Shown piece by piece: positions 1 to 64,000 of a stretch of 64,000 nt of DNA. Under the pieces are notes generated by a model. The model searched no databases and was not told where the DNA came from. It worked only from the letters and a program-made list of their open reading frames with translations. Origin of the DNA: Tubulanus polymorphus (lineage: Eukaryota > Animalia > Nemertea); assembly GCF_964204645.1 (NCBI RefSeq), contig NC_134036.1:8098812-8162811 (forward strand). Direction: 5' to 3'. The translations under genes were made by a program, and so were the position numbers. Position 1 is the first letter of the stretch; each line of letters starts with the position of its first letter.

Positions 1-1
1 A

Positions 2-949
2 TTTAAACAAAGAATTAATGAATTATTTGAAATAATCAAAAAGAAATCAGAAACAGAAACAACTTCTGAACAGAATATAACTTCCAAAAATAGTAAACTT
101 AGATCAAATAAAGTTCCAATTGAAAAACTTTTACCGAATGGATTATTTGATGCAACAGATCAAGAATTAGAAGATTTAGATATATTTTCTGATAAAGCAA
201 TTAGAGAAATTATTAGTATAAGACTTGCATCTGATAAAATTGCACATAATAAAAGTATAAGAGATCAAAAAATTATGTATTTGGAAAAAGAATTAACTGA
301 TAAAAATAAAGAAATAGAACAATTAAAGTCTGATTTAGATCATCAAGTAATTGATGAAATAGAATATAGGCAAAAAGAATTACGTTTAGAAAAAGAAATT
401 AGTAATTTAAAAGATAATTTAGAAGTACAGAAAGAAGAAATTAAATTATTATTAAAATCATATGATTATAATATTAATAGATTAAAAGTTATTTTTAAAG
501 ATTTGTTGATTAAACCAAATTCTGAAATATCATTAAAAGACAGGATGAAGTTATTATTTAAATTAGAAGGAATAACAATTCTTTCAATTCTAACAGCTGT
601 AACTATGTTATTTACAACAATTGGTTTAGCAATATCAAATGCTTTGAAATCTACTCCTACTCCCAATAAACCAGATAAACCTCCAGGTAATAATTCTATA
701 CAAGATAAAGTTAAGGATGGTTTAAAGAAATTAGCAAAATATTTATGGGAACTATCAAAGAAATCTGCTGCAGCTTTACCAGGAGTTATTGCATCAATTG
801 TTGGTTTTATATTGAAATCTGCTGGGAATATTCTTAACTTTGCTGCTGAACATATTATTTTATTTTTAATCACAGTTGTAAGTGCTATTATTTTTGGGTT
901 AGTAAATATGATATCAAAAAGATATCAAGAAAAAAATAATAAAAAATAA
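2..949 (+). CDS. Viral coiled-coil protein with C-terminal transmembrane segments (5' part outside window)
   Basis: Frame open from position 2 (FKQRINELFEII). E/K-rich heptads are followed by hydrophobic segments ITILSILTAVTMLFTTIGLAIS, ALPGVIASIVGFIL and IILFLITVVSAIIFGLV. Homologous to 44129-44578 and ~55005-55932. Confidence 0.8.
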   Translation, partial: FKQRINELFEIIKKKSETETTSEQNITSKNSKLRSNKVPIEKLLPNGLFDATDQELEDLDIFSDKAIREIISIRLASDKIAHNKSIRDQKIMYLEKELTDKNKEIEQLKSDLDHQVIDEIEYRQKELRLEKEISNLKDNLEVQKEEIKLLLKSYDYNINRLKVIFKDLLIKPNSEISLKDRMKLLFKLEGITILSILTAVTMLFTTIGLAISNALKSTPTPNKPDKPPGNNSIQDKVKDGLKKLAKYLWELSKKSAAALPGVIASIVGFILKSAGNILNFAAEHIILFLITVVSAIIFGLVNMISKRYQEKNNKK

Positions 950-973
950 ATAATTAATTTTTTTGTTAAATAA

Positions 974-2221
974 ATGAGTGGGAGTTATATAAGTCCTTCG
1001 AAGAATCATAGAATATCTAATGCTATTAAAGCAGAAAGATCACATCATATAATTACTCATAACCCTTCAAATATTAATCCCGATGAAACTTTATACGTTA
1101 GAATCCCTCGATTAACACAAAATACTTTTTATGTTCCAAATAGTATTTATTTATCAGCTGATATAAAAGTAATCGGTAATAATAATAATTATGTTGTCGA
1201 TAATGTTGGGAGAAATTTGATTAAAAAATTAACTATAAAGATTGGTCCAGAAACAGTTTTCTCATTAGATGATTATAATTTATTTATGCATTATAAAGAT
1301 TTATGGTTAACTAAAGAAAATAGAAATAATATGATATTTCAAGGAATCCAATCAGAAAACCATAATAAATTAAGATCTGAAGCCAATAACGCAGTAGTAA
1401 ATAATGGCGTAGATAATTTGATTAAAAAGATTTATGGAAGCAAATATAAAATTCCATTAGACTTTGAATTGATAAATAATAATGCACCTTTATATAAATA
1501 CGCAATTCAAGAAGATATTATATTTGAGATAACATTTGCTCCTGTAAATGAAATTGTATTATCTAGCGTTGTTAAAGATATGGGTTATAAATTATCGAAT
1601 ATATGTTTAGAATATAACACAGTAACTAATGAAAATATTGCTAGCACAATTCAAACTCAATACAATCAAGGATTTTCATTATTATATGATTATATTGATA
1701 AATTTAAAACTGTAACTATTAATGCAAATGATGAAATAATTAATGAGAATATTAATTTCCCAAGAAGATCTATTAAAGGTATATTAATATTTTTTACTAT
1801 TGCAACATATTCTAATGGTGCAATAAATGTTGATAATTATTATAATCCTGAAATAACAAAAGTAGAAATAACTATCGAAGGAATAGCGAATAAAATATTT
1901 TGCCAAGGAATGAGAATGATTGATCAATGGCCAGAAATTAGAAAACATTTTATGAATGAAAAAGTAAAATCATTTGAAAATTGTAATATTAATCAAATTG
2001 ATTATTATACCGGTAATAAATATGCATTATGGTTAGATTTTAGAACAACAGAAGATAATTCATTACATGGTTCTGGAAAAAAACTACAGAACACTAAAGA
2101 TGGAATACAATTATTCATGAAAAAGAATAAAGGAATCAAAAATTTTAAAATGCACATTTATATTATATCTGACGCACAATTAAATATTGTAAATTCACAA
2201 TTAGATAGTATTCAATATTAG
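974..2221 (+). CDS. Putative double jelly-roll major capsid protein (intact)
   Basis: 415 aa with beta-strand-rich alternating pattern. It is the most conserved gene across copies (nearly identical to 44648-45895) and sits in a pPolB/ATPase/integrase element. The fold is inferred. Confidence 0.72.
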   Translation: MSGSYISPSKNHRISNAIKAERSHHIITHNPSNINPDETLYVRIPRLTQNTFYVPNSIYLSADIKVIGNNNNYVVDNVGRNLIKKLTIKIGPETVFSLDDYNLFMHYKDLWLTKENRNNMIFQGIQSENHNKLRSEANNAVVNNGVDNLIKKIYGSKYKIPLDFELINNNAPLYKYAIQEDIIFEITFAPVNEIVLSSVVKDMGYKLSNICLEYNTVTNENIASTIQTQYNQGFSLLYDYIDKFKTVTINANDEIINENINFPRRSIKGILIFFTIATYSNGAINVDNYYNPEITKVEITIEGIANKIFCQGMRMIDQWPEIRKHFMNEKVKSFENCNINQIDYYTGNKYALWLDFRTTEDNSLHGSGKKLQNTKDGIQLFMKKNKGIKNFKMHIYIISDAQLNIVNSQLDSIQY

Positions 2222-2251
2222 AAATATAAAGTTAAAATTAAGGATATATAA

Positions 2252-2922
2252 ATGAGTGGTAAAAAAACTCCTAATACTAAAGAACAATATTTAAGAAATT
2301 TATATTACAACCCTGAGAGTTCGGTTGCTTATTCTTCTACTAAAAATATATGGCGTAAAGTAAAACAAGATAAATTAGATAAGATAATCCCACAAAATTT
2401 AGTTAAATATAAAGATATAAATGAATTTATGTTAGAACAACCAACATATACAACACATAAAAAAATTGTTATCATTCTTCTATTGGAATGAAACCTATTG
2501 ATGCTAGAAAACCTGAAAAAGCTGAAATTGTTTGGAATAATTTATATGGAGCATTTCTTGTAGATGATTTTGGTGAACCTAAATTTAAAGTTGGTCAAAA
2601 TGTTAGAATATCTAAGTATAAAAAGATATTTGACAAAGGATACGATCGAAATTTTACTAGAGAAATATATAAAATAAAAAAGGTAATAACAACAAAACCA
2701 TATGTCTATAAATTAGAAGATTTAGATGGTGAAGAAGTTGATGGCTACTTTTACGAAGAAGAATTAAGTTTAACTACTGAAAATCTAGAACAAGAATATA
2801 AAATTGAAAAAGTATTAAAAACAAAAACTATTAAAAGAAAAAAATATTCTTTAGTAAAATGGGTTGGATGGTCAGATAAATTTAATGAATGGATATTATC
2901 AAGTAAAATTAAAAATATATAA
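2252..2922 (+). pseudogene. rve integrase-chromodomain gene with the DDE core deleted
   Basis: The N-terminus (KEQYLRNLYYNPES..QPTYTTHKK) joins out of frame to HSSIGMKP..chromodomain (YKIEKVL..LVKWVGWSDKFNEWI). The WQADL/DEGKEF/IERFN core seen at 48069-49160 is missing. Confidence 0.88.
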
Positions 2923-3531
2923 ATGAATAAGGAATTATTTATATTTGAGCCTCATAATATGTTAATTTCTGGTGTAACAAATTGTGGAAAAACTTATTTT
3001 ATATTAAATTTATTAGAAACTGTTTATGAAAACTATTTTGATAATATAGTATTATTTTGTCCAACATATGAATTTAATCAAACTTATGATAGAAACATTA
3101 CTAGAAATAATAAATTTATTATATTAGATCCTAAAACAGTAAAAGAAAATTTAGATAATTGTATAAAAATAGCAATTGATATTTATAAAGGATCAAATAC
3201 ATTATTTATCATAGATGATTGTGCAAATTTACATGATTCAAAAGTTAGAGAAAGTGAGTTATGTTATTTAGCTTTCTCTGGGAGACATTTTGGAATAACA
3301 ACTTGGGTTTTAAATCAAAAATATAATTCAATTGTTAAAGACTTTAGAGAAAACATTAGATTTCTAGTTTTATTCTACAATAAAGATAGAAAATCGATGA
3401 AAAATGCACTTGAGGAAAATGATATTATTCCACATGATTTACATAATGAATATATGGATGAGTTGAAAAATATTAAAAGATCAAAATTACTATTTAGATT
3501 ACAACACCCATTTAAATATGAATTCATTTAA
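2923..3531 (+). CDS. A32/FtsK-HerA family DNA packaging ATPase (intact)
   Basis: Walker A GVTNCGKT, Walker B LFIIDD, and GRHFGITTWVLNQ (arginine-finger and sensor Gln motif). Confidence 0.92.
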   Translation: MNKELFIFEPHNMLISGVTNCGKTYFILNLLETVYENYFDNIVLFCPTYEFNQTYDRNITRNNKFIILDPKTVKENLDNCIKIAIDIYKGSNTLFIIDDCANLHDSKVRESELCYLAFSGRHFGITTWVLNQKYNSIVKDFRENIRFLVLFYNKDRKSMKNALEENDIIPHDLHNEYMDELKNIKRSKLLFRLQHPFKYEFI

Positions 3532-3788
3532 ATTCAACTAGCTTGTTAATCTAGTTGAATTCTAGTTACATTTTAGTTGTAACAAAAATCAAATATATTT
3601 AACAATATTTTAACTAGCTTGTTAATCTATTTTAATTCTAGTTACATTCTAGTTGAATTCTAGTTGTTAGTAGTTGAAACAAAAATCAACTAGATTTAAC
3701 AAGAAATAAATAAAAACAACAATATTTCAACTAGCTTGTTAATCTAGTTGAATTCTAGTTACATTCTAGTTAAATTCTAGTTGCAACA
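3531..3788. repeat. Intergenic array of three palindromic units downstream of the ATPase
   Basis: Unit (C/T)AACTAGCTTGTTAATCTAGTTGAATTCTAGTTACATT at ~3536, ~3611 and ~3728. It contains the stem AATTCAACTAG-9nt-CTAGTTGAATT and many CTAGTT subrepeats. Confidence 0.85.
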
Positions 3789-3816
3789 TCACACAACTAA
3801 TTTTTTTGTTATATAA

Positions 3817-4422
3817 ATGGTAGGTGAAAAGAAAATAAAATCTAAAAATGGTGATGTTCCAATTGAAAAAACTTTAGATGATTTAGGAATAACAGAAACA
3901 AAATTAACTCCAGATGATGGTGCTTTAAATAATGTTACAACAAATAATAATTATGAATATTATCTTTACTGTAAACATCAATTAGAAATATTAATAGCAT
4001 CTGGAAAATGTAAAAATTTTGTCGGTAAAAATTTAACTTATAATGAATTAGATACAATGAAATCAGATGAAATTATTAGATTATTTAAGATTTATGAAGC
4101 CGCGAGAACAGCTAGAATTAATGACGCGATATCAGAAAATTTAGTAAAAGGTTATAGTAAATTATGTAATTATATACTACCAATTGAAGATGAAAATAGA
4201 TTATATTCCGATTTAAAAAATGATTATTTAGTTATGACTGAATTAAATAAATGGATTGGATATTTATCATTTCAATTAGGTGGATTTATGACATTATTAT
4301 CAACCGGGGTTATAACATTTTCAAATATTGAAAGTAAAAATATTTCTATAATAAATGAGCGAGGTGAAAGAAGTGAAGGAATTAACTGTGAAGAAAAAAC
4401 CGAGAACTCAGAAACAAATTGA
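3817..4422 (+). CDS. Conserved viral hypothetical protein (~200 aa) with a hydrophobic C-terminal segment
   Basis: Homologue of 49528-50130 (IEKTLDDLGI, YEYYLYCKH, LYSDLKNDYLVMTEL). TAAATG start. Confidence 0.8.
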   Translation: MVGEKKIKSKNGDVPIEKTLDDLGITETKLTPDDGALNNVTTNNNYEYYLYCKHQLEILIASGKCKNFVGKNLTYNELDTMKSDEIIRLFKIYEAARTARINDAISENLVKGYSKLCNYILPIEDENRLYSDLKNDYLVMTELNKWIGYLSFQLGGFMTLLSTGVITFSNIESKNISIINERGERSEGINCEEKTENSETN

Positions 4423-4723
4423 ATGGTCTCGACAATTAGGAATTAAATCACAAGAATATAAAAAAGCTGTAAAAGAAAAAATAAGTAATAAAAATGTTAA
4501 TAAAAATGGTGAAAATATTGTTATTTCTACTCCTTCTGATAGTAGAATATTTGATAAATATTTATATTTTACAGTTGGATTTGTAATTGTATTCATTTTG
4601 ATTGGGTATGATTGGTATAAGAAATCAAATAAAATTCATGATATTAGTAATTCTGAACCAACTGCTATCAAAAATGAAAGTACTTCTGAAATTCCGAAAT
4701 TGATAATAAAAAAAATGGATTAA
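4355..4723 (+). CDS. Small basic single-pass membrane protein
   Basis: KQIEWSRQLG motif shared with 49167-49535 and 60206-60574. TM segment YLYFTVGFVIVFILIGY. Confidence 0.78.
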   Translation: MSEVKEVKELTVKKKPRTQKQIEWSRQLGIKSQEYKKAVKEKISNKNVNKNGENIVISTPSDSRIFDKYLYFTVGFVIVFILIGYDWYKKSNKIHDISNSEPTAIKNESTSEIPKLIIKKMD

Positions 4724-5725
4724 TATTTTAGAAAAAAAGCAAATAAAATAATTGAATATCTCACTACTTTTGTCTATCTATGCGGAGCAATTAAATTGTC
4801 CAGATAAGTCATTTCGGATTCTAGATATTCATTATTTTTATTAATTTATTTTGTTTTTATTTGAATATTTGAATTTGAATTTGTTAATCAATTAACATAG
4901 TAATTGATTACTAATTTGATTAAAAATTATATCATAATTAAGTTAAAAATACATAATTCATTTATCAGTTTTCATTCATACATTCTTTTCATTAGGAATA
5001 ATTTATAATTTCAAATTTCACATATTTTTTTAGCACCAACAACATTTACTTAGGTGTTTTAGCTAAGTATATAAGGCAATTCATTCAACCACTGGAGTGC
5101 CGCCGGGCTTGGCTTGCAGGGGCATTTCGAAAATGCACGTTTGTCCACCCTCCGTGGTTCTCCTTCAGTTTCGACTTTCGATCCTCCTTTCGGGGGTAAG
5201 GGGTTGATAGGAAATGCATTAGGCGCCTTTAATATAATGTGTTTCCTGTCAACCATTGAAGGAGAATTGGTGAGGTGTGGGTCACAGGGGTGTAATTAGA
5301 AATGCTTGGGGATAGGTATCTCGTGGCGCCTCTCAATAACGGGATGCTTATCCCCTAAAAACTCTGTGAGTCAAGTCGGGTGGTTTTGCTAAAACTTACC
5401 GTAAAAACATTGAAATATTCCTTTTAATCACGAGAGAATGATGACTATCCTCCTGTCGTCACGGCCGAGCTAATTTAAATAAACCTCGTTTTCAGCAACT
5501 AATGAAAACGCAGTAATTCAATACCGGCTAACTGGCTTGTGTGTTATATGTACTGCGTGCTTATTATATAACAACAACGTTGTGCAACACCTGTTTGAAT
5601 GATCAATATTCAAATGAAGCACTCTCTTATAATAACATGTAACAGATGTACTGTATGATTGTAGTTGTTTATAAAACGACTAAGGTTATTTTGGATTCTA
5701 GATATTCATTATTTTTATTTTTTAT

Positions 5726-6052
5726 TTAATCAACAATTTCTAAATCATGATGACCGTCTTCATTTTTCCCATGATATATTATTTTAAATCCTACTAAATC
5801 TTTCAATTCCTCCGTACTCAATGAAACCCATTTATCGGGTAAAAACACTTTAAATTCTCGTGATGTACTAACATTACAGTAGCTTAAATTAGCTGATACT
5901 TTCTCTCCATATTTAGTTTTTATCTTTTCTAATTTCAATATTTTATGTTCAATTTCTTTTGTAACATCAACTAACTTTTTTATTTCAAATTGTTTTTTTG
6001 CTGGTTTTATTCTGTTATTTATTGTTGCTAAGAATGCTTTTCTATCTCCCAT
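5726..6052 (-). CDS. Divergent homologue of the 117-aa viral protein (possible OB-fold ssDNA-binding protein)
   Basis: Shares KKL, TKYG(E/D)K, F-x-x-(F/Y)LPD, LS(T/S)E(E/D)L and Y-x-GKNE-x-GHH with 38883-39236. TAAATG start. The fold is inferred. Confidence 0.7.
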   Translation of the reverse strand: MGDRKAFLATINNRIKPAKKQFEIKKLVDVTKEIEHKILKLEKIKTKYGEKVSANLSYCNVSTSREFKVFLPDKWVSLSTEELKDLVGFKIIYHGKNEDGHHDLEIVD

Positions 6053-6073
6053 TTATTAGGAAAAAAAATTACT

Positions 6074-8038
6074 TGTGGTGATGAGTGGTGTCTCGCCCTC
6101 TCGCCCTCTGGTATGAAACCCCACTTTTCCATCCATCAGGAACAACAAGGCAGTTAAACCTTATATGTACAATCTTTATTGCATCCCGGAATGAGAATGA
6201 TTATCATAGCTTTACATAGTCTTTATATACAGAATCATGAGTATAATGTGAGAACTAGGTGTCAGACAAGTTGTAGATATCGGGACTCACAAACAAACAC
6301 CTAGTGACATGTTTGAGAGACATTAATTAATTATCGATGAGCACTGACTATAGCTAATTATCGTGAAAACATGTTGAGTAATGTCACATGTTGATTACGA
6401 CCTTAAAGCACATATTGTAATTATAGTCATAAGTTATATTATATTACTGTTGCTATCGCTATCGCTATCGCTATCGCTATCGCTATTACTATTATTATTA
6501 TCATTATTAAATATGTAATAGAGCTATGAAATATTATGAACTGTTCGATATGACATCGTAGATCTATATGATTATGAAATATGCAAATTATATCAGGGTG
6601 ACAGATGCCCCCTTGTCCAATTGAATTTGGTCCTCCAAATTTCGGAAAGCGCAGATGCTATAAGTTCATTAAAACTCCTTCCACTGCGAGAACGTGTAAA
6701 ATTGAGTTCCACCGTGCGAAAATGTGCAAACGTTGGATAGAAACATCCGGATTCTCAGTCATTCACGAAAGAGTCACATGTTGTCGTTATATACGGACGA
6801 TGCAATGATACGTTAACTGTAATTATCTGCAAAGGATCCCCGAATTCTGGCTGATTCTGCGACGAAGGAACAGAAGTAACGACGTGTTGTGTAGTTATAG
6901 CGTCCTGAAGTCCAGTTGGTGGTTGCAAGTAGTACTGGTACGCAATTCTCCGTTTTGAAGATCTTCCGATTACTGACTGGAAATAACTTCATGACACAAT
7001 GATAGTAACATGCAACATCTGACATGAGAGCAGTGTTCAGGCAATGACACAACACAAATACAGTTACCCTTGTCAACCAAAAGGAAAAAATTATCATCAT
7101 CCAAAATAAGTGGCCAGGTGTAACTGAGATTATATATTTGTCCACATAAAAATTCAACCAATTCATCTTCATGTTTTAGTTATACTAACAAAATATGAAC
7201 CTATGAAAATGAAAATTGCCGATTAAACCTTTAGTATAGTCGAAATAGTTTGTTGCGAAAAAAGTATAGATACGCACTGTACTGTAAATAGATGAATTTG
7301 ACTAATTAACCTAAGACATATCCCCTGAGAAGTGTTCCGTATTCTAATACTTATAGTACGAAATGAAACTAAAATTATTTATGCTGATTGGAACTAGATG
7401 CGTAGAAAAAAAGAATTGTGAATCATACTATTTAAACCGGCGATAACTTTTTTGATCGTACGGTAGTATCTTATATCCAAATTCCTATGATTTTCTATCA
7501 TGTTCATCTGACCACTAATTCGAGACAAAGAAGCAACTATATTACCTTTGGCTGACAAAAAGTTACCGTAATGCATTGTTCTCACTGAAACAGCAGCAAC
7601 GTTCACGATCAGTACGGCCATCTTGTCACAGGTGTAGTTGAATACGATCTTCTCGTGAGGTCAACGTTCCAGTCACAACCAATAGTTTAACAGCTTCATC
7701 TGTACTTGTGTAAGTCACGAGGACTAAATTTTGGATTCTCCACCATCTGTAACCGTCCATCTGTGAAGGCAAATCCGGTTCTCCGCCATCATAAGGTATT
7801 ACATAATATAAATCTGATATCATTTCACTTGGACTTTGTATTTCATATATTCCTCCTTCCATTTGACACTATAGTCATAAGTTATATTATATTATTATTA
7901 TTATTATTATTATCATTATTATTATTATTATTATTATTATCATTAATATGTAGTAGAGCTATGAAATATTATGAACTGTTCGATATGACATTGTAGATCT
8001 ATATGATTATGAAATATGCAAATTATATCAGGGTGACA
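6074..8038 (-). mobile_element. Deleted Ty3/Gypsy-type LTR retrotransposon remnant
   Basis: Direct repeats at ~6423-6603 and ~7871-8038 both begin TGTCACCCTG on the minus strand. The copy at 6603 is preceded by a polypurine tract (AAGGGGGCATC), has AATAAA at ~6175-6180 and ends ..CACCACA at 6074. No TSD is seen. Confidence 0.68.
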
Positions 8039-10635
8039 TAGCTAAATGTTTTCCTAATTGTAATTGACTTGAATCAATATCAATTTGTTGAATAACTCTT
8101 CTCGATGTTTCTGGTGTTGAAGTTCTTAATTTATCTAATCGATCTCCATACTCTTCCATTTCTGGATCAACATAAGTAGGATTTAAATTTGGATTTTTAA
8201 ATGGTGTATATTTGTTAATATCAATACCAACATTTGGTTCTTCTTCATTTATTCTATCGAGTGCATTCCATATAATTCTGAAAAATTCTGTACCACCTTT
8301 TGAATGTTCAATTGAAGATCCTGCTCGCATTTCAGGATGGTACAGATCTTCTTGTCCCATTTTAGATAATTGAATTGATAGTTTTGTTATTTAATTCAAC
8401 ATTATAGTACCATGAATCATTTTTAAATTCTAAATTATTCATGAAATGTATGTCATCTTTTCTAATTTGTTCTGAAATATCTTCTGGTTCAATGTTATCT
8501 GTTACATTTTTTTGGTAATAATTCTTCAATAACTGTATTTGTTACACTATGTTTTATGCATAATAATTCTTTTTTCAATTCAGGGTTTTGTGTTCTTTCT
8601 AATCTATTAATTAAATCTTTTCTTTCTGGTCTAGTTTTAATTATTATCTCATCGCGGGTTCTTAAATAATCTATTAATGTTTCACTTGTTTCAGTATAAT
8701 CTTTGAATTCATCATAATCATATAATATAGGCCCACTAGAATCATCTTCATCATTATTTAAAATTATTATTATGTGCTGATCCATCATCATTATCAATAT
8801 TAGTTTCATTAAAATCAGGTTGTGGTTCATCAATTATACCAGGGGTGTCACAAAAAGTATCCATTGGAATATCTACTTCCATTTATATAATAAAAAATTA
8901 AAATTTAAAATACAATATTCCTCCTATTACAATCCTATACAAGTTATAGCTAATTTAGCATTTTCATGTGATTTATTATCATTAATTATATCATGTTTAA
9001 TAATATCAGTTTTTATATTTTCTGTAGTATTGTAATCTTTTATTTTAGAATCATTATTCAATTTGATATTTTTAGTTTTAGTTTCAGTTGATTGAATATG
9101 TTTTTTAATTTTTTTACCTTCCATTAGTTTTGGGGCAGTGATAAATTTTTTGTTTATATTATTTAATCCAAACTTATTATGTATTGTTGCAGTCTTAATT
9201 AAATTATTATGACCAATTATATTTCCCATTTTTAATATCAAATCATCAGAAATGATTAATAAATTAGGCCCCATACAATGATTTAATCTGACATGAGATA
9301 TATCTAGATAATTTTGTTACCTGACTATATTTTCTGAAATCGATCTATTTTTATCATTATGAATAGAATCTTCAAATAATACTTTGAATTGTTTCTGCGC
9401 GTCAAATGAAGTATTATTATTTCCAACTATTGGTGATCTTGTTTCAACTTGTGCACCTACCATACAAATTAAATATATTCTAATAGATTGATTTATTTTT
9501 GTATACCTGATTTTGTAAAACCATCACTATTATCTAAAATAAAATTAATCCAACCATCATTATTATCAATTTTATGATTATGATAAGCACCAACTCTATA
9601 CATATAATCAATTTATTTCAAACTGTTAACTAACACCATGTAATTTACCATGCGCTCTAAAATCGGAATTAATATTTATATTACATATTTTATAAAACTT
9701 AGATAGATTAATATTATTATCCAATTCTTTAAAATATTTCGATCCAGGTAAAGGGCATTCTAATTCATTTAATATAGTTCTGATTTGAAAATATGTGTGA
9801 AATCTAAATATTGTATGAATGAATTTTAAATCTGAATGAGACAAATTTTTATCTAAGTCATTAAGATGATTGTTCCAACCTATACCACACCCTGTTGTTG
9901 CACAATAAACAGCAAAATTCAATTGGTTCTGCCAATATTCCATATTAGATTTTATTTTATATATATTATATTCATCTCGAGTAAAAGTAACTTCATATGT
10001 ATAAAATATGTTTTCCATTTTAGAAATAAAATAATTTTGTTTCGGCTACATAAATTTCTATATTAACTAATGAGTTCAAAACTAAATCTTTATATGAAAG
10101 ATTTCTATCAAAATCTATTGCAGGAATATGATATTTAATTGATTTATTATGTTGAAAAGCTTTTGGAAACCCCATTAATATAATAAGAAAATTAATTAAT
10201 TCTTTTAATAATTTATCTTGTTCTTCAATTGTTATATAACCATTTAAACTTATTACGTAATCTAATGTAATTTTTAATTTATTAATTTCTTTTATATTAC
10301 ATTTTATTTTTTCTTTATTACCTTTTATATTTAATTTTGAACGTATTCCAGTTAAAACACTTGAACTTAATCCTAACACGCCGATTTATATAGCTAAAGG
10401 TGTTAATGGCGAAAATATAGCTAAAAATGTTATTACAGAACTTATTGTAACCGAACCGCTAATAATAAAATAATATATAATTTTAGATTTAAAATATTTT
10501 TTCTTTTTTATCTTTAAATCATTTTAAAATTATGATTCTAATTTAGTTATTAGTTATTTATATTTAGTTATTTATATCATGAGGAATAATATCATTATTA
10601 TCAACTTCATCATCCATTTATTTAGAAAAAAATTA

Positions 10636-11058
10636 CTAATTAGTAAATTTATATGCTACAAATATAACAATAACAGTACCGCCTAAAATCCAAATTATTT
10701 CATATTTCTTCTGTTCATTACTTGGGGTATAATAATCTGATAATTTAGGTTTATATAGATGTAATCTTTCTTTATTTGTTAATGCGTTATATAAACTCAT
10801 TGCATCATCAACTGATTGAAAATCTCTATGTGTAATTTGCTGATTATATAATTCTTTATTGATGTAATCCATATAATTTTGTCTTTTTTCTCTATATTCT
10901 TCTGCTGCTTTATTGTATTTCTCTAATGCTAAATTATGTCTTCTTTGTTCTGCTAATGAACTATTTTTATCAACATGCTTAAATAAATACCCACCACCAG
11001 TAAATGCTAAAGCGTTAACAATTGCTGATCCTATAATAGTTATAATTGCAGATGCCAT
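10636..11058 (-). CDS. 140-aa viral membrane protein (intact in copy B)
   Basis: MASAIITIIGSAIVNALAFTGGGYLF..EQRRHNLALE..IIWILGGTVIVIFVAYKF, nearly identical to 40616-41038. Confidence 0.8.
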   Translation of the reverse strand: MASAIITIIGSAIVNALAFTGGGYLFKHVDKNSSLAEQRRHNLALEKYNKAAEEYREKRQNYMDYINKELYNQQITHRDFQSVDDAMSLYNALTNKERLHLYKPKLSDYYTPSNEQKKYEIIWILGGTVIVIFVAYKFTN

Positions 11059-11218
11059 TAATTTAACAAAAAAATTACGCATTTATATAGGAGGAATATA
11101 TTTTTGTTTTTCTAAATAATCAATAGTTAAATGAGATAAAGTAACTGCTAACGTTAATTTTAAAATATCATTGATATCAAATCTATCAACATTAATACTT
11201 CCCATTTTGAATACTTTT

Positions 11219-12465
11219 TAGCCCACTTGGGACTTTAGTCCCAGCGGGCTATTGCGTTCACTTTTCGTCCGTCGTCCGTCCGTCCGTTCGTCCGTCCGTA
11301 GACGGAATCCAGTTATTTTGGGAAGTTTTGAAGACGCTTCAAGGTAACGTCTTGATAGGTTACACGTGTATCTACCCTAGACACATCTTCAGCCAAAAAA
11401 CTGGCCCTGTCAGAATCAAGATGGCTGACTGGCAGCCATTGTTGTTCGCCAAAATCGGCACTTTTTACACATTTTTGAACTTTTTGAGGGAAATTTTGAA
11501 GACGCTTCGATCAATTACCTTGATCTTTCGGATATATATGAATCCCCCCAGGGCCCATCAACGAAACAAAAATTGGGTCGGTCGGACTCAAGATGGTCGT
11601 CCTATGACCTTTTTAGTGCCCAAAAATGTTAATTTTTGCCCGAATTCTGAGTCCTGTAGCTTCCTACTGGTTTACCATTTCTCATTGCAATTTGTGATGG
11701 GTATTCTTTGGAAAGGGATGTTTTATACCTCAGACAGGTATTTTTCATCAGCCAATTATGACGCAATTGGCGGTCATCTTGGTGTCACCAGTACTCATTC
11801 GTAAGTGGGAAAAAGTTTTTCCACATTATCTTGATACCTAAGCGTATTTTGCGACCACAATCAATTAGAAAGTTGTAGCTCATAACGTTTTATATGATTG
11901 TGGTGAGTTTCAAGGTAATTGGATTTCGTATATGGCCACCAGGGGGGGTTGAATAATACAATATCTTAGCAATTCTTTATTGTATTCGTACCTATGCATA
12001 TTTTGTAACCACAATCCATTGGAAAGTTGTAGCTCATGACATCATCTATGATTGTTGTGAGTTTTAAGGACATTAGTTTTTCTATATTAGAATAACTTAG
12101 TATTTCCTTATTATATTGGTACCTAGGCATATTTTGTTACCATGATCAATTGCAAAGTTGTAGTGCATGACATGTTCTATGATTGTGGTGAGTTTCGAGG
12201 TCATTGGGTTTTGAATATGGTCACCAGGGGGCGTTGAATAGTAGAATGACTTAGTATTTCCATATTAAATTGGTAACGAGGCATATTTTGTTATGACAAT
12301 CGATTACAAAATCGTAGCTGCTGACATGTTCTATGATTTTGGTGAGTTTCAAGGTCGTTGGTTTTTGTAAATGGTCACCAGGGCGCGTTAAATATCGAAA
12401 TTGTTAGATTGTTGAGCATTTGAAACCATTTCCCAGGTGGGCATGGTGTCCCTGGACCCCTAGTT
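11219..12465 (+). mobile_element. Non-autonomous Helentron-associated element (HINE/DINE-1-like) inserted in the viral 73-aa gene
   Basis: Inserted in a T-run without TSD. Sub-terminal IR GCCCACTTGGGA (11221) / TCCCAGGTGGGC (12431), 5' hairpin, (GTCC)n microsatellite at 11265-11300, about four ~150-bp tandem units at 11830-12390, short 3' palindrome and CTAGTTTT end. Confidence 0.78.
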
Positions 12466-14190
12466 TTAATTGTATAACCAACAGTTCCAACTGATAGTAA
12501 TGCGCCGTTATATCACCCATTTATTATCCACTTCTAATCCGCCATTTATTAAACAAAGAAATTACCATCTTCAAAATATTTAGTTATCTTATTCATAATT
12601 ATTTCAACATGTATTTCATTACTACTTTTATGATTATGATATATTTCAGTTATTATTTTTTTAATATCATCAATAATGAAATCTTCATCCAATTCATAAA
12701 ATCTTAAAGACTCTCTTACTAAATCAGTGATCTTTTCTACATTAAAAGTTTCTTTATTTATTGTTTTTTTCATGTTCAAATGTTATTTCATTAGTAAATA
12801 CAATATTATTAATATGTGTTACTACATCATTAATGCTAAATTTCATTTCTTTCTCGCGTTTCAAATCAAATCCAAAACATATATTCGGTCCAACAGTTAT
12901 ATTTATTTATATACTGAAAAAATTATTCTTTACATCTTATAACTAATTCATAAATTACAGGAAAGTTATTCAAATCAATTAAGTATCCATTATGATTTCT
13001 TATTTCTGATTTAAAATTATTGAAATGTGGAATGCATGGTTTGAAATTACATTCTGTTAAATTATAATTCATTTGGGTTCCAAATTGTTTAACATTTTTA
13101 ATGGTAAAATATTTAATATACTAGAATTACAAATTGTATCTTTAGTTGCTTCAAATGTTTTTGTCGGATCAATTAAATTTCAATAAATATAAAAGTGTGT
13201 TAAAGGCATTAAATTTGAATTACCGTCTACGTTTCCTGTAACAGTATATGGTTTAATTCATAACATTTTAGCTATTGGTTTCTGTACCATAAATGCGTGT
13301 TTGGTTTCATCATCTAACTTTATTTTAATTTTATCAGAACTATCACTTTTTATAAATCTAATTGAAAATTTATCACTTCTAAGTTTTAATCGTGCTCTTC
13401 TGTTAATTTCTAGAGCTAATGTTTCTAAATTATATAATCATGGTTTTAAAAATAGATGAAACCATTTATTTATATTTCTAACATGAATCATAAACAGTCT
13501 ATGATCAATAGTTTTATCCGATATATTGAAAAATAAGTTACATAAACTAATATTTACTAATTCTAAATCAACACAATTCTTAAATTCCCTATCTAATTGT
13601 ACTAGTTAATTATGTGATTTAGTAACAATTTTCTAGAATCAACAAATATTCTGTATTCTTTTAATTCTACCATTTATTTTACATATTTTTATAATATTCG
13701 AAATCTATTTCACGGTGCCCTTTTTCATTCTTACCCTTATACATGAAATAGAAATCACCAAAACATAATTCTTCTTAATCTTCACTTGATAATCTATGAA
13801 ATCTATCTGGTAAATATGTTCTGAATTTGTATTCATTTCCTTTTAATCCTTCATATTCTAAGTGGATAACTAATTTATCTCCATATTTGTTAGTAGCTGT
13901 ATCAATATTTGTAATTAAATATTTCTTATGAATTGTTAATTCTGTTAACTTCTTAGATTTATAATCTACTGATTTGACATTTTTAGTATCTTTAATTCTA
14001 TTTAAGAATTCATTGTGTATTTGTTTACTCTCCATCAAATTTTTTATTAACATTGAACATAACACTTACCTCTCAACGCGTCCCGCCACGTATGAGTACC
14101 CCAGAAACACCCGCCTATTTATACTATTCAACAGTGGGGAATCCCCAGCTGCGTGTTGAGACTTGTAAATTATGAGGCTTGTGATTGGAT

Positions 14191-14314
14191 AGAGTAATAG
14201 GGGATAAGTTGTTTCAAGTCAAAGGTTGAAAGGTCGGAAAATAAATTCGAGTGTGCGAGAATTTATTTTTCGACCTATCGACCTTTGGCTTGAAACAACA
14301 TATCCCCTATAACT
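14191..14314. repeat. ~120-bp imperfect palindrome
   Basis: AGTAATAGGGGATAAGTTGTTTCAAGTCAAAGGTTGAAAGGTCGGAAAATAAATTC pairs with GAATTTATTTTTCGACCTATCGACCTTTGGCTTGAAACAACATATCCCCTATAACT. The outer part resembles the 34330-34737 palindrome. Confidence 0.85.
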
Positions 14315-15029
14315 GGTGCTTAATCCAGGCGTTTTATCACTTCATCTGTTGTGTTGTTCAGTGGCTGCTGTGATTTGGTCTGTAAAATGATGGTTTTGCA
14401 AATTTTTTATGTTGATAAAGCACGAGATATTTTTCAAACAAGGATAATACGTACTCCATTGAACTTGGTCTTCCCTTAGCTAATAGGTAGTTTTATCAAG
14501 ACACCTTATCATTCGTCGGCTCGTACCTTCACTCCTCTTTCTGTCCAATGGTTGAGAAGAAAAGGACTAATTGAAACTATATCCATTGTTCTTCACTTGT
14601 GCCTCCATTCATCCTTCTGTGCAATGGTACATTTGAGGGCCTGCCTGTTAAGATGAAAATTATTTTGCACGTTATCAATACGGACTAGTTTAACTCAATA
14701 TGAAAGAGAATAGATACGTACGCCTTATGTAGATTCATCCAGGCTCTGCATTCTCCTAGGCTAGTGCCTACATCCTTCATACTGTGCAGCGATTTGTGTG
14801 TGGGTAAACCTGCAAATATAGAATGAAGAAATTACTATTAAGTTTAGAAAAATCAATATCAGAGTTAAACAAGCAACGCCTGGGATTGTCTCTTTTCACT
14901 TGTGCCATCATACATCCTGCTCTCTGATGTTCCTTTTGAGAAGGCCTGTAAAAATGAAAATTAATTTGCAGTGTATGGAAACTGAATGTTAGAAATGAGG
15001 ATAATGCGCTCCATTTTGGAATTGGCCAC

Positions 15030-15600
15030 TTCTTAGCTTTTAAATCTTAAGTTATCATATAACAATCATTTTGAAGCGAGACCTAACATTGCAATGCGCG
15101 CCATTTTGCAGAGCTTCTCGGGACCTGTGGTGACAGGTATGCATGAAAAATGACGAAATGAATAAAAACTTTACTTTTTATGACATGTATGTAGTATTGG
15201 GTATGATATCAATTGCTAACCATAGATTAAGTTAATATTAAGTTCATATAAAACAATTATTATTATGACGCAAGACCTCACACGGCAGCTCGCGCCATTT
15301 TGCAGAGCTACTCGGGACCTAGCTGTGGACAGGTCTGAGTTTAAACTGATGAAATGTATAAAAAATTTACTTTTTATTAATTTCTATGAGTTCTTTATAA
15401 TAATGAATAATAATATCAATTGCTAACTATAGATATAGTTAATCTTAAGTTACTATAAAACAATTATTATGACGCAAGACCTCATACTGCAACGCGCACC
15501 AATTTGCAGAGCTACTGGTGTGCATTTAAACTGAATAAAAACTTTACTTTTTATATACTCTTTATAGTAATGAGTATAATATCAATTGCTAACCGTTCTA
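15030..15600 (-). repeat. Tandem array (~3 units, ~190 bp), inverted relative to 17350-18250
   Basis: Units GAGACCT..CGCGCCATTTTGCAGAGCT..GACCTGTGGTGACAGGT are reverse complements of the downstream units. Confidence 0.85.
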
Positions 15601-17349
15601 ACTAAATTCTTCAAATTACCTCTTTTTCACCAGTCATGGTGCACGGCTAGTTGTATATCTGTACAATTCGTATCGTCGTGCGCTGGACTCTGTTCCAGCA
15701 ATCTGATAATCCTAATCCAGGTGAAATAGTGGAAGATCTAGCGATACCTGGCGCACACACGGGTGGCTCTGCGTAGTAAATTGTCTACGTCCCCAAAAGG
15801 ATACCCCTTTATATAGTCATCGTCGCAGAAATCAATTGTTTCATTTTAGGGTTCAATTTAGATAAAGGGCAAATTTCACTAACTTCTCATGAATTGTAAC
15901 TCTCAATGAATGAATGCAGTTTTACAACACTAACTTAATTTATTTATTAATTTTCATAAATAATGGTACATAATGCACTAGGGCTTAAGTGGTATATGTC
16001 TGGTGATCGACAATCCTCAATTATCACGGCCGACTCCCAAACGATATTTAATCACACTGGCGCCCTACCCGATGTTTATTCAAGGGCGTCGCCAATACTA
16101 CGTATGGTACGGTACTTGAGATGCCGTTATCGTTAACAATTTACCTGACGAGGAATTCGTAAAGAAATGTATACCGATCAACAACAGAGTAAGAGCATAA
16201 TATTAGAAACAGGATTTTTATTGAAAAGTTATAAAACCAAGGAACAAAAAAGAAATCTACAGCAATCAAGTCCAAAATAATGGCTCCATTCCCGGTTAAA
16301 CCCTTGATTTAGGTCCGGGAGGTATTTTGTACGAATGTAAAATGAAAACAAATGAATATTTTCTTCCTTATCAACTTGAATCATTTTCGAGATTTACGAC
16401 GGTTCAGAATATGTATTCAGAGACATTCTGTCTCTACATAGTTTATATTAACTGTTGCATGTTCTTTGTCTTAAGTACTGTCCTAAATGGATGTTGATAT
16501 TTCATTGCATATAACTTTTGTAATCATTTGGAGCAATCGGATAAAGTTAAAGTTAAAGTCTATCTAACTCGATATTTGTCCACAAATGTTTTTCCATTCG
16601 TCTAGCACATGCCAAGACATTCCGCCGTTTCGTCAAATATAGTCGTGAGTTTGGTCCTTTTTGGGACCTGACATGACAGGTCAGACCTATCATGTCAGGT
16701 CTCGAGACCTGACATGACAGGTTCTGGAAACTCTGCAGACAGTCTACATCAATCCGAGAAGTGGTCCTCTAGAAGTATACTCCACACATACTGTCCATGC
16801 ATGTCTCTGTAACCGAAGGTAGAGACTAAAACTCGGTTCGGACTCGGCAGCGGACACCAGCCAGAAAAATATTTTAAAACGTGTATTGTGGGTACCTAGC
16901 ACGATTTCAGTGTTTTTCGGGAATTCCCTGATATTTCGGCGTTTTTCGGAAATTCCCTGAAATTTTAGCGTTTTCATTTCAGCGTTTCAGCGATTCAGCC
17001 TTTTCAGCGAAGTTCAGGAACCGCTACCCGAGTGCGGTCGACCCAGGCAGACTAGACAACGACTACGCTACCTATGGACGACTACAGTCACTACCAGAAT
17101 TATTATTTTATATATTTACACGAACCGCTACATTACTAAGACCGATCGAAAATGGTATGGTCACTGTTCGACCGAGTTTAACGTTGCTGATGATGTCAGC
17201 CGAGTGGTCTACATGTGTCCAAGTTAAACGGTCGATAGTTAAACGGTGCAGAGTTTCTATATCAGTCGAAAGAAACTTGGCCTGTTACATATCCTGTCGC
17301 GCATCCGGTGGAAGATGATCGTCAAAAAGGTGTGAATAAAACGACTGGG

Positions 17350-18250
17350 TACTCAATACTACATACATGTCATAAAAAATAAAGTTTTTATTCATTTTGT
17401 CATTTTTAATGCAGACCTGTCACCACAGGTCCCGAAAAGCTCTGCAAAATGGCGCGCGTTGCAATGTTAGGTCTCGCTTCAAAATAATTGTTTTATAGTA
17501 TTTAATCTATCTATGGTTAGCAATTGATGTTATACTCATTACTATATATAGGTTATAAAAAGAAAAGTTTTTTCCATTTCATCAGTTTACATGCAGACCT
17601 GTCACCACAGGTCTCGAGAAGCTCTGCAAAATGGCGCGTTGCCGTGTGAGGTCACGCTTCATAATTATTGTATTATAGTAACTTAAGATTAACTATATCC
17701 ATGGTTATCAATTGATATTATACTCATAACAATATATGGGTTATAAAGAGTAAAGTTTTTTTTCCATTTCATCAGTTTAAATGCAGACCTGTCACCACAG
17801 GTCTCGAGAAGCTCTGCAAAATGGCGCGCGTTGCAATGTTAGGTCTCGCTTCAAAATAATTGTTTTATAGTATTTAATCTATCTATGGTTAGCAATTGAT
17901 GTTATACTCATTACTATATATAGGTTATAAAAAGAAAAGTTTTTTCCATTTCATCAGTTTACATGCAGACCTGTCACCACAGGTCTCGAGAAGCTCTGCA
18001 AAATGGCGCGCGTTGCAATGTTAGGTCTCGCTTCAAAATTATTGTTTTATAGTAACTTAAGATTTAATCTATCTATGGTTAGCAAATGATGTTATACTCA
18101 TTACTATATATGGGTAATAAAAAAGTAAAGATTTTTTCCATTTCATCAGTTTTCAAGCAGACCTGTCACCACAGGTCTCGAGAAGCTCTGCGAAATAACG
18201 CGAGCTGCCGTGTGAGGTCTCACTTCATAATCATTGTTTAATAGTACACA
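17350..18250 (+). repeat. Tandem array of five 182-192 bp units
   Basis: GCAGACCTGTCACCACAGGTC recurs at ~17411, 17593, 17783, 17965 and 18157. Confidence 0.92.
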
Positions 18251-18289
18251 GGTCTCGAAAAGATAATATTCATTACTATAATTTTGTAG

Positions 18290-21200
18290 GAAGTGCATCC
18301 GTCAAATCTATCTACACTTATCTTGAAAACTTGCCTCACCAAAGCACACACAGCTGCCCAGCTTGTCCGACGGAAAATTTAAACCAGCTCGAAAATCGAA
18401 GTTGAAAATCCACCTAAAAGTCATCAGAAGTCTGCTGTATTTTTCCATGGTTTGTCATTAAAAAAGCTGTTGGAAATATTTTCTTCTACATAATTGCCTC
18501 ATTATAAATAACGACTTCTGTAACTTCATATTTATAGGATTCCTAGCTCTGTCGTGCCACCTGAATTGCCGGGACAACAAGTCAGGACACGGTCATTACC
18601 ACTGTATTCAATATAAAAAACAATTATTAGTCGGAGAGAGTTTTTCGAAGCACATGTGAAAACTCATGCGCAGCGGCAAAAAAACTATATCGGCAATCTG
18701 TAGAAAACTATTGGTCAATCGTTACCACCAGAACTACCTGCTCAGACAGCAACCTCAATTGACGTTCCACCGATACGGCGAATCAGTAACAACAGGAATC
18801 GCGTATACTGAACCCCAGTTGAATAACAGTCCGTTGTCAACTGTTCATAGTGAAAGGATCGTCGAGCGCCGATCGAAAGCAATTGGAAAAACTAGTTCGA
18901 ATAGCGTAAGCGTTACTTGTAAACAATGTTGTAAACCGATCAAACATAAACGCAATCGGAATACTCACCTGAAAACGCACAAAATTATGAAAATCGACGA
19001 AAACCGACATGATCAGGGAATTTGCGTTGATGCACAAAGTGGGATTTTATTAATTGCAAATGCCAATCGTGGCGCCGGGCATCCGATACATGTAGCAGCA
19101 AAAACTGGCCCAAATTCGAAATTTTTGTGTGAAAATTACTCGTGTTATGTAACCACCTCCGCAGTATCGAGAGGCGGGAATGTTACTTACCAGTGTCCGC
19201 ATATACGCAGCACTTATCACGCATCAGCATATGTGGAAACCGCGATGGAACATTCTTGCTTAGACCGAATGGTGGATAGCAAATTGATTACCGAATCAAA
19301 CAAGTCCGATTGCAAGAAGCTCGCCAAATGCTCTTATAAGGAAGCGCGTCCGTTAGTCACTCCGTGGCACATTAGTGAAAGATTTTTATTTTTATCTGTT
19401 TTTTGCGAAGATGAACGGTCGTGGTGTCGACTGCAAAGATATGTAGTTACATACGATAAAACTGCTAATCAACTGAATTGTAGGAGCTCAAAGGGTAGTC
19501 GCGGGTGTATACATAAGTTGATTGCGAAGTGGTTTTTGTTCCAACGCGAAATAGCGTACTCCGAGAGTAAGGAAACATTAGCCGATGACACTGTGAATTT
19601 AGAATCTGAATCCAACAATGAGACGTTTAGTGGTAGGTGCCTTATCAACTAATTATTATCACGTTTGAACAGAAACTGCGTCAATGCGCTGTTACATCCT
19701 CTACCCTATCTATCTAATACAGGTGATAACACATACCCGCTAACTGGAGATAGATTGATAAAGATGACACAGTACATCAAACAAAATAAATCTATACCAG
19801 CAAAGCCACCACAAATCTATTCAATTTCGGTACCAACCGAAATTAGACCGATCGAGGAGAAATGCTCTATCTGTCGTTACGGCGATCCATGCGAACTTCG
19901 CTACGCGTGTCGCGGAAAACTGATTGATACACACACAGTTTATACAGGTAATTATTGTAAAAAATATTCAATTTACTGCGAATTTGACTTTGTCTTATAG
20001 ACCGGGTACACCAGAAAATACGGTAAGCATTTTTTGATTATTAGATTCGAAACTTTGATCAATAACTTGATTTTTTTTTCAGACATCCTATTTTTCGTCA
20101 AGTTGTGCACGAAATGTGGCCAATGGTACAGATATCAGGAACACACTGACGGGATACACAATTTTGATAACAGCACGTTTCTTTCTATCCTCCTCTGCCT
20201 ATGGCTTCAATCCGGATTGACGGTAGGTTATGCGCCGTAGTTTCGTCATCGTTTTTCTCGTTTTGTTTTAGCAGCTGTTGTCGTTTTTAGTCATAACATG
20301 TATATTCTTTTTAACAGAATCACACTGCAATAAATCGAATGCATTCCATAATCGAAGAAGCAAATGATGTAAAGATAAATCACGATACAGTATTAAATGG
20401 GTATCTGCATTTCGAGAGCATGATACAACACACATCATTCAATGCGGCTACCATCCGCCCGTTCTTATGTTTGATGTCTACCGTAAAGTTGCATTTCGTC
20501 TGAATGGTAACTGTTCCTCATATATCAAGGATTTTACACACCGATTTTTTACATATAACATAATGAACCGATTATTTCGATGATAAAATTCCTAACAAAT
20601 TTGTTTCTAGTTGGAGACTTGAAAGTTTTAAATCCGAATGACTGTTCAGATACAGTGGATACGATGGAGATAATAAATTTTGGCAAATCAAAAGTTGAGT
20701 GCAATAACCTATAATAGATCATTACTGAATAGCGATCACAAAATAATGAAATATATTTATTCTTAAGGCTACACGGAAGACCGATTGCAGCCGAACCTAT
20801 GCAACTGGGCCCCTTGGTTTGTCGACGGGGTGAAATTGTTGTCAATACTGAGTACAAGAAGTCTCAACAACATGCCTCCGACGTCGATGAAGATACTGCG
20901 GAAAATCTACAGATAACTGCAGAGGAAATATTGCAATTCATGTATGACAAAGACGAACGTAAAACCGTAAAGAAAACGAAAAGAAAATTACGCGATATAT
21001 TCAATCTATGTATAACTGCAATTCCTTTTCTATTTTGGCAATAGTATACATTGAATGACGTGAAAAAAGTATGCCGGAGTTTCGGGATCAAACCGAATGG
21101 TTCAAATGTCGACCTCTTGCGAAATATCCGAGACACGGTCTTTGCCTAAGATGTGACGATAAAAAAATTCGTTAAGCTTTGGGGAGCCTCAGGAAATTTC

Positions 21201-21986
21201 TTTCAACCCACTCAAGTGCATACACCCTCTTGTATTTCATCCACTAAAGATTACACTAAAATACATTTGTACTGGCACTGTCAATTTTTAGGTGGATGGC
21301 ATGCTGCAACTTGTCCGCACGGAGTTGCGTATGCAGTAAAGACAATGTTAAAATGAGAGAGTGCGCTAGACCACGTGGCCATACTAATGTCCATGAAACA
21401 AATACCGACAATAACAGTAAGCAACATGGCGGGTGCCTTGGTTAAGCACGGAATCAAGAGAGATCCGAATATGTTTCCTCCGTATGATTGCCGGCTTCTT
21501 GAGCCAACCGAGGATAATATTCGAAGGGCGAAAGAAAACAAGCTCGACATTAACTTTGAATTTTTGGAAGATGCAGCTTTTGAGGCAAGTCGGTATACAA
21601 CGCCAAATAACGACCACATGTATGCGAACAATGGTTATCCAATAACCAAGTCAAATCGCTACGTGTTATTGGATAGATTCCACGAGTCGAACAGCAGTTC
21701 AGAAGCCGAAAATTTGCGTCGGATTAATCATGTCCGACAATTACGTGGCTGGCTAAACAGTCAGCCACAAGAACAAATCAACAACCGAATTCGTCGTGAT
21801 ATTTATTTTCTGGACGTAAGGAGCCCAGTAAAACACGTGTTTGTCATGCGACTGATCGTCCACTCGTGGAACCAGAAGATATATCGGCAGCTGATTTCCG
21901 AAATAGAAAAGTGCAGCGATTTGCCGACATCTTTCGATGATTTTGGTCGGATTAAATTAAATGGTAATGTAAACTATGATATATAA
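18290..21986 (+). pseudogene. Multi-exon Zisupton/KDZ (HMGXB3-related) transposase, disrupted
   Basis: C2H2 finger (CKQC..HLKTH), degenerate SWIM (LNCRSSKGSRGCIHK), CxC block (CSIC..KLCTKCGQWYRYQE..GIHNFDN), SAP motif at ~21048-21135 (TLNDVKKVCRSFGIKPNGSNVDLLRNI), and core GGWHAATCPHGVAY..DRFHESN..NSQPQEQIN. GT-AG introns and an in-frame TGA at 21354. Confidence 0.75.
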
Positions 21987-22129
21987 GCCCTTAGACGATA
22001 GATATCGATGCCATTTCTATAATCCAGACCATAACCAATTTTGCAGCTTATACCGAACCAGCCGAAAACGACGTGAACGCCGAAAACGATGATTAGCAAC
22101 AAAGAGACGTCACCAACGACATGGCAAAC

Positions 22130-22500
22130 GAGGCTCATTTCTAATTCCTATTATTTGACGTACACTGACCCTATATTCAAACAGTTAAATTTCCTCAAGC
22201 TCAAAGATATTGATAACCCCTAACTAGGTACTTTTATCGAATAATTCGTCCACTCTGAATTATCGGAATCATTCGAAAATTATTGAAGCCAAATTTTTCA
22301 AATCTACAGTCATAATACTCCGTGACGTCAAGATTTACACACACTTTCTCACAATAGCAAAAGAAGAACAACTTCTGTTAAAATATCCGGCCCTTTACTT
22401 CGGAATAACATCAGTCACATCAGTCACAATCTAAAAAATCTGGAAAATTCTAAACTGTTTCTGAGAATTTATAGAAAAAAAAATACTTTGCTCTTGATTA
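22130..22500 (+). mobile_element. Degenerate LINE (CR1/L2-like) ORF2 3' remnant
   Basis: Translates to HTDPIFKQLNFLKLKDI..SHNT..SVKISGPLL, typical of post-RT C-termini. Confidence 0.55.
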
Positions 22501-23864
22501 CATTATATATTTATCCTCTGATTAAAACTCAAATTATAGTTATAATGAAAAAATACAATTACACGTCAATCTAACTGTTAATGATCTGTGTAATTGTGTG
22601 TGTTGAGGGTTGACTGTGAGCGTGTTTTTTGTTATCTTTCCCGTTTTTCTTTTCCACTTTTATCTTTTGAGGGACTTTTTTATATAAACTCTTTCTTAGT
22701 TTTTACGGAGCCATTCGAGTCTAATTTACAGTATTTTGTGTAACGCTTTGCTGCATTCTGCTGCATATTATATTTGAAAAATGGAGCGTTCATTCATTCT
22801 TTCCAGGTGACACTTTCATTTCGTGTGCCGTATCTATTCCTGTTAAAGGAAAATTCACTTTGTCGATTGCTAGCTTTATATTTAGTCATTATTTATATTT
22901 TGTCTGAATGCAGAATGAAAGCAGTTCTGAGAAATAGTTGAGGTATGTTCTGAAGGCTGTCCTCTTATTAAGAGCTTAAAAAAGCTTCGAGCTGGAACTG
23001 GATACAATGCTTTAGAGTTAACAAAACTGAATTTAATGGGATTAAATGATGTATTCCGAGAATGAACTGAAATTATTAAGTAAATTCCTAACATTACGCC
23101 CAGTTAAGTCTGGTATAATACTAAAACGCACGGAAAGCCTCGAACCTGCGGTAGAACGGCAGCAACATTTCAGCTCGTAGAGTTACTACGAAAGATTTCT
23201 ACCGGCGTTGCTGTTCCACGGCCGTAGTTTTAAGCAAAAAAAAACTGTCTGACGAATGCCCGTCCATGCAGCAGCAAAACGTCGACTATGTTCTCTTCTA
23301 CCCCCACGATCATGTACCTATTTCCCTGGCTGGAATTTACGATAACAAGTCCAATCACGCCGTATGACTTGCTCTGTCTTCATTAGCATTATTATAAGCA
23401 CCATGTATGTAATGTTTGTTCGTTAGATGCTTCACCGCATGTATGTATTCTTGCGAAGTGTACACTCGAATGGCTGACCGCCTCTGTGGCTCCTGCTATG
23501 CTGAACCTAGCGACTTCTTTGCATGGAAGCCTCGCTGCACATTTCACGAGAAAAAGTCATGCTTGTCTTGTCCGTTTTTCGTTGGAACTATTAGCCTGAA
23601 AACAATTATGTTCAAATTTATTCAGATTCATAACATACAACCGGGCTAGTACCTTCTCCCGTAACCCCCACACACGTACGGGCGGTCTTCACTGTAGCAT
23701 TTTTTGGTGGTCGGTAAGTCTCTTTTCGTTAATTTTCTTACACCCCAGAATGCAATAGAATATGCTTTGCATTTCAAACAGTATCGAACTTCACAATATT
23801 AAGTAACATATTCCACACCAAAAAGATAGTGTTAAGTAATTAGTTATATCGTGTTATCTATTAC

Positions 23865-24165
23865 TCCCCAGTGGGCACGACAACGTCGTTTCAACGTTGA
23901 AACAACGTTGTGTAAAGACGTCGGATATTGATCGATAATGAAAATTGAAACAACGTCATTTTCTGACTAAATTTCAACGTCATGTATACGACGTTAATAC
24001 AACGTGGTTTCAACGTTGAAACAACGTTATTCAAACACGTCGTTATCCAAACACGTTGAATTTTGATAGATAACGAAAATTAAATCGACGTCGTTTTCCG
24101 ACCAGTTATAGACGTCATGTATGCGATGGATACAACATCATTTCAACCAAATACCAACGTAATCT
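23865..24165 (+). mobile_element. Terminus of a CACTA/EnSpm-like non-autonomous DNA transposon
   Basis: CCCAGTGGGCAC start followed by repeated palindromic TTTCAACGTTGAAACAACGTT and other ACGT-rich subterminal repeats. Confidence 0.5.
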
Positions 24166-24239
24166 TTTATCATTAAGCGACATGATAACAGCTCCGTATT
24201 TACGTTGAACCTTCAATTACTGTCAGAACTGGCCGCTCC

Positions 24240-24474
24240 AAGAAACTGGCTAGGCGTTGGATCGGCGCATGTGAGGTCACCGCCCGCGTAAACGATGTGA
24301 CCTATGAATTAGTAACACCTAACGGATTATCCCGCGTAGTCCATTTCGATCGACTTAAAGCATTTCTCGACCCCCGGCGTTGATGTGGAATCCGATCCTG
24401 AAACTGACTTTCCTCCTAGAACGAAGTCCGGACGGGCCGTCCGCCCACCGACTCGCTATCTGGAGACGTGTTAA
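24240..24474 (+). pseudogene. Ty3/Gypsy integrase C-terminal (GPY/F) remnant
   Basis: KKLARRWIGACEVTARVNDVTYEL..VVHFDRLKAF followed by RTKSGRAVRPPTRYL. Confidence 0.75.
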
Positions 24475-27400
24475 TGATCATTTGCGTTTCTATATATCTT
24501 TCAGCTAACTCGAACAATGAAGATCACAAGCAAGAAGATCTCCGAAACCAGCCGATCAGCGTTTAGATACGCTCCTGGTAAATCAAGTCAGGTGTGGCGA
24601 TACCACGTATGTGACCGGTTCTTCGAACTTACAACGAGTAAACGACGACAGGTCAGGACGTGTCGACGCAAGGCCGCTGCCCGTTTAGAGACACAATCGG
24701 TATACCAATGCTTACAATGCGGTTTCGAAACGACCACCGACGCGACGGTTCGCCGCTATATAACGTCAGCACATTTATTGCGACGTCACCGCCAACCGCG
24801 ATTCGCTATTGGGACTGATTAGACGCAGGTCCAGACCGGCATCCGTCAGATGAACTTCCTCCCTGCACATATTGCGAAATTGTGCGGAGGCTGTCCGTGC
24901 TGGAAAAACGTCTCTTATTTATTTAATTTAATTTTATGCGATACTATCTAGTGAGGATCAAATTCTAACCTTTTGTTGTCGCCTGTCACCCTCTTTTAGA
25001 ACCTGTTCGACCCTATTACCTGTTTTTGTATGTAAATAATCCTTTCTTTTTCCGTATTGTATTTTCCGTGTTCCGTAATGATTTAGCGTTCGCGGCCATA
25101 TGTATTATTTTTCGGGCTTCCCCCGCAAGGTGTCACTCGCAAGGGGAGTCTCCGGTATCTATTGTTGAGATTTCTTGACTCCGGGCCGGTTGCGGTGCAC
25201 GTTGCCGGGCCGGTCGGTGAACTCGTTTGCCGGTTCGTTAATTAACGTTGGTAATTGTTGGTCAAGAGGGGACAGTCTTATTCACGATTCCGTCGGAAAA
25301 TAATTCATTTGAAATAGCAGAGAATCATTTGAAATCTCCGAAGCGTTTGTCTCAGTAATTAGTACGCGAAAATATGGTGATAGAGCTAGAGTGAAAAATA
25401 AAGTAAAGTTTATGATATAATAGTTTTCTTTCAGTAAATTTAAAGCAATTCCTTCTCCTATGCATTTTTCATGCCGGTGATTTGCGAAGTTGAAAATAAT
25501 CGTAAAATTGGTATAAAAACAATGTATTTATCTTTTACCGAACCTTTATTTTCAATACAATTTTCATGGTACAACCAATCATCCTGGGTTTGATTGTCAC
25601 CCGCTTGGGCTCACGACAATACACACCCTCGCCGCAAACCCTTCATTGGTCTTTTGCATCGCTTTTTGCATCGCCCATGAGTTCATGTGCGGACAGGTTC
25701 CCGCTCAGCACCCACCAGATTGGCTAGATATATTGAATCTATAGTTATACTGCATATGTAATAGTGTAATGTGTAATCAATAAACAACACGTCATAATAT
25801 ACAAAATAAATCTATGAACACAATTTCAGCTAAATCTTTAGAATTTTCATATCACACGTATAGTCACTTGTTGCACTAAGATGCCAGTTACTGAGATATA
25901 TGCATCATGAATACTCACCGTGAATAGAAGAGCACAAGTGGACTCCATATCGAATGGCTCTACTGACAATCAGTAGAAGATGGAATGTTAAACCGCTAAT
26001 AATGAGGGAAGCATTAATCTATAGTGGCTATATACAGACGGAGGTACTCTGAATGACAAAATTTCACATGAATTCAGCAAACTATAGCAACTATGATTAA
26101 TTACTACTGAATGTTAGGCGAATGTATATGTAATCAGCTAGATCAAGTTCCACAGAAGTGAGTTAAGATTTTACTTGGAGTTAACACATTGAAAATACAC
26201 TGATTTTATTTAACTCAAGAGTTTTAGCTCTAACTCAACTGTAGAACCAGGCCCGGAATAACTTTTGCGCACGGCAGTGTGTAAAATTTTTAGGCATGCA
26301 GTGACCTTCCAATTAACAAGCATCAAGCATCGATCACGAGACACATTAGTCCTAGTAGATATTGTATATGCGTGGTTTATTTTTAATTGTCGGTGATTTA
26401 ATTGACAATCATATAATGACTCTTAGATTCTTATTTATATAATGGTTGTCATTTACACCTTTATTTCTTACAAAAAGTTTCTTTGAAGGTTCCTTAAATC
26501 GTTATCCTAACATCTGCTGAAATCACAAATCCGTTTCCTTTTTTAACCCTAGCATCATGCCTCCGATCAGCAGATCGAACTAGAGCAGTGTTGTAACTAT
26601 AATTATAACAGAAATATTTATTGATTTGAAAAAAAATGATATTCAATCATACAAAAGAAACTGATTCGACGCATTTAACTTGACACTATACCGTTTCGAC
26701 CTCAGTTTGATAGGTTTAAGAACTGCAGTTAGATGTGTTGTCTGTAATAAGAACTTTGAAGAAAACGTCAATATAAACAACTATGGATTTGATATTGATA
26801 CACCGGTCACAATCCTCTCTTTTATCGTTATCTATAAAATACTTGAGTAAGGCCCTGGTGAGAGAACGTGTCCGTGCACGAATCCGAATGAATAAATTGA
26901 AATACCGGATGATAATATTGAAGATAATATATTTTATTTACCTTGAACAAAGAATGATTTTCCTAATCCCTATTGTATATGAATCCCTATCGTTCCGAAG
27001 CTTCTCCTGTCCTGCTGTCGACACTCGTCTTACTAAGGTACAGATTCTCCCCTCTCTCTCGATAGCGGCCCCCTTTTGTAGAAAGAACCGGCATTCTCAG
27101 AATTCCGATTCTCCCACGCAGGGTCTTCCGCTTTTTGGCAAGGAGCAGCTACCCAACTGTCATGACCGTTTTTAGTTACGGAAAATTTAGCCCTACTGAT
27201 TTGCTGATCTAAAGGTTTTTTAGAAACTGATTTGCTGATATAAACTTTTTCTTCCAACCCTCCTGTCATGACGCGTTGTGATTTACTCACTCCTTGCTAG
27301 TCGTTGTTGAGAGAGCAGCTATTGTCTGTGAATTACCAACGAGCGCATACAGACAACAGAAACTTCAGACAGCTAGTTTTAACATTGAACACAAATTAAT

Positions 27401-30400
27401 TTTTCTAAAACGTTATCGATTATTAACAATTTGTTCTTAAACAACATCTAGATTACTCAAATTAAATATCTTTTCAAAACTTTGTTTTCTTTTCTAATTA
27501 CAGTACAAATTCATTGTTTCTTTTTTAATTATTATAATTAACTACGATTCGGAATACATTGTGATTGATTATCAATTCTTAAATTATTTGAAATACTTAT
27601 ACTAATTTTTTTATCTACAATTTAACTAATTCTATTTTAATACAGGATAAGCAAAACAACCACATCTTCCTAAACTTCCGGTTTTTCCTTTTACGGAAAG
27701 TAGCCGGGAATATCATCAAGTATCAGCGTGATCCCTTCACGAGCCTCATTATAAATACACTCCATTGTTCCGACCCAACCAAATATGGTTCCAACTATTT
27801 AAAATTTTTATAAAGATTTTCTGAATGTTTGCCAGATCTCAAAGCAGAAGAACCGAAAAAGAATTGTTGTTTATAGACTGATTTATGGTTTGCGTTGGTA
27901 GATGAAAGCATCAAACAAGAACTTTCGTAATTCTTACTACTAGTACGTTCTTGTCTGACGGCTTTCACGTAACCCCCACGCATACGGAAACAACATTAAG
28001 AACATTTCTAAATACTACGAAACATTTTCAAATACTACGAAAATCTAGCTGTGGATCAATATCAATATATATTGACATCCATTTTAATTCTGCTGAATTA
28101 ACATCGTAATCCACCAATTTAGAATCATCTCCTAAATAACGGTTCAGCTTTACTTGCTACTGATTATTAAAAAAACATGATCTATACCATATGTGTTCAT
28201 CAATTCGGGATGATGCTGTTGTAATCCGAATCTTAAAAGGGAACAGGTGAGTTCATACAGTGGGAATTATTAAAATTGAGCTGAAATTGTATTCAACAGT
28301 TTATCGATAAGGGAGGTGTCATTCCGTATTAAATATCATTAGATACCGTACATAGTACCGGGGTATTTCTAGTTTTTACAATGAAGATTCATTGATATTT
28401 ATTCTCGATAGTATTAGAACTTCCAAGGTGTTATCGGCTTCTCAAATAGCGAGTTATTTATAGTTTCATTCAATCGCCCGCTAAAGGTGTATTCACAATT
28501 TTCAAATTTTAGAGGTGCAATAGTTGTCGCGTGATATTTGAAGATTATATCTTTGCGTCGGGAGTTAATTGTTGTCAACGGTGGCAGCCTTCTACGCCCG
28601 ATCGTTTGCACGCTGGGGAGTAAAAATCAACATTTGGGGATTGCGATTCAAGATGATTGAAAATCCTTAACCGGAATATTCGAGACTTAGAGACTTATTT
28701 TTTTTGCTTAAGAATAAACTAACTGCCAAAAATCATTTTCAACCCTGAATGATGTAATGGGCAGAATAGGTAGGCCTAACCAGTTCTAATCTGACTCCTC
28801 ATCATGCAATATCCTAATTATTAGAAGGGGAACAATGATAATTCGACTCGCCTAACACACTCGCCAGATAACATGTTGATGTTTGGCCTACATGCAGGCA
28901 AAAATTATTATGAAGATGTCACACGCTTTTTTTTCTGTGGAAACCTTACTGCTTTTTCAAAAACAATTATAGCTGTAAGTAATTCGATACCTATCGATCA
29001 AAACTTAATCTTGAATATGTACACGTATATAAAACCTTCAACGTGTTTGTTTGGATGAAGTGCAGAAAAGCCCTTATCGGGTTTGCTTTCAGAACATATG
29101 TTCCATCCATTATCGATTTCACACATGCATCTGATATTTTGAAATAATTTCCTTTTTATTTTATGTTTCAAATATCACATTTCATCGTATGATAACGGAA
29201 GACTATTAATACCTGTAAACCAGTTTAATTTGTGAGCCCGTCGACAACTTCTCAGACATCATAAGTGTGAAATATTAACGACCAATCCCTGAAATCATCT
29301 GCAAATGTTATTTGATATATTGTGTGGTACTTGTAGTTCATTTTTTCGCATTTTTAAAGCAAAATTACTATAGGCGATGCCCTGTTTAATGTGAAATGTA
29401 ACGTCAAACAGTCTTTTGTGAAAGTGCAAGAATGAATATCGTTTGTCCCGATTTTGTAGATCATTGCTCATAAAAAACGTATCAGGTGAAGTGAGGATTT
29501 TCACATATAAAAATATCCTGATAAAATGTTAAATGACTTGTGATTTTAGTTTAATCAAAAAGTTACCAGCTGAAATACTGACGATGAGATCAATCAATTG
29601 TTGTAACTGTTGTTTTTAATCAACACCTTTTAGGGAAAAGACATTTTGATAAATCGATTTGAGAATGCTTTTTGATAATCTCCAATGCCTGGTCTTCATC
29701 TTCAGTTGCGAATGTCTCAACTTAAGTATCGGGTCTTTCTATATTTTTTTGCACTAAATATCTTAAGAATTGGAAGAATTTTTATGGTATTCCACAGAAT
29801 TTCACCTTCACTGATTATGGTAATAAAGACACAATGCCAAAATGTCTTTTCTTGGTAATGTCCATACAAATATATGGCAAGACCCTCAGATCCTATCCCT
29901 GGAAACTCCCTTAACTAATATCGTCAGGTTTTTAAATTCGGACATGACTTACACGTTGAATTATTGTTACGAAATTTTAAATTGTTCTGATGCAAATTTA
30001 TCGACTTTCGAACCAGATATTTATTTGGCGCAATTGATCCTAACGGTATGCTTTTATCATTTCTAGGCTTGGTGCTGTGATTGTTTTAGTCAGTTTGGCT
30101 GAAAAATTTAGGCATCATCGAATTCGCTCCAGACCGTGTTAAAAGAAGCAACTGTGAACAACACCTCGAAAACAAGATCTGCGGTGATCAAAATCATCAA
30201 CTACAATTTCTCTTTGAAAGAAAATTAAATATCCGTCTTAGAAATGTTCCTTGAATTCAATTTCGAGAAAGAATTTAGGAAGAGAATAAATGTTGTCGTC
30301 ACCTAGATTCGAACCCGTGTCGTGTTATCACGACCACAGCGAATAGAAGTAGTTGTTAAAGTGACGGATCGATTTATCCATATCAAGAGCTGTACTCGAA

Positions 30401-31376
30401 TTATGTTTGCTTTCAAAACGTATGTTTTTGGGCAAAATCGATTTAACGCCTATATATTGCTGGCCAAATTATCATTGTATGCTGTGAAATTCGCTGACGA
30501 AACTAGTGAGTAGAATTATATGTTACATGGTAAGTATAATTATTAAGACATGATTTTTCATCGGTGTTTTTAATTAGATATGTCTTACTATCATGTGCAT
30601 ACATGTTTATTATCACGTGGATGCGTCCCGAGAAAATCATTTAGAAATGAAATCATAATTTCGTTTGACGTCGCGAGTTTTTATCTCAACATTAATTCGT
30701 TTACGCTAAAGGGGGTGTTTCCGTAATCACTGTCTGATTTCATGAATTTAACGCAGCTTTGGAAGACGTCCTTTTTAGCGAAAAGATTATTAATTTTTCA
30801 AATGAAATCAGGTGATTCATCTAAATCATTCTTTTTCTGTAATCCTTAGGTCGAAACAGTGCGCGCACATACACATTTACTAAAACTATAAAAGCATGAT
30901 ATACGACATGAAAAGTTGTCCATTTTATCCTTTTAGGTGTTTTTGATTGAGAGATCATCAGTTAAAGAATAGGTATTATGAACTATTCAAAATTCATCTA
31001 TTATAAGTATAATACTACATTGAATTGTTATTTCAAATGTCTTCCTGCCATTTCATATGCAATGTTTTCAGGATATTGCGTCCAACGGCTGATTACAATT
31101 ACTCTCAGAATGTGATGTTAAAATCAGTTTATCAATTAATAGAAAACAATTAATAAAAGACTGCATAAAAAGAAAATACATTAAATTGTCAAAAAATCTA
31201 AAGATAACGAAAATAATGATTACCACCACGATAAGCAACAAAATGGCATTCAACCATATAAAAGCTTAAAACGAATTGTTGGTTTTTTAGGAATAAGGAA
31301 ATTCGTCGTCAATCGAATTAATCGTATAATCCATTGAAATCTAAATTCATCAAAATGTGTATGTTTCACTTTCAGA

Positions 31377-32315
31377 ATGTTCACTAAATTCTTGTTCCTC
31401 GCCTTGATCTTGTTTATTGTCATCGGAGCTATTGAAGGTATATAACCTACTTATTATTAGAGAGAAGTTTTGTGTACTCGGACGTAGTAATAGTATTACA
31501 TGTCAGTTCATATATTTGAGTTGACCATGTTAGCTTATTGGAAGTCGTTGATTATCAATTATGTAGTAATGGCATTCCTCATTAATTCCGATTATACTTG
31601 CATTGATTGAAAACGGTGAATTTTCTAAGTTTTGATGACACCGCCGTTTTTTATCCCATCAGGGTGTGGGAACTATCTCGGATGTTATAAGGACGGCCCT
31701 CAAAGAGATTTGACTAGTCGTGCAGCCGATACAAAGAAAAGAACAATCCAATCATGCGTGCAAACATGTAAGGATAAAGGTAATGACAATTCTACTTGTG
31801 TATTAGACCAAAAGACTATGAGAGGTAAAATGACGAGATTTTGAATTTGACAAGTTCGCCATGGATCACAGCCTTAAGCTCTGCAATGAACCACAAATTG
31901 AACAAAAGTCATTTATGATTCGTGTCTTTCTTGAAATGCGGCGACACAGACAATAGCAACTACTATTTTCAACTATATCTACAATAAAAACTTCGAGAGG
32001 AGGAACGCGTTAACAAAGTTTCCCCAGAATGTGCTTCATAACAGTGTTAAAGTAATAACTACAAATAGACTTTTCACGAACCTTTAGACCCTCACACCTT
32101 TGTTTTTCCGATGAATAATCGTCAAATTTACCTTTTTTTCAGGATATAAATTCGCTGGACTTCAGGCTGGTTGGCAATGTTTCTGTGGTAATCGTGTCGG
32201 CAAGTATGGACCAGCACCAGAATCTCAATGTAACATGAAATGTTTAGCAAACCCAAATGAAACATGTGGAGGCGACTATTGGAAGAATTCCGTATACGTT
32301 ACTTCAATCATGTAA
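31377..32315 (+). CDS. Host gene: secreted 116-aa single-WSC-domain protein (exons 31377-31437, 31663-31779, 32143-32315)
   Basis: Signal peptide [21 protein letters not shown] and two phase-1 GT-AG introns. WSC pattern [56 protein letters not shown] at ~32354. Confidence 0.92.
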
Positions 32316-32484
32316 ATATAAGATGAATTCGATGTTCGTCGATTTAGAACCTCAATAAAAATTGATTAAAAATGCATGTATTATGTTTTCTTTAATCAAC
32401 TTCAATTGATGTCAGAGACGGAGATGAGTCCGTTGTGCTGGATCTAAACAGGGCTACCCAATCACCGATAAAACAGTAATCCAG

Positions 32485-32660
32485 CAGCAGATGAACCAGT
32501 AATTTCCGTTTAGAAATCCGTTTTATATCAGGCCGTTTTGTAATCATAATCCGATAGTCAAAAAATCTGAAAAACGGATTTTATCCGTTAAAAAAAATGC
32601 AACGGAAAATCTGTTGAATTACAGATTTCTTAACGGAATTTTCTGGTTCATCTGCTGTCG
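32485..32660. repeat. Inverted repeat / MITE-like fragment
   Basis: CAGCAGATGAACCAGTAATTTCCGTTTAGAAATC pairs with GATTTCTTAACGGAATTTTCTGGTTCATCTGCTG. Confidence 0.6.
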
Positions 32661-33339
32661 GTTTTTTTAAATGTTTTCATCCGATGTGTCCATGACTTTT
32701 CCGTACTAAGCGAGCAAAAATCCATTGAACAGACAGAATATAATTCAATAATACAGGTTTTAATACGATCTAAAAATGGTACAAAATTTTGACTGACTTT
32801 AAGTATATGTAATAACAAAACCGTTGCAAAATGCGTGATCTATCTAGCATCGCTTTTACACATTTACTGTAATGATTAAAGAAAATAACTAAATATCCCT
32901 TTCTGTAAGAATGGCTACGATGATGTTCCTTGAGTGGTGATTTGAATTAACATACGTACATACAGAAAAATCCTAACAAATTAACATAAAAGAGTATTCA
33001 ATTAAAACTTATCAACTCTTGACTCACTTAAAAAAATTCACTTTCCTAAAAGCCTGTTACATTATTTCAAGGAATTACTGCACTTGTGAATGTGATTCTA
33101 ATAATATGTGTACTAGAACAATTGGTCCACGTACGATTAAGCTACTGACGTAAAAAACAACCGAAAAAGCGTCTCAATTGATCGTTTCTACAAAATTATA
33201 CCCTCAAAACGATAATGACTTGAAAACGTACATTACTCGTGATAAAATTCCATTCTTAACACAGAGTAACATGAGACACATCTACATAGTCTAATGTAAA
33301 ACTAGTAAGATATGCATATGCATAAGAATCGGTAAAGGC

Positions 33340-34166
33340 TGAATTATTTCATACAATTTCTATATATGCATCCGGATTTTGGATGTACTGGTGCAATATG
33401 TTGCCAAAAATAAAATCTGATCACCATTCTTTTTAATTCACATGAATTAAAAAGATTTTTAGTACAACGAAAGTCTTCTATAACCTTCATTTGCTTTGCA
33501 GCACATTTTCCCCTATTATCTGTTGATCTCTTTTTCTGCTGGTGTAGTTTTCTCTTTGAACGCAAAGAGTGAGGGAACAGCGTCTGGTATCAAGATTTTC
33601 CTTTCCCCTGAAATTGAAATTTGGACAACACGTTTAAAGATAAAAGCCTTTAAAACTTAAAAAGAGCTTAGTGGTAGATTTTCAGCATATACTTTTCTCA
33701 TGCAAATTTAAACTAACCTTAAAGTTCAGTTTCTCTGTGATCATCCGATTTAAAGTGCTTGTGACAAACAAAGCTACGTTGACCAGGCGACCATAACTTT
33801 CTTTTGTCAGTATTATCGGCTCTTTTTATTGCTACACACCATTCCTTACACAGGTTTTTCTTGGTAGGGAACTTATGTCCCCCTTTGTTATTGCGACCAA
33901 CCACAACACAATAGGCCTAGTCATACATTGTGAAATCTCCGATAATAGCACGAATAACAACATTTGACTTGGATTTTACTTCCGGGTTGTCTCGCAAATC
34001 TCGCAAAAATGGCTCGTGAGAATGGTGCTGAATTTAACCCGGAAATGAATTCAAAGTATAACCGAAATACCTTATGTTCTATTGCATTTGCAATTAAAAT
34101 CTCTCGCTTCAAGTTTTTAGTCAGCGATATTTTACTTATCATACATCGGCACGCATAATCCTTTAA
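33340..34166 (-). mobile_element. THAP-domain transposon remnant, possibly Kolobok-like
   Basis: YCVV..HKFP..EWCVAIKR..WSP..VCHKHF, then an intron, then LIPDAVPSLF (THAP AVP motif). A TTAA|AGG terminus at 34160-34166 on the minus strand suggests Kolobok. The other end was not found. Confidence 0.6.
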
Positions 34167-34329
34167 ATATGATATCCTGACAATGTGATGAATTCGATAA
34201 AACCTCACTTCGAATGCTAAAGATCACTAGAAATGTCAAAGAACCACCAAAAATAACAAATTCAGCGATAACGCTGGAAGCAGCTAATGCAAGTGATGAC
34301 TGGTGCAGGGTGTCATCACTTTGTTGTTG

Positions 34330-34737
34330 AGAGTAATAGGGGTAATAGGCTTTCATACCAAAGGTCGAAAGGTCGAGCTCATTAAAAAACAAATATTAAA
34401 AGTAATTAAAAACTATAATATATTTTCATAACCGCGTGCATTTTATATTAAAACTAAATATTTATTCTAAGATATCAATAATTTAAAAAGCATATTGTAA
34501 ATAAATCAATTGGTCGCTCCGCTTCGCTCCGCTCCGCTCCGCGACCAATTGATTTATTTACAATACACAAATTCATATAATCAAATATATTCAAATAATA
34601 ATAATTATTCTATTATTCAACTGAAATGCACGCGGTTATGAAAATATATTATAGTTTTAAATTACTTTTAATGTTTTGTTATTAATGAGCTCGACCATTC
34701 AACCTTTGATATGAAAGCCCATTACCCCTATTACTCT
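34330..34737. repeat. ~408-bp nested palindrome immediately upstream of the copy C polymerase
   Basis: Outer arms of ~115 bp (AGAGTAATAGGGG..ACCGCGTGCATTT / AAATGCACGCGGT..CCCCTATTACTCT) and a perfect inner stem ATTGTAAATAAATCAATTGGTCGC / GCGACCAATTGATTTATTTACAAT around a (CTCCG)n-like loop. Confidence 0.92.
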
Positions 34738-34815
34738 TAAAATATTCATATAAATGAATAACATTTAAATCATTGAACTTCTAAAATCAATTTTAATAAA
34801 AAATTTAGTATTAAA

Positions 34816-37800
34816 ATGGAAGCAAATAAGTACTACTGTCCAACATGTAATATCAATGTAGATAAATCCCAAAAAGCAAGACACAATAAAACTAAAACAC
34901 ATTTAGAGAATATATTGAAACTAGAATATAAAGATGATATATTAGAAACTAAATTAGAAGAATTAAAGAATGAAAAAGAAACATACAAATGTGATACATG
35001 TAATCAATCATTCAGTGATAAAAGATATTATAATGAACATTTAAAATCTAAAAGTCATATTAGAAATAAGAATAATGATATTTTAGGTGAAGATTATTTT
35101 GATAATGATAACGATAAGAAACAGAAGACAATTAAAAGCATAAAAAATAAATTTACAATAAAAGACCATACATGGAAGATGTAAGAAATTATATTAATTC
35201 ATTAGATAATAAAAAAGATATAGAGATAACCGAAGCATTTAAAAGTGATATTGGTCCAGCAGCTATCGAGTTTAAATTTCATAAAGGAAAAACATTAGAA
35301 GAAAATAAAAAACATTTAGAAAATATGAAAAATATTATAAAAATAATTACAGATGTTGAATATCCTAAAATAAGTATATCAGTTAAAGTAAAGTTTAAAA
35401 AATCTGAAGATAAACCAATATATAATATAAATTCTCATTCACAACATATTATTTCAAAACAACATATAGATGATAAATTAGATAAATGTTATAATGAAGT
35501 AAAAACTAAAATAGAAGAGAACTATTTTGAAGGATCTGGTTTAATATTTGATGAGATAATATTTATGACTACATGTTTATAACACAAAATATAATAAGTT
35601 AACTAAATCAAAACCAATTGATGAAAATAATTTATCATATTTTAAAGAACCTGATATTGAAGCGTCAAGTTATATTAAACTACCATTTAAAACTAATGCT
35701 GTAATAAATGTACAAAATTTTGATAATAAATGTTTTCTATGGGCTATAATAAGTTGTTTACATCCAACAGAAGATATTACACATAGTTTTAGATTAACTC
35801 ATTATAAACCATTTGAAAATAACTATAAGATAGATAAGTATCCTGTTAGAATTAAAAACATCCCAAAAATAGAAAGAGATAATAATATAAAGATAAATGT
35901 ATTTGATTTAATCAAATTACCAAATACAAAAGGTAACAATATAAAACATTATACATTAGAACCTTTATATCTATCAAAAGATTATGATTCAAACGATGTT
36001 ATAGATATATTATATTATGAGAATCATTATATGTGGATTAAACAAATAGATTTATTTTTTAGAACAGAAAGTGATCACCATAATAAAATATATCTATGTA
36101 GAAAATGTTTACATAAATTCAGTAATGAAAGTACATTATTAAATCATAAACAATTATGTGAAAATCATGATTATTGTAAATTAGTTTTACCAAATGAAAA
36201 GGATAAAATATTAGAATTCAAAAAATATGATTACAAAAATAAAGTACCATTTGTAATATATGGAGATTTTGAATCATTAAATAAAGAATTAACTGATCAA
36301 GATAGAAAAGAAATATATTATAAAAGAAAGAAATTAAATTCTAATGAAAATGATTTTTCAGATGAACCACCAAAAACAAATACTATTAAAAAGATTCATC
36401 AATCAGCTGCAGCTTTCGGGTTATATATTAAATCTGATTATCCAGAACTAATTGAAAGTGAATATTATCATTACAGAAATGAAAATGTTATCAATCATTT
36501 TTGTGACTTATTAATTGAATATGAAATAAGATTTAGTAAATTATTGAATACAAATATAGAAATTATAATGACAGAAAAAGATAAAGAAGAATTTGTGTTT
36601 GCAGGTAAATGTTATTATTGTGAAAAGATATTTAATTATAAAGATAAAAAAGTAAGAGACCATGATCATTTGAATGGAAAGTTTAGAGGCGCTGCACATG
36701 AGAATTGTAACTTACAAGCTAAGAAAATTAACTTTGTACCAGTTATATTTCATAATCTATCTGGATATGATGCACATTTATTTATCAAACAGTTATGCCA
36801 TAAAATAGAAGAAATTAATAATGGAATAGAAAGATTAAATTCAAATAGATCAAAAGATAAAATACCAACTTATAAATTTAGAATGTTAGCTAAAACATCT
36901 GAGAATTATATATCATTCCAATTTGGTTGCCTAAGATTTATAGATTCATATAGATTTTTAAATAGTTCATTAGATAACTTATCAAAATCATTAGTTGATG
37001 ATGAATTAAGAATATTAAAGCAACACTACCCAAATAATGATGATTTTCAATTAATGAGATATAAAGGAGCAATTCCATATTCATTTTATAAATCACATAA
37101 TGATTTTAAAATAACTGAATTATTGAAAGAACAATTCTATGATGAATTAAAAAATGAATATGTTAAAGATGAAGTCTATAATAGAACATTGAATATTTGG
37201 AATCATTTCAAAATAGAAAATCATGGGCAATTAGTAGATTTATATTTAAAATCAGATGTATTATTATTAACCGATATATTCGAAAGGTTTAGAGATGTAA
37301 ACCTAAAATATTTCAATATTGATCCTTGTCATTGTTATTCATCACCAGGATTAACATGGGATTGTGGATTAAAATTTACAGATATAAAAATGGATTTGTT
37401 AACAAATATAGATCAATTATTATTATTTGAAAAATCTATAAGAGGAGGTGTTTCAGGTGTATTAGGTGATAGATATTTCAATGTAAATGATAACCCTGGA
37501 TATAAGTTATTATATATAGATGCAAATAATCTATATGGTTGGGCAATGATGGAAACTCAACCTTATGGAGTATTTGAAATAACAGAAGTTTTACAAAATG
37601 AAAATAATGATAAATTTGATTGGAAGAAAAGAATTCTAGATATTGCAGATGATTCAGATACTGGTTACTTCTTTGTTGTAGATTTAGAATATCCTGAACA
37701 TATTAAATTTAAATCTAGAAATCTAGCTTACTGTCCCGAACATAAAACTGTAACTCATGAAGAATTATCATATTATCAAAAAAGAATTAAACCCGAAAAT

Positions 37801-38853
37801 CATATTCATACAGAAAAGTTAATGGTAACTCAAGAAGATAAATATAATTATGTAGTACATTATAGAATGTTAAAGTTTTATTTGAATCAAGGAATGATTC
37901 TAAAAAAAGTACATAGATATATTTCATTTAGTCAATGTAAGTGGTTAGAAAAATATATAGATTTTAACACAAAACAGAGAACTAAAGCTAAAACTGATTT
38001 TGAGAAAGATTTCTTCAAGTTAATGAATAATGCATTCTATGGAAAAACTTGTGAAAATATTAGAAATAGAAATGATATTGAGTTAGTTAGTAATGGTAAA
38101 AGAATTAGACATTTACAATCGTATCCTAAGTTCATTGGTAACAGAATATTTGATGAAAATTTAGCTGCAGTTAAAATGAGAAGAACATCAATGAAATTTA
38201 ATAAACCAATTTATGTTGGTGCTACAGTTTTAGAATTATCAAAATTACTAATGTATGAATTCTATTATAATGTATTACAACCACTTTTTGGAGAAAAACA
38301 TATAGAAATATTATATTTTGATACCGATTCTTACATATTAAAGATAAAAACTGATAACATAACTGATGATTTAAAAACATTAAAACATCATTTTGATTTT
38401 AGTAACTATCCTAAACATCATGAATTGTTTAGCAATGATGATAAAAAAGTTCCCGGTAAATTCAAAGATGAATTAGGTGGTGAAGAAATGATTGAATTTA
38501 TTGGTATTAGATCTAAAATGTATTCATATAAAACTAAAGAACATGAAGCTAAAAAGTTAAAAGGAATAACCAAAAGTGTAGTAGAAAAGAATATTCATTT
38601 CAAAGATTACATCAATTGTATATTCAATGAAGAAGTTAGCAAACATAAGATGAGATGTTTAAGATCTGAAGATCATGAAATGTTTATTGAAGAAATTGAA
38701 AAGATAAGTCCAAACCCATTTGATGATAAAAGATATATTTTAGATGATGGAATTCATACAGTTGCTTATGGTTGCAATTTAGATGAATACTTAAAATTTA
38801 AAAGAGAAGAAACAAAAGAGAACGAGATAATGAAAAGAATTCTAACGTGTTAA
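34816..38853 (+). CDS. Protein-primed family B DNA polymerase (two frameshifts near 35165 and 35570; continuous frame ~35570-38853)
   Basis: Exo I YGDFES, exo II FHNLSGYDAHL, exo III YLKSDV, SIRGG, pol A YIDANNLYGWAM, pol B KLMNNAFYGK and pol C YFDTDS. Endonuclease VII-like CYYC..RDHDHLNGKFRGAAHENCN. Upstream SSYIKLP..DNKCFLWAI..HYMWIK, EGSG motif and two N-terminal zinc fingers. Confidence 0.95.
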
Positions 38854-38882
38854 TCAAATTTTAATAAAAATATGTTATTAAA

Positions 38883-39236
38883 ATGGAGAGTAAACAAGCA
38901 CACAGTGAGAACAACAAATTATTTCTAGATAGAATAAAAGATACTACAAATGTAAAATCTGTAGATTATAAATTCAAAAAGTTAACAGAATTAACAATCC
39001 ATAAGAAATATCTAATTACAAATATTGATACAGTTACTAATAACTATGGAGATAAATTAGTTATACACTTAGAATATGAAGGATTAAAAGGAAATACATA
39101 TAAATTCAGAACATATTTACCGGATAGATTTCATAGATTATCAAGTGAAGATTTAGAAGAATTATGTTCTGGTGATTTCTATTTCGTATACAAAGGTAAG
39201 AATGAAAAAGGTCACCATGAAATAGATTTCGAATGA
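38883..39236 (+). CDS. 117-aa viral protein, possible OB-fold ssDNA-binding protein
   Basis: Present in all copies and directly follows pPolB. Beta-rich with an acidic/aromatic tail (EIDFE). The function is inferred. Confidence 0.7.
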   Translation: MESKQAHSENNKLFLDRIKDTTNVKSVDYKFKKLTELTIHKKYLITNIDTVTNNYGDKLVIHLEYEGLKGNTYKFRTYLPDRFHRLSSEDLEELCSGDFYFVYKGKNEKGHHEIDFE

Positions 39237-39253
39237 GAAAATATGTAAAATAA

Positions 39254-40012
39254 ATGGTAGAATTAAAAGAATACAGAATATTTGTAGATTCTAGAAAACT
39301 TACAAATTATAAATCACATAATTTATTAGTACAATTAGATAGAGAATTTAAGAATTGTGTTGATTTGAAATTAGTAAATATAAGTTTATGTAATTCTTTT
39401 TATAATATATCGAATAAAACTGTTGAACATAGAGCCTTTTTAATTCTTGATAAAAATAAAAATGAATGGGCCTATATATATTTAAAACCGGGGTTATATA
39501 ATTTAGATACATTGGCACAAGAAATTAATAGAAAAGCCTGGCACAAGTCAGGTAATAATTCCGGGTTTAATATTAGATTTTTAAAAAGTGAGAGTTCTAA
39601 CAAAATAAAGATAAGGTTGGCTGATATTGAAAAACATAAGTTTATGGTAAAAAGACCTATAGCTAAACTGTTAGGAATTCCTCCAGATAAATCTTTTACA
39701 AATACTGAAGCTACACCAAACTTAATACCTTTTACACACTTTTATATTTATTGCAATTTAATCGATCCTACAAAAACATTCGAAGCAACTAAAGATATAA
39801 CTTGTAATTCTGGTTTACTAAACATTTTACCATTGAAGAATGTTAAAGAATTTGGAACGCAAATAAATTATAATTTAACAGAATGTGATTTCAAACCATG
39901 CATTCCTCGTTTTAATAATTTTCGATTAGAAATTAGAAATCATAATGGATACTTAATTGATTTAAATAATTTCCCTGTAATTTATGAATTAGTTGTAAGA
40001 TGTAGAGAGTAA
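39254..40012 (+). CDS. Putative minor capsid (penton, single jelly-roll) protein
   Basis: IFVDSR N-terminus, LKPGLYN, LLGI, FYIYCNLI, LLNILP and C-terminal LEIRNHNGYLIDLNNFPVIYEL, the pattern typical of Polinton/virophage mCP. Confidence 0.75.
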   Translation: MVELKEYRIFVDSRKLTNYKSHNLLVQLDREFKNCVDLKLVNISLCNSFYNISNKTVEHRAFLILDKNKNEWAYIYLKPGLYNLDTLAQEINRKAWHKSGNNSGFNIRFLKSESSNKIKIRLADIEKHKFMVKRPIAKLLGIPPDKSFTNTEATPNLIPFTHFYIYCNLIDPTKTFEATKDITCNSGLLNILPLKNVKEFGTQINYNLTECDFKPCIPRFNNFRLEIRNHNGYLIDLNNFPVIYELVVRCRE

Positions 40013-40027
40013 TTTTTTTCACTATAA

Positions 40028-40369
40028 ATGAATATAACTGTTGGACCGAGTATATGTTTTGGGTTTGATTTTAAACATGGTAAAGAAATGAGAATTAAAC
40101 TAAATGATGTCATTACTGATATAAAAAGTAAATCATTTAACAATGCGTCAATGATTGATAAAGAAAATTATAATATAGAAAAAGTAATTGATTTAATTAA
40201 ATCACCTTTAGAATATTATGAATTAAATGAAGATGGAATTATTGAAGATATCAAAAACATATTATCCAAAATATATGATAATCACAAAACTAGTAATGAA
40301 ATAAATGTCGAATTAATCATCACTAAGATAACTAAATATTTTGATGATAGTAATTTTTTTGATAAATAA
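40028..40369 (+). CDS. Viral hypothetical protein (113 aa)
   Basis: Homologues in copies B and D. TAAATG start. Confidence 0.75.
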   Translation: MNITVGPSICFGFDFKHGKEMRIKLNDVITDIKSKSFNNASMIDKENYNIEKVIDLIKSPLEYYELNEDGIIEDIKNILSKIYDNHKTSNEINVELIITKITKYFDDSNFFDK

Positions 40370-40591
40370 ATGAGTGATAATAAGTGGATAATAACTGGAT
40401 TATATAATGGCGCATTACTATCAGTTGGAACTGTTGGTTATTCAATGGTATTAAAAAAAGTATTCAAAATGGGAAGTGTTAATGTTGATAGATTTGATAT
40501 AAATGATATTTTAAAATTAACATTAGCTGTTACTTTTTCTAATTTAACAATTGATTATTTTGAAAAACAAAAATATATTCCTCCCATATAA
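40370..40591 (+). CDS. Small hydrophobic viral protein (73 aa)
   Basis: Two hydrophobic segments. Nearly identical at 53113-53334. Confidence 0.78.
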   Translation: MSDNKWIITGLYNGALLSVGTVGYSMVLKKVFKMGSVNVDRFDINDILKLTLAVTFSNLTIDYFEKQKYIPPI

Positions 40592-40615
40592 ATGCATAAT
40601 TTTTTTACTAAATAA

Positions 40616-41038
40616 ATGGCTTCTGCAATTATAACTATTATAGGATCGGCAATTGTCAACGCTTTAGCATTTACTGGTGGTGGTTATTTATTCAAGCATA
40701 TTGATAAAAATAGTTCATTAGGAGAACAAAGAAGACATAACTTAGCGTTAGAGAAATACAATAAAGCTGCAGGAGAATATAGAGAAAAGAGACAAAACTA
40801 TATGGATTACATCAATAAAGAATTATATGATCAGAAGATTTCACATAGAGATTTTCAATCAGTTGATGATGCAATGAGTTTATATAACGCAGTAACAAAT
40901 AAAGAAAAATTACATCTATACAAACCTAAATTATCAGATTATTATACCCCAAGTAAAGAACAACAGAAATATGAAATAATTTGGATTTTAGGTGGAACAG
41001 TTATTGTTATATTTGTTGCTTATAAGTTTACTAATTAG
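40616..41038 (+). CDS. 140-aa viral membrane protein with ExxRxNxxxE motif
   Basis: Hydrophobic Gly-rich N-terminus, EQRRHNLALE coiled segment and a C-terminal TM. Confidence 0.8.
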   Translation: MASAIITIIGSAIVNALAFTGGGYLFKHIDKNSSLGEQRRHNLALEKYNKAAGEYREKRQNYMDYINKELYDQKISHRDFQSVDDAMSLYNAVTNKEKLHLYKPKLSDYYTPSKEQQKYEIIWILGGTVIVIFVAYKFTN

Positions 41039-41057
41039 TAATTTTTATTCTAAATAA

Positions 41058-41494
41058 ATGGAAGATAAAGTTGATAGTATTGATATTATTCCTCATGATA
41101 TAAATAAAACTAAATTAAAAACATATTTAGAAAAACAAATATTAGAATTTGAAAGTGACTTAAAGATAAAAAAGAAAAAATATTTAAAAAGTAAAATTAT
41201 ATATTATTTGATTATTAGTGGTTCGGTTACAATTAGTTCTGTAATAACATTTCTAGCAATATTCAGTCCATTAACACCTTTAGCTATATCAATTGGTGTG
41301 TTAGGATTAAGTTTAAGTGTTTTAACCGGTATAAGTTCAAAATTAAATATAAAAAGTAATAAAGAAAAAATTAAAACTAATATAAAAGAAATTAATAAAT
41401 TAAAGAATACACTAGATTATTTTTAATTAGTTTAAATGGTCATATAACAGTTGAAGAACAAGATAAATTATTAAAAGAATTAATAAATTATTAA
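41058..41494 (+). pseudogene. Two-TM viral membrane protein (frameshift near 41422)
   Basis: Two hydrophobic helices flanked by basic coiled coil. The C-terminus ISLNGHITVEEQDKLLKELINY is in another frame; its equivalent is in frame in copy B. Confidence 0.75.
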
Positions 41495-41510
41495 TTTTTT
41501 TATTAAATAA

Positions 41511-42899
41511 ATGGTAGCTAGTTTTCCAAAAGCTTTCCAATATAATAAATCAATTAAATATAATATTCCAGCAATAGATTTTAATAAAGATATTACATAT
41601 AGAAATGAAGTTTTAGATTCATTAACCAATTTAGAAATTTATGTTACTGAAACTAATAATTTTAATGCAAAGATGGAAAATATATTTCATGTATATTTAA
41701 TTAATTTTAAAAAATTGAAAGATGAAAAACAATGGTTATTAAAATCTAATATGAAGTATTGGCAGAACCAATTAAATTTTGCTGTTTATTGTGCAACAAC
41801 AGGATGTGGAATAAGTTGGAATGATCATTTGAATAATTCTAAATATAAACTAATTCAAAGTTTATTTAGATTTCATACATACTTTCAAATCAGAATAATA
41901 TTAAATGAATTAGAGTGCGTTTTACCAGGATCAAGATATTTTAAAGAATTAGATAATAATATTAATTTATCAAAGTTTTATAAAATTTGCAATGAATTTA
42001 ATATAGATATAAATAATTCTGATTTTAGAACAAAAATTGGAACAATAAGATCACTTCCTTGCCCTAAAAAGGTTGCAGAATATTGTGCACTTCCCATACC
42101 ATCTAATAGCTTTTATAATATCTATAATAATAAATTAGGTTATGGTAAAATAGAAACAAAGGATTTAGAAACATTAAATTTCAATAAATTACCGAAATTT
42201 TATGATAATTTAAAACAAGAAAACAATAATGGTTGGGTTTATTTTATTTTAGAAAATAGTGAAGGTTTTACTAAATCAGGTATACAAAGAATAAATCAAT
42301 CTATTAGAACTTATTTGATATGTATTTTAGGTGCACAAGTTGAAACAAGATCACCGATAATTGGAAATTTAAATACATCATTTGATACACAGAAACAATT
42401 TAAAGTTTTATTTGAAGATTCCATTCATAATGATAAAAATAGATCGATTCCAGAAAACATTATAAGATATCAAAATTATTTAGATAAATCTCATGTAAGA
42501 CTAAATTATTGCATAGGCCCTAATCTATTAATTATTTCTAATGATTTGGTATTAAAGATGGGAAACATAATTGGTTACAATAATCTAATTAAAACTGCAA
42601 CAATAAATAATTCATTTGGATTAAATGATATAAATAAAAAGATTATTACTGCTCCAAAATTAATGGAAGGTGAAAAAAATAAAAAACATATTCAATCAAC
42701 AAAAACTAAAACTAATAATATTAAATGAAATAATGATTCTAAAATAAAAGATTATAATACATCAGAAGATATAAAAACTGATATTATTCAACATGATATA
42801 ATTAAACTAAATGATGATAATAAATCCCATGAAAATACTAAATTAGCTATAACTTGTATAGGAATTGTAATCGGAGGAATATTATATTTTAAATTTTAA
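41511..42899 (+). CDS. Conserved viral protein (WQNQLNFAVYCATTGCG motif) with C-terminal TM (frameshift near 42726)
   Basis: 405-aa ORF plus an out-of-frame tail ending KLAITCIGIVIGGILYFKF. The tail is in frame in copy B (8927-9274). Confidence 0.78.
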
Positions 42900-42915
42900 T
42901 TTTTTTATTATGTAA

Positions 42916-44578
42916 ATGGATGTAGAAGGTGGAGAAGATATTGGAATGGATACTTTTGATGAACCCAGCATAACTGAAGAACAACCGCCTGATTTTAGTG
43001 AAACAAGTTTTAATGATGATAATGAGCCAGAATATAATACTAATTTAGGTGATGATTATGATGATGATTATGATGATCCCGAATTACGTGAAAAATTTAA
43101 AGAATATATAAAATATACCGGAAGGTTAGTTAATAGAACCACAATATCTAGAAATGATTTAATGGAAAGATTAGAAAATACAACTGATCCTGATATGAAA
43201 TATCAATTAAAATTAATAAAAAATAGTGTAATATATACAGTTGTTAACGAATTATTACCAAAAGATGAAATAGATGAAATTGATACTAAAGGTGTAGTAG
43301 AACAAATTTTAAAAGATGACCCATTTTTAATGAATAATTTAGAATTTAAAGATGATTCATGGCATTATAATCTTGAATTAAATAACAAAAATATATCAAT
43401 TCAATTATCTAGAAAGGATCAAGAAAATCTTTATGAACCTGAAATGCGAGCAAGAAATACAATTGAACGTTCGAAAGGTGGTAGAGAATTTCTCAGAATT
43501 ATATGGAATGCAATCAATAGAATAAATGAAGAAAAACCAATTCCTAAAATTGATATTAACAAATATTCACCATTTGAAAATCCAAATTTAAATCCTCCGG
43601 ATTTTGATCCAGAAATGGAAGATCATAGAGATCGATTAGATAAATTAAGATCTTCAACACCCGAAACATCGAGAAGAGATATTCAACAAATTGATAATGA
43701 TTCAAGTCAATTACAAGTAGTAAAACATTTTGATAAAATGTTTGATACAATTCATTCATTTGACGAAGAGATGAATAGTATTTTAGATACTGAAACTAGA
43801 ATAAATCGAATACAATCTTTACTAGAAAAAGGATTGCTTGATTTAACTGATGATGAATTAGAAGCATTTCCTGAACAAGCACGTAGAGAAATTAAAGGTA
43901 TGCAAGAATCAGCTGGTGAAATTGCTAATATTAAGATGAGATTTTCTAAAATAACCATGTTAGAAAAAGAATTAACTGATGCAAATGAAGAATTAAAACA
44001 ATTAGAATTAAATAGAGATCTTCAAGCTGATTATGAAAGCAGAAAGTTAGCTTTAGAAAAAGAAATAGATGATTTAGAATATAACATAAAATTACAAAAA
44101 GAAGAAAGAGATACATTATTAAAATCATATGATCTTAATCATATTAAAAAAATTAAAAGTTATTTTTAAAGATTTGTTGATTGAACCAGATTCTGAAATA
44201 TCATTGAAAGATAGAATAAAATTATTATTTAAGTCAGAAGGAATAACAATTCTTTTAATTCTAACAGCTGTAACTATGTTATTTACAACAATTGGTTTAG
44301 CTATATCAAATGGTTTGAAATCTACTCCTACTCCCACTCCCAATAAACGAGATAAACCCCCAGGTAATAATTCTATACAAGATAAAGTTAAAGATGGTTT
44401 AAAGAAATTAGCAAAATATTTATGGGAACTATCTAAAAAATCTGCTGCAGCTTTACCTGGAGTTATTGCATCAATTGTTGGTTTTATATTGAAATCTGCA
44501 GGAAACATTATTAACTTTGCTGCTGAACATATTATTTTATTTTTAATAACTGTTGTAAGTGCTATTATTTTTGGGTAG
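42916..44578 (+). pseudogene. Acidic/coiled-coil protein with C-terminal TMs (frameshift in A-run at ~44146)
   Basis: The 417-aa and 149-aa ORFs correspond to one continuous frame in copy A (LLKSYDYNINRLKVIFKDLL). Confidence 0.82.
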
Positions 44579-44647
44579 GTAAATATGATATCAAAAAATA
44601 TCAAGTAAACCTGATACAAAATAAATAATTAATTTATTGTTAAATAA

Positions 44648-45895
44648 ATGAGTGGGAGTTATATCAATCCTTCTAAGAATCATAGAATATCTAATGCTAT
44701 TAAAGCAGAAAGATCACATCGTATAATTACTCATAACCCTTCAAATATTAATCCCGATGAAACTTTATATGTTAGAATTCCTAGATTAACACAAAATACT
44801 TTTTATGTTCCAAATAGTATTTATTTATCAGCCGATATAAAAGTAATCGGTAATAATAATAATTATGTTGTTGATAATGTTGGTAGATATTTGATTAAAA
44901 AGTTAACAATAAAGATTGGTCCAGAAACAGTTTTCTCATTAGATGATTATAATTTATTTATGCATAATAAAGATTTATGGTTAACTAAAGAAAATAGAAA
45001 TAATATGATATTTCAAGGCATCCAATCAGAAAACCAAAATAAATTAAGATCAGAAGCTAATAGCGCAATATTAACTAATGCTGTAGATAAATTGATAAAA
45101 AGTATATATGGAAGCAAATATAAAATTCCATTAGATTTTGAATTGATAAATAATAATGCACCTTTATATAAATACGCAATTCAAGAAGATATTATATTCG
45201 AAATAACGTTTGCTCCTGTAAATGAAATTGTATTATCTAGCGTTGTTAAAGATATGAGTTATAAATTATCGAATATATGTTTAGAATATGATACAGTAAC
45301 TGTTGAAAATATTTCAAGTATAATTCAAACTCAATACAATCAAGGATTTTCATTATTATATGATTATATTGATAAATTTAAAACCGTAACTATTAATGCA
45401 AATGATGAAATAATTAATGAGAATATTAACTTCCCAAGAAGATCTATTAAAGGCATATTAATATTTTTTACCATTGCAACATATACTAATGGCGCAATAA
45501 ATGTTGATAATTATTATAATCCTGAAATAACAAAAGTAGAAATAACTATCGAAGGAATAGCAAATAAAATATTTTGTCAAGGAATGAGAATGATTGATCA
45601 ATGGCCAGAAATTAGAAAACATTTTATGAATGAAAAAGTAAAATCATCTGAAAATTGTAACATTAATCAAATTGATTATTATACCGGTAATAAATACGCA
45701 TTATGGTTAGATTTTAGAACAACAGAGGATAATTCATTACATGGTTCTGGAAAAAAATTACAGAACACTAAAGATGGAATACAATTATTCATGACAAAGA
45801 ATAAAGGAATCAAAAATTTTAAAATGCACATTTATATCATATCAGACGCGCAATTAAATATTGTAAATTCACAATTAGATAGTGTTATGTATTAA
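44648..45895 (+). CDS. Putative double jelly-roll major capsid protein (intact)
   Basis: 415 aa, nearly identical to 974-2221. Confidence 0.72.
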   Translation: MSGSYINPSKNHRISNAIKAERSHRIITHNPSNINPDETLYVRIPRLTQNTFYVPNSIYLSADIKVIGNNNNYVVDNVGRYLIKKLTIKIGPETVFSLDDYNLFMHNKDLWLTKENRNNMIFQGIQSENQNKLRSEANSAILTNAVDKLIKSIYGSKYKIPLDFELINNNAPLYKYAIQEDIIFEITFAPVNEIVLSSVVKDMSYKLSNICLEYDTVTVENISSIIQTQYNQGFSLLYDYIDKFKTVTINANDEIINENINFPRRSIKGILIFFTIATYTNGAINVDNYYNPEITKVEITIEGIANKIFCQGMRMIDQWPEIRKHFMNEKVKSSENCNINQIDYYTGNKYALWLDFRTTEDNSLHGSGKKLQNTKDGIQLFMTKNKGIKNFKMHIYIISDAQLNIVNSQLDSVMY

Positions 45896-45927
45896 AATTT
45901 TAACTCTAATAAAAATATATATAATAA

Positions 45928-47034
45928 ATGGAAGGAGGTAAAGTATATAAACATATTCCATACAACGATACACATGAAAATAATGATGGTTTATATTATA
46001 TAATACCTTGTAATATAGCTTTGATATTTGATCCTATTTTCAAAATTTATAAAACTAAACTAATAGAAATCGATAATAATAAAAGTGAAGTTGTTGATAA
46101 TTTAAGTAATGTAATTGATAATAATGTAATACCTACTACAGTAATACCTACTACATCTAATAATGATAAGATTGAACCTGATATCAAAACCAAAAAGACA
46201 AATGAAAAATATTGTGATGTATGTAAGAAATATATATCATATAAAAATTGGGCATCACATAAGAAATCAAATAAACATATAGAAAAAGAAAAGTATAATA
46301 ATGATAATAATATATCTGATAATAATATAATAGATAATATCATAGATAATGTTAATACAATTGAAACAAATGATACCATAGATAATATAACAGATAATGT
46401 TGATACAATTGAAACTAATGATAATGAAACAATTGATGATTCTAAAAAACTTTGTAACATTTGTAATTTAGATATTTCTAAAAGTAATTTTTCTAAACAT
46501 AAACAATCTCAAGCGCATATCGAAAATGAAAAGAAATTAGAAGAAATAGAAAGAAATAAAATGTGTCAATATTGTAATAAGAAAATTGAACCTGTTGATG
46601 AAAATACTCATTATAAATCAAAGTTACATCTAATTAATGTTTATAAAATGGTGAGTATGATACCATTGTTAAATAACCCAGAGAAATATATCAAATATTT
46701 CAATCCTAAAACTAACCAATATTATATATTCTATAAGTTGTTATTTGATAAATTATTAGCTTATGCAGAAGATAATCCTAAACAAATATATAAATTATTA
46801 TATTTAAGAAAAATAGATTTAAATTATCTGATAACTAATTTTGGATATCATTTTGATTTTGATTATGATGATTTTGATGAATACTTAGAAAAATTAAGAG
46901 AAAAAGCTAATTTACCTACTAATAATTATGTTAAGATGGCTCAATTAAAATTAATAAATCTACCTAAGACTTTTGGTGAATTAGATATAAACAGAGATGA
47001 TTTTATAAATATATTAGAAACAAAATTAGAATAA
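45928..47034 (+). CDS. Viral protein with three C2H2 (matrin/U1-like) zinc fingers
   Basis: CDVC..HKKSNKH, CNIC..HKQSQAH and CQYC..HYKSKLH, separated by D/N/T-rich linkers. Confidence 0.82.
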   Translation: MEGGKVYKHIPYNDTHENNDGLYYIIPCNIALIFDPIFKIYKTKLIEIDNNKSEVVDNLSNVIDNNVIPTTVIPTTSNNDKIEPDIKTKKTNEKYCDVCKKYISYKNWASHKKSNKHIEKEKYNNDNNISDNNIIDNIIDNVNTIETNDTIDNITDNVDTIETNDNETIDDSKKLCNICNLDISKSNFSKHKQSQAHIENEKKLEEIERNKMCQYCNKKIEPVDENTHYKSKLHLINVYKMVSMIPLLNNPEKYIKYFNPKTNQYYIFYKLLFDKLLAYAEDNPKQIYKLLYLRKIDLNYLITNFGYHFDFDYDDFDEYLEKLREKANLPTNNYVKMAQLKLINLPKTFGELDINRDDFINILETKLE

Positions 47035-47037
47035 TTG

Positions 47038-47450
47038 TTATAAAACTAATTTATATAACTATATACTAGACGTACGTAAGAATCTTGGTAAGAATCCAAG
47101 AATCCAAGAAATCTTACTTTCTTGGCAAGAATCTTACTTTCTTACTCGTACGTCTAGTACATAGATATATAATTTAGTTTTCATAAAAATTAAAAACATA
47201 AAATTATTAATCTAAGTATAGAAATAGTTATAATATAATCTATTTTTATTTTTATTAAGAGAAAACATATAATTTATTCATTTTTATAATTTAAATTTAG
47301 AATAATTATTATAAAACTAATTTATATATCTATATACTAGACGTACGTAAGAATTCTTACCAAGATTCTTACTTTCTTACTTTCTTAGCAAGAATCTTAC
47401 TTTCTTACTCGTACGTCTAGTACATAGATATATAATTTAGTTTCTATAAT
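47038..47450. repeat. Two direct copies of a ~140-bp palindrome between the convergent gene blocks
   Basis: AAACTAATTTATATA.CTATATACTAGACGTACG..CGTACGTCTAGTACATAGATATATAATTTAGTTT at ~47043-47180 and ~47313-47443, with AAGAATC/TTCTTAC minirepeats in the loops. Confidence 0.9.
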
Positions 47451-47480
47451 ATTCCAAATTATAAATTTTATTTTATAAAT

Positions 47481-48076
47481 TTATATTTTATATGGAAATT
47501 GTAATCTCAGTAATAATTTTGAACCTTTATTATTCTTTAATTTATTTATATATTCATCATGTAATTCAGTAGGTATAATTTGATTTTCTTCCAATGATTG
47601 TTGCATAGATTTTTTATCTTTATTATAAAATAAAACTAGAAATCTTATATTCTCCCTAAAGTCTTTAACAATTGAATTATATTTTTGATTTAAAACCCAT
47701 GTTGTTATCCCAAAATGTCTCCCAGAGAAAGCTAAATAACATAACTCACTTTCTCTAACTTTTGAATCATGTAAATTTGCGCAATCATCTATAATGAATA
47801 ATGTATTTGATCCTTTATAAGTATCAATTGCTATTTTAATACAATTATCTAAATTTTCTTTCACTGTTTTAGGATCTAATATAATAAACTTTTTTATTTT
47901 AAATCTCTATTATATGTTTTATTCATTTCATAAGTAGGACAGAATAATATTATATTATCAAAATGATTCTTATAAATAGTTTCTAACAAATCTAATATGA
48001 AATGTGTTTTACCACAATTGGTTACTCCAGTTATTAACATATTATGCGGTTCAAATATAAATGAATCTTTATTCAT
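47481..48076 (-). pseudogene. A32/FtsK-type packaging ATPase, frameshifted near 47895
   Basis: Walker A (GVTNCGKT) and Walker B (FIIDD) lie in different frames. The intact homologue is at 2923-3531. Confidence 0.9.
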
Positions 48077-49160
48077 TTATTCTTTTAATTTTACTAGATA
48101 AAATCCATTCATTAAATTTATCATCATATCCTTTATATTTCACCAAAGAATACTTTTTTCCTTTAAGAGTTTTTGTTTTCAATACTTTTTCTATTTTGTA
48201 TTCTATTTCATCTGGATTTGGTACAAGTGATAATTCTTGTTCATAGAAATAACCTAATATTTCTTCATCTTTTAGATCTTCTAGTTTATAAACAAAAGGT
48301 TTAGTTAATATTATCTTTTTAATCTTGAATATTTCTTCTGTAAAATTTGGGGTATAACCTTTATAAAATGTTTTTCTATATTTAGATATTCTTACGTGTT
48401 GTCCTATTTTAAATTTAGGTTCTCCGAAATCATGCGCAACAAACGCGCCATATAAATTATTCCAAACTATTTCTGAATTATCTTCTTTTCTAGCTTGTAT
48501 AGGTTTCATATTTATAGAACTATGTTTAGAATTATTATAACCTTTCACTAAATCATCTAACACATTGATATATTTATATGTTTCATTAGCAGTAAAATAT
48601 TTCCACATTCTAGATTTCAATGTTTTATTAAATCTTTCTATAATAGATGCTTTTTTATCTGAGTGTGTTGAAAAATATTCTACATCGTTATCAGATAATA
48701 GTTTTTTTAAATGTTTGTTATAAAATTCCTTACCTTCATCAAATTGTATCTTATCTGGAATAGCTTCTTTAAATATTGATTTAAAAGCATTTGTTACTTC
48801 TATTCCAGTTTTATTTTTGATTGGAATTGACCATGCGTATCGACTGAATATGTCTATAACATTCAGTATCCAGAAATATCCTTTGCTGTATTCCTCTAAG
48901 TTCTTCATGTCAATTAAATCTGCTTGCCATTGTTGATCGATATATGAAACCATAACTTTTCTCGTTAAATAAGTTTTATCCATTTTCTTGTGGATTTGAT
49001 ATGTTGGTTGATTTTGTAACCATGATTTTAATACACTATATTTTATATCACCATTTTCATTATCAGATTTAATTTTATTCCATAATTCTGAAACGTTAGA
49101 ATATGATACTTCACTTTCTGGGTTATAATATAAATCTCTTAAATATTGTTCTTTTTTCAT
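48069..49160 (-). CDS. Retroviral-type (rve) integrase with C-terminal chromodomain (intact)
   Basis: DDE triad WQADLID / IQFDEGKEF / IIERFNKTLK, then YNNSKHSSI and chromodomain YKIEKVL..LVKYKGYDDKFNEWI. Confidence 0.95.
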   Translation of the reverse strand: MKKEQYLRDLYYNPESEVSYSNVSELWNKIKSDNENGDIKYSVLKSWLQNQPTYQIHKKMDKTYLTRKVMVSYIDQQWQADLIDMKNLEEYSKGYFWILNVIDIFSRYAWSIPIKNKTGIEVTNAFKSIFKEAIPDKIQFDEGKEFYNKHLKKLLSDNDVEYFSTHSDKKASIIERFNKTLKSRMWKYFTANETYKYINVLDDLVKGYNNSKHSSINMKPIQARKEDNSEIVWNNLYGAFVAHDFGEPKFKIGQHVRISKYRKTFYKGYTPNFTEEIFKIKKIILTKPFVYKLEDLKDEEILGYFYEQELSLVPNPDEIEYKIEKVLKTKTLKGKKYSLVKYKGYDDKFNEWILSSKIKRINE

Positions 49161-49166
49161 CTTCTT

Positions 49167-49535
49167 TTAATCCATTAATAATAATTTAGATTTAGTTTCA
49201 ATGGCTTTATGATTTGACTTATTTTCTGGTATGATAGGTTTGTTGTCATTGGAATCATTATTGTTATCAGATTTGAATTTTGATTTATATATTACACCGG
49301 ATAATATAATGACTGTTACTAATCCAATTGTAATATATAATTTATAATTACTTCCAGCATTAGAAGAATCAGATGGATTATTATTTGAATCAATATCAGA
49401 TAATTTCTGTGATTCATTTATATCAGTTAATTTCTTTTTCTTAGCTTTTTTTAATTCTGAAGATCTTCTACCTAATTCTCTTGCCCATTTAATTTGTTTC
49501 TCGGATCTAGCCTTTTTCTTAACTCCATCACTCAT
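49167..49535 (-). CDS. Small basic single-pass membrane protein
   Basis: KQIKWARELG motif and TM LYITIGLVTVIILSGVIY. Homologue of 4355-4723. Confidence 0.78.
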   Translation of the reverse strand: MSDGVKKKARSEKQIKWARELGRRSSELKKAKKKKLTDINESQKLSDIDSNNNPSDSSNAGSNYKLYITIGLVTVIILSGVIYKSKFKSDNNNDSNDNKPIIPENKSNHKAIETKSKLLLMD

Positions 49536-50130
49536 TTATTTTAGTTAATTTTTGTTCTGATTCATTTTCTGTTTCGACGTTTGGTTGTAGTACATCTGTT
49601 TCGTTCTTACCTGATTTATATTCCATAGGCTTGATGTTCGAAAATGTTATGACGCCAGTAGAAATTAATGTCATAACCGATCCTAATTGAAATGAAGCAT
49701 ATCCGACCCATTTTTGTAATTCAGTCATAACTAAGTAGTCATTTTTTAAATCACTATATAATTTATTTTCATCATCAATTGGTATTAACTGGTTACATAA
49801 CTTAGAATAACATTTGACAATACCATTCGAAATAGAATCATTTATTTTAGCTAATCTTGCCTCTTCATAAATCTTAAAATATTTTATTACTTTATCTGGT
49901 TTCATAGCATCTAATTCTTGAAAAGTAATAGTCTTAGTTAAAAATTGTTTACACTTTCCGCTAGCAATTAATAATTCAAGATGATGCTTACAATATAAAT
50001 AGTATTCATAATCTATATTACAATTAACTTGAGCACAATTAGAAACAACTGTATCTTTATTATCACTTATACCTAAATCATCTAATGTCTTTTCAATATC
50101 AATACTATTCTTATTAGATTTCTTTGACAT
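49528..50130 (-). CDS. Conserved viral hypothetical protein (200 aa)
   Basis: Homologue of 3817-4422. TAAATG start. Confidence 0.8.
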   Translation of the reverse strand: MSKKSNKNSIDIEKTLDDLGISDNKDTVVSNCAQVNCNIDYEYYLYCKHHLELLIASGKCKQFLTKTITFQELDAMKPDKVIKYFKIYEEARLAKINDSISNGIVKCYSKLCNQLIPIDDENKLYSDLKNDYLVMTELQKWVGYASFQLGSVMTLISTGVITFSNIKPMEYKSGKNETDVLQPNVETENESEQKLTKINE

Positions 50131-50208
50131 TTATATTAGAGAAATTTAATTAGAAAAATATTATAAGTATTATAAAATGATACTAGCTAGTTAAAACTAA
50201 AGAATTCT

Positions 50209-51600
50209 ATGTAAATGATAACCCTGGATATAAGTTATTATATATAGATGCAAATAATCTATATGGTTGGGCAATGATGGAACCACAACCTTATGGAGTA
50301 TTTGAATTAACTGAAGTTTTACAGAATGAAAATAATGATAAATTTGATTGTAAGAAAAGAATTCTAGATATTGCAGATGATTCAGATACTGGTTACTTCT
50401 TTGTTGTAGATTTAGAATATCCTGAAGATAAAAAATTTAAATCTAGAAATCTAGCTTACTGTCCCGAACATAAAACTGTAACTCATGAAGAATTATCAAA
50501 TTATCAAAAAAGAATTAAACCCGAAAATCATATTCATACAGAAAAGTTAATGGTAACTCAAGAAGATTAATATAATTATGTAGTACATTATAGAATGTTA
50601 AAGTTTTATCTAAAACAAGGAATGGTTCTAAAAAAAGTACATAGATATATTTCATTCAGTCAATCTAAGTGGTTAGAAAAATATATAGATTTTAACACCA
50701 AACAGAGAACTGAAGCTAAAACTGATTTTGAGAAAGATTTCTTCAAGTTAATGAGTAATGCATTCTATGGTAAGACTTGTGAAAATATTAGAAATAGAAA
50801 TGATATTGAGTTAGTTAGTAATGGTAAAAGGATAAGGCATTTACAAACATATCCTAAGTTCATTGGTAACAGAATATTTGATGAAAATTTAGCTGCAGTT
50901 AAGATGAGAAGAACTTCAATGAAATTTAATAAACCAATCTATGTTGGCGCTTCAGTTTTAGAATTATCAAAATTACTAATGTATGAATTCTATTATAATG
51001 TATTACAACCACTTTTTGGAGAAAAACATATAGAAATATTATATTTTGATACAGATTCTTACATATTAAAGATAAAAACTGATAACATAACTAATGATTT
51101 AAAAACATTAAAACATCATTTTGATTTTAGTAACTATCCTCAAGATCATGAATTGTTTAGCAATGATAAGAAAAAAGTTCCAGGGAAGTTTAAGCATGAA
51201 TTAGGTGGTGAAGAAATGATTGAATTCATTGGTATTAGATCTAAAATGTATTCATATAAAACTAAAGAACATGAAGCTAAAAAGTTAAAAGGAATAACCA
51301 AAAGTGTAGTAGAAAAGAATATTCATTTCAAAGATTACATCAATTGTATATTCAATGAAGAAGTTAGAAAACATAAAATGAGATGTTTAAGATGTGAAGA
51401 TCATGAAATGTTTATTGAAGAAATTGAAAAGGTTAGTTTGAATCCATTTGATGATAAAAGATATATTTTAGATGATGGAATTCATACAGTTGCTTATGGT
51501 TGCAATTTAGATGAATACTTAAAATTTAAAAGAGAAGAAACAAAAGAGAACGAGATAATGAAAAGAATTCTAACGTGTTATTCAAATTTTAATAAAAATA
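50209..51600 (+). pseudogene. pPolB 3' half (polymerase domain only; TAA at 50568)
   Basis: YIDANNLYGWAM, KLMSNAFYGK and YFDTDS. Near-identical to 37481-38853. Confidence 0.9.
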
Positions 51601-51610
51601 TGTATTATAA

Positions 51611-51964
51611 ATGGAGAGTAAACAAACACACAGTGAGAACAACAAATCATTTCTAGATAGAATAAAAGATACTTCAAATGTCAAATCAGTAGATTATAAA
51701 TTTAAGAAGTTAACAGAATTAATAATCCATAAGAAATATCTAGTTACAAATATTGATACAGTTACTAACAAATATGGAGATAAATTAGTTATACACTTAG
51801 AATATGAAGGATTAAAAGGAAATACATATAAATTCAGAACATATTTACCAGATAGATTTCATAGATTATCAAGTGAAGATCTAGAAGAATTATGTTCTGG
51901 AGATTTCTATTTCGTATACAAAGGTAAGAATGAAACAGGGCACAATGAAATAGATTTCGAATAA
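51611..51964 (+). CDS. 117-aa viral protein (copy D, intact)
   Basis: Near-identical to 38883-39236. Confidence 0.75.
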   Translation: MESKQTHSENNKSFLDRIKDTSNVKSVDYKFKKLTELIIHKKYLVTNIDTVTNKYGDKLVIHLEYEGLKGNTYKFRTYLPDRFHRLSSEDLEELCSGDFYFVYKGKNETGHNEIDFE

Positions 51965-51981
51965 GAAAATATGTAAAATAA

Positions 51982-52740
51982 ATGGTAGAATTAAAAGAAT
52001 ACAGAATATTTGTTGATTCAAGAAAACTTACAAATTATAAATCTCATAATTTACTAGTACAATTAGATAGAGAATCCAAGAATTGTGTAGATTTAAAATT
52101 AGTAAACATAAGTTTATGTAATTCTTTTTATAATATATCGGATAAAACTATTGAAGATAATTCTGTTTTAATTCATATTAGAAATGTAGATAAATGGTTT
52201 CATCTAATTTTAAAAACAGGATTATATAATTTAGAAACATTAGCTCAAGAAATTAATAGAAGAGCACGGTTGAAAATAAGAAGAGATGATAAATTTTTAA
52301 TTAGATTTATAAAAAGTGATAGCACAAATAAAATTAAATAAAGGTATATGATGAAAGTCAACATGCATTTATGGTAAAAAAAACCTATAGCTAAACTGTT
52401 AGGAATTGTACCAGATACCGTTACAGGAAACGTAGATGGTAATTCAAATATAATACCTTTTACACACTTTTATATTTATTGCAATTTAATCGAGCCTACA
52501 AAAACTTTCGAAGCAACTAAAGATACAATTTGTAATTCTAGTATACTAAATATTTTACCATTAAAAAATGTTAAACAATTTGGAACGCAGATAAATTATA
52601 ATTTAACAGAATGTGATTTTAAACCTTGTATTCCTCAATTTAATAATTTTAAATTAGAAATAAGAAATCATAATGGATATTTAATTGATTTGAATAACTT
52701 TCCTGTAATTTATGAATTAGTTATAAGATGTAGAGAGTAA
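51982..52740 (+). pseudogene. Minor capsid protein gene, disrupted
   Basis: Homologous to 39254-40012. Reading frame broken at ~52340. Confidence 0.8.
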
Positions 52741-55700
52741 TTTTTTCATTATATAAATGAATATAACTGTTGGGCCGAGCATATGTTTTGGATTTGATTT
52801 TAAACGTGAGAAAGAAATGAAATTTAACATTACTGATGTAATTACACATATCAAAAATATTACATTTTCTAATGAAACAACATTTGAGTATGAAACAACA
52901 ATAGATAAAGAAACTTTAAATGTAGAAAAGATTACTAATTTAATTAGAGAATCTTAAAGATTTTAATAATTAGATGAAGATTTTATCATCGATGATATTA
53001 AAAAAATAATAATTGAAATAAATACAAATGAAACTAGTAATGAAATAAATGTTGAATTAATCATAAATAAGTTAACTAAATATTTTGATGATAGTAATTT
53101 TTTGATAAATAAATGAGTGATAATAAGTGGATAATAACTGGATTATATAATGGAGCATTACTATCAGTTGGAACTGTTGGTTATTCAATGGTATTAAAAA
53201 AAGTATTCAAAATGTTAAGTGTTAATGTTGATAGATTTGATATAAATGATATTTTAAAATTAACATTAGCAGTTACTTTATCTAATTTAACTATTGATTA
53301 TTTGGAAAAACAAAAATATATTCCTCCCATATAAATGCGTAATTATTTTACCAAATAAATGGCTTCTGCAGTTATAACTATTAAAGGATCGGCAATTGTT
53401 AACGCTTTAGCATTTACTGGTGGTGGTTATTTATTTAAACATATTGATAAAAATAGTTCATTAGGAGAACAAAGAAGACATAACTTAGCGTTAGAGAAAT
53501 ACAATAAAGCTGCAGAAGAATATAGAGAAAAAAGACAAAACTATATGGATTACATCAATAAAGAATTATATGATCAGAAGATTTCACATAGAGATTTTCA
53601 ATCAGTTGATGATGCAATGAGTTTATAAAACGCGGTAACCAATAAAGAAAAATTACAGCTACATAAACCTACAATATCAGATTATTATACCCCAAGTAAT
53701 GAACAGAAGAAATATGAAATAATTTGGATTTTAGGTGGAACAGTTGTTGTTATATTTGTAGCATATAAATTTACTAATTAGTAATTTTTTTTCTAAATAA
53801 ATGGATGATAATATTGGTATTATTCCTTATGATATAAATAAAACTAAATTAAAAATATATTTAGAAAAACAATTATTAGAATTTGAAAATGACTTAAAGA
53901 TAAAAAGAAAAAATATTTAAAATCTAAAATTATATATTATTTGATTATCAGTGGTTCGGTTACAATTAATTCTGTAACAACATTTCTAGCAATATTCAGT
54001 CCATTAACACCTTTAGCTATATCAATTGGTGTGTTAGGATTAAGTTCAAGTGTTTTAACTGGTATAAGTTCAAAATTAAATATAAAAAGTAATAAAGAAA
54101 AAATTAAAACTAATATAAAAGAAATTAATAAATTAAAAAATACACTAGATTATATTATAAGTTTAATAACCATATAACAGGAACAAGATAAATTATTAAA
54201 AGAATTAATAAATTATTAATTTTTTAATTATATAAATGGCAGATAGTTTTCCAAAAGCTTTCCAATATAATAATTCAATTAAATATAATATTCCTGCCAT
54301 AGATTTTAATAAAGATATTACATATAGAAATGAAGTTTTAAATTCATTAATTGATTTATATATTTATGTTACTGACAGTAATAATTTTCATGTAAAGATG
54401 GAAAATATATTTCATGTGTATACAATTAATTTCAAAAATTTAAATGAGGCAAAACAATGGTTATTAAAATCTAATATGAAGTATTGGCAGAACCAATTAA
54501 ATTTTGCTGTTTATTGCGCAACAACAGGATGTGGAATTAGTTGGAATGATCATTTAAACAAACCAAGTTTACCATTGATGTTATCACTTTTTAGATTTCA
54601 TACATATTTTCAAATAAAATTAATATTAGATGAATTAGAATGTCCTTTACCAGGTTCAAAATATTTTAAAGAATTGAATAATAATATTAATTTTTCTAAG
54701 TTTTATAAAATATGTAATGAATTTAATATTAATTCAAATAAAGATTTTAGAGCAAAAATTGGAACAATGGGTGGATTAGGAATATTATATACTAAAGAAT
54801 TTGGAAAAATAATGACAAATTCAGATATAAATGGAATGAATTACCAACGTATTATAATAATAAAAAAGAAAAAAAAGAAAAAAAATAATAGCAAAATCAA
54901 CTTTGCTTAAGTCTGACTCGTGACTATCTAGAATTAAGAGAATAAGAAATAGTAATGAAATAGAAGATGTAACACAAGAAGAAATAAATCAAAATAAAAG
55001 AGTATTTAAACAAAGAATTAATGAATTATTTGAAATAATCAAAAAGAAATCAGAAACAGAAACAACTTCTGAACAGAATATAACTTCCAAAACTAGTAAG
55101 CTTAAATCAAATAATGTTCCAATTGAAAAACTTTTACCAAATGGATTACTTGATGCAACAGATCAAGAATTAGAAGATTTAGATATATTTTCTGATAAAG
55201 CAATAAGAGAAATTATTAGTATAAGAAATGAAGCTGATAAAATTGCGCATGATAAAAGTATAAGAGATATTAAAATTAGAACTTTGGAAAAAGACAGAAC
55301 TGATAAAATTAAAGAAATAGAACAACTAAAATTAGATAGAGATAATAAAGTTATTGAAGAAATCGAATTTAAAAAAAGAAATGCGTATTTAGAAAAAAGA
55401 AAAAGATGATTTAGAATATAACATAGAATTACAAAAAGAAGAAATTAAATTATTATTAAAATCATATAATTATAATATTAATAGATTAAAAGTTATTTTT
55501 AAAGATTTGTTGATAAAACCAAATTCTGAAATATCATTGAAAGATAGAATACAATTATTATTTAAGTTAGAAGGAATCACAATTCTTTCAATTCTAACAG
55601 CTGTAACTATGTTATTTACAACAATTGGTTTAGCTATATCAAATGCTTTAAAATCTACTCCTACTCCAAATAAACCAGATAAACCCCCAGATAATAATAA

Positions 55701-55952
55701 TTCTATACAAGATAAAGTTAAGGATGGTTTAAAGAAATTAGCAAAATATTTATGGGAACTATCTAAAAAATCTGCTGCAGCATTGCCCGGAGTTATTGCA
55801 TCAAATGTTGGTTTTATATTGAAATCTGCAGGAAACATTATTAACTTTGCTGCTGAACATATTATTTTATTTTTAATTACAGTTGTAAGTGCAATTATTT
55901 TTGGGTTAGTAAACATGATAAAAAATAGATAATTAATTTTGTTGTTAAATAA

Positions 55953-57189
55953 ATGAGTGGGAGTTATATCAATCCTTCTAAGAATCATAGAATATCTAAT
56001 GCTATTAAAGCAGAAAGATCACATCATATAATTACTCATAACCCTTCTAATATTAATCCTGATGAAACTTTATATGTTAGAATCCCTCGATTAACACAAA
56101 ATACTTTTTATGTTCCAAATAGTATTTAGCCGATATAAAAGTAACCGGTAATAATAATAATTATGTTGTTGATAATGTTGGAAGGTATTTGATTAAAAAG
56201 TTAACAATAAAGATTGGTCCAGAAACAGTTTTCTCATTAGATGATTATAATTTATTTATGCATTATAAAGATTTATGGTTAACTAAAGAAAATAGAAATA
56301 ATATGATATTTCAAGGCATCCAATCAGAAAACCAAAATAAATTAAGATCAGAAGCGCATAATGCAATATTAACTAATGCTGTAGATAAATTGATAAAAAG
56401 TATATATGGAAGCAAATATAAAATTCCATTAGACTTTGAATTGATAAATAATAATGCACCTTTATATAAATATGCAATTCAAGAAGACGTTATATTCGAA
56501 ATAACATTTGCTCCTGTTAATGAAATTGTAATATCTAGCGTTAATAAAGATATGAGTTATAAATTATCGAATATATGTTTAGAATAAGATACAGTAACTG
56601 ATGAAAATATTTCAAGTATAATTCAAACAAAATACAATCAATGATTTTCATTATTATGATTATATTGATAAATTTAAAACTGTAACTATTAATGCAAATG
56701 ATGAAATAATTAATGAGAATATTAACTTCCCAAGAAGATCTATTAACGGTATATTAATATTTTTTACCATTGCAACATATACTAATGGTGCAATAAATTT
56801 TGATAATTATTATAATCCTGAAATAACAAAAGTAGAAATAACTATCGAAGGAATAGCAAATAAAATATTTTGTCAAGGAATGAGAATGATAGATCAATGG
56901 CCAGAAATTAGAAAACATCTTATGAATGATAAAGTAAAATCATCTGAAAATTGTAATATTAATCAAATTGATTATTATACCGGCAATAAATATACATTAT
57001 GGTTAGATTTTAACAACAGAGGATACTTCATTACATGGTTCTGGAAAAAAATTACAAAACACTAAAGATGGAATACAATTATTCATGACAAAGAAAAAAG
57101 GAAGCCTAAATTTTAAAATGCATATTTATATTATATCTGACGCGCAATTAAATATTGTAAATTCTCAATTAAATAGTGTTATGTATTAA
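55953..57189 (+). pseudogene. Major capsid protein gene, disrupted
   Basis: Homologous to 44648-45895, with a deletion at ~56127, stops at ~56585 and ~56642, and a further frameshift at ~57012. Confidence 0.85.
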
Positions 57190-57221
57190 AATTTTAACTT
57201 TAATAAAAATTTATATAATAA

Positions 57222-58118
57222 ATGGAAGGAGGTAAAGTATATAAACATATTCCATACATCGATACACATGAAAATAATGATGGTGTATATTATGTAATAC
57301 CTTGTAATATAGCTTTGATATTTGATCCTATTTTCAAAATTAATAAAACTAAACTAATAGAAATCGATAATAATAAAAGTGGTGTTGTTGATAATTTAAG
57401 TAATGTAATTGATAATAATGTAATACCTTCTACATCTAATAATGTAATACCTTCTACATCTAATAATGTAATACCTTCTACATCTAATAATGTAATACCT
57501 ACTACATCTAATAATGTAATACCTTCTACATCTAATAATGCAATAATATTGAATGTTAGTGAAAATAGAAATTATTGTGATTATTGTAAAGGTGAATTTT
57601 CAAACGCTCCATCAAATTGGAATAAACATATGAATACAAGGGTACATATTACTAATGTTATAGAACGTGTTGGTTTAAGAGAATTTATAGAACACCCATT
57701 TAGATATGTTACAAAATTTGTTTCAAATAAAAAAGTAAATGGTAAAGAATTATATTAATTTTTATTAGCAACACCGAATAAAGATGAATTAGATTTAACC
57801 GATGCTAATGAAATATTAGGATCAAACACTGTAAATGAAATATTAGGAGCAAACACTTATAAAGATGATAATGAAAATGGTGCCATACGGCACCCACATG
57901 GTGATATAGTTACAGATATTGATAATAAAGATTCTATGAAACATAAAGTAGAAAATAATGATAAATTTGATTGGACGAATAAGCATAACAATGAAACAAC
58001 TATTGATGATGCGGTAAAAGGGGTGAAGAATAAGTATAAAAATAATGAAGAATTAGAAGAAGATTCGATAGAGCATTTGAATAAATTGTTAGGGGGGTCT
58101 GATAGTGAAAGTGATTAA
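57222..58118 (+). pseudogene. Zinc-finger protein variant with NNVIPSTS tandem repeats
   Basis: First ~69 aa as in 45928. Five 24-bp repeats at ~57414-57535, one CDYC..HMNTRVH finger and an unrelated C-terminus. Break at 57758. Confidence 0.7.
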
Positions 58119-58149
58119 GATATTAATTATATTTAACTCAAAAAGTAAT

Positions 58150-58500
58150 AAAGTTTGAAAATTGTAAAAATAATATTTATTTTTAAAAAGGGGGTTTTAA
58201 GTATTTAAGATATTTAAGGTATCTAATACATATCTAATACAATCTAATACAATCTAATACATAAAATATCTTATTTTATAAACTTATATTCATATGGAAA
58301 TTGAAACCTCAGTAATAATAACTAACCTTTATTATTTTCAAACTTTTTCATATATTAGTTGAACAAAATAAAAATAAATTGGTTGAAAATTGTATAAATA
58401 ATATTTATTTTAAAAAAGGGGTTTTTAAGTATTTAAGGTATCTAATAGGGTATCTAATAGGGTATCAGGTATTAAGGTATCTAATAGGGTATCAAATACA
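58150..58500. repeat. Duplicated intergenic unit with TCTAATA minirepeats flanking a relic ATPase 3' end
   Basis: TTGAAAATTGTA..AAAGGGG(G)TTTTAAGTATTTAAG..TATCTAATA at ~58155 and ~58383. The stretch 58271-58355 resembles 58516-58600. Confidence 0.75.
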
Positions 58501-58515
58501 TAGATATATAAATAG

Positions 58516-59127
58516 TTATTTTATAAATTCATATTCATAGGGAAATTGTAGTCTCAGTAATAATTTTGAACCTTTATTATTCTTTAATTTATCCATATAT
58601 TCATCATGTAATTCAGTAGGTATAATTTGATTTTCTTCCAATGATTGTTGCATAGATTTTCTATCTTTATTGTAGAATAAAACTAGAAATCTTATATTCT
58701 CCCTGAAGTCTTTAACAATTGAATTATATTTTTGATTTAAAACCCACGTTGTTATCCCGAAATGTCTCCCAGAGAAAGCTAAATAACATAACTCACTTTC
58801 TCTCACTTTTGAATCATGTAAATTAGCGCAATCATCTATAATGAATAATGTATTTGATCCTTTATAAGTATCAATTGCTATTTTTATACAATTATCTACA
58901 TTTTCTTTTACTGTTTTAGGATCTAATATAATAAACTTTTTTATCTTAACTATATCTCTATTATATGTTTTATTCATTTCATAAGTAGGACAAAATAATA
59001 TTATATTATCAAAATGATTCTTATAAATAGTTTCTTACAAATCTAATATGAAATGTGTTTTACCACAATTGGTTACACCAGTAACTAACATATTATGCGG
59101 TTCAAATATAAATAAATCTTTATTCAT
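58516..59127 (-). pseudogene. Packaging ATPase, frameshifted near 59035
   Basis: Walker A and Walker B lie in different frames. Confidence 0.85.
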
Positions 59128-60199
59128 TTATTCTTTTAATTTTACTAGATAAAATCCATTCATTAAATTTATCATCATATCCTTTATATTTCACCAAAGA
59201 ATACTTTTTTCCTTTAAGAGTTTTTGTTTTCAATACTTTTTCTATTTTGTATTCTATTTCATCTGGATTTGGTACAAGTGATAATTCTTGTTCATAGAAA
59301 TAACCTAATATTTCTTCATCTTTTAGATCTTCTAGTTTAAATATTTCTTCAGTAAAATTAGGGGTATAACCTTTATAAAATGTTTTTCTATATTTAGATA
59401 TTCTGACATGTTGCCTAATTTTAAATTTAGGTTCTCCGAAATCATGTGTAACAAACGCTCCATATAAATAATTCCAAACTATTTCTGAATTATCTTCTTT
59501 TCTAGCTTGTATAGGTTTCATATTTATAGAACTATGTTTAGAATTATTATAACCTTTCACTAAATCATCTAACACATCGATATATTTATATGTTTCATTA
59601 GCAGTAAAGTATTTCCACATTCTAGTTTTCAATGTTTTATTAAATCTTTCTATAATAGATGCTTTTTTATCTGAGTGTGTTGAAAAATAATCTACATCGT
59701 TATCAGATAATAGTTTTTAAAAATGTTTGTTATAAAATTCCTTACCTTCATCAAATTGTATCTTATCTGGAATAGCTTCTTTGAATATAGATTTAAAAGC
59801 ATTTGTTACTTCTATTCCAGTTTTATTTTTGATTGGAATTGACCATGCGTATCTACTGAATATATCTATAACATTTAATATCCAGAAATATCCTTTGTTG
59901 TATTCTTCTAAGTTCTTCATGTCAATTAAATCTGCTTGCCATTGTTGATCGATATATGAAACCATAACTTTTCTTGTTAAATAAGTTTTATCCATTTTCT
60001 TGTAGATTTGATATGTTGGTTGATTTTGTAACCATGATTTTAATTCGCTATATTTTATACCACCATGTGGGTGCCATACGGCACCATCACCATTTTCATT
60101 ATCAGATTTAATTTTATTCCATAATTCTGAAACGTTAGAATATGATACTTCACTTTCTGGGTTGTAATATAACTCTCTTAAATATTGTTCTTTTTTCAT
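59120..60199 (-). pseudogene. rve integrase-chromodomain gene, frameshifted (~59717), with a 13-aa deletion and a 9-aa insertion
   Basis: Direct comparison with 48069-49160. Confidence 0.9.
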
Positions 60200-60205
60200 C
60201 TTATT

Positions 60206-60574
60206 TTAATCCATTAATAATAATTTAGATTTAGTTTCAATGGCTTTATGATTTGACTTATTTTCTTGTATAATAGGTTTATTGTCATTGGAATCATCTT
60301 TATCATCAGATTTGAATTTTGATTTATATATTACACCGGATAATATATTAATTGTGATTATCCCAATTGTAATATATAAGTAATTATTTCTTCCACTATT
60401 AGAAGAATCAGATGGATTATTATTTGAATCAATATCAGATAAAGTCTGTGATTCATTTATATCAGTTAATTTCTTTTTCTTAGCTTTTTTTAATTCTGAA
60501 GATCTTTTACCTAATTCTCTTGCCCATTTAATTTGTTTTTTAGATTTAACCTTTTTCTTAACGCTATCACTCAT
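60206..60574 (-). CDS. Small basic single-pass membrane protein (copy D)
   Basis: Homologue of 49167-49535. Confidence 0.75.
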   Translation of the reverse strand: MSDSVKKKVKSKKQIKWARELGKRSSELKKAKKKKLTDINESQTLSDIDSNNNPSDSSNSGRNNYLYITIGIITINILSGVIYKSKFKSDDKDDSNDNKPIIQENKSNHKAIETKSKLLLMD

Positions 60575-60878
60575 TTATTTTAGTTAATTTTTGTTCTGAT
60601 TCATTTTCTGTTTCGACGTTTGGTTGTAGTACATCTGTTTCGTTCTTACCTGATTTATATTCCATAGGCTTGATGTTCGAAAATGTAATGACACCAGTAG
60701 AAATTAATGTCATAACCGATCCTAATTGAAATGAAGCATAACAAACCCATTTTTGTAATTCAGTCATAACTAAGTAGTCATTTTTCAAATCACTATATAA
60801 TTTATTTTCATCATCAATTGGTATTAACTGGTTACATAACTTAGAATAACATTTATAATACCATCTGAAATAGAATCA

Positions 60879-61302
60879 TTTATTCGGGCTAATCTTGCCT
60901 CTTCATAAATCTTAAAATATTTTATTACTTTATCTTGTTTCATAGCATCTAATTCTTGAAAAGTAATAATTCTATTTAAAAACTCGTTACTTTTTCCACC
61001 GGCAATCAATAGTTCTAGATGGTGCTTACAATATAAATAGTATTCATAATCTATATTACAATTAACTTGAGCACAATTAGTTACAACTGTTTTATTCGGG
61101 CTAATCTTGCCTCTTCATAAATCTTAAAATATTTTATTACTTTATCTTGTTTCATAGCATCTAATTCTTGAAAAGTAATAATTCTATTTAAAAACTCGTT
61201 ACTTTTTCCACCGGCAATCAATAGTTCTAGATGGTGCTTACAATATAAATAGTATTCATAATCTATATTACAATTAACTTGAGCACAATTAGTTACAACT
61301 GT
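60879..61302. repeat. 212-bp tandem duplication inside the 200-aa gene at the broken end of copy D
   Basis: TTTATTCGGGCTAATCTTGCC..GTTACAACTGT at 60879 and 61091. Confidence 0.92.
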
Positions 61303-61489
61303 ATCTTTCTATTCAGATTATGGTATGATATTAAAACAGACGAGTCTCTTTTAGTTTGCGGTGCTTTGAGTCAGGAGTCTCCGTCGCCCGTTGGTGTTTT
61401 AGCTGAAGACCTGAGTCCTTCTGAAGTCTAAAAAAGTGGTAAGAATGATTCCAAAGTATATGAAATGTATTAATGTGAATTGAGTTCAG

Positions 61490-63116
61490 ATGCCTCTTTT
61501 CTTTAATCTCTTAGACCAAGCTGACCTTGCTATGTTAGGAGAAAAGCGATTGTTGGACCGACCAAAGATATTCAAACTGATGAAGGCCACACTAGCGCAG
61601 CGTCGACAGGAAATAAGAAATTCAGGCGATATACTTTTCTTCATGCAAAAGTATAAATTTTTTCAACATTTAGATTATGTGAGTGCAAATATCTTTGATT
61701 TTGAAATTTCCACATCAAATAAGATTTATTTGGTTGTAAAGTTTGTTTTGGATATTTTTAGATTTTCGAGGAATTTCATTTGATGGGATATACAAGGGAC
61801 TTTCTACATAATTTTTCTCAGAGATATGAATCAATGTTAGAAAAGTTAGCCACTTTGGCTATGATGAATGGAGATATTAGCGTAAGTCAGTCGCCTAGCC
61901 CGATTGATGTTGATTTTTTAAATTACGAAGTACACTTTGAAGGGTTCTTCTGATACTGCTTGGATAATGTAATCCTGCTATTTTCATCTGTTAGCTTCAA
62001 CATTTTGTCCATGTTTCAACACATGGCTAAATCTATATAGCTGCGTTCACACGACAACTAGTTAGACCGGTCTAAATCGGTCCGCACTGGGCCCACAGGA
62101 TGTCGCCATGAGTATTTTACCCCGAAATTTATGTAAATGATCATAGATTTATGATTCCCTGGCAGTTTTTTATTTGAACAATTTTGACGCAGTGTACCAT
62201 ATATCTGGACACATGAACCTATAATAGATTCTAGGTATTTTCCAGAACAATTTATAGGGATATCTATTCAACTATCAACATACGCTGAGATTTTAAGATA
62301 AATAATAATCCGTTAGCGTACACATTAATTTTAGGTAGTATAGAAATTATATGAAATCTTAAAACTATATTAATAGGCTTGATAAGTAATTGCTGACGAT
62401 ACGATTGAATTGATATTGCAGAGTACGATTTAGACCGGCTCCTAGTACCAGTTTCTCTCCACACACACAGATTTAGTTCTGTCCTAATTTAGACCCATCT
62501 AAATAATGTCGTCTAAACGCGCCTATACAGTATATGTATTCTAAACCTACGTATTTATCATTCTAGGAGGATCAGCATCAGATTGCTTTGATTGAGTTTG
62601 TACACAATGAAACAAGCTACAATTATTGACGTTGTATAATTTCCGTTGTTGACGTAAGTTCATTTGCCTAAGCTTGAGCTAATTATGAAAATATCTGGTA
62701 CTTAAAACATTTCTTTTATTTAAAACATTCTTCTGACTTGAATTTAAGGATAGTCAAAATCTCATACAATGTTTTTATGGTTACAGTATTGGTATTTTTA
62801 GGTAGTGGACTTTGGAAAGACCAGCAATTCAGAAAATTCAGCATTCCCAAGTATTGTTGTGGTTGGTGATGGGGTATCGTATGCGCAATATTTTCTTTCT
62901 GTCGGAACAGTGCTTATGGATTGTACCACCTACAAAGATCTATCCGGAATCAAGTTAGCATTACTGGCAACACTGGTATTGTACTACATTTTTGACCTGA
63001 ACTATCCGAGACCTTTCAAGGAGTCCCTATCATTCTTTCAGGCAGTTCTATTTCAAGAAAATTGTCGTAAAGGCAATAGAACGGCCAAATTATTCAGCCA
63101 TTTTACATGTAGTTAA
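61490..63116 (+). pseudogene. Spliced SAMD3-C-terminal-like gene fragments, typically CACTA/EnSpm-associated
   Basis: KLMKATLAQRRQEI..KYKFF and PSIVVVG..YFLSV..LVLYYIFDLNYP..LSFFQAVLF motifs, with GT-AG boundaries. Confidence 0.5.
62039..62524. mobile_element. MITE, PIF/Harbinger-like
   Basis: Imperfect TIRs AGCTGCGTTCACACGACA / TGTCGTCTAAACGCGCCT in TA-rich flanks, with internal TTAGACC/GGTCTAA repeats. Confidence 0.55.
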
Positions 63117-63233
63117 ATAATACATGTAGTTGAATTCCTGTAAAATCCAGCCTTGGTAAACTAATGAGTAGTTTGAGTAAAAATACAATATTAGAATTGA
63201 AATCTGACAGTGAGATTGTAAAAGATCAGTTTG

Positions 63234-63350
63234 GTGGAGCAGATTTTGTGGCCTTTTAAAGTGAGAAGGGTCAGTGTGATTCTACGAGGCATTCATTAAT
63301 TCATTCATCCTGACCCTACTCACTTTAAAAGGCCACAACATTTGCTCCAC
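63234..63350. repeat. Hairpin / inverted repeat
   Basis: GTGGAGCAGATTTTGTGGCCTTTTAAAGTGAG pairs with CTCACTTTAAAAGGCCACAACATTTGCTCCAC. Confidence 0.75.
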
Positions 63351-64000
63351 TTAGGCGATCTTTAATTTCAGGGTCAAATTTCATCTTCAATAATAATTTT
63401 TCACTAAAACTGTATGCTATAAAATTACATTTCTGTATAGACAGTAACTTTTAGGAATTTCATTTCAGGGGATATGTAAGGGATTTTCTAAGTGATTTTT
63501 CTCAAAGATATGAAACAATGATTGAAAAGTTAGCCACTTTGGCTTGGATGAGTGGAGATATTATCATTTAGATGAACTAGAAAATGCGCATTCAGAAAAG
63601 AAATAAACCTGGAAAATCGGCAGAATTTTGAATTTGCTTGAACTATATGTGCTCTTCTTTGATTGTGTTTTTATTTCATGCTTAAGGCTGAACTGTTCAG
63701 ATATATTATATTATGTTTTTTAGTGATGCGGACTGAGATGGTCAGATATATATTTTACCATGTGAATGACATGTACTAATGCAGCTATTTAAAGGCAGCA
63801 TTCTCTTAAAAAGAGCGTGTATGTATTTGATTTACGCTTATTGTGGCCAAATACATTGGTTAAGAATTTTGATACTTCCTTTTTGACAATTTTAATTCAA
63901 AATAATAAAATTTTGGATTTCAAGATTAATCTCATCTTTTTGGTTTTTCTGCCGGGAATGTGTTGAGTTTTGCAATGTTCCCACAGGTGTTCCGGAGTTC

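Follow-up and report, generated by a model that had tools for sequence, protein, structure and literature searches.

Nearly every gene of an animal Maverick starts at TAAATG, suggesting that a large virus likely switches it on

Described systems and the element in the window

Mavirus and the EMALEs of Cafeteria are integrase-bearing endogenous viruses with a single promoter motif across their genes, and the available portions of 10.1101/068312 and PMC10945749 describe type-specific motifs that are matched to helper viruses. In the accounts at hand, a helper (CroV), silence, reactivation and protection have been demonstrated for them, in a protist. Polinton-like viruses that are associated with entomopoxviruses have been proposed as hyperparasites of poxviruses in animals; these small, capsid-encoding elements of ~12 kb occur in occlusion bodies and carry a protease and a tyrosine recombinase or no integrase, and the words 'promoter', 'TAAAT' and 'motif' are absent from the main text of that report (PMC11296320). 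As given in the accessible parts of PMC11980589 and PMC5294985, vaccinia intermediate and late promoters place TAAAT(G) over the start codon, with T ~10 nt upstream and an A-rich TAAA variant. The accessible text of PMC6211774 describes the mechanism of poly(A) leaders at TAAA-type initiators, and attributes a TAAAN initiator and slippage-made leaders to the yeast pGKL cytoplasmic linear plasmids, which are also pPolB elements. For coral polintoviruses, which are transcribed, the available part of PMC11131425 mentions no helper.

The element described here occurs in a 64,000-nt stretch of Tubulanus polymorphus DNA (the window). The first-pass annotation had labelled it a Polinton-like virus; its protein-primed DNA polymerase B (pPolB), rve integrase, A32 ATPase and double jelly-roll capsid make it a Maverick by gene content. 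It shares these hallmarks and its many integrated copies with the Mavericks/Polintons (Polintoviricetes; definition of PMC11296320), and differs from them in its lineage-wide TAAATG starts and in the absence of a Pfam match to a cysteine or adenovirus-type protease among the copy C proteins. Compared with mavirus and the EMALEs, the host is likely an animal, the motif is different and the element is known from sequence alone. The entomopoxvirus-associated viruses are likewise small capsid-encoding elements, set apart by their size, their occurrence in occlusion bodies, their protease and their tyrosine recombinase or lack of an integrase. The bipartite layout with TAAAT(G) at the start codon is common to the element and the vaccinia late promoter (available part of PMC11980589), although the T peak lies at 9 rather than 10 nt; the A-rich TAAA variant is shared as well. 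Unlike the element, the pGKL plasmids, as far as they are covered in the sources available, lack a capsid and an integrase and carry genes for an RNA polymerase and a capping enzyme of their own.

The element is present in ~40 integrated copies. All four copies in the window are partial or decayed, including copy C (~23% GC), which is not intact. The features are as follows.

1..4723, plus strand: copy A, partial; integrase-ATPase block in a different orientation; five TAAATG starts
8044..14065, minus strand: copy B, a decayed inverted partial copy
34327..34747, no strand: imperfect palindrome of ~420 bp, left end of copy C (z -23.9)
34816..38853, plus strand: pPolB (Pfam DNA_pol_B_2, E 4e-14)
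38883..39236, plus strand: 117-aa gene; TAAAATG in copy C, TAAATG in copy D
39254..40012, plus strand: 252-aa gene; TAAATG; weak DUF5901 match (E 0.003); 21-member cluster in the loci of relatives
40028..41426, plus strand: four small genes (113, 73, 140 and 122 aa), each with T-tract and TAAATG
41511..42728, plus strand: conserved 405-aa gene; T-tract and TAAATG; 26 homologs in the loci
42916..44578, plus strand: coiled-coil/membrane gene, two ORFs in copy C; T-tract and TAAATG
44648..45895, plus strand: double jelly-roll major capsid protein; TAAATG; model pLDDT 87
45928..47034, plus strand: 368-aa zinc-finger protein, variable between copies; A-rich element and TAAATG
47475..48076, minus strand: A32-type packaging ATPase; its TAAATG falls within the last part of the integrase frame
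48069..49160, minus strand: rve integrase with chromodomain (PF00665, E 1e-8)
49167..50130, minus strand: a 122-aa and a 200-aa gene, each with TAAATG; the first of them begins within the last part of the other's frame
50205..61308, plus strand: copy D, a decayed partial tandem duplicate that begins inside pPolB (~90% by self-BLAST)

Copy D stands where copy C should have its right end, with the terminal inverted repeat and target-site duplication of a Maverick. The palindrome at the left end has ~2x the depth of the element body and mixed flanks in the raw DNA reads, and is either a subterminal hairpin or a separate MITE-like element. The N-terminal part of pPolB is broken in copy C, where the gene lies in three pieces and a 1363-aa relative (P0177) maps across three frames. 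The A32 ATPase, also broken in copy C, is intact in copy A (202 aa, PF04665, E 2.5e-13), and the coiled-coil/membrane gene is a single 485-aa gene in the related locus L003. Read depth is low across 46122-47349, over the zinc-finger gene region.

In Foldseek, the capsid model matched the capsids of PBCV-1, SGIV and mavirus (E 1e-16 to 3e-10) at ~11% identity, a similarity of fold only. The 252-aa gene possibly encodes a minor capsid protein. A weak lead for the 117-aa product as a candidate single-stranded DNA-binding protein comes from Phi29 SSB in the cluster atlas (score 0.85, family on 44% of the cluster). The 122-aa product of the small-gene block is weakly SLATT-like (SLATT_fungal, E 0.16; E 0.0013 for its L003 homolog). 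The 405-aa protein was modeled as mostly helical (pLDDT 73.8), and comparison of the model with known folds gave no match (best Z 4.1), which does not in itself establish a new fold. PDB profile searches with the 200-, 252- and 117-aa families and an Rfam search returned nothing.

TAAATG at the gene starts of copy C

The first-pass annotation had reported that 12 of the 15 copy C genes begin at TAAATG, nine on the plus strand and three on the minus strand, and every one of these starts was confirmed. The same holds for the exceptions it named: pPolB (34816) and the 117-aa gene (38883) start at TAAAATG and have nearly identical upstream elements, A-rich in pPolB, and the integrase (49160) has neither form. 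The integrase start is also without the motif in copy D, and has TAAATG in copy A (2252) and in locus L001. Six starts had been assigned to copy A; the five on the plus strand are right, and the sixth (6052) belongs to a separate minus-strand fragment of a 117-aa-type gene outside that copy.

The chance rate of TAAATG at starts is ~6-8%, which gives P ~1e-11 for copy C. Among its non-start ATGs, 37/618 (6.0%) are preceded by TAA (P(>=12/15)=8e-13), and in shuffled DNA the first ATG after a stop is so preceded in 514/6636 cases (7.7%; P=1.7e-11). The shuffle check that had been proposed for the upstream sequences bore the enrichment out: 100,000 shuffles of the 40-nt windows yielded 1.25 such starts on average and never more than 7/15, against 12/15 observed. 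In host DNA (14100-34300), TAA precedes ATG in 16/753 cases. Stop-start coupling had been said to explain only a minority of starts, and in-frame coupling accounts for one of the 12, with seven of the nine plus-strand gene junctions measuring 0-32 nt. The T-run said to precede most starts was overstated: at least six T in 7 nt are found at 6/12 starts, still against 2/37 non-start TAAATG sites, and several starts with no strong T-tract carry an A-rich element instead. A matrix built from the relatives separates the 12 starts from the 37 other TAAATG sites (P 2.5e-6), a separation to which composition contributes, since most of the control sites are in coding DNA.

Range and architecture of the signal in the lineage

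The capsid clade that holds the element was taken from a quick tree, and its members are known as partial loci of 20-44% GC with shuffled gene order and divergent gene pairs. TAAATG is present at 61/75 starts in this clade versus 5/281 in other relatives; a second motif-positive set, picked after the motif had been seen, has it at 19/21. It is retained at 40-44% GC and under altered gene order, and is also found on accessory genes such as the deoxynucleoside kinase of L003, a gene that shows no trace of a donor virus. Position -3 is T in 63/75 clade starts and a purine in 209/281 starts of the other relatives.

The signal is bipartite: an A-rich stretch, a T peak 9-10 nt before TAAAT (T frequency 0.89 at 9 nt and 0.75 at 10 nt in 61 starts), a spacer and then TAAAT. 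Replication genes and the integrase carry TAAA(T) besides the structural genes, which fits the all-late promoters of mavirus as presented in the available part of 10.1101/068312. Taken together, the sequence data support a putative post-replicative initiator of the poxvirus/giant-virus type. A literature search, mostly of open-access papers without supplements, found no description of the TAAATG motif in Mavericks.

Compact divergent spacers are also present in motif-negative relatives. The sequence TTTTTNT, which had been put forward as a terminator, occurs 6 times in copy C versus 9.6 expected, but its reverse complement is likewise depleted in close relatives; we rejected it since its avoidance is not strand-specific.

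Candidate readers of the signal

Gene content, motif, architecture and phylogenetic range are read directly from the DNA; which machinery uses the signal has to be argued from them. Because nearly every gene starts at TAAATG, this animal Maverick is likely switched on by a large virus. We lean towards a lineage that is transcribed by a co-infecting large DNA virus, whose late machinery would read the TAAATG signals as putative late promoters, and that would be a virophage-type satellite of this helper.

That the pattern reflects composition, or is a relic with no present role, appears very improbable. The element is AT-rich and all of its window copies are partial or decayed, yet the matched nulls already largely refute this explanation, and TAAATG marks 22/28 starts in clade members with at least 29% GC versus 1/53 in AT-rich relatives outside the clade. 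A role in translation, with the in-frame TAA immediately 5' of the ATG aiding re-initiation or stopping read-through on polycistronic RNAs, would suit the tight packing of the genes, but we consider it improbable. The motif stands on both sides of 8/9 divergent gene pairs, two of which have 14-15 nt between their ATGs, and it lies inside upstream coding frames, where the TAA is no stop; stop-start coupling in the loci is 3/71. It is moreover coupled to a spaced upstream element, and TAAAT is retained when the ATG shifts, being found within 2 nt of the ATG in 5/7 plausible starts that have no TAAATG.

An autonomous nuclear virus, in which host Pol II with a host or element-encoded factor uses the T-tract and TAAAT as a compact promoter/initiator, is a more serious alternative, although we rate it as rather unlikely. 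Its integrase and ~40 nuclear copies fit this explanation, other clades have upstream words of their own, and several copy C genes have no assigned function. Furthermore, the element family can carry its own factors, since L054, a relative without the motif, has a gene for a VLTF3-like protein (E 3.6e-5) adjoining TATA-like boxes. However, this protein has no tblastn match in the window or the clade. The copy C proteins gave no Pfam match to TBP, TFIIB, VLTF or a polymerase, in line with the earlier claim that no RNA polymerase is encoded; a divergent factor may still be encoded, but the largest protein of unassigned function (405 aa) models as helical, unlike TBP. The signal also overlaps the ATG, so that no templated leader would be left, and it marks the replication genes too. 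AATAAA is not avoided in the coding strands (47 observed, 45.7 expected), which speaks against nuclear transcription, but motif-negative relatives avoid it weakly as well; the contrast is too weak, and we dropped it as an argument.

For the satellite reading, the earlier attribution to a pox-type promoter stands as regards an initiator of the poxvirus/giant-virus type, but the helper need not be pox-like. TAAATG is not pox-specific, because iridovirus-related giant viruses start genes there too: in eight iridovirus-related loci, from a clade of uncultured giant viruses, it occupies 50-88% of starts. The upstream profile of the element correlates poorly with that of an entomopoxvirus sample (r 0.03, n 10) and modestly with those of iridovirus-related viruses (r 0.19-0.45). 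The helper may thus be a poxvirus or another member of the Nucleocytoviricota, e.g. an iridovirus-related one; given a helper, a true poxvirus is a plausible candidate that we do not quite favor. The promoter signal is common to several large DNA viruses, none of which is tied to Tubulanus polymorphus.

Several points count against a helper: the shortness and AT-richness of the signal, the nuclear access that ~40 integrated copies need when pox-type transcription is cytoplasmic, the correlations just given, the compact spacers of motif-negative relatives, the VLTF3-like protein of L054, the lack of strand-specific TTTTTNT avoidance and the transcription of coral polintoviruses. Our literature search found no report of an infection activating a chromosomal vaccinia promoter, and the accessible parts of PMC11071308 and of the egovirus preprint contain nothing on promoters.

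These comparisons bear on what activates animal Mavericks and on the question whether some of them act as virophages. A position-fixed, lineage-wide signal could serve as a sequence tag that sorts Mavericks into helper-dependent and autonomous ones. In a further-reaching scenario, which we regard as doubtful, the lineage would have given up host transcription, and its dozens of germline copies would be inherited silent satellites, inactive until the late machinery of a poxvirus-like or iridovirus-like helper acts, as an inducible antiviral system in the style of mavirus. If so, the promoter would predict that the host has a large DNA virus yet to be described.

Scans of viral contigs with the capsid query found no relative, and the exact promoter patterns occurred there at 21 and 2 loci, which are scattered and for the most part do not use TAAATG as a rule. 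Contigs of three further sequencing runs gave only short, uninformative matches to the element; the longest, with 83-90% identity, measure 171 and 312 nt.

Identity, state and copy number of the element

Copy C (34816..50130) encodes pPolB, an rve integrase with a chromodomain and an A32 ATPase, and the model of its 415-aa protein (pLDDT 87) matches double jelly-roll capsids. The element is a Maverick under the definition in the accessible text of PMC11296320 (pPolB, rve integrase, A32 ATPase and double jelly-roll capsid). Copy C is decayed, with pPolB in three pieces as judged against a 1363-aa relative and with the ATPase and one membrane gene split; copy D (50205..61308), a partial tandem duplicate, occupies its expected right-end position. 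Raw DNA reads from a different sample labelled as the same species (some 12 of every 100 reads in run X6) gave summed depths of ~420–1030 across most of the element body versus 13–31 in the flank, corresponding to roughly 40 copies. Read joints over 34758-50323 connect the promoters of pPolB and of the 117-aa and zinc-finger genes in different arrangements, which suggests gene-order variants among the copies or mapping across a common upstream element.

The left end of copy C carries a 420-bp palindrome (34327-34747), which has mixed flanks and is covered by reads about twice as deeply as the element; its ends resemble those of a 124-bp mini-palindrome (14191-14314) next to copy B (8044..14065, minus strand). 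Both are either Maverick subterminal hairpins or a MITE-like family. The larger palindrome is abutted by a high-copy segment (34074-34330, depth ~960), which in most copies runs on into one conserved sequence absent from the window and is possibly an outer terminal repeat or another transposon. The host is probably an animal. Annotation of the flank gave matches for 5 of 79 frames, with these host-side features:

18660-21983, KDZ-type transposon remnant (CxC4)
24189-24380, retrotransposon integrase tail
31629-32312, WSC-domain exons
33722-33916, THAP domain

TAAATG at gene starts in copy C and its relatives

The first-pass annotation had listed TAAATG at the starts of 12 of the 15 copy C genes, TAAAATG at two (pPolB and the 117-aa gene) and neither at the integrase, and this list is right. 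The start at 6052, which it had assigned to copy A (1..4723), is actually a minus-strand fragment outside that copy. The enrichment check against shuffles that it had called for placed TAAATG at copy C starts far above chance (P ~1e-11 or lower), because three nulls expect 6–8% per start: TAA precedes 37 of 618 non-start ATGs in copy C, in shuffled DNA, 514 of the 6636 ATGs that come first after a stop stand in TAAATG, and 100,000 shuffles of the upstream windows yielded at most 7 TAAATG starts in 15. As had been proposed, stop-start coupling explains few cases, with an in-frame junction at only 1 of the 12 starts; two sit within the frame of the upstream gene, where TAA is no stop.

A capsid profile gave 83 loci, namely the 80 best of its 168 hits in metagenomes and three more, and a quick tree of 74 capsids, short fragments excluded, places the window's copies in an 18-row clade (SH-aLRT 96). 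Starts were called mechanically as the first ATG of ORFs of at least 90 aa after removal of near-duplicates; some of those in GC-rich loci may be miscalled. Within this set of the best 80 hits plus three, TAAATG occurs at 61 of 75 starts in the clade, window included, at 19 of 21 starts of another nine loci, grouped after the motif was seen, and at 5 of 281 in the remaining relatives. Three of the nine (L048, L071 and L072) fall in an unresolved 31-row group together with motif-negative rows, a placement compatible with either a single origin of the motif or more than one. The motif persists at 20–44% GC, despite reshuffled gene order, and also on accessory genes. Motif-positive loci have 15 ORFs that lack TAAATG: seven internal fragments, one without a homolog and seven others, five of which keep TAAAT within 2 nt. 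The TAAATG start signal is thus real, lineage-wide and directly testable.

A close relative, L003, carries a deoxynucleoside kinase (10340-10981); in the protein P0190 such a kinase is joined to part of a pPolB. In locus L044, a 1209-aa gene (9967-13596) whose product has helicase-like AAA domains takes the place of the pPolB of other relatives, a replication-module swap.

Architecture of the signal and its counterparts in large DNA viruses

In the profile of 61 starts, positions -18 to -16 are A-rich and T peaks at 10 and 9 nt ahead of TAAAT (0.75 and 0.89); a looser spacer follows, and an AT-rich run leads up to TAAATG. A matrix trained on 52 starts from relatives separates the 12 copy C starts from 37 other TAAATG sites of this copy (P 2.5e-6), with composition accounting for part of the separation. 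The claim that most starts have an upstream T-run stood in part: the run is strong at 6 of the 12 copy C starts, and the other six are A-rich or mixed. An A-rich element is common to the pPolB, 117-aa and zinc-finger genes of copy C, and the T-tract lies mostly in the structural block. In vaccinia late promoters, TAAAT(G) overlaps the start codon and a T lying 10 nt upstream is conserved; intermediate promoters of this virus have TAAA and an upstream region preferring A (PMC11980589 and PMC5294985, partial texts). The two gene groups of copy C look like this intermediate/late split, as a resemblance only. TAAATG is found both ways in 8 of 9 divergent pairs of motif-positive loci, two with 14–15 nt between ATGs; compact divergent spacers occur in motif-negative relatives as well.

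TAAATG proved not to be specific to poxviruses, since iridovirus-related giant viruses use it too. The divergent-pair pattern was scanned in 8 of 64 parts of a viral collection (121 loci, 76 with at least 4 ORFs) and yielded a giant virus, L109, with TAAATG at 9 of 12 starts and a capsid whose closest solved structure is an iridovirus capsid (E 6e-113). TAAATG stands at 107 of 671 starts in 79 related loci and at 50–88% of starts in one 8-row clade (tree of 52 loci with at least 7 ORFs), figures that indicate existence, not frequency, because the seed locus was chosen by the motif. High-TAAATG members of this uncultured group are L109, L229-L233, L241, L244 and L246; most sister lineages differ. 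Amsacta moorei entomopoxvirus has TAAATG at 10 of 21 starts, a sample too small to judge a T peak, and the iridovirus-related clade lacks a sharp one. The signal thus points to large-DNA-virus post-replicative transcription; vaccinia is the best textual match, which names no helper. Avoidance of TTTTTNT, the poxvirus early terminator, dissolved into a general homopolymer avoidance shared by the two strands; AATAAA shows no avoidance.

Proposed transcription by a helper and competing explanations

The Maverick gene set, the high copy number, the lineage-wide bipartite initiator and the lack of a detected transcription gene are established. On our analysis, we lean slightly towards a joint scheme in which a co-infecting large DNA virus would supply late transcription, late transcripts with poly(A) leaders would start at TAAAT for every gene, replication and packaging of the element alongside this helper would fall to pPolB and the capsid module, and the integrase would put copies into the germline. 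The initiator is also found on replication genes, and on the integrase in copy A and in the related locus L001, which better fits a mavirus-like all-late satellite (10.1101/068312 and PMC10945749, partial texts). The hard step would be the first reading of a nuclear copy by cytoplasmic machinery; in the mavirus model, entry of a helper factor into the nucleus is itself a hypothesis (10.1101/068312, partial text). A putative antiviral benefit would be a further step.

That TAAATG is a composition effect is very improbable: the 16 AT-rich loci within the remaining relatives (best 80 of 168 hits plus three) have TAAATG at 1 and AAAATG at 27 of 53 starts. A translation signal is unlikely. T occupies -3 in 63 of 75 clade starts versus a purine in 209 of 281 others. 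Polymerase slippage at TAAAT makes a poly(A) leader (PMC6211774, partial text), and such a leader would remove the penalty of T at -3.

Host Pol II steered by a factor of the element or the host is a less probable but serious alternative. As first annotated, no polymerase family matched among the copy C proteins, nor did the TBP, TFIIB or VLTF families. These missing matches carry less weight because L054, a motif-negative Maverick relative, has its own VLTF3-like late transcription factor (5082-5579); TATA lies within 40 nt upstream of 8 of 11 L054 starts, and this protein has no match in the window or the motif-positive clade.

Helper-matched promoters are known in protist virophages (PMC10945749, partial text), and poxvirus-associated Polinton-like viruses have been published in a main text that, as far as accessible, holds no promoter analysis (PMC11296320). 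We found no description of TAAATG in Mavericks in the accessible literature, whose supplements could hide a promoter note.

The conserved 405-aa protein of copy C (41511-42728) gave a helical model with no fold match; its residues 267-328 resemble two adenovirus capsid chains below significance (Z 4.1 and 3.4). The gene at 41058-41426 encodes a weakly SLATT-like protein with two predicted membrane helices, a candidate pore-forming or abortive-infection effector, and 10.64898/2026.10.13.758929 (partial text) mentions SLATT genes in connection with this virus group.
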